Shown here piece after piece: positions 1-24,358 of a stretch of DNA of 24,358 bases (position 1 is its first letter; every line of letters starts with the position of its first letter). The notes below the pieces were generated by a model. It had not been told where the DNA came from. It saw nothing but the letters and a program-made list of their open reading frames with translations, and did not search any database. The position numbers and the translations under genes are program-made. Source of the stretch: Symploca sp. SIO1C2 (GTDB lineage Bacteria; Cyanobacteriota; Cyanobacteriia; Cyanobacteriales; Coleofasciculaceae); contig JAAHFP010000079.1 of NCBI GenBank assembly GCA_010672925.1, positions 1-24,358 of the forward strand. Reading direction: 5' to 3'.

Positions 1-22
1 TTATTACTTATTACTTATTACT
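1..22. repeat. STRR heptamer array (TTATTAC)n, cut by window start
   Basis: ttattac x3 read directly. The same heptamer recurs at 19429-19462. Confidence 0.8.
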
Positions 23-103
23 TCCAAACCTGTTTATAACCCACCATTTGAGTTGTGTCACGCCAGTACATTAACTGGCGGCTATGATAAAACAAAGTAG
101 TAA

Positions 104-556
104 TTGTGCTGGTTACTGATGGAACCTCTGGAAATTGCTGTTGCTGCCTTGTTTGTAGAGTTTCTGACTAAAGCTGGGGAAAAGACTGGAGAAACCTTCG
201 GAGAAAAGCTATTTGACCAAGTAGGAACTTTACTCCAATGTCTCAGAGGTAAATCACCTCAAACAGTTGCAGCTATCGAGGAAGCAAAGGAAGCACCATT
301 GGATTTTGGTCAAGCTGTCCTAGAGGTAAAGGCCGCAGCTGAGACTGAACCAGATATTGCTGAAGCGGTGCAGCAGATAGAAGAAACCATTAAAGAAGAT
401 TCGCAACTGGCTTCTGTCATGCAAAAGGTTATCGAGGAGATGAAGTCTCAGTCTTCAAATACAAAGACTTTCATCAACCATATTGAAAAAGTTGTTAATT
501 TGCCTCAGGGAGAAAATGCTTCAGTAAAGATCGAGAATCAGAATATTAGCATTTGA
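104..556 (+). CDS. Helical N-terminal module ORF (hypothetical), in frame with the downstream NB-ARC ORF
   Basis: ORF track. TTG at 104, but the first ATG at 119-121 (MEPLEIAV...) is the more plausible start. Hydrophobic first helix (EIAVAALFVEFL), acidic amphipathic middle, N/Q/G-rich strand-turn-strand tail (TFINHIEKVVNLPQGENASVKIENQNISI). Ends at TGA 554-556. No family recognised with certainty. Confidence 0.6.
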   Translation: MCWLLMEPLEIAVAALFVEFLTKAGEKTGETFGEKLFDQVGTLLQCLRGKSPQTVAAIEEAKEAPLDFGQAVLEVKAAAETEPDIAEAVQQIEETIKEDSQLASVMQKVIEEMKSQSSNTKTFINHIEKVVNLPQGENASVKIENQNISI

Positions 557-631
557 CTGAATTCGTCCGACAGGGAACGGACAAAGTCAAATCCCCCTAC
601 TGGAATACCCCACAATCTCCCCTACAGCGGT

Positions 632-3073
632 GTGATTAAATTCGTGGGACGTGGCCAAACCCTCTCCAGCCTACACCAGAAGTTGCAGGAAAAGGAGCGA
701 GTTGCTATTTGTGCGATCGCGGGTATGGGAGGAGTAGGGAAAACCGAACTAGCACTGCAATATTCCCTGTATCATCAACAGCGGAAAACCTATGCCGGTG
801 GTATTTGTTGGTTGCAGGCAGGGGAAGTTGATATCGGCACTCAGATTGTCAACTTTGCTAGAACCCAATTAGACTTGCAGCCACCAGATGACTGGGATTT
901 AGAGAAACAGGTAAGTTACTGCTGGCGGCGTTGGCGAGAAGGGGAAGTACTGGTAGTGCTGGATGATGTTCGAGATTATCAAGATCTAGAATCTTATTTA
1001 CCTCCTGCTGAATCACGGTTTAAGCTACTGATTACCACGAGGCGGCAATGGTTAGGTGAGTCTTTTGAGCAATTGAACTTGGAAGTGCTCTCGGAAGCAG
1101 CTTCTTTGGAATTGTTGGTATCGTTTGTGGGAGAAGCGCGTATTGACAGGGAAATCAATGAGGCAAAACAGCTTTGTGGGGATTTGGGATATTTGCCCTT
1201 GGGATTGGAGTTAGTTGGGCGCTATTTGAAACGGAAACAAGATTTATCTTTGGCTAAAATGCGGCAAAGATTGGGATTGGAACATCGCTCATTACAAAAA
1301 TGCTCTCCTGATATGACGGCAAAAAGAGGAGTAGCGGCGGCTTTTGAGCTTAGTTGGCGAGAATTGGATGATTCAGCCCAAGAATTAGGATGTTTACTGA
1401 GTATCTTTGCTTTAGCACCTATTCCTTGGGGACTAGTGGAGCAATGTTTACCGGAGCAAGACGAGGAAGATTTGGAGGATGTCAGAGATGATGCTTTGTT
1501 AGATTTGAGTTTATTGGAAAGGCTGAGTGAAGGTAGTTATCAGTTACATCAGCTAATTCGAGAGTTTTTTAGCGGTAAGTTGGAACAATTGGTAGAGGCT
1601 AATCAGCTGAAGGAAAGGTTTTGTCAAGTGATGGCGGCAGAAGCAGACAAAATTCCCCATACACCAACTCAGCAAGATATTGCCCAAGCTACTCCTGTTA
1701 TTCCTCACCTGGTAGAAGCAGCAACAGTTCACAAGAATTGGTTGAAAGATGAGGATTTAATTTTGCCTTTTTTGGGTTTAGGTTGTTTTTATAAGGGGCA
1801 AGGAGTTTATCTTCCAGCAGTTAAGTGGTTTGAAGAATGTTACTTGGAGACAAAAGCACGTCTAGGGAATGAGCATCCAGATGTGTCTGCTAGCATTAAC
1901 AATCTGGCATTACTTTATAACTCACAAGGGAGGTATGAAGAGGCGGAAACTCTGTATCTGCAAGCACTTGCATTGTATAAAAAGCTCTTAGGTAATAAAC
2001 ATCCGGATGTTGCTACTAGCATCAATAATCTGGCTGGAGTTTACTATTCACAAGGAAGGTATGAAGAGGCGGAAACTCTGTATCTGCAAGCACTTTTATT
2101 GAGAAAAAAATTCTTAGGGAATGAACATCCGGATATGGTTGTTAGCATCAACAATCTGGGAGTAATCTACAAGTTACAAGGAAGGTATGACGAGGCGGAA
2201 ACTCTCCATCTCCAAGCACTTGCATTGAGTAAAAACATTTTAAGTAATGAACATCCGGATATAGCTAATAGCATCAACAACTTGGCAGTAATCTACGATT
2301 TAAAAGGAAAGTATAAAAAAGCGGAAACCCTCTATCTCCAAGCACTTGAGTTGAGAAAAAAGTTTTTAGGTAATGAACATCCGGATGTGGCTGTTAGCAT
2401 CAATAATCTGGCAATAATCTACAATTTACAAGGAAGGTATGAAGAGGCAGAAACTTTCTATCTCCAAGCACTTGCATTGTATAAAAAGCTCTTAGGTAAT
2501 AAACATCCGGATGTTGCTACTAGTATCCAAAATCTGGCTGGAGTTTACTATTCACAAGGAAGGTATGAAGAGGCGGAAACTTTCTATCTCCAAGCACTTG
2601 CATTGTATAAAAAGCTCTTAGGTAATGAACATCCGAATGTTGCTACTAGTATCCAAAATCTGGCTGGAGTTTACTATTCACAAGGAAGGTATGAAGAGGC
2701 GGAAACTCTCCATCTCCAAGCACTTACATTGTATAAAAATCTTTTAGGTAATGAACATCCAGATGTGGCTACTAGCATCAACAATCTGGCTGGAGTTTAC
2801 TATTCACAAGGAAGGTATGAAGAGGCGGAAACTCTCTTTCTCCAGGTACTGGCATTGTATAAAAAGCTCTTAGGTGATGAACATCCGAATGTTGCCACTA
2901 GCATCAACAATCTGGCTGGAGTTTACTATTCACAAGGAAGGTATGAAGAGGCGGAAACTCTCTTTCTCCAGGTACTGGCATTGTATAAAAAGCTCTTAGG
3001 TAATGAACATCCCAACACCAAAATCGCTCGTGAAAACCTTGAACAGCTTCGACAGGATGCAAACGGCAGTTGA
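632..3073 (+). CDS. NB-ARC (STAND) NTPase with C-terminal TPR array, NLR-like
   Basis: P-loop GMGGVGKTELAL, Walker B VLVVLDDV, LLITTR and GYLPLGLELVG motifs indicate NB-ARC. C-terminal half holds nine 42-aa TPR units (NEHPDVATSINNLAxxYxSQGRYEEAETLYLQAL, kinesin-light-chain/TPR_12 type) plus a cap. The GTG start at 632 is doubtful because the conserved pre-P-loop linker continues upstream (see finding). Confidence 0.93.
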   Translation: MIKFVGRGQTLSSLHQKLQEKERVAICAIAGMGGVGKTELALQYSLYHQQRKTYAGGICWLQAGEVDIGTQIVNFARTQLDLQPPDDWDLEKQVSYCWRRWREGEVLVVLDDVRDYQDLESYLPPAESRFKLLITTRRQWLGESFEQLNLEVLSEAASLELLVSFVGEARIDREINEAKQLCGDLGYLPLGLELVGRYLKRKQDLSLAKMRQRLGLEHRSLQKCSPDMTAKRGVAAAFELSWRELDDSAQELGCLLSIFALAPIPWGLVEQCLPEQDEEDLEDVRDDALLDLSLLERLSEGSYQLHQLIREFFSGKLEQLVEANQLKERFCQVMAAEADKIPHTPTQQDIAQATPVIPHLVEAATVHKNWLKDEDLILPFLGLGCFYKGQGVYLPAVKWFEECYLETKARLGNEHPDVSASINNLALLYNSQGRYEEAETLYLQALALYKKLLGNKHPDVATSINNLAGVYYSQGRYEEAETLYLQALLLRKKFLGNEHPDMVVSINNLGVIYKLQGRYDEAETLHLQALALSKNILSNEHPDIANSINNLAVIYDLKGKYKKAETLYLQALELRKKFLGNEHPDVAVSINNLAIIYNLQGRYEEAETFYLQALALYKKLLGNKHPDVATSIQNLAGVYYSQGRYEEAETFYLQALALYKKLLGNEHPNVATSIQNLAGVYYSQGRYEEAETLHLQALTLYKNLLGNEHPDVATSINNLAGVYYSQGRYEEAETLFLQVLALYKKLLGDEHPNVATSINNLAGVYYSQGRYEEAETLFLQVLALYKKLLGNEHPNTKIARENLEQLRQDANGS
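1868..3018 (+). repeat. 126-bp tandem coding repeats (TPR units) with very high nucleotide identity
   Basis: Units around 1981-2060 and 2491-2570 are nearly identical. The 64-nt string aaggtatgaagaggcggaaactctctttctccaggtactggcattgtataaaaagctcttaggt occurs twice, around 2815-2878 and 2941-3004. Confidence 0.9.
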
Positions 3074-3092
3074 GAATTTGGAATTGATGAAT

Positions 3093-3149
3093 GTGGAACT
3101 TCGCTGCTAATCTGTGTCAGCTTCTCTACTGGCAGGATGCCAGTTCCAC
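3093..3149 (+). repeat. GTGGAAC-hairpin element copy H1 (possible terminator/RNA-end element)
   Basis: Outer arms gtggaact (3093-3100) and agttccac (3142-3149). Inner perfect 7-bp stem actggca-gga-tgccagt (3128-3144). Lies 20-76 nt after the stop at 3071-3073. Confidence 0.7.
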
Positions 3150-3264
3150 GGAAGGACAGTTTATATTTATGCTTTCAAGATATTAGGAGCTGTACTTTGT
3201 CTACAGGCGCACAACTATTCCATTATTCATAATAATAGCAAAAAATCACAGCAAATACAACAAG

Positions 3265-3291
3265 AGAATTTAGAATTTAGAATTTAGAATT
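3265..3291. repeat. STRR heptamer array (AGAATTT)n
   Basis: agaattt x4 read directly. Reverse complement of the AATTCTA family at 12625-12666. Confidence 0.85.
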
Positions 3292-3313
3292 GGTAATAAA
3301 AACACGTAAACTC

Positions 3314-3378
3314 GTAGGGGCGGGTTTAGGGAGATGATAAGGGCATCAACAATAATTGGAGTACAAAACCCGCCCTAT
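3314..3378 (-). mobile_element. MITE-like ~65-bp hairpin element, copy A (GGGCGGGTTT-ended family)
   Basis: gtaggggcgggtttaggg...caaaacccgccctatc. The ends are imperfect inverted repeats (GGGCGGGTTT / AAACCCGCCC). The reverse complement matches the ends of copies B, C and D. Confidence 0.7.
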
Positions 3379-3510
3379 CGATAACCTTGCCGAAAGCACG
3401 ATTACTTACAGCACCAGTGTAAGCGCGATTGCTTGCAGCACCAGCGTAGCTGATCGCTTATCGGTTTTGAATATATCTTCGGGGTAGATTTTGCCTATGG
3501 GGAAGATACC

Positions 3511-3577
3511 GACAGGGCGGGTTTTGATTGCAAGATTAGGGTCAAATAGCCTAGATTATCCCTAAACCCGCCCCTAC
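3511..3577 (+). mobile_element. MITE-like ~65-bp hairpin element, copy B
   Basis: gacagggcgggttttg...ccctaaacccgcccctac. Inverted relative to copy A. Confidence 0.7.
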
Positions 3578-3751
3578 AATATTGACAATGTCTGATGTAT
3601 CCCCAACTTCTTCTACGGGTTGGTCGAATTAATTACAGTTTGAACTGAGAAATCGGGGATTTGTGAAAAGCGATCGCAAAGGTGGTAGCTATTACTACCT
3701 GAGGACAAATAACTGCTAGGATAAGCTGTTGTTGTTGAACTGCCTCCCCTT

Positions 3752-5764
3752 GTGCAAGATTTACCCTCACCTGACTCTTCCAGAGTCTCGAAGCAATTAC
3801 CGGATCAGCGGTGGCAGATACCACCGGCACAAACAGATCTAGCAGACCAACTCTCCCAGGCAACTGGACTTCCTTCCCTGCTAACCCAGGTACTGATTAA
3901 CCGGGGTATCGAGACAGCAGAGGAGGCAGAAGCTTATTTGCGTCCCGAATCCCTGGTAATGCCTCCACCGATGGATGAATTTACTGACTTGGCCATTAGT
4001 GTGGAGATGCTGACGGAAGCGATCGCTGAACAAACTAAAATTGCGATCTGTGGGGACTATGATGCGGATGGTATGACTAGCACCGCTTTGTTACTGAGAG
4101 CCTTACGTTGGTTTGGTGCGGATGTAGACTATGCTATTCCTAGCCGGATGCAGGATGGTTACGGTATCAATCGGCGGATTGTCGAAGAGTTCGCTGCTGA
4201 AGGTGTAGGGCTAATTTTAACCGTAGACAATGGTATTTCTGCCCACGAAGCGATCGCTGCAGCAGTGGAATTGGGTATCACTGTGATTATTACCGATCAC
4301 CATGACTTGCCGCCAGACTTGCCAGAAGCTGATGCGATTCTCAACCCGAAAATGCTGCCGGAATCCTCCCCTTACCGGAGTATTGCTGGGGTAGGAGTAG
4401 CCTATATTTTAGCCGTTTCCCTGGGTCAAGAACTAGATAAGCTTCAAGGATTGACTGCTCAGTTATTAGAACTATTTACTTTAGGAACTATCGCTGATTT
4501 AGCCTCCTTAACCGGGATTAATCGGCGTTGGTTAAAGCGAGGCTTAAGGCAATTACCCCAGTCTCAACTCACAGGAGTTCAAGCCTTAATCCAAATGGCA
4601 GGAGTCCAGGAAGACCAAAAAGCCCTGAAACCAGAGGACATTGGCTTTAAACTAGGACCTAGAATTAATGCGATTGGTAGGATTTCTGACCCCCAGATTG
4701 TCATTGAACTGCTGACAACAACAGACCAGGGGATAGCATTAGAACGAGCGATGCAATGTGAGCAAGTCAACCAACAACGTCAGCAACTCTGTGCTCAAAT
4801 TGAAGAAGACGCGATCGCTTTTATTGAACAGAGTCAGTTACCTTGGCAACAAGAGCGAGTTTTAGTAATAGTGCAACCGGATTGGCATCACGGTGTTATT
4901 GGCATAGTTGCTTCCCGACTAGTAGAACGTTACGGAGTACCGGTATTTATTGGTACTTATGAAGGAGATGAGCAAGACCATATCAGGGGTTCAGCACGAG
5001 GTATACCAGAATTTTCCGTCTTTGAAGCTCTGCTTTCCTGTAAGGATTTACTCGGAAAATTTGGTGGACACAAAGCAGCTGGAGGATTTTCTTTACCTAC
5101 AGAGAATTTAGCAGATTTTCAAAAAGGTCTTAGCAATTTTGCCCATGAATGTTTACAACCAGAACACCTCAAACCCCTGGTAATCATCGATACTGCCATC
5201 GACTTCCAGCAAGTTAGTCTGAAATTGTACCAACAAATAGACCTACTCCACCCTTGTGGTATCGGTAATCCTGCCCCTGTCTTCTGGACACCTAATGTCC
5301 GGGTAGTTGAGCAAAGAATCGTAGGCAATGGACATTTAAAATTGACTGTTAGTCAAAGTAACCAGGCTACTAGAATCAAAGCTATTGCTTGGCGCTGGGG
5401 TGAATACTATCCTTTACCGAAAATGGTAGATATTGCTTACAAACTGCGAGAAAATACTTTCAATGGCGGCACTGGTATTGAGCTAGAAATCATTGGTATC
5501 CGCTTACCCGAATCCCCACAGCCTTCTGTAACTTCCCAGAAAACCACAGAATTTTATTACAATCAACGCCGCTACACCTGTAGCCTAATAGAATCTTTAA
5601 ATGAATTAAGAATTAAGAATCCTCAAGGAAAAGTTCTCGCCATTCAGAAAGGACAACGAACTGGTCTTTTAGGTATGAAGCGGGAAGATGCCAGGAAAGT
5701 AGATGTAACGAAACCGCCTTATTACCAGTTAATTAAAGCAGCAGCCCAAGCTTTGCAGCTGTGA
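3752..5764 (+). CDS. recJ: Single-stranded-DNA-specific exonuclease RecJ
   Basis: DHH-family motifs AICGDYDADGMTS, TVDNGIS and IITDHHD, plus the DHHA1 motif GGHKAAGG. N-terminal LLTQVLINRGI is typical of RecJ. GTG start at 3752. Confidence 0.95.
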   Translation: MQDLPSPDSSRVSKQLPDQRWQIPPAQTDLADQLSQATGLPSLLTQVLINRGIETAEEAEAYLRPESLVMPPPMDEFTDLAISVEMLTEAIAEQTKIAICGDYDADGMTSTALLLRALRWFGADVDYAIPSRMQDGYGINRRIVEEFAAEGVGLILTVDNGISAHEAIAAAVELGITVIITDHHDLPPDLPEADAILNPKMLPESSPYRSIAGVGVAYILAVSLGQELDKLQGLTAQLLELFTLGTIADLASLTGINRRWLKRGLRQLPQSQLTGVQALIQMAGVQEDQKALKPEDIGFKLGPRINAIGRISDPQIVIELLTTTDQGIALERAMQCEQVNQQRQQLCAQIEEDAIAFIEQSQLPWQQERVLVIVQPDWHHGVIGIVASRLVERYGVPVFIGTYEGDEQDHIRGSARGIPEFSVFEALLSCKDLLGKFGGHKAAGGFSLPTENLADFQKGLSNFAHECLQPEHLKPLVIIDTAIDFQQVSLKLYQQIDLLHPCGIGNPAPVFWTPNVRVVEQRIVGNGHLKLTVSQSNQATRIKAIAWRWGEYYPLPKMVDIAYKLRENTFNGGTGIELEIIGIRLPESPQPSVTSQKTTEFYYNQRRYTCSLIESLNELRIKNPQGKVLAIQKGQRTGLLGMKREDARKVDVTKPPYYQLIKAAAQALQL

Positions 5765-5767
5765 AAT

Positions 5768-5836
5768 TAGGTGGTAGGTGTTAAGTGGTAGGTGGTAGGT
5801 GGTAGGTGGTAGGTGGTAGGTGGTAGGTGGTAGGTA
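5768..5836 (+). repeat. STRR heptamer array (GGTGGTA/GGTGTTA)n
   Basis: Starts 4 nt after the recJ stop. The same family occurs at 7873-7913, 17424-17449, 17837-17869 (inverted) and 21801-21922. Confidence 0.9.
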
Positions 5837-5946
5837 TAAGTAAGTTGGGTTTCATTACTACCGGCGTGACACGCCTAAAATAGTGAAATAGACGTAGGTT
5901 GGGTCGAGGCACTACTGTGGTACACCTAAAATGATGTAATATATGT

Positions 5947-6127
5947 CCTCCCCATCTCCCCATCTCCCCATCTCCCCATCTCCCCATCTCCTCAGCTCCC
6001 TCAGCTCCCTCAGCTCCTCCGCTCCCCATCTCCTCAGCTCCCCATCTCCTCAGCTCCCCATCTCCCTCAGCTCCCCATCTCCCTCAGCTCCCTCAGCTCC
6101 CTCAGCTCCTCCGCTCCCCCATCCCCC
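5947..6127 (+). repeat. C-rich 8/9-mer tandem array (CTCCCCAT / CTCCCTCAG); the G4 runs lie on the minus strand
   Basis: CCCC runs at 5950, 5958, 5966, 5974 and 5982 with a strict 8-nt period, then mixed 8/9-mers to 6127. The ORFs called here (5781..6029, 5943..6134) are repeat artefacts. Confidence 0.9.
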
Positions 6128-6242
6128 TCAATAGGACTAAAGTCCCAAATAAAGTCAGGGCTTTCGCCTCATGTTGTTTCGATATTGCCGTTTGTAGGAT
6201 TGAAGCATAGAAAACAAAATCACAGCAACTACAAACACTTCC

Positions 6243-7007
6243 ATGAAACTCAAATTCTTTCCCTTACTAGCTGGTGTCGCCGCAATTACTCTGATTACAG
6301 CTCCTCTAGTCGTTAATGCTCAACGCTCTAATCTATTAGCTCAAAGACCACACCAAGTTCTCTCCAACTTAGACCTTACCTCTGAACAACAAACCCAGTT
6401 AGATCAAATCCGGAACAATGCTGACTCACAGATAGCAGCTATCTTGAATCCTGGACAACAGCAGCAGTTTCAATCCATCCAAGCACAGCGTGAACAGCTG
6501 CACGAGGCAATGAAAGCGATGAATCTTACCTCTGAACAAAAAGAGCAAATGCGCTCCATCAAACAGTCAGCAAAACAACAGATGGCGGGCATACTCACAG
6601 ACGCACAACGCCAACAGCTTCGACAGGAACGCCAGAATGCTGGTGGTGGAGGGAAAGGACCTCGTGGACTAGGGGGTCCGGAAGCTCTCCTTAGCTTGAA
6701 CCTCTCCTCTGAACAACAAGCGCAGCTAGAGCAAATTCGCGACAGTAGTGACTCACAAATAGCAGCTATCTTGAATCCTGGACAACAGCAACAGTTCCAA
6801 TCCATCCAGGCACAGCGTGAGCAACTCAAAGAAGCAATGAAGGCTATGAACCTCACTCCTGAGCAGAAGGAACAAATGCGCTCTATCCGGCAGTCATCCC
6901 GCCAGCAGGTAAGTGGCATCCTCACAGAAGAGCAACAGCAACAACTGCGCCAAGAAATGCGCTCTCGTCGTGGTGGCGAAGGCAGAAGAGGGCCAAGAGC
7001 TCAATAA
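6243..7007 (+). CDS. Secreted LTXXQ-motif protein (Spy/CpxP/ZraP-like periplasmic chaperone family), internally duplicated
   Basis: Signal peptide MKLKFFPLLAGVAAITLITAPLVVNAQ. Four L(T/S)xEQ motifs (LDLTSEQQ, MNLTSEQK, LNLSSEQQ, MNLTPEQK). Two ~100-aa halves joined by a Gly-rich linker NAGGGGKGPRGLGG. Confidence 0.7.
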   Translation: MKLKFFPLLAGVAAITLITAPLVVNAQRSNLLAQRPHQVLSNLDLTSEQQTQLDQIRNNADSQIAAILNPGQQQQFQSIQAQREQLHEAMKAMNLTSEQKEQMRSIKQSAKQQMAGILTDAQRQQLRQERQNAGGGGKGPRGLGGPEALLSLNLSSEQQAQLEQIRDSSDSQIAAILNPGQQQQFQSIQAQREQLKEAMKAMNLTPEQKEQMRSIRQSSRQQVSGILTEEQQQQLRQEMRSRRGGEGRRGPRAQ

Positions 7008-7042
7008 TTGCTAAAACCTTTGGATAGACCAGTAAGTGGAAA

Positions 7043-7080
7043 GTTGAGGTTTGAGGTAGGTCAACCCTCAACCTTTTCCT
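7043..7080 (+). terminator. Possible intrinsic terminator after the LTXXQ gene
   Basis: gttgagg (7043-7049) pairs with cctcaac (7066-7072), followed by cttttcctt. The loop is long, so this is tentative. Confidence 0.4.
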
Positions 7081-7199
7081 TATGCCTAATTGTTACTCAA
7101 GTTACCTTTTGAGACTGAAACTTAATTACCATAGATAGATATTAAAATAACACTTTAGGTATAAACTCCCTAAAGGTTAACTGCTTCAGGAGGGTACTG

Positions 7200-7874
7200 A
7201 TGACGATAAGTCTACTCACTAGGGTAACATGTTCCGTCTGTTCTTCGATAAGTGAACAACCAGTAATAACGAGAACAAATATATTAGGCGGCTCTACAGG
7301 TCTAGATACCAGACCACCAGAGATGGTACACTCATCTATCCATTACCCCATTCAAGTATGTCCCAATTGTGGCTACTGTTGCCATAACCTTGCCGAGGAG
7401 TATTCTCAGGCAGCGGAAATTGTTACCAGTAAAACCTATCAAACTCAACTGAAAAATCCTGATTATCCAGAGTTAGCCAACTGGTTTCTCTGCTATGCCA
7501 TGATCCAGAAACAAGCAGGAGAAATTGCCCAGGCTGGATGGGCAAGTTTACAGGCGGCTTGGGTTTGCGATGATGCCAGCAACGATAAAGCTGCACAAAA
7601 GATTCGTCAGCAAGCAGCAGCATTATTTCAAAAAGCGATCGCTAGAGGGGAGAATATTGACAGAGAACCCATCACTAAAGAGGTTATCTTAATTGACATC
7701 TACAGAAGGTGCGGTGATTTTAATGCCGCAGGTAAGATCTGTGCCAATGCTCTGCGGCAAAAGTCAACAGGTATCCAGGTTAAGCTAGTAGAGTACGAAC
7801 ATCAACTGCTACGCAAACAAGATAAGGGTTGTCATACACTTGAAGAAGCGATTAAGGTTATTTCAGTTTGTTAG
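7200..7874 (+). CDS. Zinc-ribbon protein with helical C-terminal half (DUF2225-like, tentative)
   Basis: CSVC...(45 aa)...CPNCGYCC pattern followed by a helical TPR-like region. AGGAGG lies 7 nt upstream of ATG 7200. The stop TAG (7872-7874) lies inside the first STRR unit. Confidence 0.55.
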   Translation: MTISLLTRVTCSVCSSISEQPVITRTNILGGSTGLDTRPPEMVHSSIHYPIQVCPNCGYCCHNLAEEYSQAAEIVTSKTYQTQLKNPDYPELANWFLCYAMIQKQAGEIAQAGWASLQAAWVCDDASNDKAAQKIRQQAAALFQKAIARGENIDREPITKEVILIDIYRRCGDFNAAGKICANALRQKSTGIQVKLVEYEHQLLRKQDKGCHTLEEAIKVISVC

Positions 7875-7956
7875 GTGGTAGGTGGTAGGTAGTAGGTAGT
7901 AGGTTTTAGGTGTTCGGATTCTAAAATCTAAAATCTAAAATCTAAAATCTAAAATC
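7873..7956. repeat. Two adjoining STRR arrays: (GGTRGTA)n 7873-7913 and (TCTAAAA)n 7920-7956
   Basis: Read directly. They fill the whole spacer between the convergent genes. Confidence 0.9.
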
Positions 7957-7963
7957 TCCATTC

Positions 7964-9298
7964 TTAATTCCCAAAAGCATTATCCCATACATAATCAATA
8001 ACTTGCTTAGACTGTTCGAGGGGGAGAAGCCGACAGCGGTTCTGCTCATCCAATGATAAGAGGGGTTGATCTTCAACTAAGTGATCAGCTTGCGTGAAAT
8101 CTCCTCGGATGTTAGCAAGGTTATTCAATGGACCTTGGATATCGAAGTCGATTTTAGTACCAAATTTTTCATCCATCCATTCTTCAACCTGATCGTCAAG
8201 TTCTTCAGGTGTGAGGGGGCGATCGCTGGTAAGTAAATGGTAATATACCAGCAGAATTTCCTTAGTTTCTTCCTCTTCAGCAAAATCGATCAGGGTGCTG
8301 AGGGCACTAGTGTTGCTGGCAATATTACGAAAGAAGAGTGTATCGGTTACATCTTTCTGAAATTTAATTTTTTTGTTCTGATACTTAGCATATTGCTGGA
8401 AGCTAAAGCCGCCCAAAGTTATCAGTAGAGAGAGGACTGCTAAAAGCAGGGGAGCAAGGTCTTTAACAGTGTCTGCGTCTGCTCTGAGAGCTGCAATATC
8501 CACAGGACGGCCAAGGGTCAGGAAGCCAATAACGCCAATGATTAAGAGCATTTGAGGTGCAACCTTTAACAACAGAGGAATGGCTGCACCAATTGCAGGA
8601 ACACCAAGCAACAGGCGATCCTTCCAAGTCATACTAGTTTTGATGTTGGGAAAGAGGAATTCGAGATCCGGTTTGGGAACATTTTGATAGTAGTAGACGT
8701 AAGCTTTGCCGGGGATAAACTTAAGTTTGCTGACATCAACGTTTTTTTCTTCAAAGTAAGTAGCGTCTTTAAATCGCAAGAAAACAAAAATCTGTTTAAG
8801 GATGTCTAATTCGATTTCTTTGTGCCAAAACCAACGTTTAGTTTTAATGGTTTGAGTTATATCGCCACGATAATAGAAAATAATTTGTTCAAACTCATTA
8901 AAATCAATATCTGTTTTGAGGTCAATGAGAGACTTTACTTTAAAAGCGCGTTGCAGAAACTCCTGGGTGAGGGGAATGTAATTGGCACGTTCTAGAACTT
9001 CGGTGACAGCTACAATAAGTTCTGCCTCCATCTGTTGCACTTCTTCCGGGTTAGGGTGATGGACAACTTTGGTAACAGAATCGGGGTTGAAGGGCTCAAA
9101 ATTGTATTTAATCGTTTCTAAGTAACTGTGAAACTGGAAGTGATAGTAAGCTGAAAGAATATTGCAAAATTCGCGGAAGGTCGCTTGTTGGTCAATGGAA
9201 AGACGACCATCGGAAATACATAGATCGATAAGATCACTGCGACGGTAGGGGATATAGGCTTCGCGATCATCGTATACTGCCATTGATTTCATGGGCAA
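7964..9298 (-). CDS. Conserved membrane protein (DUF3754/TMEM143-like, tentative)
   Basis: Soluble N-terminal ~225 aa; 2-3 TM helices (LLLGVPAIGAAIPLLL, MLLIIGVIGFLTLG, LAPLLLAVLSLLITLGGF); acidic C-terminal domain (AEEEETKEILLVYYHLL...IDFDIQGPLNNL). The track start is TTG 9298. ATG at 9292-9290 (MKSMAVY) is more likely. Confidence 0.6.
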   Translation of the reverse strand: MPMKSMAVYDDREAYIPYRRSDLIDLCISDGRLSIDQQATFREFCNILSAYYHFQFHSYLETIKYNFEPFNPDSVTKVVHHPNPEEVQQMEAELIVAVTEVLERANYIPLTQEFLQRAFKVKSLIDLKTDIDFNEFEQIIFYYRGDITQTIKTKRWFWHKEIELDILKQIFVFLRFKDATYFEEKNVDVSKLKFIPGKAYVYYYQNVPKPDLEFLFPNIKTSMTWKDRLLLGVPAIGAAIPLLLKVAPQMLLIIGVIGFLTLGRPVDIAALRADADTVKDLAPLLLAVLSLLITLGGFSFQQYAKYQNKKIKFQKDVTDTLFFRNIASNTSALSTLIDFAEEEETKEILLVYYHLLTSDRPLTPEELDDQVEEWMDEKFGTKIDFDIQGPLNNLANIRGDFTQADHLVEDQPLLSLDEQNRCRLLPLEQSKQVIDYVWDNAFGN

Positions 9299-9335
9299 CA
9301 GGGAACAGGGAACAGGGAATAGGGAACAGGGAAAA
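9297..9335. repeat. STRR heptamer array (GGGAACA)n
   Basis: Read directly. On the minus strand it reads (CCCTGTT)n and abuts the start codon of the 7964..9298 gene. Confidence 0.9.
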
Positions 9336-9380
9336 GCCTACTTTCATCACCATAATGGCGAAATTTTTTCATTGGTACTA

Positions 9381-9413
9381 CCTTCTGCCTCCTGCCTCCT
9401 GCCTTCTGCCTCT
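9381..9413. repeat. STRR heptamer array (CTGCCTC/CTGCCTT)n
   Basis: Read directly. The same family occurs at 18369-18402, and its complement at 10473-10510. Confidence 0.9.
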
Positions 9414-9469
9414 TGTAAATGGCTCACTTTACCATAGAATGATCAGCGAACCTTAACAAATTAACAGCA

Positions 9470-9919
9470 ATGCAGGTAGTATTCCGCGAATTTAACCCTT
9501 TTGACTTGTGGATTTGGCTAGAGTTTAGCACTGTTCCCTCCTCAATGGAAAAGGAATACGTGGAAGAGGTCTTCAATTCTTGGTTTTTCTTAGGTAAACT
9601 CGGAGGATTTGATGCGGAAAGCCTCCAGGTTCAAGAAGTGGGCTTAGAGATCAGCTACATGGACTATGACCACAGCAGAGCCGATCGCAGCATGATGGCT
9701 CTGATGCATAATAAGGGAGAGTTTGACTATTTGGGGACTTGGGGGCGCTGTTGGTTTGACCTCGGCACTAGTGATGCGATCGCTCTTGATATCTTGATCA
9801 ACTCTCTCCAGCAGCTGTCTGAGGAGTATGTTCGTATTGAACGACTACTCATCGGTGGACAAAATGAGGATTGGTCAATAGAAGAGCATCGGCAATCCCT
9901 ATTCTATGAAGGTCAGTAA
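9470..9919 (+). CDS. Conserved cyanobacterial/plastid-lineage hypothetical protein (DUF3531-like, tentative)
   Basis: FREFNPFDLWIWLEF...SWFFLGKLGGFD resembles my recollection of DUF3531. Clean 149-aa ORF with no repeat content. Confidence 0.6.
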   Translation: MQVVFREFNPFDLWIWLEFSTVPSSMEKEYVEEVFNSWFFLGKLGGFDAESLQVQEVGLEISYMDYDHSRADRSMMALMHNKGEFDYLGTWGRCWFDLGTSDAIALDILINSLQQLSEEYVRIERLLIGGQNEDWSIEEHRQSLFYEGQ

Positions 9920-9997
9920 GAGGTAACATCAAGTTCGGTTTAATATTTATCGATAGGGCTGACGCGGGGACGCGGAGAAAATTAGGCGGATATGATA

Positions 9998-10426
9998 TTA
10001 TTCCGGCAACCAATCGCCGAGAATTTGCTCAGTAGAGTAGGGGCAAGTGGGTGGAAATTTTGCCTTATCCAACCTAGTTTGTCTTGCTGCCTCTCGACAT
10101 GCTCTTCGATATTCCTTGTCAAGAATTTCGTCTGGGTAGTGTTTTAGGCTGGGACTATCCTCAATTTTGCGACGAATTTGTGAACGACCATCATTAATTG
10201 AATCTAACCAGCTATCAGAACGACGTTGGGGTTGATATTCCCACTTCAACAAATGAAGCATAACACGTTCCATCTGGGAGCCAATGGCACTACGTTCACT
10301 TTTCCCCAAATCCTCTACCTCTTCAATTAGATGCTCCCAATCAACTTCTTCCCATCGTTTCTCTCGAAGGAGATGAGCAGTGTGTTTTGCCCATGCCGTT
10401 AAATCGGTGTTGTAGGTTACTAACAT
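9998..10426 (-). CDS. DUF29 family protein
   Basis: YNTDLTAWAKHTAHLLREKRWEEVDWEHLIEEVEDLGKSERSAIGSQMERVMLHLLKWEYQP matches the DUF29 signature (DWENLIEEIEDLG...HLLKW.YQP). Confidence 0.85.
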   Translation of the reverse strand: MLVTYNTDLTAWAKHTAHLLREKRWEEVDWEHLIEEVEDLGKSERSAIGSQMERVMLHLLKWEYQPQRRSDSWLDSINDGRSQIRRKIEDSPSLKHYPDEILDKEYRRACREAARQTRLDKAKFPPTCPYSTEQILGDWLPE

Positions 10427-10472
10427 GCTTCATATCATATCCGGTTGAATACTTACACGAAGAGTGAAAACA

Positions 10473-10510
10473 AGGCAGAGGGCAGAAGGCAGAAGGCAGA
10501 AGGCAGAAGG
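10473..10510. repeat. STRR heptamer array (GGCAGAA/GGCAGAG)n
   Basis: Read directly. The minus strand reads (TTCTGCC)n, about 47 nt upstream of the DUF29 ATG. Confidence 0.9.
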
Positions 10511-10552
10511 GAAAGAAGAAAGTTGCAAGGTAGAAGGAGACAGATCGTCTTT

Positions 10553-10652
10553 CTCCCCCAGCTTCCTCAGCTCCCCCAGCTTCCCCAGCTCCCCCAGCTT
10601 CCCCAGCTTCCCCAGCTTCCCCAGCTTCCTCAGCTTCCCACACTTCCCACCC
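10553..10652 (-). repeat. 8/9-mer array (CAGCTTCCC/CAGCTCCCC)n; the minus strand carries GGGG(G) runs spaced 4-5 nt apart
   Basis: C4-5 runs at 10555, 10573, 10583, 10591, 10601, 10610 and 10619. The overlapping ORFs (10341..10643, 10445..10699, 10464..10667) are repeat artefacts. Confidence 0.9.
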
Positions 10653-10663
10653 TTTTTTTTCGC

Positions 10664-12274
10664 TTAAGGCTCTTGCAGTATCCTTACCTGATTATCTAAG
10701 TCTAGTTGTACCTGATTATCCAAACCTAATTGTGGTGCGGCTTGAGCCACTTGTAGGGCTCTGATAAATTGAGCTAGGGAATATTCTAGATGGCTTCCCG
10801 CATCTACAGCTACCCAACCATCAGAGGTTAAATGTCGCCATTCAAAATGTAGGTGAGGACCGGTAGAACGTCCAGTGCTGCCGACACGCCCAATTACACT
10901 GCCTTGCTTTACTTGTTCACCAGGTCGAACAAAGATTTCAGAAAGGTGGGCATAGCGGCTTTCTTGAGTATTTTCTTCATGGCGCATAATTACCATTAGA
11001 CCATAGCCACCAGCAAAGTCAGCATATTTCACCTCACCGGAAGCAGCGGCAACTACAGGTGTCCCTTGAGGGGCTCCAATGTCAGTCCCAGAATGGAAGC
11101 GGGAGTCACCGGTAAAAGGATCAAGCCGCCAGCCAAAGACAGAACCAATAGCAGCGGGAATCGTTAGGGGAAACATAAACTTGGATTTGCCAATACTAGG
11201 ACGTCCTGCTGGGCGATTGGTAAGATTGTAGTAAGCTAGGCCAGATTGTGGTGCTTTTTGTCTGATAGCTATCCTGTTTGAGGGAGGCTTACTAGCAACA
11301 TTAGTATTAACTTTGGCTCGATTTAGAGGCAGACCACTGATACTGTTAGTATTAACCCTAACTCGATTCAAGGATGGACTACTGGTATTATTGGTCTTAA
11401 CTTTCACTGCTCCAGTTGCGACCGGTTGCACATTGTTGACCGGTTGAGCTCTAGCGACAGGTGGTATAGGAAGTTTTGCTCTGTTTACTATGGAACTTGG
11501 CGGTGATGGAGGAAGGGTTGGTTTGTTATTTGCAGTAGGTTGACTAGCTGCAGGAACACCACAGGAGCTACCGGAAAGTTGACCGCTTTGGGATACCGTT
11601 GAACAGCCAGTTGACCTTTCAGTAAGAATGACTGAAGTAGGCTTATTGTCGCGACTAGTTGAAGCAATATTGTTGTCAGTATTGTCAATATCGCTATTTT
11701 GAGGAGCAAGATGAATTTGAGCACTCCCTTGAGTGGGAGGATTAACCAGGGGTTGAGATGGCTGCGCTACCTCAGCACTTGGAGGTACTTGCAAGTTAGG
11801 GGCAGCTATAAGTGACTTTTTCGGTGCTGGTGCTGCTAAAGGTCCTGGTGCAGGAAGTGGGGCTGCTACCAGTTTTGGTGCAGGAGATGAGTCTGCTACT
11901 GGTTCTGGTGCAGGAGACGGGGCTGGTGCAGGAGATGAGGCTGCTACTGGTTTTGGTGCAGGAGATGAGTCTGCTACCGGTTCTGGGGTCGGAGATGGAA
12001 CTGCCGCCGGTGCAGGAGATGAGTCTGCTGCCGGGGCTGGAGAAGGAGACGGGGCTACTGCAGGAGGTGATGCTGCTGCCGTTGCTGCTACTGGGGCAGG
12101 AGTTCCTGCATCTACAAATGAATCAGTTTGAGCAACAACCATACTGCTGCTGAGGAAACCGAAACCACCAATCAAACTCAGTACCCGCATCAACAGAGGA
12201 AACTTGTAAAAAAGACTTGAGGGGGTGTAACTAGAAGAGGATTTTTCTACCATTTCCGACTCACTACTCATCAC
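10664..12274 (-). CDS. M23 (LytM-type) peptidase with Pro/Ala/Ser-rich N-terminal region
   Basis: HSGTDIGAPQGTPVVAAASGEV...GYGLMVIMRH...YAHLSEI...GSTGRSTGPHLHFEWRH are M23 metal-binding motifs. PAPS-rich repeats (SSPAPxPVA). Start ambiguous: GTG 12274, ATG 12271, or the Met of MRVLSLIGGFGFLSSSMVVAQ, which looks like the signal peptide. Confidence 0.93.
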   Translation of the reverse strand: MMSSESEMVEKSSSSYTPSSLFYKFPLLMRVLSLIGGFGFLSSSMVVAQTDSFVDAGTPAPVAATAAASPPAVAPSPSPAPAADSSPAPAAVPSPTPEPVADSSPAPKPVAASSPAPAPSPAPEPVADSSPAPKLVAAPLPAPGPLAAPAPKKSLIAAPNLQVPPSAEVAQPSQPLVNPPTQGSAQIHLAPQNSDIDNTDNNIASTSRDNKPTSVILTERSTGCSTVSQSGQLSGSSCGVPAASQPTANNKPTLPPSPPSSIVNRAKLPIPPVARAQPVNNVQPVATGAVKVKTNNTSSPSLNRVRVNTNSISGLPLNRAKVNTNVASKPPSNRIAIRQKAPQSGLAYYNLTNRPAGRPSIGKSKFMFPLTIPAAIGSVFGWRLDPFTGDSRFHSGTDIGAPQGTPVVAAASGEVKYADFAGGYGLMVIMRHEENTQESRYAHLSEIFVRPGEQVKQGSVIGRVGSTGRSTGPHLHFEWRHLTSDGWVAVDAGSHLEYSLAQFIRALQVAQAAPQLGLDNQVQLDLDNQVRILQEP

Positions 12275-12425
12275 TCACTATGCCTACTATCCTAGGCTCG
12301 AATCCCAAAGATTGTCCAAGAGGTGATAACAGGGGGAAAAAGGAGACCAGGTTTCGCAATTTCTATGTATAGCAATTCTACGACTTGTGAGGTACATCTT
12401 GATCCCCCTAAATCCCCCTTAAAAA

Positions 12426-12561
12426 GGGGGACTTTGAGAAAAGGGGGACTTTGAGAAAAGGGGGACTTTGAGAAAAGGGGGACTTTGAGAAAAGGGGGAC
12501 TTTGAGAAAAGGGGGACTTTGAGAAAAGGGGGACTTTGAGAAAAGGGGGACTTTGAGAAAA
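12426..12561. repeat. Perfect 17-bp tandem repeat x8 (GGGGGACTTTGAGAAAA)
   Basis: GGGGG starts at 12426, 12443, 12460, 12477, 12494, 12511, 12528 and 12545. Preceded by the hairpin tccccc-ttaaaaa-ggggga. ORF 12408..12626 is an artefact of it. Confidence 0.95.
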
Positions 12562-12624
12562 GAGTTTACCTTATGAGCCCATGAAAATTCATATGTCATG
12601 ACTTTTAATTTTTGGTATAACCTC

Positions 12625-12666
12625 AATTCTAAATTCTAAATTCTAAATTCTAAATTCTAAATTCTC
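12625..12666. repeat. STRR heptamer array (AATTCTA)n overlapping the birA stop codon
   Basis: Five perfect units plus one partial. The birA stop (cta at 12657-12659, TAG on the minus strand) and its last two codons lie inside the array. Confidence 0.9.
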
Positions 12667-13457
12667 CCGCTATATCCCAAACTAAATGTACCTGGTTTCA
12701 GACAAATTTCTGAGGAGTTGAAACTGACTTGTAGCTCACCTGTAGGGGTAACCCCTGTAATGATTCCCGGTTGGCCATCTACTATAACCTGACTTCCCAG
12801 GTGATGTAAAAGCTCTAGGTAAGAGGGCAGCAAACTTTCTATGCCAAATTCTAACCAATATTGGTATCCAGATAACAGTCCTTCGAGGACAATTGCTGCC
12901 AACATTTCTAGGGATGTTACTTGGGGATTTAACTGTTGTTGGCAAAAAGATTGTAAATTGATACCAGATTCAGGTACTGTATTGCTCCAGTTAATACCAA
13001 TACCGATAACAGCTTTGGTAACCAGATTTCTCTGAACACGGGTTTCCGTAAGAATGCCCCCTAATTTAAACTCTAACAGGAGCAAATCATTAGGCCATTT
13101 AAGCAAAACAGGGATACCGTAACTTCTCAAAGCTCTAGCAATTCCCCAAGCACTACACAAAGTTAGGTGAGCACTGTTGGATGCTTGAAGCTGGGGAGCT
13201 AAAGCTACAGATAAGTATAGTCCACCAAGACCCGATTGCCATTGCCGTCCCCGTTGTCCCCTTCCTGCGGTTTGTTGAGCGGCAATAACTGCTCTGGGTA
13301 TGGTTGCTCCCTGGTTGAGCAATTCCCACAGGGTTTGATTTGTAGAAGACAGAGTGTCAAATATATGTAGGGGTATAGTGGGAAATTTGCTCTGTAGAGA
13401 TAGTTGTTGCCTAACTTGTTGGAGAGCAGTTTTGAACTGGGTTTGATTAAAGCTCAC
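12657..13457 (-). CDS. birA: Biotin--[acetyl-CoA-carboxylase] ligase (no N-terminal HTH)
   Basis: QTAGRGQRGRQWQS (GRGRxGRxW biotin/ATP loop), LYLSV, KWPNDLLL. Length 266 aa. Confidence 0.92.
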   Translation of the reverse strand: MSFNQTQFKTALQQVRQQLSLQSKFPTIPLHIFDTLSSTNQTLWELLNQGATIPRAVIAAQQTAGRGQRGRQWQSGLGGLYLSVALAPQLQASNSAHLTLCSAWGIARALRSYGIPVLLKWPNDLLLLEFKLGGILTETRVQRNLVTKAVIGIGINWSNTVPESGINLQSFCQQQLNPQVTSLEMLAAIVLEGLLSGYQYWLEFGIESLLPSYLELLHHLGSQVIVDGQPGIITGVTPTGELQVSFNSSEICLKPGTFSLGYSGRI

Positions 13458-13534
13458 ATTTTTTCTGGTAATGAGTAATAAGCAGTAGTAGGACTTCAGT
13501 CCAAAAAGAAGCCAGAAACAATCGTCAGGTTATC

Positions 13535-13601
13535 GCTAGGGCGGGTTTTGTAGTTAAATTATCGCTATTACCGCTAATTATCTGGCTAAACCCGCCCCTA
13601 C
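13535..13601 (+). mobile_element. MITE-like ~65-bp hairpin element, copy C
   Basis: gctagggcgggttttg...ggctaaacccgcccctac. Same ends and orientation as copy B. Confidence 0.7.
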
Positions 13602-13654
13602 AAATTCATAAATTTTATTCTCAATTTCCAACTCTCCATTCTTCATTCTCAATT

Positions 13655-13906
13655 CTACATTCCTCTGTGGAACAGGCTTCTAGCCTGTGGTGTCTTCTCA
13701 AGCAGATTCAATATATTCACAAAGAGAGTTGGTTGAGGAATGGGAAGCCCTTCCTCTGCTAAACCATCCAAATGAAAAGCGATCGCTTCTTTGATCTGCT
13801 GTTGTATCTCTTCAATTGTCGCACCTGTTGCCACACATCCCGGCAAATCTGGAACATAGGCTGAATAATTACTCTCTAGCTTTTCAATCACAATCCCATA
13901 ACGCAT
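13655..13906 (-). CDS. hicB: HicB-family antitoxin (UPF0150-type) with repeat-derived C-terminal tail
   Basis: MRYGIVIEKLESNYSAYVPDLPGCVATGATIEEIQQQIKEAIAFHLDGLAEEGLPIPQP is a typical HicB core. AGGAGA lies upstream. The last 12 codons (TPQARSLFHRGM) are encoded by hairpin element H2. Confidence 0.75.
   Translation of the reverse strand: MRYGIVIEKLESNYSAYVPDLPGCVATGATIEEIQQQIKEAIAFHLDGLAEEGLPIPQPTLFVNILNLLEKTPQARSLFHRGM
13667..13688 (-). repeat. GTGGAAC-hairpin element copy H2
   Basis: gtggaacaggc-ttcta-gcctgt, 6-bp stem, inside the 3' end of hicB. Confidence 0.7.
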
Positions 13907-14317
13907 TACTATTCTTCTCCTACTTAGGATATTTTATTGGTTGCAATTTTCGTGCTTTTTGGCTATTATTTTAATAATGGAATAGGTGTGCGCATGTAAG
14001 GTACAAATTACTACTGCTGACTTCAAAAAACATTTTAGCAAATGTGAGTTGGGGTTACGAAGCATAACCCAACAGCGAGTTCTGGCTCTGGATATCAATT
14101 CTGGGAAATACACGGTTTGCGATCACTTTCAGCACTAGCTTCGCTCATCGCTAGACCGTTTTGATAATACCAATTACCGAAAGTTGCTAGATACTCAAAG
14201 CCTTGAAATCAAGACATACCGATGATTCATTTCAACTAAGTTTCCAGCTACTTTTTGTAAATGGTATAAGTTCGCAACACATCAAAAAAAAGCACTAAAT
14301 TCAATCATCAGTTTCCT

Positions 14318-14339
14318 GTGGAACAGGCATCTTGCCTGT
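14318..14339 (-). repeat. GTGGAAC-hairpin element copy H3
   Basis: gtggaacaggca-tct-tgcctgt, 7-bp stem, about 80-100 nt downstream of the caspase-STAND stop. Confidence 0.7.
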
Positions 14340-14392
14340 CTGACGTCTCCCCCTATCTGTTGCATCTGTCTCAACTACTATCTTTGAATGCA

Positions 14393-14418
14393 AATGGGTA
14401 TCTCAGCAATTACCCATT
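14393..14418 (-). terminator. Possible terminator hairpin abutting the caspase-STAND stop codon
   Basis: aatgggta (14393-14400) pairs with tacccatt (14411-14418): perfect 8-bp stem with a 10-nt loop. On the minus strand it is followed by TTGCATTC, so the U-tract is weak. Confidence 0.35.
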
Positions 14419-17400
14419 CATCGTCTGAAAACTTCCCACTGACCACAATCTATCCGTTGGTAGGGTTCTTTTTTTAGTTCCTCTTCAAAATCTGGGTCAA
14501 ATTTCGCTTCCTGCCAATAGCAGATAGATTTGACCTGCTTGGGAGTGAGGTTTTCGACTTTGCCCCAATTTGGGTCTTCACCGAAGTAGGCTCCGCTGAG
14601 GTCAGCTCTATTGATGTCAGCTCCTCTGAGGTCAGCTCCTCTGAGGTCAGCTCCTCTGAGGTCAGCATCAAAGAGGTTGGCATCAATAAGGCTAGCCTCC
14701 AAGAGGCCGACTCTACTGAGGTTGGCATCAAAGAGGATGGCTCTACTGAGGTTGGCTCTGCTGAGGTCGGTTCCACTGAGTTTGGCTCTCCTGAGGTTGG
14801 CTCTGCTGAGGTTGGCTCCACTGAGTTTGGCTCCACTGAGTTTGGCTCTCCTGAGGTCGGCTCCACTGAGGTTGGCATCAATGAGGTCGGCTCCACTGAG
14901 GTTGGCATCAATGAGGTCGGCTCCACTGAGGTCGGCTCCACTGAGGTTAGCTCCACTGAGGTTGGCTCTGCTGAGGTCGGCTCCACTGAGGTTGGCTCTG
15001 CTGAGGTCGGCTCCACTGAGGTTGGCTCTGCTGAGGTTGATCCTACTCAAGTTAGCTTGTTGAAGAGGAGCATTCCTTAAAGCAACTCCTAACTCTTTGA
15101 GCTTTCGCAGCGCTTCGTGCCTAGCCGCATTGTACTCTTCACCTTGAGTTTCCTGAACTGTTTCCCAGTGCTGCTTAATCGCTACTCTCCTATAAGACAA
15201 GTACCCAATCAGTGTTGTTCCAATTACAGGAATGATCAACCAACCAACAATTAATTTCAGTCGATTACGCTGCTTGTGCTCGATACTTTTTTCGATAAAC
15301 TCTGAGGCAAATTTCGATAAAGGAAATTCTTCACTCTCCTTTTTCTTAAACTCTCTAGCTTCCCTTAACCGCCTTCCTTGCAGCAAATAATCCTTAGCAA
15401 TTTTAGGATTTTCCTGCTGCTTATTCCTCCACTCAATAGCAGCAGCTTCAATCTTACGCTGCTCCCTGAGCTTATCCCGACTTTCCTCTAACCACTGCCT
15501 CAACAGACACCAGTTACGGATCAGTGCTTCATGAGCAACATCCACTACTACTTCCCCACTTGCCATCCCCTTTGCTGTTAGCTCACTAGTAACAATTAAC
15601 CGATTCTCCTTATCCGCTAATTCCGCAATTACCTCATCAATTAGAGCTTCAGGATATTTAGCTGTAATCAAATCTTGCTTTAATACCCGCCTACGAGTAT
15701 CCTCTGTCCCCTCTCCCAGCTGCGTCAAACCCAGAAATATATGCCTAGCTACCTCCTGCTTTAACTGAGAAAATTGTTGGAAAATCTCCGTGGCTCTTTT
15801 ATCTAACGTTCCCCCTACACCTCCTAACTGAGCATAACTAGCTAACTGTAAACCCTCATCAGTGCGCTGTTTCCAAAGTGCCTTGAGGGTATATTGCAAC
15901 AGTGGCAAACTTCCAGGAGAACCTGCGACATCTTGAAGCATCTGCTCCACTAATTCTGGCTCAATCTCCAAGTTAACTAGTTCAGCAGGTTTAGCGATCG
16001 CATCTTGCAACTGTTCCCTTTCCATCGGAGATATTGCGACTAAGTTCTCCTGGATCAGTTGAGCTAGTCCACTATAATTCTGCTCGATACATTTACTAAA
16101 GAAATCTGCTCGCATTGCCAGAATCAGACAAAGTTCCTCTTCCAACTGCCTTAATGCTCCCAGCAAAAAGTCAATAAACTGCGATCGCTCTCCATAATTC
16201 TGACAAAGGGTGAAAACTTCCTCAAATTGGTCGATTACCAGCACCACACGAGTAACTTGAGCAGATTGTACTAGACGGCGTAACCCATCTGCACCTTCTT
16301 TGAGTAATTCTTCTGCTTTCCCTAACTGTGTAGCGTGGTCAACTTGGGATAAATTTGGCTCCACAAAAACCTCTGCTAAACTCCTCAGAGGCTGACTTCC
16401 AGGAACCATAATCTCAATCTGCCACTGATTACTCCCAGCTAATTGCCTTCCTAACTTCAGTTGATGGAGTAATCCGGCCCTCAGGACTGAAGATTTACCA
16501 CTGCCAGAAGCTCCGATAATTGCCAAGAAGCTACTCTGACGCACTTTATCAATCAGCTGATCCGTTAGTTCCTTGCGTCCGAAAAAGTATTTGGGGTCTT
16601 CTTCATTACAGTCAAAATATTCTAATCCCTTGTAAGGACAAATGGCTTCAGTTGGTTCAGAAGTCGCCTGCTGTTGTTGAAATTTCCAGCTACGAGTTAA
16701 ATTAATCGGCTCACCAAAGTTAGTAAAAGTCGGACGTTGAGTTACCCCTTGCAGATGTTGGTTGAGATAATCCACCAAACTATAGTTAGTAACCCAGCGT
16801 TGAGGACATCTACTAGGGTCAAGTCCTTCTAGTAGCACCCTAGTCAAAACACTGTAGGCACTACCAATTTCTTCAAAAGACTCCTCAAATTCCCTAGAAG
16901 CAGCGATAAAACAACGGTCTCTTCCTTTACCTTGTTCTCCAGGGTCAGCTTCTTGCCCAAAATTGAGTAATTCTCCACTATGGCAGCAGTCAAGCCAGAC
17001 TATTTGCTGCTTAATCGGACTCTCTCTTAATAGTTCTCGCAACCATTTCAAGGATAAGCCATTAAATTCTACATCGGGATTAACATCACTAGTTGCCAAA
17101 AATCCTTCTGGAATACCCAAAGTTGTACGCAATCCATGGCCAGAAAAGTAGAATAAGGCAGTATCGGGGATACTGTTACCTTCGGGTAAAAATAGTTTAA
17201 CCAGTGCTTGCTTGAGTTGTGACAGCTTAACTTCCAGCTTCTTCCCTACAAAAGGCTGATGAGTTTCTCGATGAATTGCTTCCGGCAACCGCCAGACACG
17301 AAACTCTCCATCCTGTTCTAACCGTTGTGCAATCGCTTCTGCATCTTCAGCGGGAGCTTGTAGGTTACGTAAGTCTGAATATTGGTAAGTATTGATGCCA

Positions 17401-17423
17401 ACAACTAGCGCATCCCGGATCAT
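14418..17423 (-). CDS. Caspase-like (peptidase C14, orthocaspase) - nSTAND-type P-loop NTPase - single TM helix - pentapeptide-repeat protein
   Basis: Caspase His/Cys dyad motifs FYFSGHG (aa ~93-98) and VWLDCCHSG (aa ~142-150). CPYKGLEYFDCNEEDPKYFFGRKEL then P-loop IIGASGSGKSSVLRAGL and Walker B VVLVIDQFEEVFT. HEALIRNWCLLRQWLEE helix. TM LIVGWLIIPVIGTTLIGYLSY (nt 15192-15260). About 32 pentapeptide units A(N/D)LSx (aa ~786-946). C-terminal NLTPKQVKSICYWQEAKFD tail. Confidence 0.93.
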   Translation of the reverse strand: MIRDALVVGINTYQYSDLRNLQAPAEDAEAIAQRLEQDGEFRVWRLPEAIHRETHQPFVGKKLEVKLSQLKQALVKLFLPEGNSIPDTALFYFSGHGLRTTLGIPEGFLATSDVNPDVEFNGLSLKWLRELLRESPIKQQIVWLDCCHSGELLNFGQEADPGEQGKGRDRCFIAASREFEESFEEIGSAYSVLTRVLLEGLDPSRCPQRWVTNYSLVDYLNQHLQGVTQRPTFTNFGEPINLTRSWKFQQQQATSEPTEAICPYKGLEYFDCNEEDPKYFFGRKELTDQLIDKVRQSSFLAIIGASGSGKSSVLRAGLLHQLKLGRQLAGSNQWQIEIMVPGSQPLRSLAEVFVEPNLSQVDHATQLGKAEELLKEGADGLRRLVQSAQVTRVVLVIDQFEEVFTLCQNYGERSQFIDFLLGALRQLEEELCLILAMRADFFSKCIEQNYSGLAQLIQENLVAISPMEREQLQDAIAKPAELVNLEIEPELVEQMLQDVAGSPGSLPLLQYTLKALWKQRTDEGLQLASYAQLGGVGGTLDKRATEIFQQFSQLKQEVARHIFLGLTQLGEGTEDTRRRVLKQDLITAKYPEALIDEVIAELADKENRLIVTSELTAKGMASGEVVVDVAHEALIRNWCLLRQWLEESRDKLREQRKIEAAAIEWRNKQQENPKIAKDYLLQGRRLREAREFKKKESEEFPLSKFASEFIEKSIEHKQRNRLKLIVGWLIIPVIGTTLIGYLSYRRVAIKQHWETVQETQGEEYNAARHEALRKLKELGVALRNAPLQQANLSRINLSRANLSGADLSRANLSGADLSRANLSGANLSGADLSGADLIDANLSGADLIDANLSGADLRRAKLSGAKLSGANLSRANLRRAKLSGTDLSRANLSRAILFDANLSRVGLLEASLIDANLFDADLRGADLRGADLRGADINRADLSGAYFGEDPNWGKVENLTPKQVKSICYWQEAKFDPDFEEELKKEPYQRIDCGQWEVFRR
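14586..15068 (-). repeat. 15-bp periodic coding repeat (pentapeptide-repeat region)
   Basis: Units such as gaggtcggctccact and gaggttggctctgct are reiterated with few differences. They generate the spurious ORFs 14474..15016 and 14611..15063. Confidence 0.9.
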
Positions 17424-17449
17424 TTAGGTGTTAGGTGTTAGGTGGTAGG
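17424..17449 (+). repeat. STRR array (TTAGGTG/GGTGGTA) abutting the caspase-STAND start codon
   Basis: On the minus strand it reads CTCCCCTACCACCTAACACCTAACACCTAA followed directly by ATG (17423-17421). Confidence 0.9.
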
Positions 17450-17616
17450 GGAGGTTATATTTTCAGTGCATTATTTTATAGTATAGCTGAGGGGATTAAG
17501 ATATTCTTTGCTATTTTCCTTTCTCAAAATAAAATGATTGTACCCGTGATGTGGTGCGTTACGCTACGCTAACACACCCTACAATCTATCACTACGATAG
17601 TTACTAACTATTGTTT

Positions 17617-17825
17617 GAGCGGGTTTTGTATTAAGATTGTCGCCAAATGCGATAAGGGAGACCCTAAACTATTAGTGTCAACTTAAGGTGGATTCCAAAA
17701 ATTTAGTCCATTTCAATGGACTTAAGCTATTAGCCTTGGATTTGAATCCAAGGTGGGTTAGGGAATCCAGCTAGCAGCTATGTCTAGGTTTAAGTTGACA
17801 CCAATGACCCTAAACCCGCCCCGAC
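17617..17825 (+). mobile_element. MITE-like GGGCGGGTTT-ended element, copy D, interrupted by a second element
   Basis: gagcgggttttg...gataagggagaccctaaac [insert] gaccctaaacccgccccgac. Without the insert it is ~64 bp, like copies A-C. Confidence 0.7.
17671..17805. mobile_element. Nested 135-bp MITE with 16-bp terminal inverted repeats
   Basis: TIRs attagtgtcaacttaa (17671-17686) and ttaagttgacaccaat (17790-17805) match 15/16. Flanked by the direct repeat GACCCTAAAC (17660-17669 and 17806-17815). Internal perfect hairpins agtccat-ttca-atggact and ccttggatt-tg-aatccaagg. Confidence 0.75.
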
Positions 17826-17836
17826 AGCAATTAAAA

Positions 17837-17869
17837 CCTACCACCTACCACCTAACACCTACGACCTAA
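17837..17869 (-). repeat. STRR array (CCTACCA/CCTAACA)n abutting the Trypco1-like start codon
   Basis: CCTACCACCTACCACCTAACACCTACGACCTAA then A and ATG 17871. Inverted relative to 17424-17449. Confidence 0.9.
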
Positions 17870-17870
17870 A

Positions 17871-18260
17871 ATGATACAACTAACTCCTCTAGAACTTGAA
17901 GACGGAACAATCATTTATATAGAAGCCAAAGAAGATGTGGAAATTCCTTCTACCGAAGCTCCCCCATCTGAAGAAGAAGAAGAAGAACTAACTCGTGAGG
18001 ACTTAGATAAAGGTGGAAAAGGCTTGAGTAAAGCGCAGATGCTGCAAAATTTTAAACTAGTGGAAGGCACAATTCGAGCTTATACCCATTATACACTCAA
18101 CGCTTTCCGTCAAGTAGCCAACGCCAATATCAACAAAGTTACTCTAGAATTTGGCATGAAAGTAGGGGGTAAAGCCGGTATCCCTTACATTACCGAAGGC
18201 ACTGCCGAAAGCAACCTGAAAATTACTGTGGAATGTTCTTTTCCTAACGAAAAAAAATAG
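17871..18260 (+). CDS. Small Trypco1-like (CU044_2847-type) protein, tentative
   Basis: N-terminal LELEDGTIIYIEA, acidic low-complexity linker, C-terminal VTLEFGMKVGGKAGIPYITEGTAESNLKITVE. This fits my recollection of the trypsin-co-occurring domain 1 pattern (ELxDGxxVxVEV ... VxVEFGxKxxxEAGxxIAxxxxEAxxKVxLxW). Confidence 0.6.
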   Translation: MIQLTPLELEDGTIIYIEAKEDVEIPSTEAPPSEEEEEELTREDLDKGGKGLSKAQMLQNFKLVEGTIRAYTHYTLNAFRQVANANINKVTLEFGMKVGGKAGIPYITEGTAESNLKITVECSFPNEKK

Positions 18261-18368
18261 TGAACGCCATACCAAGAACCCCGACTTTTTGAAGGATACT
18301 GCGGTTGAATAAGGGGTGTTATCCCGCTTGTCAAGACTTTACGTGCAACGTTTTACAAGCTTTCTTAT

Positions 18369-18402
18369 CTTCTGCCTTCTGCCTCCTGCCTCCTGCCTTC
18401 TC
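18369..18402. repeat. STRR heptamer array (CTGCCTT/CTGCCTC)n
   Basis: Read directly, 66 nt upstream of ATG 18468. Confidence 0.9.
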
Positions 18403-18434
18403 ATACTAATGTACGATAATGGCAGCATCCGAAG

Positions 18435-19328
18435 TTGTCACTTTCCTCCTTAGGCAAAAGCGATCGCATGGTACCAAAAGAACTAAAGTTCCTGTTGAAG
18501 TTGTTAGGCTTTCCCAATTACAGGGCTCCCTTGACTAAAATTCAGCCTACTCCCAAAATGAAAGCTATGGAACGGAATAGTCTTTGTCGTCGGCTGTGCA
18601 ATCAAGGTTTTGTGGCTAGTGCGGTGGTGGTTACTAAGTTAAAGATTGCTCCTCCTGGTAAGTCTCTGCTCAAGTTAGATCCTACTGGTTCCCTGGTTAA
18701 GGAGGAAGAACTTCAAGTACTCCAAGCTTGCGCTAAGAGAACAATTTCTCCTCAAAAGACTGGTATTCCTAGTGACAAGCAACAAATAGTTATCCATGAT
18801 TTGAGCCAAAGGGGATTGATTAAAATAGTCGATCACAGAATTACCGACATTTGGTTGACAGACCAGGGGCAGCAATATTTATTGGAAAACTACGAATGTA
18901 ATAGTACCTCTGAACATATCCACCTGAAGATGCTCACGGATTACCTGCGGTTGCTGCGTAGATTCCAAGGGGTTGCCAGGGAGCAGGTACAGTCTGCAAC
19001 CATTGAGTCTCAGGAACCTGTAGGGACTGAGAAGTTGGCTGTATCTGAGAGCAAACCCACAGATGCAGCTATATTGCAGTTAATTCAAGATTTAGACAAT
19101 AAGTTAGGCACTAACAATTATTTGCCCATTTTTCATCTGCGGGAACAATTACAACCAAGGCTGTCTAGGGAAGAATTAGATCAAACTCTTTATCGCCTCC
19201 AACAACAAGAACAAATTGAGCTGAGTGCTTTGGTACATACTCAAAACTATACCCCAGAGCAAATTAACGCAGGTATTAGTCAGCGGGTTGGTAGTAAGCT
19301 ATTTTTTATCCAGGTTACGGTGGAGTGA
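18435..19328 (+). CDS. Hypothetical protein with three winged-helix-like modules
   Basis: The track start is TTG 18435. ATG 18468 (MVPKELKFLLKLLG) is more likely. Two tandem ~70-aa units share the pattern (K/E)EL..L......(R/K)...L...G(F/L)(V/I)........(I/L)...G...LL. A third unit is ILQLIQDLDNKLGTNNYLPIFHLREQLQPRLSREELDQTLYRLQQQEQIELS. No family recognised. Confidence 0.6.
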   Translation: MSLSSLGKSDRMVPKELKFLLKLLGFPNYRAPLTKIQPTPKMKAMERNSLCRRLCNQGFVASAVVVTKLKIAPPGKSLLKLDPTGSLVKEEELQVLQACAKRTISPQKTGIPSDKQQIVIHDLSQRGLIKIVDHRITDIWLTDQGQQYLLENYECNSTSEHIHLKMLTDYLRLLRRFQGVAREQVQSATIESQEPVGTEKLAVSESKPTDAAILQLIQDLDNKLGTNNYLPIFHLREQLQPRLSREELDQTLYRLQQQEQIELSALVHTQNYTPEQINAGISQRVGSKLFFIQVTVE

Positions 19329-19428
19329 AAACTAGTGCAGCATGGCCAAAATAAACTACCAGGGAAAAAAAGTTAACCAGCTTACTGTTTCCTTGCACTT
19401 TAACCCAGAAATCCAAGCATAAACTCTT

Positions 19429-19462
19429 GACTTATTACTTATTACTTGTTACTTATTACTTC
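19429..19462. repeat. STRR heptamer array (CTTATTA/TTATTAC)n
   Basis: Read directly. Same family as 1-22. Confidence 0.85.
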
Positions 19463-19640
19463 AAAACCCGAGTCAATGGACTTATACAGCAAGCCCTAAG
19501 TAGGGTTGGCTGAATAAGTGTGGAAGCTTTGCCAGACAAAAGGTTCAGTCCAATTGACAGCCAAACTAGTCCAAAGTTTTTTATTTTTTGGCTCAATTTT
19601 CTTGCACCTTAATGGGAAATTCCTGGGTAACTTTCTTCTT

Positions 19641-19685
19641 CTCCCTTGTCTCCCTTGTCTCCCTTGTCTTCCTTGTCCCCCTTGT
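19641..19685. repeat. 9-mer tandem array (CTCCCTTGT)n
   Basis: Five units, three of them perfect, about 50 nt upstream of ATG 19734. It creates the spurious ORF 19518..19712. Confidence 0.9.
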
Positions 19686-19733
19686 CTGACTTATTCAGCA
19701 AGCCCTAAGTAGCGCCACTGAGGTATCCGCAAT

Positions 19734-21815
19734 ATGACATCTATCGATGAGCTTATTTTAAGAAGTACTAATCCCTTTGATAACTATCGGTCTGTCAATT
19801 TTTGGGATCAACAGCAAGCTACCGAACCTACAGTTAACTCTATTCACAAAGATGCGATCGCGAAAATAGAAACTACTCTAGATCAAGTTGCCCTAGACCA
19901 TCGTACCCGAACTGTGAGGCTAGAAGGAGACCCTGGTTCTGGTAAAACTTTTCTGTTGGGTAGGCTCAAGCGTCAACTAAACCCCAAAGCCTTTTTTGCT
20001 TATATTCCTCCCTTTCCCCAGAGTGACGAAATCTGGCGCCATATCTTGCGCTACACTGTTAATAGTCTGGTAGAAGTACCCCATCGGCAGCAAGACTCTC
20101 AATTGTTGCGATGGCTCAAAAGCTTATCTGTTTTTAAACGACGCGGTTTTGGCAAGGGATTACGGCAAGGTACTGCTTGGGATTGGTTAAGGGCTGACAA
20201 ACAAAGATTTATTACCAATCTCAAGGAAACTTATCAAAAAGCGCCTCTTTATAATGCTAACAGTTTTTTCAGCTTGCTCCATGACCTGACTAACCCGAAA
20301 CTGTATCCTTTAGCTTGTGAATGGTTAAAAGGAGATGATTTAAGTGAAGAAGCTCTAGAAAAATTAGGACTAAAGCATTCCATTGAAAGTGAAGAAGCTG
20401 CCTATGAAATTTTAGCGAATTTCGGCAGAATTTCCATGGCAACTCAACCGATTGTCCTGTGTTTTGACCAACTAGAAAGCATTGCTTGCTTGCCGGATGG
20501 TTCCCTCAATTTACCGGCATTGTTTAATGCCAACACCAGAATTCATGACGAGAATCATAATTTTTTGATTATTATCAGTATTATTATTAATACCTGGAAA
20601 CAGAACGAGCATCGCCTTGACCAGTCTCATAAAGACCGAATTGATACCCATCTTACTCTGCGACCGATTAATATCGAACAAGCCCAATCCATTTGGGCAA
20701 CTCGTCTTTTCCCCCTCCACTCTCAAGCCCAATACCAACCAAATTCTATAATTTATCCCCTCAAGCGTCAATATCTAGAAGCTGAATTACCTAGCGGTAA
20801 AACCAATCCCAGAAATGCTCTGCTCATTGGCAGAGATATCTTTCAACAGTTCAAAGAATGGCTAGCTCAAGAAACAAAAGAAAAGTTTCAGCCTACCTAC
20901 AGACCTCAACAGCCAAAAAGTCAACCATCAGACCTGCTAGCTAACTTTAAATTAAATTGGGTTGAAGAGCTAAATAAGATTCAAGAAAAATTTACTGATA
21001 TTCGCCAGTTATCTTCACCGGAACTAATCAGAGTCCTGCAAGATGCCCTGATTGCTCTACAAGGGTCAGAAATTACTACTCCTCTGTTAACAAAAACCAA
21101 GTATGCTAGCTATTCCCTAAGCTATCAGTTACCGAATCACCCTGGCAAGCGAGGTGTGATCTGGACAGAAGACTCCAATATGAATTCCTTTTTCAATGTT
21201 ATGAGAGCCTGTCAGAAAGAGATTCACAATCACTCTGATACAGTCTTGCAACTGATTCGTTCTTTAGGAGTAGGTAAACCATCTAATGCAGGACATAAAC
21301 TCTATCAAACAATTTTCACCGGTTCACCCCATTGTCACCTTATCCCCAGCCTCAATTCCTTTCAATACCTAGTAACTTACCATAATTTAGTTAAGGATGC
21401 TCGGGAGGGAGACTTATTAATTGGCAGTGAAACTTTAGGCTTGAAAGGTTTACAAGCCTTAGTTAGGGAATCCCAAGTTTTAGAAGATTGTCAGTTATTA
21501 CAAGATTTAGGTATTTTTGTCCGGCAGCAACCCCAGGAAGATACTAAGGAGTTGAATCGTCCACAACAGAGAAAAACTAGTAAAGCGTCTCAAAATGGGT
21601 TGCTCTCGGTTAAAGACTATTTGTTCAATTTAGTGAAAACCCAAGGACTGATGGGACGTCAAATACTTGTCGAAAATATTTGTAGTCAGTTTACCCAGGT
21701 TCCCGAATCTCAAGTTGAGGAACTGCTTGAGCAGTTGTGTCAAGAAAAGCAAATCTCTATTCTCAATCCTAAGGAGCAACGAGAAGCACAGCTGGTTTTT
21801 TTAGGTGTTAAGTAG
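19734..21815 (+). CDS. P-loop ATPase of the AAA+/STAND (ORC-Cdc6-like) type with helical C-terminal half and C-terminal winged-helix-like domain
   Basis: Walker A LEGDPGSGKTFLLGRL (aa ~63-76). Walker B PIVLCFDQLESI (aa ~239-250). NFLIIISIIINTW (sensor-I-like). LTLRPINIEQAQSIWATRL (lid-like). C-terminal ILVENICSQFTQVPESQVEELLEQLCQEKQISIL. The last codons and the stop lie in the STRR. Confidence 0.8.
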   Translation: MTSIDELILRSTNPFDNYRSVNFWDQQQATEPTVNSIHKDAIAKIETTLDQVALDHRTRTVRLEGDPGSGKTFLLGRLKRQLNPKAFFAYIPPFPQSDEIWRHILRYTVNSLVEVPHRQQDSQLLRWLKSLSVFKRRGFGKGLRQGTAWDWLRADKQRFITNLKETYQKAPLYNANSFFSLLHDLTNPKLYPLACEWLKGDDLSEEALEKLGLKHSIESEEAAYEILANFGRISMATQPIVLCFDQLESIACLPDGSLNLPALFNANTRIHDENHNFLIIISIIINTWKQNEHRLDQSHKDRIDTHLTLRPINIEQAQSIWATRLFPLHSQAQYQPNSIIYPLKRQYLEAELPSGKTNPRNALLIGRDIFQQFKEWLAQETKEKFQPTYRPQQPKSQPSDLLANFKLNWVEELNKIQEKFTDIRQLSSPELIRVLQDALIALQGSEITTPLLTKTKYASYSLSYQLPNHPGKRGVIWTEDSNMNSFFNVMRACQKEIHNHSDTVLQLIRSLGVGKPSNAGHKLYQTIFTGSPHCHLIPSLNSFQYLVTYHNLVKDAREGDLLIGSETLGLKGLQALVRESQVLEDCQLLQDLGIFVRQQPQEDTKELNRPQQRKTSKASQNGLLSVKDYLFNLVKTQGLMGRQILVENICSQFTQVPESQVEELLEQLCQEKQISILNPKEQREAQLVFLGVK

Positions 21816-21922
21816 GTGGTAGGTTTTAGGTGGTAGGTGGTAGGTGGTAGGTGGTAGGTTTTAGGTGGTAGGTGGTAGGTTTTAGGTGATAGGTGTTAGG
21901 TGTTAGGTGGTAGGTGGTAGGT
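21801..21922 (+). repeat. STRR array (GGTGGTA/GGTTTTA/GGTGTTA)n
   Basis: About 17 units. It contains the ATPase stop TAG 21813-21815 and ends at HIP1 GCGATCGC 21923-21930. Confidence 0.95.
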
Positions 21923-21930
21923 GCGATCGC

Positions 21931-22064
21931 AATTAGCAATTAGCCATTAGCCATTAGCCATTAGCAATTAGCCATTAACCATTAGCCATTAACCATTAGC
22001 CATTAACCATTAGCCATTAGCCATTAACCATTAACCATTAGCCATTAGCCATTAGCAATTAGCC
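21931..22064 (+). repeat. STRR array (CCATTAG/CAATTAG/CCATTAA)n
   Basis: About 19 units, running to within 10 nt of the HD gene stop (22075-22077). Confidence 0.95.
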
Positions 22065-22074
22065 AGAGTGTTTC

Positions 22075-22917
22075 CTAAGAGCAGACCAGATTTTCCTGTT
22101 CTACCTGAAACACATTGGCATGGAGATTGGCAAGGATTTGCTTACCCTCAAAGGTCAGTTCCAAGTAAGGTAATGCAGGTTGAATGTAGGGGAAAACATG
22201 TCTGTAAAAGTTTGGGTAATTCTTGCGCAATTCACCAGGAGTACGACAACCGGAATTCTTATTCACACCATTTTCCTCAAATTCATAGAACAAGGCAGGA
22301 AGTTTGTGTAAGTAATGAGGGTCAGATAGTTGACCAATTAAATCTGCTGCTCTTGCTAAGCTGGGGTAGTTAAAAGTGTCTGAATGCTTCTGATCAGCTG
22401 GTACGGGAAAACGGGTTAGCTCAATATTGTCCTCAATCATTTTAGTATCAAGGAGTACGCGATCGCTAAATTGCTCTTTAACGAACAGTTTCCCTCTGTC
22501 TACGTGAAATTGATTTAAGGATGCATCGGTAGAACCTGGTGGGAGATAAACCATCGTGTCTTCCATTCCCGTGGCATATAATCTCTCGGTAACCTGATCC
22601 TGTTGACATACCCCCTTAAGAAAACCAACGTCATGACACAACAAAGAGATCAGGAAATGTAACCAATCTTCAGGAGAAACATTACCCTCTAAGAGGTACT
22701 TACCCCGTAAGATTTCCTGTCCTGTTAAAGCGACCAGGATAGTATGCTCAACGTTATGATACAGAGCATCAGTATGGAAAATACTTTCTAGGGTTAGGTT
22801 TGCAATCGAACCTAGGGTTTCTACATAATCTAGTTTGAGGTTGCTGTAAACTTTACGGTAGCTAAACTTGAGGTGTTCAATACAGGTACTAATCATTACG
22901 TCTTGGAGATTAAACAT
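22075..22917 (-). CDS. HD-domain metal-dependent phosphohydrolase
   Basis: YHNVEHTILVAL ... LLCHDVGFLKG (H...HD signature), later ADLIGQLSDPHY. AAGGAG lies 6 nt upstream of the ATG. The antisense ORF 22068..22373 is spurious. Confidence 0.75.
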   Translation of the reverse strand: MFNLQDVMISTCIEHLKFSYRKVYSNLKLDYVETLGSIANLTLESIFHTDALYHNVEHTILVALTGQEILRGKYLLEGNVSPEDWLHFLISLLCHDVGFLKGVCQQDQVTERLYATGMEDTMVYLPPGSTDASLNQFHVDRGKLFVKEQFSDRVLLDTKMIEDNIELTRFPVPADQKHSDTFNYPSLARAADLIGQLSDPHYLHKLPALFYEFEENGVNKNSGCRTPGELRKNYPNFYRHVFPYIQPALPYLELTFEGKQILANLHANVFQVEQENLVCS

Positions 22918-22997
22918 TTGGTTCTCCTTGGAAAATCAGTGATCGATGGTGGCTTTTGGTGTGGCCTATTTGGGTTGCAAAATATAGTGCTACGCGC

Positions 22998-23028
22998 AAT
23001 TCAAAATTCAAAATTCAAAATTCAAAAA
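22998..23028. repeat. STRR heptamer array (AATTCAA/TTCAAAA)n
   Basis: Read directly. Confidence 0.85.
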
Positions 23029-23116
23029 TAGGCCATGCTAGGTTTCAGGCTTTATTGATGTCCTAACCTAAATGCGTAGTGCTCCAGTAAATAATTCAAT
23101 GGAAAAGATACTGCCA

Positions 23117-23317
23117 TCAAACCCTTACCTGTTGGCTTAACATCCGGGATTCTTGGCTGACACGACCTTCCATGGCTGCGTACTGCAAATTCATAAAAGC
23201 CTTCAGGTCTTCTTTTGTGTACTTGCTTTTGAGCAGCTGACGCAGTTGCTCTTCGGCTTCTATAGTTAGATAGTTATTGGCAAGTGCTTCTTGGACAATC
23301 TGATAAATTAAGCTCAT
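23117..23317 (-). CDS. Small helical hypothetical protein (66 aa)
   Basis: GGAG lies 5 nt upstream of the ATG. Non-repetitive sequence (LTIEAEEQLRQLLKSKYTKEDLKAFMNLQYAAMEGRVSQESR). I recall similar small ORFs in cyanobacteria but cannot name a family. Confidence 0.5.
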   Translation of the reverse strand: MSLIYQIVQEALANNYLTIEAEEQLRQLLKSKYTKEDLKAFMNLQYAAMEGRVSQESRMLSQQVRV

Positions 23318-23512
23318 GATCTCCGTATCCCCCTGTCAGTCTTAAAGATGGGTCTTCAACCGGACATGTTCTAAGTCTATGGTTCGCAACTTCCCCCAAG
23401 CAAACAGTACCTTTTAATGGCTGAAAGTCTTTTATAATCAAGGATAAGCAGTTGGGGGAAGTAGCTAAAGTTGACAGATTCCCCCAACTTTGATGATTAT
23501 GGGATTGCATCA

Positions 23513-24358
23513 ATGGCTAGAATAAGCTACGGTCCTCAAGTTCAAAAGCGAACTAAGCGCCTATTCGAGGCATTACTGGCTTATGCTAATAACGAATTGG
23601 AAAATTGTGACCACCTTAAGATTCAACTCCACTCGAATACAGAAAAGGAATTGCTAGTTAAGACACAGGTGAGATTTCTGGAAAAACTGACCTGTCAAGA
23701 CCAATACCCTGGTAATTTAACCAATCGCCACATTAAGGAATCCCTCAACCGCCTGCAAGATTTCTTGGAAATTTTACAAGATCACCGCCTGGGAAATCGA
23801 GGCTTCCATTATTGGCATTTTTCCCTGAAGCTTTGGCACTCTTGGCAAGCTAAAGAAGCTAATCTCGAACAATTTGATCTGGAGTGGGAATGCCGTCGCC
23901 CTCCCAAGTCCAAACAAGTTACCAAAGGTAACAAACCCAAGGTAACTGCGATCAAACCAATTAGCACAGTTAAACACCGAGACTGGGGAACAGCCCCCAA
24001 TGTTACTGTATTCTACGGACGCACCCAGGAACTGGATAAATTAGAGCAGTGGATTATAGATAAACGTTGTCGCGTACTCAGTATTGTTGGTTTAGGTGGG
24101 ATTGGTAAAACCACTCTATCAGTTAAGTTGGCACAACTAGTTCAGGAAGAATTCCAATATCTTATTTGGCGAAATCTCCGTAATGCTCCTACACTGCCAG
24201 AACTTTTGGCAGATTTGATTTGTTTCCTCTCCCACCAGCAAGAAACTGATTTACCAGAGGCAATTGATGGCAAAATCACTCGATTGCTGAAGTATCTGCA
24301 AGACTCTCGTTGTTTACTTGTACTTGATAATGCAGAATCTATCTTGTGCAGTAATGGG
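23513..24358 (+). CDS. NB-ARC (STAND) NTPase, 5' part only (runs off the window), with a ~150-aa helical N-terminal domain
   Basis: Translated by hand: ATG 23513, 282 sense codons to the window end, no stop. MARISYGPQVQKRTKRLFEALLAYANNELENCDHLKIQLH...WHFSLKLWHSW...DWGTAPNVTVFYGRTQELDKLEQWI..VLSIVGLGGIGKTTLSVKLAQ...CLLVLDNAESIL (P-loop and Walker B). Not in the supplied ORF track, presumably because it lacks a stop. Confidence 0.9.
   Translation, partial: MARISYGPQVQKRTKRLFEALLAYANNELENCDHLKIQLHSNTEKELLVKTQVRFLEKLTCQDQYPGNLTNRHIKESLNRLQDFLEILQDHRLGNRGFHYWHFSLKLWHSWQAKEANLEQFDLEWECRRPPKSKQVTKGNKPKVTAIKPISTVKHRDWGTAPNVTVFYGRTQELDKLEQWIIDKRCRVLSIVGLGGIGKTTLSVKLAQLVQEEFQYLIWRNLRNAPTLPELLADLICFLSHQQETDLPEAIDGKITRLLKYLQDSRCLLVLDNAESILCSNG

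Follow-up and report, generated by a model that had tools for sequence, protein, structure and literature searches.

Do the two adjacent open reading frames of a Symploca locus encode two proteins, or are they one translational unit that is read in two ways? The window, the 24,358-nucleotide stretch of Symploca sp. SIO1C2 that was analysed (GCA_010672925.1 JAAHFP010000079.1:1-24358), carries a small ORF followed by an NLR-like ORF (Table 1). A sequence-only reading had placed ORF 104-556 and ORF 632-3073 in one frame with a single TGA between them, and had offered three explanations: a recent nonsense mutation in an all-in-one NLR, a sequence or assembly error, and programmed UGA readthrough.

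The small ORF and the downstream ORF in one frame

The map of frame 2 bears out the shared frame, because the stops of the 104-3073 region lie at 98, 101, 554 (TGA) and 3071, with no others. The base after the stop is C, as claimed, and codons 557-631 (LNSSDRERTKSNPPTGIPHNLPYSG) contain no ATG, GTG or TTG; the first such codon is GTG 632. This stretch encodes the hairpin described below (codons 3-9) and the IPHNLPYSG linker into NB-ARC. The upstream ORF lies in the shared frame as described, but its TTG start at 104 is less likely than ATG 119, because every homologue opens with MEPLE. A scan for terminators and promoter-like sites was negative for the stretch between the two ORFs. For the window by itself, the chance of a same-frame arrangement with 25 stop-free codons is about 0.075. 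Taken alone, the arrangement is not beyond chance; only when other loci are compared does it become significant.

Table 1. Coordinates of the observed and predicted features in the window.
Feature	Position	Strand	Evidence or remark
Small ORF, 145 aa, proposed termination product	119-553	+	homologues, alignment, AF2 model
C-terminal tail TFINHIEKVVNLPQGENASVKIENQNISI	467-553	+	N/Q/G-rich; candidate BASS-like amyloid signalling motif
UGA and following C, proposed recoding site	554-557	+	comparison of loci
Conserved cassette, nucleotide level	554-598	+	TGA CTR NAG TCG YCC GAM NGG GAA CGG RYA AAG TYA AAT CCC
Linker of 25 sense codons, free of stops and starts	557-631	+	would be translated only upon readthrough
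RNA hairpin, 5 bp, 8-nt spacer after UGA	565-582	+	pairing, covariation, RNAalifold
Hairpin 5´ arm GUCCG	565-569	+	
Hairpin loop ACAGGGAA, 8 nt	570-577	+	
Hairpin 3´ arm CGGAC	578-582	+	
Candidate pseudoknot partner CCC	593-595	+	could pair with loop GGG 573-575
NB-ARC-TPR (NLR-like STAND) ORF as a gene caller would take it	632-3073	+	
NB-ARC	about 656-1306	+	PF00931, 3e-19
P-loop GMGGVGKT	722-745	+	
TPR array	1863-3012	+	ten TPR_12 units, 5e-172 (Pfam)
Predicted readthrough product	119-3073	+	145 + 1 + 838 = 984 aa; single in-frame stop

The small ORF begins with a hydrophobic helix (MEPLEIAVAALFV) that is followed by a helical bundle. It belongs to a family of free-standing proteins of ~130-175 aa from filamentous cyanobacteria, which is chromosomal and in one case plasmid-borne. 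All 66 database homologues fall within 107-176 aa, and none of the 66 is a fusion. The TKAxEKTGE and GxAVLEV motifs are invariant in the family alignment. The AF2 model (pLDDT 70, pTM 0.65) contains helices from residues 3-16 through 115-127, and residues 129-145 have a pLDDT below 50. Variation within the family is concentrated in the tail, which forms at least 8-10 classes.

A resemblance to Bell/HeLo-type effectors with short amyloid motifs had been proposed, and it holds in part. Bell proteins are described as short (~120-140 aa) predicted helical bundles whose N-terminal helix is hydrophobic and whose position 2-3 is acidic; the 145-aa protein fits this description, and paralogous loci with TAA or TAG stops carry textbook pairs of effector-tail and NLR-N-terminus motifs. 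Homology to the Bell domain and similarity to a HeLo, MLKL or CC fold, in contrast, did not emerge from the searches of the small ORF: Pfam and NCBIfam returned sub-threshold noise only, Foldseek of the AF2 model against the PDB returned no match with E < 1 (best E = 1.1; Rx-CC, E = 2.7), and a PDB profile search returned nothing relevant. The putative Bell role of the small ORF and the putative amyloid role of its tail rest on analogy. All that the PDB profile search yielded was a curious recurring match of 18 residues to WD40 repeats of Nostoc and to designed helical repeats.

The downstream ORF combines a P-loop NB-ARC domain with a repeat array that follows it, the order of an NB-ARC STAND protein with a TPR sensor. 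NCBIfam assigns it to FxSxx_TPR (5e-117), TRF detects a period of 126 bp with 9.1 copies in the TPR-coding region, and no copy of the tail motif is present in the window's NLR ORF. Coding constraint had been suspected upstream of GTG 632; indeed, homology of the NB-ARC protein to its relatives begins at the first residues after the TGA. The codon-position entropy ratio is 0.92 (RNA-like) at first, then 1.32 (coding-like), and 1.70 in NB-ARC.

Stop codon, context and start signals across homologous loci

Past the small ORF, 49 of the 81 homologous loci stay open in frame over 75 codons or more, and the stop is TGA in 48 of these 49, whereas the 32 non-continuing loci end in TAA (23), TAG (5) or TGA (4) (Fisher p = 2e-16); these and the following locus counts exceed the number of independent events, because the loci share ancestry and recombination may spread the cassette. 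The 48 TGA loci span many genera, and their downstream ORF is in frame 0 with no gap in 48/48; Nostoc linckia NIES-25 and Calothrix PCC 7103 are among the genomes that carry the cassette. At the two-gene loci, the NB-ARC ORF lies in any frame (5, 9 and 7 loci for the frames), has a start codon of its own and repeats the effector tail motif at its N-terminus. All distinct junctions carry UGA. The +4 base is C in 75 of 85 of them, compared with 4 of 32 other loci, and the next codon is CTG or CTA in 67/85. Among about 90 loci, a single sense variant occurs at the stop position (TGG = Trp, in L022). By this comparison of sequences, the UGA stop is under maintenance.

These data also dispose of the first two explanations. 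In the window alone, a lone stop in an open frame of 984 codons (chance ~0.08) resembles a fresh nonsense mutation, as a decaying all-in-one NLR or an error at 554-556 would leave it. The same codon, in the same place and with the same flanks, recurs in 48 genome and 41 metagenome loci, from independent assemblies and many genera. Other lesions are absent, the small ORF is a conserved free-standing family, the downstream region is under coding-type constraint, and the hairpin carries compensatory substitutions. A pseudogene or an error is already refuted by the comparative data and is scarcely conceivable.

The start signals of the downstream module bear on a further explanation, in which two independent genes are present, the NLR is translated by internal initiation (from GTG 632 or non-canonical codons) or by termination-reinitiation, and the hairpin is an element of mRNA processing, stability or coupling. 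In the window, GTG 632 stands just before FVGR, at the edge of the NB-ARC core, and would permit independent initiation, so the window's own copy says little about a missing start. Gene callers split such loci into two, and Bell and NLR ORFs mostly lie side by side or overlap and probably share a polycistronic mRNA (Dyrka et al., 2020). Neither reinitiation nor internal initiation, however, requires the shared frame and gapless, stop-free linker of the 48 TGA loci. GTG follows directly after the stop at only 5 of 85 junctions, and at many loci no ATG, GTG or TTG occurs in frame until the FVGR motif or the P-loop region has been reached or passed: the first is codon 52 in L006, 69 in L024 (P-loop at 51), 102 in L031, 108 in L021 and 114 in L051. 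No SD-like sequence was seen for the downstream modules at the loci examined, and one annotation began the NLR at ATT. An NLR made in this way would also lack the tail motif, unlike every two-gene paralogue. Two independent genes are therefore unlikely.

The copy number of the tail motif separates the two classes of loci. Two-gene paralogues have one copy at the effector C-terminus and another at the NLR N-terminus, whereas UGA loci have a single copy directly before the NLR part, which is homologous from KLTPTKSIPYRGSVNFVGR on. The L116 locus is intermediate: its effector stop is TAA, its NLR possesses an ATG together with a motif copy of its own, and the hairpin sequence forms sense codons, with AAC at the UGA position. 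Two other loci were set aside. L060 was rejected as a true effector-NLR fusion, being a deletion derivative without a P-loop, and L069 is an unrelated long-tailed variant.

A covarying hairpin within a modular cassette

Nucleotide-level conservation spans position 1 to about position 45 of the cassette, where third codon positions are conserved like the first and second. The TCG codon position is kept whether the residue is S, P or T, and its CG is invariant in 46 distinct genome-locus junctions. The window contains one copy of the cassette, against a chance expectation of none, and model R1 matches junctions only. Rfam contains no matching family for the window at the gathering threshold, nor for 450-750 at E values up to 10.

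The hairpin 8 nt after the stop was not noticed in the sequence-only reading. Across the junctions, 97.7% of the hairpin cells are paired, and slid controls reach at most 62%. Pair 13:28 is U-A at 45 junctions, C-G at 34 and U-G at 4, and pair 16:25 changes from G-C to C-G or U-G. Compensatory changes are thus found at two of the five pairs, the observed covariation score was matched by none of 500 shuffles, and RNAalifold yields the identical hairpin. Its free energy is -7.4 kcal/mol, and in a 44-nt context it is not significantly stabler than shuffled sequences. The thermodynamic z-scores in context are unremarkable; the support for the hairpin is covariation and not energy. Readthrough stimulators known so far are usually larger than a 5-bp hairpin of this energy. 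A candidate pseudoknot would join the loop GGG to the downstream CCC; its positions are paired in 77-84 of 85 junctions with nearly no covariation. A candidate lower stem of positions 1-5 and 32-36, which would take in the UGA, likewise fits the consensus, again without covariation.

A metagenome scan with the hairpin pattern only returned 47 matches, and 41 of them have a TGA exactly 10 nt upstream. These 41 loci are preceded by an ORF in the 135-180-codon range, which the family HMM matches in 32; the other nine comprise seven that are cut or too short for the comparison, one of only 60 codons, and one that is divergent and full-length. In 36 of the 41, the frame stays open over 75 or more codons or as far as the contig reaches. 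Five of the 47 matches were discarded as chance hits in unrelated sequence.

The cassette is modular and joins at least 8-10 tail classes to varied downstream modules, including NB-ARC-TPR, NACHT-HEAT, CHAT-TPR, CHASE2, FGE-sulfatase and PsbP-like modules. Such promiscuity, together with the tandem double systems at L081, L088 and L122, is what would be expected if the conserved 45 nt served chiefly as a recombination junction in the DNA for reshuffling effectors and sensors, with the in-frame UGA as a by-product. This explanation leaves the base-pair covariation, UGA as the only stop, the +4 C, the fixed frame and the missing downstream starts unaccounted for, and it is improbable. Recombination that spreads the cassette may well occur and is compatible with readthrough.

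A UGA that closely precedes a conserved stem-loop with G residues in the loop is also the layout of a bacterial SECIS (PMC7026636), and selenocysteine insertion would likewise give a terminated and an extended product, the latter carrying Sec. The locus differs from a SECIS in that no homologue has Cys at the position, which is taken up instead by TGG in L022, AAC in L116 or a genuine stop, and in that the site is a linker behind an amyloid-like tail and not a redox centre. The apical loop begins 13 nt after the UGA, which is shorter than the 16-37 nt spacing of the bSECISearch model. Rfam gave no match, and the Sec-decoding trait has been reported as not detected in Cyanobacteria. Insertion of selenocysteine is accordingly very improbable here.

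Proposed readthrough and comparison with known systems

Programmed UGA readthrough, the third of the original explanations, is supported by the constant UGA, the +4 C, the strict frame, the starts missing at many loci, the covarying hairpin, the absence of a second motif copy and the contrast with the two-gene paralogues. With a probability of roughly three in four, window 119-3073 is one translational unit with a programmed readthrough site. Most ribosomes would terminate at the UGA and release the 145-aa, Bell-like helical protein with its N/Q/G-rich tail. In a minority of ribosomes a near-cognate tRNA, with tRNA-Trp the most plausible candidate, would decode the UGA, aided by the weak UGA-C context, the conserved spacer and a hairpin that lies at the mRNA entrance while the A site holds the UGA. 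Among stop codons UGA is the leakiest, and a +4 C increases readthrough (PMC5289835). Ribosomes that read through would go on for 838 codons to give a fusion in the order effector, tail, linker, NB-ARC and TPR. The single tail motif would thereby be set directly N-terminal to NB-ARC, which is the position of the second, NLR-encoded copy in the related two-gene systems.

From this arrangement we infer a mode of action. Once the TPR sensor is triggered, the rare fusion would oligomerise and its tail motifs would nucleate an amyloid fold, which would recruit and activate the abundant free effector and lead, possibly by membrane attack, to abortive cell death or defence. With readthrough, the ratio of sensor to effector would be fixed and the templating motifs would necessarily be identical, a simple route to keeping nucleator and substrate the same. 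It is also conceivable, if rather doubtful, that the level of readthrough is itself an input, and that the fusion is driven past a nucleation threshold by translation stress or when a phage alters RF2 or tRNA.

Programmed stop-codon readthrough in bacterial cellular genes is nearly absent from the literature, and none with a dedicated RNA structure has been described; a NAR 2019 review names only B. subtilis SacB, which sets a low prior for a structured signal here. A literature search on readthrough in Bell/BASS/NLR systems or cyanobacteria found nothing relevant, with incomplete coverage that makes an earlier description possible. The locus quite probably represents the first structured programmed-readthrough signal in bacterial cellular genes: a portable cassette of ~45 nt (UGA-C, 8-nt spacer and hairpin) with which filamentous cyanobacteria obtain two proteins per ORF, a free amyloid-tailed executioner and the same protein fused to an NLR or another sensor, with a single tail motif as both nucleator and substrate and the sensor-to-effector ratio set by decoding. 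If so, a 45-nt cassette with about 90 loci and base-pair covariation offers a tractable model of recoding, and the cassette would be a new class of cis-regulatory RNA, because it is absent from Rfam. Such loci are now annotated as two genes with wrong or non-canonical NLR starts, and readthrough would account for many 'orphan' Bell-tail genes whose adjoining NLR is apparently devoid of a motif or even of a start codon.

The closest known systems are the Bell-BASS/NLR amyloid-signalling gene pairs of filamentous bacteria (Dyrka et al., 2020, bioRxiv 10.1101/2020.01.06.895854). Both have a helical protein of ~130-145 aa whose N-terminal helix is hydrophobic and whose second residue is acidic, an N/Q/G-rich C-terminal tail of ~25 aa, and a collinear, adjacent NB-ARC-TPR gene, and both occur in Nostoc, Calothrix, Tolypothrix and other taxa. 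In the window and in about 90 other loci, however, the NLR ORF lacks a motif copy, often lacks a start, and is joined in frame to the effector via the UGA and the hairpin. The published screen would miss these loci because it demanded the motif in the annotated NLR N-terminus, and two papers on such pairs mention neither stop codons nor readthrough.

Viral readthrough provides the mechanistic parallel. Examples are MuLV gag-pol (UAG, 8-nt spacer and pseudoknot), alphavirus nsP3/nsP4 (UGA-C) and the phage Qbeta coat/A1 protein, in which UGA readthrough works on bacterial ribosomes (PMC7026636). The Symploca locus has in common with them a leaky UGA with +4 C, a structure about 8 nt downstream, conserved synonymous sites, and the predicted output of an abundant short and a rare C-terminally extended product from one ORF. 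It differs in being a cellular bacterial gene family with a much smaller hairpin and an unrelated motif that is absent from Rfam. The likeness to a bacterial SECIS is limited to the in-frame UGA, the short fixed distance to a conserved stem-loop and the loop G residues; Cys homologues and a redox context are lacking, and the loop lies closer to the UGA. Finally, the predicted product has the effector domain, NOD and repeats in the order of all-in-one effector-NLRs (fungal HeLo/HELL-NLRs and, according to Dyrka et al., rare bacterial Bell-NLRs), but its fusion would be conditional on recoding, the tail motif is kept between effector and NOD, and the free effector would coexist with the fusion. 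The locus would thus link two NLR architectures, two-gene amyloid signalling and the all-in-one receptor.

Reading frame and the small-ORF family

Stops in frame 2 of the ORF region of the window occur solely at 98, 101, 554 and 3071, and ORF 104-556 and ORF 632-3073 therefore lie in a common frame with TGA 554-556 as the sole separator. The base after this TGA is C, and the 25 codons between it and the downstream ORF (LNSSDRERTKSNPPTGIPHNLPYSG) contain no ATG, GTG or TTG, which confirms what had been read from the sequence alone. A candidate GTG start is present at 632 in the window copy, and a scan for terminators and promoters found no such site between the two ORFs. The likeliest start of the upstream (small) ORF is ATG 119, giving 145 aa, because all relatives begin with MEPLE. 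For the window alone, the chance of a common frame with 25 stop-free codons is ~0.075, and on its own the window proves nothing about the arrangement.

The downstream protein comprises NB-ARC and ten TPR_12 units and matches the NCBIfam family FxSxx_TPR. Some adjoining units of its TPR array are nearly identical; repeats this alike internally are a usual trait of NLR sensor domains under rapid diversification. The locus is flanked by two short heptamer repeats that resemble cyanobacterial short tandemly repeated repetitive sequences. Elsewhere in the window, a 1001-aa all-in-one STAND protein with a caspase domain (Peptidase_C14), nSTAND1 (3e-122) and pentapeptide repeats is unrelated to the NB-ARC-TPR gene, and the window therefore holds two NLR-like death or defence genes. 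A 693-aa protein with an N-terminal AAA_16/AAA_22 ATPase and a C-terminus without a recognised domain may represent a third STAND-like gene.

A database search returned 66 homologues of the small ORF, every one of 107-176 aa, none fused to an NTPase and all from filamentous cyanobacteria (Symploca, Moorena, Caldora, Brasilonema, Nostoc, Tolypothrix and Calothrix). In the family alignment, conservation covers the N-terminal ~110 residues, where TKAxEKTGE and GxAVLEV are invariant; the C-terminal 25-40 residues belong to several N/Q/G-rich tail classes unrelated to one another. The AF2 model (pLDDT 70, pTM 0.65) is a helical bundle with the hydrophobic helix first and a disordered tail. The likeness to Bell/HeLo effectors with an amyloid motif, proposed in the sequence-only reading, holds for this architecture; Pfam, NCBIfam, PDB sequences and Foldseek with the AF2 model gave no match, and Bell-fold and amyloid roles are suggested by architectural analogy. 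Positions 30-47 of the family profile (window ~206-259) gave a summed E = 2e-19 with 2ymu, a Nostoc WD40 repeat protein. The score adds up the matches of one 18-residue segment (LWDKTGxFLxTLKxHS-like) to every WD40 blade; no stretch is significant by itself, and the sum probably reflects compositional or repeat inflation.

Features of the window and of homologous loci (L-numbers)
Feature	Position	Strand	Remark
Hairpin in window	GUCCG 565-569 with CGGAC 578-582	+	8-nt loop; pairing of junction alignment
TPR array, tandem repeat	window 1863-3012		126 bp, 9.1 copies, 86% DNA-level identity
Heptamer repeat	window 1-23		TTATTAC-like
Heptamer repeat	window 3265-3291		AGAATTT x3.9
Caspase-nSTAND1 gene	window 14418-17423	-	1001 aa
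AAA_16/AAA_22 gene	window 19734-21815	+	693 aa
L006, first in-frame start	codon 52		P-loop codon 51
L024, first in-frame start	codon 69		P-loop codon 51
L031, first in-frame start	codon 102		P-loop none found
L021, first in-frame start	codon 108		P-loop none found
L051, first in-frame start	codon 114		P-loop none found
L007, first in-frame start	codon 78		P-loop codon 80
L126 (= L006), junction	4436-4484		Brasilonema
L022, sense variant	~5433-5531		Dolichospermum MAG
L060, continuous ORF	4932-8159
L116, TAA-ATG locus	2861-3420
L081, two units	4004, 9648
L088, two units	6330, 10408
L122, two units	5186, 8113

Two classes of loci and a conserved junction

Eighty genomic loci encoding relatives of the small ORF were analysed together with the window. 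In 49 of these 81 (class I), no further stop interrupts the frame until at least 75 codons past that of the small ORF, typically 400-1200, and the frame enters NB-ARC or another module with no gap; the stop is TGA in 48 of these 49. The other 32 loci do not continue and end in TAA (23), TAG (5) or TGA (4). Class II is the subset of these in which the small ORF is followed, at a distance of 4-620 nt, by an NB-ARC ORF; the frame of the latter is 0, 1 or 2 in 5, 9 and 7 loci, respectively. The difference in stop identity between class I and the non-continuing loci (Fisher p = 2e-16) and the in-frame count of 48/48 (binomial p = 1e-23) both ignore kinship, and the counted loci are not independent samples. 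Class I loci occur in Symploca, Caldora, Brasilonema, Rhizonema, Nostoc, Stigonema, Calothrix, Anabaena, Scytonema, Iningainema, Tolypothrix, Aulosira and Oscillatoria, in Xenococcaceae and Microcystaceae MAGs and on one Nostocales plasmid; culturable carriers of the cassette include Calothrix PCC 7103 (L023) and Nostoc linckia NIES-25 (L009).

The comparison of orthologous loci, which had been named as a check, thus placed TGA at the junction of nearly all continuing loci, with conservation of the nucleotides that follow it. A nonsense pseudogene or a sequencing error, the other options considered earlier, is excluded by this conservation across loci. Only one sense variant was seen, and the comparison indicates that the UGA stop is maintained. 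This variant, L022, carries UGG (Trp) in place of UGA and keeps the hairpin; it may be a decaying copy because a TAA falls inside its NB-ARC region. In L060, effector and tail are fused straight to mid-NB-ARC with the P-loop deleted, and this locus seems to have arisen from a two-gene locus by deletion and degeneration.

The junctions align gap-free with the consensus TGA CTR NAG TCG YCC GAM NGG GAA CGG RYA AAG TTA AAT CCC, and several features point to conservation at the nucleotide rather than the amino-acid level. The third codon past the TGA encodes S (TCG), P (CCG) or T (ACG) and always ends in CG among 46 distinct genome-locus junctions, and the third codon positions 21, 27, 30 and 33 are 91-98% conserved. 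The entropy ratio of third to first and second positions is 0.92 in codons 1-11, 1.32 in codons 12-23 and 1.70 inside NB-ARC (45 distinct sequences).

Positions 12-16 pair with 25-29 to form a hairpin that starts 8 nt past the UGA; a hairpin at this distance would sit at the ribosomal mRNA entrance when the UGA occupies the A site. The paired share of cells is 97.7% among 44 distinct genome junctions and at most 62% in slid-register controls, and RNAalifold, run independently, predicts the same hairpin. Pair 13:28 alternates between U-A and C-G (45 U-A, 34 C-G and 4 U-G among 85 distinct junctions) and pair 16:25 changes from G-C to C-G or U-G; the observed covariation score was reached by 0 of 500 shuffles. 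The coupled changes of S to P in one codon and T to V/A in a second are explained by this base pairing. The hairpin is a small one, and its energy of -7.4 kcal/mol does not stand out in context. The consensus also accommodates a loop-GGG:CCC pseudoknot and a lower stem including the UGA, with no covariation among the junctions for either, and no Rfam family matches the element.

Metagenome contigs scanned for the hairpin pattern, with neither TGA nor ORF required, gave 47 matches. In 41, a TGA lies exactly 10 nt upstream of the match after a 135-180-codon ORF; five are chance matches and the remaining one is L116. The family HMM matched 32 of the 41 upstream ORFs, which add more tail classes. 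Of the nine unmatched ORFs, seven are truncated or of insufficient length for the test, another has a length of just 60 codons, and the last, L107, is divergent and full-length with similar architecture. In 36 of the 41 loci the frame continues, mostly into NB-ARC, for 75 codons or more or until the contig ends; the five with early stops are decayed copies or assembly errors. R1, a covariance model of the junction, found 68 sites in 820 kb, all of them junctions and none in class II loci. The window contains one copy of the element, where none is expected by chance.

Initiation, tail motif and modularity

After the TGA, the first in-frame ATG, GTG or TTG is often found only beyond the conserved FVGR motif or the P-loop, and no SD-like sequence was found at junctions where downstream starts were examined. 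Judged from these sequences, separate production of the downstream module would be impossible in many loci. In Brasilonema, the public annotation opens the NLR at ATT, 16 codons past the UGA, because no canonical start precedes the P-loop, and such loci are probably systematically mis-annotated.

Class II loci fit the canonical effector/NLR motif pairs defined by Dyrka et al., as in an effector ending ...MPNLEKLADKIGQVVMPGGTGNIENMSF beside an NLR starting MPEDSGKFADKIGVFAAPGAQVNIGTQII...QKQLTPTKSIPYRGSVNFVGRETEL. The NLR parts of class I are homologous from KLTPTKSIPYRGSVNFVGR onward and have no motif of their own; the sole motif is the effector tail directly upstream of the UGA, and readthrough would therefore restore the motif-linker-NB-ARC order of class II. 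Independent genes or reinitiation would leave the strict frame, the absent starts and the absent NLR motif unexplained. The ENWQGINIKGG... tail class occurs in three states, in class I (L088 at 6330), in class II (L061) and in L116. In the last, the effector stop is TAA, an ATG 4 nt later begins an NLR that itself carries a copy of the tail motif, AAC stands in place of the TGA and the hairpin sequence consists of sense codons (ISSERERVKSNPP), making L116 an apparent evolutionary intermediate.

The cassette (UGA-C, spacer and hairpin) joins the effector to NB-ARC-TPR, NB-ARC/APAF1_C, NACHT-HEAT-NCC-H, NACHT, CHAT-TPR, CHASE2, TM-FGE-sulfatase or TM-PsbP-like modules and, on this comparison, appears modular. 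It may mark a DNA recombination junction, which could account for its spread, but neither the covariation nor the UGA is accounted for in this way. The non-STAND partners are CHASE2 (L027), TM and PsbP-like (L038/L051/L062), TM and FGE-sulfatase (L044/L045) and CHAT-TPR (L021), to which a model of NLR oligomerisation does not obviously apply. L081, L088 and L122 each hold two cassette-bearing effector-sensor units 3-6 kb apart on one contig, which suggests tandem arrays of such systems; the tail class differs between the units of one contig.

Predicted readthrough and known systems

Programmed UGA readthrough, one of the options of the sequence-only reading, is favoured by the strict frame, the UGA, the covarying hairpin and the absent starts, and the fusion is a predicted product with comparative support. 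Termination at UGA-C would release the free 145-aa effector, and occasional near-cognate decoding, aided by context and hairpin, would yield a 984-aa effector-tail-NB-ARC-TPR fusion; selenocysteine insertion at the UGA is unlikely. By analogy with BASS, the rare fusion would oligomerise when triggered by ligand and nucleate the tail's amyloid fold, which would recruit free effector whose hydrophobic N-terminal helix would attack the membrane.

UGA is the leakiest stop, and readthrough is raised by a +4 C (PMC5289835). UGA readthrough functions on bacterial ribosomes in Qbeta, and the only bacterial cellular case in a 2019 NAR review is B. subtilis SacB (PMC7026636). Dyrka et al. 2020 and the 2024 antiphage amyloid preprint are both silent on stop codons and readthrough, and a further literature search, incomplete in coverage, found no prior account of readthrough at such loci. 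The proposed arrangement would join two known kinds of system, BASS-type NLR signalling and structured stop-codon readthrough.

What the first reader, a model, noticed from the sequence alone, without database searches (positions are those of the whole stretch)
14418..17423. Membrane-spanning NLR-like protein: caspase effector and nSTAND NTPase on one side, pentapeptide repeats on the other
One 1001-aa ORF combines four parts. First, a C14 caspase-like domain with an intact His/Cys dyad (SGHG, DCCHSG). Second, an NTPase with the CPYxGLxxFxxxDxxxFFGR / GxSGSGKSS / VIDQFEE signature I associate with the nSTAND1 clade. Third, a single strongly hydrophobic 21-residue helix (LIVGWLIIPVIGTTLIGYLSY, aa ~724-744). 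Fourth, about 160 aa of pentapeptide repeats plus a conserved tail. Caspase-STAND fusions with soluble repeat sensors are known in cyanobacteria. A predicted TM segment between the NTPase and the repeat array would instead place the putative sensor in the periplasm or thylakoid lumen and the protease in the cytoplasm, giving a receptor-like transmembrane NLR. Pentapeptide-repeat proteins are known lumen residents in plants and cyanobacteria, so the topology is plausible. Charges flank the helix on both sides, so orientation cannot be read from sequence alone.
Basis: partly seen in the sequence, partly recalled or inferred. Interest (0 to 1): 0.7.

Follow-up and report, generated by a model that had tools for sequence, protein, structure and literature searches.

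The report
Membrane-anchored caspase–STAND switch with pore-toxin partner
A filamentous cyanobacterium encodes a probable cell-suicide immune module: a protease plus ATP-driven switch, tied by one membrane helix to a fast-evolving repeat domain that most likely lies outside the cytoplasm, next to a small pore-toxin precursor. The design has been noted before but never tested.

Summary
ORF 14418-17423 (minus strand, 1001 aa) encodes a C14 caspase-like domain, an nSTAND1 NTPase (409 bits), one hydrophobic helix (aa 724-744), about 34 pentapeptide repeats and a two-Cys tail.

The helix is a family trait. It is present in 120 of 121 close homologues and in 93 of 119 nSTAND1 cluster representatives, ahead of pentapeptide, WD40, FGE or unknown 4-Cys domains. 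Three family-level signals favour N-in/C-out:
- K/R counts are 4.5-5.2 on the N-side flank against 2.3-2.6 on the C-side flank.
- Cysteine counts are even only C-terminal of the helix.
- The columns are 97% apolar but poorly conserved in sequence.

First, a divergently transcribed Trypco1/"Pepco" gene (17871-18260) is paired with this gene in most close relatives. Pepco was recently shown to be a protease-activated pore toxin. Second, in syntenic Symploca strains the helix plus outer domain is a hypervariable cassette inside otherwise 92-98% identical DNA.

Topology is well supported in silico, but the sensing role is untested. Transmembrane caspase/STAND proteins were already noted in 2020 and 2025. 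Verdict: new member of a known, uncharacterised kind. Interest 0.4.

The parts
14418..17423 (-). Whole gene: caspase-nSTAND1-TM-pentapeptide protein, 1001 aa plus stop codon
   Evidence: ORF. Pfam domains. 3229 homologues at E<=1e-10 among the 8000 candidates scored; 118 of the 120 listed carry caspase, nSTAND1 and pentapeptide families together, and named sources are filamentous cyanobacteria.
16722..17411 (-). Peptidase C14 (orthocaspase/metacaspase-like) domain, aa 5-234; His96 in SGHG, Cys146/Cys147 in DCCHSG
   Evidence: Pfam PF00656, 49.2 bits. Dyad residues invariant or >90% conserved in 77 homologues. Foldseek matches to the MALT1 paracaspase.
15411..16637 (-). nSTAND1 NTPase, aa 263-671; CPYKGL...FFGR, Walker A GASGSGKSS (304-312), Walker B VIDQFEE (396-402)
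   Evidence: Pfam PF20703, 409.5 bits, E 2.8e-122. Motif residues invariant. Foldseek matches to ORC/Cdc6 and the plant NLR NRC3.
15255..15410 (-). Basic helical stalk, aa 672-723, leading into the membrane helix
   Evidence: AF2 helices 673-679, 683-696 and 704-758. The N-side flank is K/R-rich across the family.
15192..15254 (-). Predicted single transmembrane helix, aa 724-744 (LIVGWLIIPVIGTTLIGYLSY); Pro732 90% and Gly740 74% conserved
   Evidence: Kyte-Doolittle mean 2.09 and Hessa sum +0.65. Conserved position in 117 of 121 sequences, plus 3 just below threshold. Columns 97% apolar, entropy 2.15 bits. Lies inside one continuous AF2 helix, 704-758, with pLDDT falling to 58-67.
15072..15191 (-). 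Juxtamembrane linker, aa 745-784. It has no Cys in this protein; many relatives carry a CX5C pair here.
   Evidence: This is the least conserved stretch against syntenic L025 (43-53% nt identity across window 15100-15299, which also covers the TM helix).
14559..15071 (-). Pentapeptide-repeat beta-helix, aa 785-955 (~34 repeats); predicted extracytoplasmic
   Evidence: Pfam Pentapeptide, 195.7 bits. AF2 shows a regular strand every 5 residues at pLDDT 84-94. Top Foldseek and PDB sequence hits are pentapeptide-repeat proteins, including lumenal ones. 15-nt tandem array of 30 copies.
14421..14558 (-). C-terminal helical cap, aa 956-1001, with the motif NLTPKQVKSxCxWQxAKFDPDF...DC and the candidate disulfide pair Cys968/Cys993
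   Evidence: Tail alignment and paired Cys. Even-number Cys rule. AF2 helices 961-965, 977-985 and 994-1000. The lumenal proteins Rfr32 and At2g44920 have a disulfide-stabilised two-helix C-terminal cap (PMC8145042).
17424..17870 (.). Divergent promoter/leader region, 447 nt. A 27-nt inverted heptamer-repeat arm abuts each start codon.
   Evidence: 100% identical in Symploca sp. SIO1B1 (L026); shorter (79-246 nt) in the ten relatives measured, and about 225 nt in syntenic L025 from gene coordinates.
17871..18260 (+). Trypco1 ('Pepco') gene, 129 aa: predicted protease-activated pore-forming effector precursor
   Evidence: Pfam PF19493, 78.3 bits against a cut-off of 24.6. NCBIfam CU044_2847 family. 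Divergently adjacent to the caspase-nSTAND1 gene in L001-L009, L020, L021 and L024-L026. Function of the family from PMC12642450.

Best explanation
This is a two-gene, membrane-associated conflict (abortive-infection or programmed-death) module of a filamentous cyanobacterium. The source strain is nearly identical to Symploca sp. SIO1B1 over this locus.

Gene 1 encodes a single-pass membrane protein. Its Arg/Lys-type orthocaspase and nSTAND1 ATPase switch face the cytoplasm. A pentapeptide-repeat beta-helix with a Cys-paired helical cap is displayed in the periplasm or thylakoid lumen (N-in/C-out). Gene 2, transcribed divergently, encodes Trypco1/Pepco, a latent pore-forming toxin.

Proposed sequence of events:
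1. At rest the protein is a membrane-tethered monomer with an inactive protease.
2. A ligand or perturbation acting on the rapidly diversifying outer domain, or on the membrane itself, drives clustering. Nucleotide-dependent oligomerisation of the nSTAND1 modules follows on the inner face of the membrane.
3. Proximity activates the caspase-like protease.
4. The protease cleaves Trypco1 at a basic or C-terminal site.
5. Trypco1 then permeabilises the membrane and kills or arrests the cell, protecting the filament.

What is shown here: domain composition and intact catalytic motifs; family-wide conservation of the hydrophobic span; charge and cysteine asymmetry across it; conserved gene pairing; and localised hypervariability of the TM-plus-outer-domain cassette.

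What is inferred: membrane insertion and orientation in vivo; the sensing role of the repeats; cleavage of Trypco1; pore formation; and the biological trigger.
For: Domains and motifs.

Membrane helix:
- Kyte-Doolittle and Hessa outlier.
- At the same position in 117 of 121 close sequences, with 3 more just below threshold.
- Present in 93 of 119 (78%) nSTAND1 50%-cluster representatives that have at least 150 aa after the NTPase. It precedes pentapeptide, WD40, FGE-sulfatase or an unannotated 4-Cys domain.
- Core length 19-22 aa in 111 of 117.
- Columns 97% apolar but twice as variable as the enzymatic domains. That is the behaviour of a lipid-facing span, not a buried core helix.
- The Pfam nSTAND1 model ends at aa 671.
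- AF2 (mean pLDDT 84.5) places it in one uninterrupted 55-residue helix, 704-758, linking two well-folded parts, with a local confidence dip.

Orientation:
- K/R counts are 4.5 against 2.6, with N>C in 108 of 117, and 5.2 against 2.3, with N>C in 84 of 93.
- The number of Cys C-terminal of the helix is even in 114 of 117 and 82 of 93. The N-terminal part shows no parity: 48/69 and 47/46 even/odd.
- Cys appear and disappear as pairs. One pair is CX5C after the helix; the other is in the cap.
- Lumenal pentapeptide proteins have a disulfide-stabilised C-terminal cap.
- An ATPase and a leaderless 720-aa N-terminal part must be cytoplasmic (established knowledge).

Partner gene:
- Trypco1 Pfam hit.
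- Divergent adjacency in 14 related loci, within otherwise unrelated neighbourhoods for the non-syntenic ones.
[quoted passage not shown] Its partner proteases were noted to be fused to sensors 'including transmembrane STAND ATPases' (PMC12642450).
- The DxCHSG/SGHG signature is the metacaspase/orthocaspase type, expected to cut after Arg or Lys (established knowledge). Trypco1 has invariant K50-G51 in an otherwise hypervariable acidic loop, and invariant K117 followed by near-invariant I118 before a variable tail.

Variable-sensor signature:
- In syntenic loci L025 and L026, flanks are 92-98% identical and Trypco1 protein is 100% identical.
- Identity falls to 43-53% over the TM helix plus linker (versus L025) and to 64-81% (L025) or 75-87% (L026) over the repeats.
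- dN in the repeats is 0.23-0.28, against 0.01-0.02 in neighbouring genes. dN/dS is 0.49-0.76, against 0.1-0.2. dS is also raised 3-8 fold from the NTPase onward, which indicates recombination.
Against: - There is no experimental datum for this protein or any nSTAND1 protein.
- No dedicated topology predictor could be run. The window protein's own charge bias is weak (5 versus 3 K/R).
- On the single sequence, a hydrophobic window this strong arises in 11% of residue shuffles.
- 50 of 117 homologues have no Cys in the outer part, so the disulfide argument applies only to a subset. Four-Cys versions could in principle bind metal in the cytoplasm.
- A TM helix between the NTPase and the repeats rules out the usual STAND autoinhibition, in which the sensor folds back on the NTPase. 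The signalling mechanism would therefore have to be different and is unknown.
- The window Trypco1 tail after the conserved VECSFP is only 4 aa. In the characterised Streptomyces Pepco about 20 aa are removed, by a trypsin-like protease that cuts after Ile. Whether that protein belongs to Trypco1 or Trypco2 could not be checked.
- The AF2 monomer of Trypco1 has low confidence (pLDDT 53.5).
- Some close relatives (L010, L022) and all distant relatives (L012-L019) lack an adjacent Trypco1.
- PADLOC has no model for the system.
- dN/dS values in the repeat region rest on uncertain alignments.
Confidence: 0.55

Rival explanations
1. The helix is only a membrane anchor and the repeats are not the sensor. 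The helix tethers the protease-ATPase to the membrane where the Trypco1 pore acts. The signal is sensed in the cytoplasm by the NTPase and helical domains, or through membrane damage. The outer pentapeptide rod is structural (spacer, envelope attachment, decoy).
For: - The helix is retained whatever domain follows it: pentapeptide, WD40, FGE or unknown. The constant feature is membrane attachment rather than any one ligand-binding fold.
- Some representatives end soon after the helix, for example P0173 and P0240 with 2-22 aa after it, although these may be truncated.
- Pentapeptide proteins have no established ligand-sensing role in the periplasm or lumen (PMC8145042).
- The sensor cannot contact the NTPase across a bilayer.
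Against: - The outer cassette is the fastest-evolving part of the locus among syntenic strains, with raised dN/dS. A passive spacer would not be expected to behave this way.
- Its position corresponds to the sensor position of other STAND proteins.
- The alternative domains in the same slot (WD40, FGE/C-type-lectin fold) are the ones proposed or shown as antigen sensors elsewhere (PMC10907252).
Confidence: 0.2
2. The hydrophobic helix does not span a membrane. It is buried in the oligomer or acts as a monotopic, in-plane anchor. The whole protein would then be cytoplasmic, with the pentapeptide beta-helix as a conventional soluble STAND sensor, for example a DNA mimic that binds phage DNA-binding proteins.
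For: - Pentapeptide proteins such as MfpA, Qnr and AlbG are cytoplasmic DNA mimics, and they are among the structural hits.
- The single-sequence hydrophobicity test is weak.
- Pro732 and Gly740 are conserved within the segment, which could allow a kink.
- 22% of representatives have no such helix, and soluble nSTAND1-FGE proteins exist (PMC10907252).
Against: - The family shows positive-inside asymmetry, and Cys pairing is restricted to the C-terminal side.
- The uniformly apolar 19-22-residue core has sharp charged boundaries and high sequence entropy.
- At 21 residues it is too short for a re-entrant hairpin.
- AF2 does not pack it into a domain and gives it locally low confidence.
- Published predictions for sister proteins call it transmembrane.
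Confidence: 0.1
3. The same machine is used for something other than anti-phage defence. Possibilities are developmentally or stress-triggered programmed cell death ('extrinsic' death signalling), or self/non-self recognition between filaments, with the outer repeats reading a host-derived or neighbour-derived cue.
For: - These systems are enriched in multicellular bacteria (PMC7159879).
- Reviewers of cyanobacterial orthocaspases proposed extracellular death-signal reception for the TM-containing forms (PMC7475262).
- The locus sits among housekeeping genes (BirA, M23 peptidase, RecJ), not in an obvious defence island.
- Allelic hypervariability also fits allorecognition.
Against: - The only experimental data for a Trypco/Pepco-protease-STAND module are for phage-protein-triggered toxicity.
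- No evidence for any trigger was obtainable here.
Confidence: 0.15

Closest known systems
Pepco (Trypco1/Trypco2)-protease-STAND modules, e.g. Streptomyces subrutilus SsPepco-SsAvs4 (Evans et al., bioRxiv 2025.11.14.688446; Trypco first named by Kaur et al. 2020, PMC7159879)
   Same: A small Trypco-family gene lies next to a gene encoding a protease fused to a STAND ATPase and a variable C-terminal domain. The preprint lists 'transmembrane STAND ATPases' among the sensors fused to Pepco-associated proteases, and names cyanobacteria as a main host group.
   Different: - The protease here is a C14 caspase-like enzyme, not trypsin-like. Kaur et al. defined Trypco by co-occurrence with trypsin.
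- The ATPase is nSTAND1, not Avs4.
- The genes are divergent rather than tandem.
- A TM helix separates the ATPase from the variable domain.
- The Trypco1 tail beyond the conserved core is only 4 aa here, and 0-17 aa in relatives. In SsPepco about 20 aa are removed after Ile97.
- It is unknown whether SsPepco belongs to Trypco1 or Trypco2.
Cyanobacterial orthocaspases with p20-AAA_16/NACHT-TM-WD40 architecture (Ava_0039, Ava_3079, GEI7407_1667; Bhattacharjee and Mishra 2020, PMC7475262; survey in PMC8283722)
   Same: An N-terminal active caspase-like domain and an NTPase predicted to be cytoplasmic, then one TM helix, then a C-terminal repeat domain predicted to be extracellular. The proposed role is reception of an external death signal.
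   Different: The outer domain there is a WD40 propeller; here it is a pentapeptide beta-helix. Those papers did not recognise nSTAND1 or the Trypco1 partner and gave no topology statistics. My survey shows the WD40 and pentapeptide forms belong to one nSTAND1 subfamily that shares the helix.
EACC1-caspase two-gene membrane-associated system (Kaur et al. 2020, PMC7159879; EACC1 shown to be a pore former in the 2025 preprint)
   Same: An N-terminal caspase with a highly variable C-terminal region that can include STAND NTPases and repeats. At least a third of those proteins have TM helices, some followed by extracellular periplasmic-binding domains. The partner is a small membrane-active protein released by proteolysis.
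   Different: There is no EACC1 gene here. The caspase scores 99.3 bits, below the 140-bit cut-off of the NCBIfam 'caspase, EACC1-associated type' model. The partner is Trypco1 instead.
Canonical NLR/STAND immune sensors (animal and plant NLRs, bacterial Avs and bNACHT)
   Same: Tripartite logic of effector, nucleotide-driven oligomerisation switch and C-terminal repeat domain, with protease or death output. Foldseek similarity to NRC3 and ORC/Cdc6-type ATPases.
   Different: Those sensors are soluble, and the repeat domain contacts the NTPase directly. Here a bilayer would lie between them. NACHT scores below threshold (23.6 versus 26.7 bits), and there is no Avs hit in PADLOC.
Lumenal pentapeptide-repeat proteins Rfr32 (Cyanothece) and At2g44920/TL15 (Arabidopsis) (PMC8145042)
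   Same: [quoted passage not shown] Both appear among the PDB hits.
   Different: They are small soluble proteins exported through cleavable signal peptides, with no attached enzyme. Homology of the cap itself could not be shown.

Membership tests
nSTAND1 clade of STAND NTPases (Pfam PF20703; Kaur et al. 2021) | Match to the family profile above the curated threshold over its full length | tested here: met
   409.5 bits against a cut-off of 27.1; profile positions 1-377 of 379; aa 263-671.
nSTAND1 clade of STAND NTPases (Pfam PF20703; Kaur et al. 2021) | Intact P-loop (Walker A GxxxxGK[ST]) and Walker B acidic residues | tested here: met
   GASGSGKSS at 304-312 and VIDQFEE at 396-402. G304-S312, D398, Q399, F400 and E402 are invariant in 77 homologues.
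nSTAND1 clade of STAND NTPases (Pfam PF20703; Kaur et al. 2021) | Nucleotide-dependent oligomerisation switch | not testable with these tools
   Needs biochemistry or cryo-EM.
Peptidase C14 / orthocaspase (metacaspase-like) | Caspase-fold profile match with a His-Cys catalytic dyad in SGHG and DxCHSG contexts | tested here: met
   PF00656, 49.2 bits against 21.4. G95 and G97 are invariant, H96 is >90% conserved, C146 is invariant and C147 is >90% conserved. Foldseek match to the MALT1 paracaspase.
Peptidase C14 / orthocaspase (metacaspase-like) | Proteolytic activity with Arg/Lys P1 specificity | not testable with these tools
   Expected from the metacaspase-type motif (established knowledge) but not measured.
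EACC1-associated caspase system | Caspase of the EACC1-associated subtype, with an adjacent EACC1 gene | tested here: not met
   NCBIfam NF047832 scores 99.3 bits, below the 140 cut-off. No EACC1-like neighbour; the neighbours are Trypco1, an unknown 297-aa ORF and HicB.
Pentapeptide-repeat protein | At least 8 contiguous A(D/N)LxX pentapeptides forming a quadrilateral beta-helix | tested here: met
   About 34 repeats. PF00805 scores 195.7 bits. AF2 shows one strand per 5 residues at pLDDT 84-94. Top Foldseek hits are pentapeptide-repeat structures.
Trypco1/Pepco-protease effector module | Small Trypco-family protein encoded next to a protease gene, with the pairing conserved | tested here: met
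   PF19493, 78.3 bits against 24.6. Adjacent and divergent in L001-L009, L020, L021 and L024-L026. Absent in L010, L022 and distant relatives.
Trypco1/Pepco-protease effector module | Unstructured, charged, Pro-rich C-terminal tail removed by the protease after a conserved residue | tested here: inconclusive
   The conserved core ends at ...NLK117-I118-TVECSFP125. The tail is variable, 0-17 aa, rich in E, K, Q, S and P, but only 4 aa here (NEKK). An alternative candidate site is the invariant K50-G51 in the disordered acidic loop.
Trypco1/Pepco-protease effector module | Pre-assembled 9-10-mer beta-barrel that becomes a membrane pore after cleavage | not testable with these tools
   No multimer prediction was available. 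The monomer model has low confidence (pLDDT 53.5) and shows one long helix plus three C-terminal strands.
Single-pass N-in/C-out membrane receptor | One uncharged segment of about 20 residues, conserved in position and apolar character | tested here: met
Single-pass N-in/C-out membrane receptor | Positive-inside charge asymmetry | tested here: met
   Family level: 4.5 versus 2.6 K/R (N>C in 108 of 117) and 5.2 versus 2.3 (84 of 93). For the window protein alone the bias is weak, 5 versus 3.
Single-pass N-in/C-out membrane receptor | Marks of an oxidising compartment on the outer domain (paired cysteines) | tested here: met
   Even Cys counts C-terminal of the helix in 114 of 117 and 82 of 93. 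No parity on the N-terminal side. The window protein has Cys968 and Cys993.
Single-pass N-in/C-out membrane receptor | Demonstrated membrane insertion, orientation and ligand-dependent signalling | not testable with these tools
   Needs reporter fusions, fractionation and functional assays. No TMHMM, DeepTMHMM or Phobius was available.
NACHT/NB-ARC NLR | NACHT or NB-ARC profile match above threshold | tested here: not met
   NACHT scores 23.6 bits, below the 26.7 cut-off. There is no NB-ARC hit. The protein is a STAND, not an NLR in the strict sense.

The most novel reading that the evidence does not exclude
nSTAND1 proteins of this type are true transmembrane immune receptors. The extracytoplasmic, recombining repeat cassette binds a phage or envelope-derived ligand before, or independently of, genome entry. 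A single TM helix transmits this by ligand-induced clustering to an NLR-type ATPase, which assembles on the inner membrane face and fires a caspase that unleashes a pore toxin. That would make them a cell-surface-receptor/NLR hybrid, and this would be the dominant architecture of one of the largest STAND clades in multicellular bacteria.
Probability: 0.3. Interest if true: 0.75.

Novelty: new member of a known kind. Interest (0 to 1): 0.4.

Why it matters
STAND/NLR immune switches are normally thought of as soluble cytoplasmic sensors whose repeat domain folds back on the ATPase. This locus belongs to a very large subfamily that has never been tested experimentally. The nSTAND1 domain matches 45,176 clusters at 50% identity, and 78% of the nearest 119 informative representatives carry the helix. 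In these proteins a membrane would lie between the switch and the variable domain, so activation would have to work as in single-pass surface receptors.

The window offers a compact test case. It has a complete two-gene unit with a defined candidate substrate (Trypco1/Pepco). It also has natural allelic series in near-identical Symploca strains, in which only the TM-plus-outer-domain cassette differs. If the topology and sensing role hold, bacteria would have a way to couple extracytoplasmic recognition to caspase-triggered pore formation.

The idea itself is already in the literature, in passing, so the value lies in the supporting statistics and the test system rather than in a new kind of element.

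Tried and rejected
- Significance on the single sequence. Residue shuffles reach the observed Kyte-Doolittle maximum in 11% of trials, so I did not rely on it. The uncharged-run test gives 1.1%. The argument rests on conservation.
- Homology of the C-terminal cap to the disulfide cap of lumenal PRPs. A PDB sequence search with the tail was swamped by repeat matches and aligned nothing beyond the repeats. I keep this as an analogy only.
- EACC1 system membership. Rejected: below cut-off and no EACC1 gene.
- Known defence systems. PADLOC gave only a generic 'caspase' hit and weak mad3/mad8 P-loop hits, and nothing for Trypco1.
- The downstream 297-aa and 693-aa (AAA_16/KAP-like) genes as part of the system. 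They are conserved only in the two syntenic strains L025 and L026. They are absent next to the other relatives, so I excluded them.
- Trypco1 next to more distant relatives (Beggiatoa-like, Leptolyngbya, Trichodesmium loci L010-L019). None was found by tblastn, and the upstream genes are unrelated. The pairing is specific to one clade.
- The inverted repeat that abuts both start codons as a regulatory element of the module. It is built from a heptamer repeat dispersed at five intergenic sites of the window and is absent from most relatives. It is a lineage-specific repeat, not a family feature.
- Rfam scan of the whole window: no hit.
- AF2 of the Trypco1 monomer: low confidence, usable only for secondary structure.
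- Burial of the helix in the AF2 model could not be checked, because coordinates and contacts are not exposed. Only secondary structure and pLDDT were used.

Full report
**1. The observation**

The ORF listing gives one 1001-aa ORF at 14418-17423 on the minus strand. Pfam finds three domains:
- Peptidase_C14 at aa 5-234 (49.2 bits, cut-off 21.4).
- nSTAND1 at aa 263-671 (409.5 bits, E 2.8e-122, nearly the whole 379-position model).
- Several pentapeptide families over about aa 785-955 (195.7 bits).

The quoted motifs sit at SGHG 94-97, DCCHSG 145-150, CPYKGL 262, GASGSGKSS 304-312 and VIDQFEE 396-402. They are invariant or more than 90% conserved in a 77-sequence alignment. NACHT, nSTAND3 and nSTAND6 score below their thresholds. 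The NCBIfam model for EACC1-associated caspases also scores below its cut-off (99.3 versus 140 bits).

The segment LIVGWLIIPVIGTTLIGYLSY (aa 724-744) is the only 19-residue window above Kyte-Doolittle 1.6 (value 2.09). Its summed Hessa free energy is +0.65 kcal/mol, against +8.8 for the runner-up.

The repeats are encoded by a 15-nt tandem array of 30 copies at 14589-15039. That array also explains the two spurious overlapping ORFs listed there.

**2. Is the helix more than chance?**

On the single sequence the case is only moderate. 11% of residue shuffles reach the same hydrophobic maximum. 1.1% contain a 21-residue run free of K, R, D, E, Q, N and H.

The comparative data settle it. A search of 5.8 billion proteins returned 3229 hits at E<=1e-10 among the 8000 candidates scored. 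118 of the 120 listed carry caspase, nSTAND1 and pentapeptide families together. The sources that give names are filamentous cyanobacteria such as Symploca, Nostoc, Calothrix, Brasilonema, Coleofasciculus and Leptolyngbya.
- A hydrophobic window of at least 1.6 lies at the same place in 117 of 121 sequences (120 homologues plus the query). Three more score 1.49-1.58 there. The one real exception (P0022) has a different C-terminal architecture.
- The uncharged core is 19-22 residues long in 111 of 117.
- In the 77-sequence alignment the 21 columns are 97% apolar or small and 3% polar. Their entropy is 2.15 bits, against 1.07-1.08 for the caspase and NTPase domains.
- Only Pro732 (90%) and Gly740 (74%) stand out as conserved. 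The boundaries are sharp: K723 is 92% polar and R745 is 96% polar.

This pattern, conserved in composition but free in position, is what a lipid-facing span shows. A buried core helix of a conserved domain would not behave this way. The Pfam nSTAND1 model already ends at aa 671.

AlphaFold2 on this alignment (mean pLDDT 84.5) puts the segment inside one uninterrupted helix, 704-758, that joins two confidently folded parts. Confidence drops locally to 58-67. I could not inspect contacts in the model.

**3. Orientation**

The family is not ambiguous.
- In the close homologues, the 15-residue N-side flank has on average 4.5 K/R and 0.7 D/E. The C-side flank has 2.6 and 2.0. N exceeds C in 108 of 117, and the reverse holds in 2.
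- A second signal is independent of the first. The number of cysteines C-terminal of the helix is 0, 2, 4 or 6 in 114 of 117 sequences. The N-terminal part shows no parity: 48 even and 69 odd.
- The cysteines come and go as pairs. One is a CX5C pair about 15 residues after the helix. The other is in the C-terminal cap. The window protein has only the cap pair, Cys968 and Cys993.

Paired cysteines restricted to one side of a membrane span are the expected mark of disulfides in an oxidising compartment. Solved lumenal pentapeptide proteins (Rfr32, At2g44920) have a C-terminal two-helix cap held by a disulfide (PMC8145042). AF2 predicts helices at 961-965, 977-985 and 994-1000 here. I could not show sequence homology of the caps. 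A leaderless 720-residue N-terminal part containing an ATPase must be cytoplasmic (established knowledge). Taken together, the evidence favours N-in/C-out.

**4. How general is it?**

I searched the nSTAND1 domain (aa 263-723) against 1.84 billion 50%-identity representatives. There were 45,176 hits at E<=1e-3 and 17,252 at E<=1e-30.

Of the best 149, 119 have at least 150 residues after the NTPase. Of those, 93 (78%) have a hydrophobic span at the equivalent position. What follows it by simple pattern matching is pentapeptide repeats in 17, WD40-like repeats in 33, and other sequence in 43. Pfam on ten examples showed WD40 propellers, one FGE-sulfatase domain, and a recurrent unannotated domain of about 230-270 aa with four conserved Cys.

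The same asymmetries hold in this more independent sample:
- K/R 5.2 against 2.3, with N>C in 84 of 93.
- C-terminal Cys even in 82 of 93.
- N-terminal Cys even/odd 47/46.

Several helix-less representatives have a cytoplasmic-type FGE domain directly after the NTPase. This matches the nSTAND1-FGE proteins described as cytoplasmic in PMC10907252. The helix is therefore a trait of a large nSTAND1 subfamily that carries interchangeable outer domains. It is not a peculiarity of this gene.

**5.

A 129-aa ORF (17871-18260, plus strand) is transcribed divergently, 447 nt upstream. It is a Trypco1 protein (PF19493, 78.3 bits against 24.6; NCBIfam CU044_2847 family).

tblastn finds it divergently adjacent to the caspase-nSTAND1 gene in 9 of the 19 related genome loci. 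These are the closer relatives, with at least 51% identity. Look-ups add Calothrix PCC 7507, Brasilonema, a metagenomic contig and two syntenic loci. Outside the syntenic strains the surrounding genes are unrelated, so the pair travels as a unit. It is absent in L010, L022 and the distant relatives.

Kaur et al. 2020 named Trypco1/2 for their co-occurrence with trypsin-like peptidases. Evans et al. 2025 (bioRxiv 2025.11.14.688446) renamed them Pepco. For a Streptomyces Pepco-Avs4 pair they reported the following:
- Pepco forms SDS-resistant 9-10-mer beta-barrels.
- The barrels become toxic membrane pores when the partner protease removes a C-terminal tail of about 20 residues after a conserved Ile.

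In 50 cyanobacterial Trypco1 sequences the conserved core ends at ...NLK117-I118-TVECSFP125. A variable charged and Pro-rich tail of 0-17 residues follows, only 4 residues here (NEKK). An invariant K50-G51 sits in an otherwise hypervariable acidic loop. The DxCHSG/SGHG protease is of the metacaspase/orthocaspase type, which cuts after Arg or Lys (established knowledge). K117 and K50 are therefore candidate sites, but this is inference.

The AF2 monomer of Trypco1 has low confidence (pLDDT 53.5). It shows a strand at 14-18, disorder at 19-51, a helix at 54-82 and strands at 89-98, 105-109 and 116-123. This is compatible with an obligate oligomer but proves nothing.

**6. A hypervariable cassette**

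Two loci are syntenic with window 10002-24358: L025 (a JGI metagenome contig) and L026 (Symploca sp. SIO1B1). They share the order DUF29, M23 peptidase, BirA, HicB, caspase-STAND gene, Trypco1, a 286-aa ORF, a 693-aa AAA protein and an HD protein. Nucleotide identity is 92-98%, and the Trypco1 protein is 100% identical. Yet the caspase-STAND proteins are 1001, 1133 and 1064 aa long.

In 100-nt windows, identity to L025 runs as follows:

| Window coordinates | Region | Identity to L025 |
|---|---|---|
| 16400-17499 | 5' part of the gene | 91-99% |
| 15300-16399 | NTPase | 80-95% |
| 15100-15299 | TM helix and linker | 43-53% |
| 14500-15099 | repeats | 64-80% |
| 13800-13999 | beyond the gene | 94-97% |

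At the protein level, the Symploca relatives compare as follows:

| Region | Identity |
|---|---|
| Caspase and NTPase | 83-97% (excluding the N-terminally truncated partial P0008) |
| TM helix | 23-52% |
| Linker | 27-77% |
| Repeats | 49-67% |

Nei-Gojobori estimates are:

| Region | dS | dN | dN/dS |
|---|---|---|---|
| Neighbouring genes | 0.07-0.12 | 0.01-0.02 | 0.1-0.2 |
| Caspase domain | 0.11-0.14 | 0.014-0.035 | 0.14-0.25 |
| NTPase | 0.32-0.39 | 0.045-0.059 | 0.11-0.18 |
| TM plus linker | 0.33 or saturated | 0.20-0.80 | 0.6 (L026 only) |
| Repeats | 0.31-0.58 | 0.23-0.28 | 0.49-0.76 |

Synonymous divergence several-fold above background implies recombination with diverged alleles or paralogues, not just relaxed constraint. 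The higher dN/dS in the outer part fits diversifying pressure. Alignment of the repeats is uncertain, so those ratios are rough. A constant effector and switch joined to a rapidly exchanged TM-plus-outer-domain cassette is the pattern expected of a recognition module. This is the best evidence here that the repeats are more than an anchor.

**7. Mechanism**

The best-supported reading is a membrane-tethered, N-in/C-out protease-ATPase. Its outer cassette, or the membrane state, controls clustering and nSTAND1 oligomerisation. Proximity activates the caspase-like protease, which processes Trypco1 into an active pore. The cell dies or arrests and the filament is protected.
- Shown: composition, motif integrity, conservation of the span, its asymmetries, gene pairing and cassette variability.
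- Inferred: membrane insertion in vivo, which membrane (plasma or thylakoid), the trigger, Trypco1 cleavage and its site, pore formation, and the defence role.

One mechanistic point deserves note. The usual STAND autoinhibition, in which the sensor folds back on the NTPase, is impossible across a bilayer. Signalling would have to resemble that of single-pass receptors.

Three rivals remain:
- The helix is only an anchor and sensing is cytoplasmic (0.2).
- The helix does not span the membrane and the whole protein is cytoplasmic (0.1).
- The same machine serves developmental death or allorecognition rather than phage defence (0.15).

**8. Comparison with what is known, and novelty**

The nSTAND1 clade was defined by Kaur et al. 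2021. TM helices in caspase-led conflict proteins, some with extracellular domains, were noted by Kaur et al. 2020 for the EACC1 system. Surveys of cyanobacterial orthocaspases counted TM helices and pentapeptide repeats among accessory features (PMC8283722). One review explicitly proposed cytoplasmic p20 plus AAA_16/NACHT, a TM helix and an extracellular WD40 domain receiving death signals (PMC7475262). Evans et al. 2025 mention transmembrane STAND ATPases fused to Pepco-linked proteases. A full-text search for 'transmembrane STAND' found no other relevant paper.

The architecture and the idea are therefore already published, though only in passing and without tests. This locus is a new member of that kind. 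What is added here:
- The family-level topology evidence.
- The estimate that the helix is the majority state near this part of nSTAND1.
- The caspase-Trypco1 pairing in cyanobacteria.
- The allelic cassette variation.

Interest is moderate (0.4). A specialist would not be surprised by the architecture. Transmembrane STAND signalling is nonetheless an open, testable question, and this locus is a convenient entry point.

**9. Source and context**

The window is nearly identical to Symploca sp. SIO1B1 over the shared locus. The rest of the window encodes a soluble NB-ARC+TPR STAND protein, RecJ, an LTXXQ protein, DUF2225, DUF3754, DUF3531, DUF29, an M23 peptidase, BirA and an HD protein. This is not an obvious defence island.

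Noticed in passing
window 5768-5834, 7872-7917, 17425-17449, 17837-17868, 21813-21921: A heptamer tandem repeat (CCTA[A/C]CA)n occurs at five intergenic sites: 31 pattern matches against 0 expected. Two copies form a 27-nt inverted repeat that directly abuts the start codons of both divergent genes, Trypco1 and the caspase-STAND gene, so the two mRNAs would share the same leader sequence. Among relatives it was seen only in the Caldora locus L009. It looks like a lineage-specific STRR-type repeat.
   Followed up: partly
window 17424-17870 (internal inverted repeats 17671-17686 / 17790-17805 and 17702-17725): The intergenic region between the two genes is 447 nt. It is 79-246 nt in the ten relatives measured and about 225 nt in the syntenic L025, but 100% identical in Symploca sp. 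SIO1B1 (L026). The extra DNA contains nested inverted repeats, so it may be a small inserted element or a structured RNA. Rfam gave no hit.
   Followed up: partly
L009:8001-9791 (Caldora sp. MAG contig_70): This locus has the highest local identity to the query among the genome-collection loci: 90% over the first 443 residues. It encodes an in-frame 596-aa protein lacking residues ~444-790, that is, the C-terminal half of the NTPase and the TM helix. The caspase and half-NTPase are joined directly to the post-helix linker, short repeats and the Cys-paired tail. Trypco1 is retained next door. This is either a natural deletion derivative or an assembly artefact.
   Followed up: partly
P0136, P0156, P0163, P0188, P0207, P0232, P0255 (C-terminal ~230-270 aa after the TM helix): A recurrent domain with no Pfam match follows the TM helix in many nSTAND1 relatives. 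Its motif is roughly FENQYTDGALRxTY...GADLNNDG...PCxxLxxIExLW...CGWYG...C, with four conserved Cys in most examples (one of the seven has only two). It appears to be an undescribed extracytoplasmic domain family.
   Followed up: partly
window 18435-19328 (+) and 19734-21815 (+): A 297-aa ORF with no family match is followed by a 693-aa AAA_16/AAA_22/KAP-like P-loop protein, immediately downstream of Trypco1. Both are conserved in the two syntenic Symploca-like loci but not next to other relatives of the caspase-STAND gene. They may form a separate two-gene NTPase system.
   Followed up: partly
window 632-3073 (+): A second STAND protein lies in the same window: an NB-ARC NTPase followed by a long TPR_12/TPR_10 array (813 aa). 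It is soluble, with no TM segment noted.
   Followed up: no
window 13655-13906 (-): A HicB-like antitoxin gene (83 aa) lies ~510 nt downstream of the caspase-STAND gene. No recognisable HicA toxin ORF was found in the 13906-14418 gap. It is conserved in the syntenic loci.
   Followed up: partly
window 14474-15016 (-) and 14611-15063 (+): Two long ORFs (180 and 150 aa) overlap the pentapeptide-repeat region in other frames or on the other strand. They translate to monotonous repeats and are by-products of the 15-nt tandem array, not genes.
   Followed up: yes

Follow-up and report, generated by a model that had tools for sequence, protein, structure and literature searches.

The two genes at positions 18,435-21,815 of a 24,358-nt stretch of Symploca sp. 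SIO1C2 DNA (hereafter the window) form an intact operon that is widely conserved in cyanobacteria, and they represent a further member of the known, poorly understood rcaD-rcaG family rather than a new system. The pair had been taken for an unrecognised module in an earlier reading made from the DNA only (the sequence-only reading), which is not upheld, since it belongs to a family already published (PMC2799420, citing Noubir 2002). The two genes are referred to below as D and G, respectively, and the coordinates of all features are listed in Table 1.

Identification of D and G as an rcaD-rcaG pair

Both ORFs were recovered on the plus strand as originally described (18435..19328, 297 aa from TTG, and 19734..21815, 693 aa). 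In an alignment of 33 homologues the conserved start of D was found at ATG 18468 (286 aa, beginning M-x-x-x-ELKFLLKLLG), not at TTG 18435, and the database form of D, P0121, is also 286 aa long. The motifs reported earlier were all present in the translations, namely GDPGSGKT, VLCFDQ (aa 241-246, about 170 aa further on) and the lid-like segment LTLRPINIEQAQSIW (aa 307-321) of G, together with the C-terminal string ILQLIQDLD...LYRLQQQEQIELS of D. Database homologues of the two genes numbered 1226 and 812, and 1481 relatives at E<=1e-3 were present in a 50%-identity cluster library; D and G are therefore real genes and not chance ORFs.

D was aligned over its full length (286 vs 285 aa) with the Tolypothrix RcaD candidate P0245 (EKF02261.1) at 42% identity (E 3e-70), and G with Tolypothrix RcaG, encoded downstream of P0245, at 47% identity, also over the full length (693 vs 684 aa). 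Judging from the organism, the same length and the early UniParc id, P0245 is probably CAC39267 itself. These values mirror the 43% and 49% reported for Lyngbya 7968 and 7969 against RcaD and RcaG, respectively (PMC2799420). The clade of D is named 'transcription factor RcaD' by both NCBI and UniRef, and it includes a Microcoleus protein 50% identical to the D of the window.

As relayed in PMC2799420, Calothrix/Tolypothrix (Fremyella) sp. PCC 7601 carries rcaD-rcaG as an operon (Noubir 2002). Several operons are affected by RcaD, which binds at the cpc2 promoter, the published rcaD mutant phenotype is transcriptional, and RcaG, a putative ATPase, was suggested to assist RcaD in binding. Further criteria of the family are phosphorylation-sensitive binding to phycobiliprotein promoters and red-light-dependent co-transcription. 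Recombinant Lyngbya 7968 shifts jamaicamide upstream DNA (PMC2799420). The window agrees with the PCC 7601 operon and with Lyngbya majuscula 7968/7969 in gene order, strand, full-length homology and protein sizes, and the conserved C-terminal region of D corresponds to the part of RcaD proposed to bind DNA. In contrast, a nuclease-FtsK gene and ParA come after the pair in PCC 7601 but not after that of the window, and the D-G spacer of PCC 7601 is 57 nt instead of 405 nt. In neighbour-joining trees, the G of the window was placed in the deep clade A and Tolypothrix (PCC 7601) RcaG in clade B, and the D of the window joined the 'D2' copies of Oscillatoriales; the trees of D and G do not agree with each other, the family has several paralogous lineages, and the pair may be paralogous rather than strictly orthologous to the PCC 7601 genes. 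No link of the window's pair to chromatic adaptation can be inferred.

Table 1 Features of the D-G locus (nucleotide positions counted from the first letter of the window)
Feature	Nucleotides	Residues	Strand	Basis
Conserved leader/promoter-proximal block upstream of D	18410..18467		+	alignment with relatives
D gene, RcaD-family protein	18468..19328	286 aa	+	translation, homologue alignment, AF2, wHTH matches, RcaD identity
D winged-helix unit 1		1-60	+	AF2
D winged-helix unit 2		62-131	+	AF2, profile match
D long helix		153-179	+	
D variable disordered linker		171-194	+	
D C-terminal winged helix, best-conserved part of D		196-286	+	AF2, profile match
D-G spacer, 405 nt	19329..19733		+	repeat and terminator analysis
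Heptamer array in spacer	19430-19461			
209-bp MITE-like insertion in spacer, 27-nt inverted arms	bounded by 25-nt direct repeats 19479-19503 / 19688-19712			
9-mer array in spacer	19640-19687			
Conserved Shine-Dalgarno GAGG ahead of G	19720-19723			
G gene, RcaG-family Orc/Cdc6-like AAA+ ATPase	19734..21815	693 aa	+	translation, AAA_22 and AAA_16 profiles, AF2, Foldseek, RcaG identity
G Walker A, GDPGSGKT	19926..19949	65-72	+	family alignment
G non-canonical Walker B, IVLCFDQLE	20451..20477	240-248	+	family alignment
G middle alpha/beta domain	21015..21437	~428-568	+	AF2 secondary structure
G disordered linker ahead of C-terminal winged helix		598-621	+	
G C-terminal winged-helix-like domain	21585..21812	618-693	+	AF2, Foldseek
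Two long heptamer arrays, GTAGGTG x16 and ATTAGCC x19	21812..22065		.	repeat analysis

Domain architecture of the two proteins

D is a DNA-binding protein made of three winged-helix units, in agreement with the sequence-only reading. In the AlphaFold2 (AF2) model (pLDDT 79) the units were predicted as H-E-H-E, H-H-H-E and H-H-H-E-E, respectively; wHTH proteins were matched by this model in Foldseek, weak profile matches to SlyA/MarR and Z-alpha wHTH were obtained for units 2 and 3, respectively, and units 1 and 2 are weakly homologous to each other (hhalign probability 76%). No sequence match of D to the DUF4007, SspB, DptG or BrxA models was found by profile and PADLOC searches.

For G, an Orc/Cdc6-like AAA+ ATPase with its own C-terminal winged helix had been proposed, and this was borne out by the AF2 model (pLDDT 79, pTM 0.73) and by Foldseek. 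Ranks 1-25 of the PDB search were occupied by ORC4, Cdc6, ORC1 and archaeal Orc1/Cdc6 (probability 1.0, E 4e-5 to 1e-3), chains that themselves bear a C-terminal winged helix, and no STAND protein was present among the top 50 matches. The segment at aa 618-690 was modelled as a winged-helix-like H-H-H-E-E at pLDDT 80-90. At the sequence level no match of G to ORC/Cdc6 was found, and no profile match placed D or G in a housekeeping family. The assignment of G as a STAND NTPase (NACHT/nSTAND) was rejected: the NACHT profile scored 15 bits against a cut-off of 26.7 and covered the P-loop only, and the structural neighbours are ORC/Cdc6.

The '~300 aa of helical repeats' previously ascribed to G were not seen; the model shows instead a lid/helical region and, after it, an alpha/beta domain of mixed type with the element order a-b-b-b-a-b. 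By analogy with PMC10853773, this middle domain may be an inactive restriction-endonuclease-like (REase) insert, and neither hhalign against the Cas4-like domain of the partner protein described below nor a PDB profile search returned anything for such a nature. Among 103 family members, the Walker A pattern G-[DE]-x-G-S-G-K-[ST] is essentially invariant. In place of the canonical Walker B (hhhhDE), IVLCFD-[Q/N] without the catalytic Glu was found in all 103 proteins; position 246, just after the Walker B Asp, is Q in 82, N in 21 and E or D in none, and an acidic residue is present at +2 of this position in 100. A 140-aa helical insertion lies in the ATPase core between Walker A and B, and the pattern of the conserved arginines R302 and R324 appears to recall box VII and sensor 2.

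Comparison with known systems

Archaeal Orc1/Cdc6 and eukaryotic ORC/Cdc6, the best structural matches, share with G the AAA+ core, the lid and the C-terminal winged helix, whereas G is distinguished by the helical insertion, by an extra ~180-aa alpha/beta domain and by D-Q/N instead of D-E in Walker B, and the window offers no replication context. A tripartite HTH/wHTH protein paired with an ORC/Cdc6-clade AAA+ protein is also found in BREX (BrxA and BrxC) and Ssp (SspB and SspC) systems (PMC12839542, PMC10853773), and BrxC and SspC resemble G in having wHTH and alpha+beta modules C-terminal of the AAA+ domain. A precomputed PF10923 (BrxC_BrxD) match is carried by many G homologues; the G of the window scored 14 bits, below the cut-off of 22.2. 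However, BrxC is about twice as large as G, the window is devoid of PglZ, methyltransferase and PAPS-reductase genes, and PADLOC gave no matches for D, no significant ones for G and no BrxA, BrxC, SspB or SspC.

Orc/Cdc6-HerA/FtsK 'capture systems' were predicted by Rakesh, Aravind & Krishnan 2024 (PMC10853773). As in G, their Orc/Cdc6-type AAA+ protein has an extra domain placed after the ATPase core and ahead of the C-terminal wHTH; a multi-wHTH protein comparable to D is encoded separately; and, as in most of the related loci of cyanobacteria, they include a translocase (FtsK-alpha+FtsK) to which a 3'-5' exonuclease and an active PD-(D/E)xK nuclease are fused. Where these systems carry an inactive REase insert, the model of G shows a candidate alpha/beta domain in the right place. 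They differ in their mobile neighbourhood, the cyanobacterial cluster being a stable chromosomal locus, and the window itself has no HerA/FtsK or nuclease gene. The domain list of the cyanobacterial cluster matches the class in sections 22 and 26 of PMC10853773; cyanobacteria and RcaD are absent from the main text of that paper, and cyanobacteria from one supplement file.

Conservation and genomic context of the pair

Among 80 related cyanobacterial loci, 73 adjacencies were counted in which G follows D immediately on the same strand, with gaps from -38 to 309 nt (median 55 nt, some genes overlapping), as expected of the genuine two-gene module that had been proposed. The operon is concluded from these adjacencies, from the conserved leader before D and the Shine-Dalgarno sequence before G, and from the D-G spacer, in which no terminator-like site was found. 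The gaps reported earlier were correct (207 nt from the Trypco1 stop to ATG 18468, 405 nt from the D stop to the G ATG), and both contain short tandem repeats as described; the 405-nt length is due to heptamer repeats and the MITE-like insertion. The leader of D, beginning only 58 nt ahead of the ATG, contains a -10-like GATAAT (18415-18420) and HIP1 GCGATCGC directly ahead of the ATG. It hardly varies between the window and three relatives (Symploca/Caldora), and the DNA further upstream is unalignable, so D is probably served by a promoter of its own that does not depend on the Trypco1 gene. Downstream, the two long heptamer arrays begin at the G stop codon and occupy the gap to the convergent HD gene.

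The tie to the Trypco1/caspase-STAND cluster was not reproduced: no Trypco1, caspase-STAND or HD gene lies near the pair in any of the 80 related loci, and in an 82%-identical relative the pair sits between cytochrome-c biogenesis genes and thiS with neither Trypco1 nor caspase-STAND. The gene context of the window was found again only in a 97% near-identical metagenome contig, and the linkage is lineage-specific. The idea of a remnant of an integrated element also failed, with no phage matches, no PHROG match for G and only one full-length plasmid match; for D, one weak PHROG match was obtained (E 0.0025). The cluster is chromosomal, largely vertically inherited, stable in position and all but missing from plasmids. 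In Oscillatoriales, paralogues form tandem arrays of the type D-G-G...D-G-FtsK, with multiple copies per genome. Of the 80 loci, 24 have a ParA gene close to the cluster.

Directly after G, a gene for an exonuclease-Cas4-like nuclease-FtsK protein was present in 46 of 69 informative loci. Its product (~850 aa) consists of RNase D-like exonuclease, PD-(D/E)xK, FtsK-alpha and FtsK domains; the PD-(D/E)xK (Cas4-like) domain carries D...ExK...QxxxY and four conserved Cys, and the motor domain matches the defence proteins SspH (3.4e-64) and mad8. In a Pseudanabaena megaplasmid, G and this gene overlap start to stop, and in a Limnochordia protein a G-like AAA+ domain is fused to PDDEXK and FtsK. The two deep G lineages replace one another within a single genus, at a slot flanked by D and FtsK genes that are conserved; D is 82-88% identical there, G 47%, and the flanks 89-93% at the DNA level. 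A stand-alone D-G was found in the other 23 loci, including all close relatives with enough sequence; the window contains no FtsK-like sequence anywhere and no nuclease effector. The frequency of the nuclease-FtsK gene after G and the Limnochordia fusion argue for an ancestral role in DNA processing and not in regulation only, and this neighbour in most other cyanobacteria hints at a role of the pair beyond transcription control.

Possible functions of the pair

The explanation we favour, and regard as probable, is that the intact rcaD-rcaG family operon encodes an ATP-gated DNA-recognition complex modulating transcription or DNA accessibility. D would find the DNA sites; ATP-bound G, hydrolysing slowly, would serve as a switch rather than a motor, may use its own winged helix to contact D, DNA or both, and would stabilise or remodel the nucleoprotein complex. 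Since the nuclease-FtsK partner gene is not adjacent in this genome, the output would most likely be modulation of transcription or DNA accessibility, the role that PMC2799420 relates for RcaD at phycobiliprotein promoters and for Lyngbya 7968 at the jamaicamide promoter. The evidence for RcaD as a transcription factor comes from two DNA pull-down/EMSA studies whose probes were unrelated, and a general DNA-scanning protein would also be compatible with it.

Other functions were weighed against the same data. The earlier suggestion of a DNA-sensing conflict system gains some support, from the nuclease-FtsK gene after G in most other cyanobacteria and not from the neighbours then noted. D-G would thereby be the DNA-recognition half of a counter-invader capture system, its effector encoded elsewhere in the genome or the pair left as a decoupled relic: the scanner D and G with its inactive REase insert would localise to foreign or transferring DNA and recruit the exonuclease, Cas4-like nuclease and FtsK, which would reel it in and degrade it. 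The Pseudanabaena overlap, the motor matches to SspH and mad8, the fit to the PMC10853773 class, the Limnochordia fusion, the G lineages swapping at one slot and the Oscillatoriales arrays speak for this, but we consider it rather unlikely for the window, as no FtsK-like gene is within reach there or in close relatives, PADLOC was negative as above, the inactive-REase reading of the middle domain is without sequence support, the published rcaD mutant phenotype is transcriptional, and a stable, largely vertical chromosomal cluster, absent from phages, is unlike typical mobile defence islands. A module of replication initiation for a chromosome, plasmid or integrated element, of the Orc1/Cdc6-plus-loader kind, is very improbable. 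The initiator/loader analogy holds for the fold of G and for nothing beyond it; D as a multi-winged-helix partner and the ParA genes would suit such a module, yet no helicase, primase or origin-like repeats are associated, phage and integrative-element hallmarks are lacking, Walker B is without its catalytic Glu, tandem paralogues are multiple, and what neighbours the pair is a nuclease-translocase instead of a replicative helicase. There is next to no likelihood that D-G is an accessory or sensor of the adjacent Trypco1/caspase-nSTAND1-pentapeptide conflict system: D does follow Trypco1 on the same strand, an arrangement repeated in the 97%-identical contig, but the related loci and the quite different neighbours of the 82% relative, as well as D's own leader, are against it, and the pair is not to be counted within that system.

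More tentatively than the favoured DNA-recognition complex, and with considerable doubt, rcaD-rcaG in general may supply the DNA-recognition module of a cyanobacterial 'capture' machine of the Orc/Cdc6-nuclease-FtsK kind, which would be ancient, kept on the chromosome and charged with policing foreign, plasmid or surplus DNA, with D as a 3xwHTH scanner and G as a hydrolysis-impaired switch in two old lineages swapping at one slot; the window would then hold a decoupled D-G, and transcriptional effects would be a by-product or a later co-option. This comparison connects two literatures apparently unjoined so far, that of the RcaD/RcaG light-acclimation regulators, whose operon has borne a chromatic-adaptation 'transcription factor' annotation for two decades, and that of the Orc/Cdc6-HerA/FtsK capture systems. 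If the link is true, cyanobacteria (Fremyella, Nostoc) would provide a conserved, genetically tractable case of an Orc/Cdc6-type ATP switch and a multi-winged-helix scanner directing a nuclease-translocase, and hundreds of RcaD entries labelled as transcription factors would have to be reconsidered. For annotation, two 'hypothetical/ATP-binding' genes of a Symploca/Caldora-like marine cyanobacterium can now be named as an RcaD/RcaG-family pair. The 'E-to-Q' Walker B common to all G proteins gives a clear, testable prediction, namely stable ATP binding with slow or no hydrolysis.

Gene models and family assignment

The pair consists of D, encoding an RcaD-family triple winged-helix protein, and G, encoding an RcaG-family Orc/Cdc6-like AAA+ ATPase. 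The motifs quoted for both proteins in the sequence-only reading were all recovered in the window translation, and its gap sizes (207 and 405 nt) were right. By alignment of 33 homologues, the conserved start of D was placed at ATG 18468, giving a protein of 286 aa, and TTG 18435 was dropped in its favour. The two proteins have 812 and 1226 database matches at E ≤ 0.001, and the G profile yielded 1481 relatives (E ≤ 1e-3) in a library of 50%-identity cluster representatives; judging from these many relatives, D and G are genuine genes. No RNA families were found in the window by Rfam search.

Coordinates and sizes of the features in the window and at L081, the Tolypothrix locus
Feature	Sequence	Position	Strand	Remarks
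Trypco1 gene	window	17871..18260		129 aa; upstream of D-G
First ORF	window	18435..19328	+	297 aa from TTG
Heptamer array	window	19430-19461		D-G spacer
MITE-like insertion	window	within 19479-19712		209 bp; D-G spacer; 25-nt direct repeats 19479-19503 / 19688-19712, 27-nt inverted arms
9-mer array	window	19640-19687		D-G spacer
G ORF	window	19734..21815	+	693 aa
Nuclease-FtsK gene	L081	10994-13555
ParA gene	L081	13740-14624		after nuclease-FtsK gene

The organism-named best matches of D and G were cyanobacterial without exception, the nearest relatives being those of Symploca/Caldora MAGs (82-91% identity) and of a metagenome contig (97%). A Microcoleus homologue 50% identical to window D bears the NCBI name 'transcription factor RcaD'. 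In PMC2799420, RcaD of Calothrix/Tolypothrix PCC 7601 (285 aa, CAC39267) is described as binding the cpc2 promoter and affecting several operons during chromatic acclimation, and rcaG, downstream of rcaD, as encoding a putative ATPase proposed to aid RcaD binding. Lyngbya majuscula 7968/7969 show 43%/49% identity to RcaD/RcaG, and jamaicamide upstream DNA was shifted by recombinant 7968 (PMC2799420). With a Nostocales D protein as query, dozens of proteins named RcaD were retrieved, together with a Tolypothrix protein (P0245, 285 aa, EKF02261.1) with an early UniParc identifier, whose gene is followed at L081 by that of a 684-aa AAA_16 ATPase, 57 nt downstream. Window D and P0245 share 42% identity over the full length (E 3e-70), and window G shares 47% with the 684-aa ATPase, likewise over the full length. 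By these full-length identities the pair, previously regarded as unrecognised, belongs to the rcaD-rcaG family and is another member of an already known but poorly understood family.

Neither D nor G had a useful match in PADLOC, NCBIfam or PHROGs scans, and the sole match of the full G profile among PDB sequences was to Helraiser, over the P-loop. A STAND or KAP NTPase identity for G was rejected, the profile matches being sub-threshold and confined to the P-loop and the structural neighbours being ORC/Cdc6. No match was found in the phage collection, and a single full-length match among plasmids.

Predicted structures of D and G

The AF2 model of D (pLDDT 79) starts with a pair of winged-helix units, aa 1-60 and aa 62-131. 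A long helix and then a variable, disordered linker (aa 171-194) connect these to a third winged helix at the C-terminus, which is well conserved. Foldseek matches were of the Rpc34/TFIIIC, MarR, PadR and MCM-WH types, the D profile weakly matched SlyA (unit 2) and Z-alpha domains (unit 3), and units 1 and 2 show weak mutual homology. In the AF2 model of G (pLDDT 79, pTM 0.73), an N-terminal peptide precedes the AAA+ core, into which ~140 aa of helical sequence are inserted between Walker A and B. The lid follows the core, and the rest of the chain is made up of an alpha/beta domain (aa ~428-568) and, beyond a disordered linker, a winged helix at the C-terminus. The top structural matches of G by Foldseek were ORC4, Cdc6, ORC1 and archaeal Orc1/Cdc6, and no match to the middle-domain profile was found in the PDB. 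The folds first assigned from sequence alone to D (winged-helix units) and G (ORC/Cdc6) agree with the AF2 and Foldseek results.

Among 103 members of the G family, Walker A is intact, Walker B reads IVLCFD-[Q/N] and never D-E, and R302 and R324 are nearly invariant; G is therefore read as a putative ATP-binding switch with impaired hydrolysis. Residues 1-35 of G (window 19734-19838) are among the most conserved of the family, with N13 P14 F15 and N22 F23 W24 invariant. The model leaves them disordered (pLDDT ~39), and they could serve to dock a partner.

Operon structure and the D-G spacer

A genome scan gave 236 loci, the best 80 of which were examined. Among these 80 there are 73 adjacencies in which D lies immediately upstream of G in the same orientation, with gaps of -38 to 309 nt (median 55), which bears out the proposed two-gene module; judging from gene order, D and G form an operon at nearly all loci. 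All labels of the 80 loci were cyanobacterial or uncultured with one exception, a contig labelled Tatlockia sp. MAG of the Legionella group (JACCVJ010000171.1), which carries a cyanobacterial-type D-G-FtsK cluster nearest that of Chlorogloea and is probably mis-binned.

The 405-nt gap of the window is the largest among those compared because of insertions in the spacer. The 209-bp insertion is missing in the Caldora/Symploca relatives, and the last 25 nt 5' of the G ATG, GAGG included, are kept among relatives. No terminator-like site was found in the spacer. Upstream of D, conservation among relatives is confined to the final 58 nt (18410-18467), with GATAAT, which suggests that D is transcribed from a promoter of its own. 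Two long heptamer arrays (16 + 19 copies, 21812-22065) extend from the G stop codon to a convergent HD metalloprotein gene of the Npun_R2479 family (22075-22917).

Neighbouring genes

Trypco1, caspase-STAND, HD, BPL and M23 genes were found near D-G in none of the best 80 of the 236 loci. The gene context of the window is repeated in the contig with the 97%-identical G (L086), and in an 82% relative D-G is flanked by cytochrome-c biogenesis genes and thiS. The link to STAND/Trypco genes drawn earlier was wrong on these counts, and by this comparison the Trypco1/caspase-STAND neighbourhood is incidental to D-G; that the pair acts together with these genes is extremely unlikely.

The caspase-nSTAND1-pentapeptide gene is oriented divergently from the Trypco1 gene. 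Its product has 1001 aa in the window (14418-17423) vs 1133 aa in L086 (2511-5912), and the difference may come from the number of pentapeptide repeats; in L086 the BPL and caspase genes are separated by a called HicB-like antitoxin gene. In the window, the interval from the caspase-STAND gene to Trypco1 (17423-17870) contains two heptamer arrays in inverted orientation (TTAGGTG / ACCTACC; 27-nt arms, 93% complementary). They enclose a ~390-bp segment dense in nested inverted repeats, which may be another small inserted element. A separate gene for an 813-aa NB-ARC + TPR STAND protein lies at the left end (632-3073), followed by recJ (3752-5764), so that the window holds two unrelated STAND genes ~11 kb apart.

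The nuclease-FtsK gene and possible functions of the pair

The Tolypothrix pair is followed by the gene of an 853-aa protein with DNA_pol_A_exo1, PDDEXK_1, FtsK_alpha and FtsK_SpoIIIE domains, and a homologue lies directly 3' of G in 46 of 69 informative related loci, as well as on a Pseudanabaena megaplasmid, where it overlaps G. These proteins of ~850 aa combine an RNase D-like 3'-5' exonuclease, a Cas4-like PD-(D/E)xK domain and an FtsK-alpha+FtsK motor, and the next gene often encodes a ParA/MinD-type ATPase. The motor domain has matches to SspH and mad8, which are defence proteins, and the PD-(D/E)xK domain retains D..ExK..QxxxY together with four Cys, a set also found in Cas4. The FtsK gene is absent from the window and from every close relative with enough flank to judge. 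Besides Caldora/Symploca, D-G stands alone in Leptolyngbya JSC-1 and Elainella.

Neighbourhoods predicted to be counter-invader 'capture' systems contain an Orc/Cdc6 ATPase with an inactive REase between core and C-terminal wHTH, an active REase and a HerA/FtsK, which in some cases has FtsK-alpha and is fused to a 3'-5' exonuclease; a 2-4 x wHTH protein may be present as well (PMC10853773); one supplement file of that source has no cyanobacterial entries. The cyanobacterial D-G-nuclease-FtsK cluster matches this parts list. An inactive REase in G is a candidate by topology only, as no similarity of the G middle domain to the Cas4-like domain of the nuclease-FtsK partner was found by hhalign. 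In a distant G relative from Carboxydochorda/Limnochorda (Limnochordia, non-cyanobacterial; P0472, 1348 aa), a G-like AAA+ domain is naturally fused to PDDEXK, FtsK-alpha and FtsK in one chain. The possible link of RcaD/RcaG to the Orc/Cdc6-FtsK capture class stands out among the side results of the analysis and can be tested in standard cyanobacterial models.

In the best-supported view, which is considered rather probable, D and G act jointly as an ATP-gated complex for DNA recognition. Site recognition would be supplied by D, and ATP-bound G, via its winged helix, would stabilise or remodel the D-DNA complex; with no adjacent effector in this genome, the output would be control of transcription or of DNA accessibility, the kind of role reported for RcaD and 7968. 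That D-G is instead the sensor half of a capture or defence system, with the nuclease-FtsK encoded elsewhere, would accord with the shared parts list and is somewhat unlikely. A role as replication initiator, which the ORC/Cdc6-like fold of G might call to mind, is very unlikely.

A Planctomycetota relative (P0470) exists besides P0472. The conjugative plasmid p057_H of Nostoc sp. C057 encodes, at L088 5527-7932, an 801-aa 'exonuclease domain-containing protein', one segment of which distantly resembles the AAA+ part of G (23.5% identity); the gene for this protein adjoins a DUF262/DUF1524 (GmrSD-like) gene interrupted by an ISL3 transposase.

Paralogy and possible replacement of G

Arrays of the type D-G-G ... 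D-G-FtsK are found in many Oscillatoriales. In the G tree, the deep split is into two clades, A with the window and some Nostocales and B with Tolypothrix RcaG; the Nostocales D proteins, unlike their G, form one clade. In same-genus Nostocales pairs (loci L006/L073, L011/L036 and L012/L081), D is 82-88% identical and G only 47%. Their flanking DNA, with FtsK included, is 89-93% identical, the DNA of D with the start of G is 77% identical, and the remaining G is unalignable. The divergence is distributed across all domains of G, which ruled out an internal recombination breakpoint; between such similar flanks, it indicates that G was either exchanged as an entire gene or differentially retained at a single chromosomal slot. 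Two deep G lineages thus share the slot between the D and FtsK genes.
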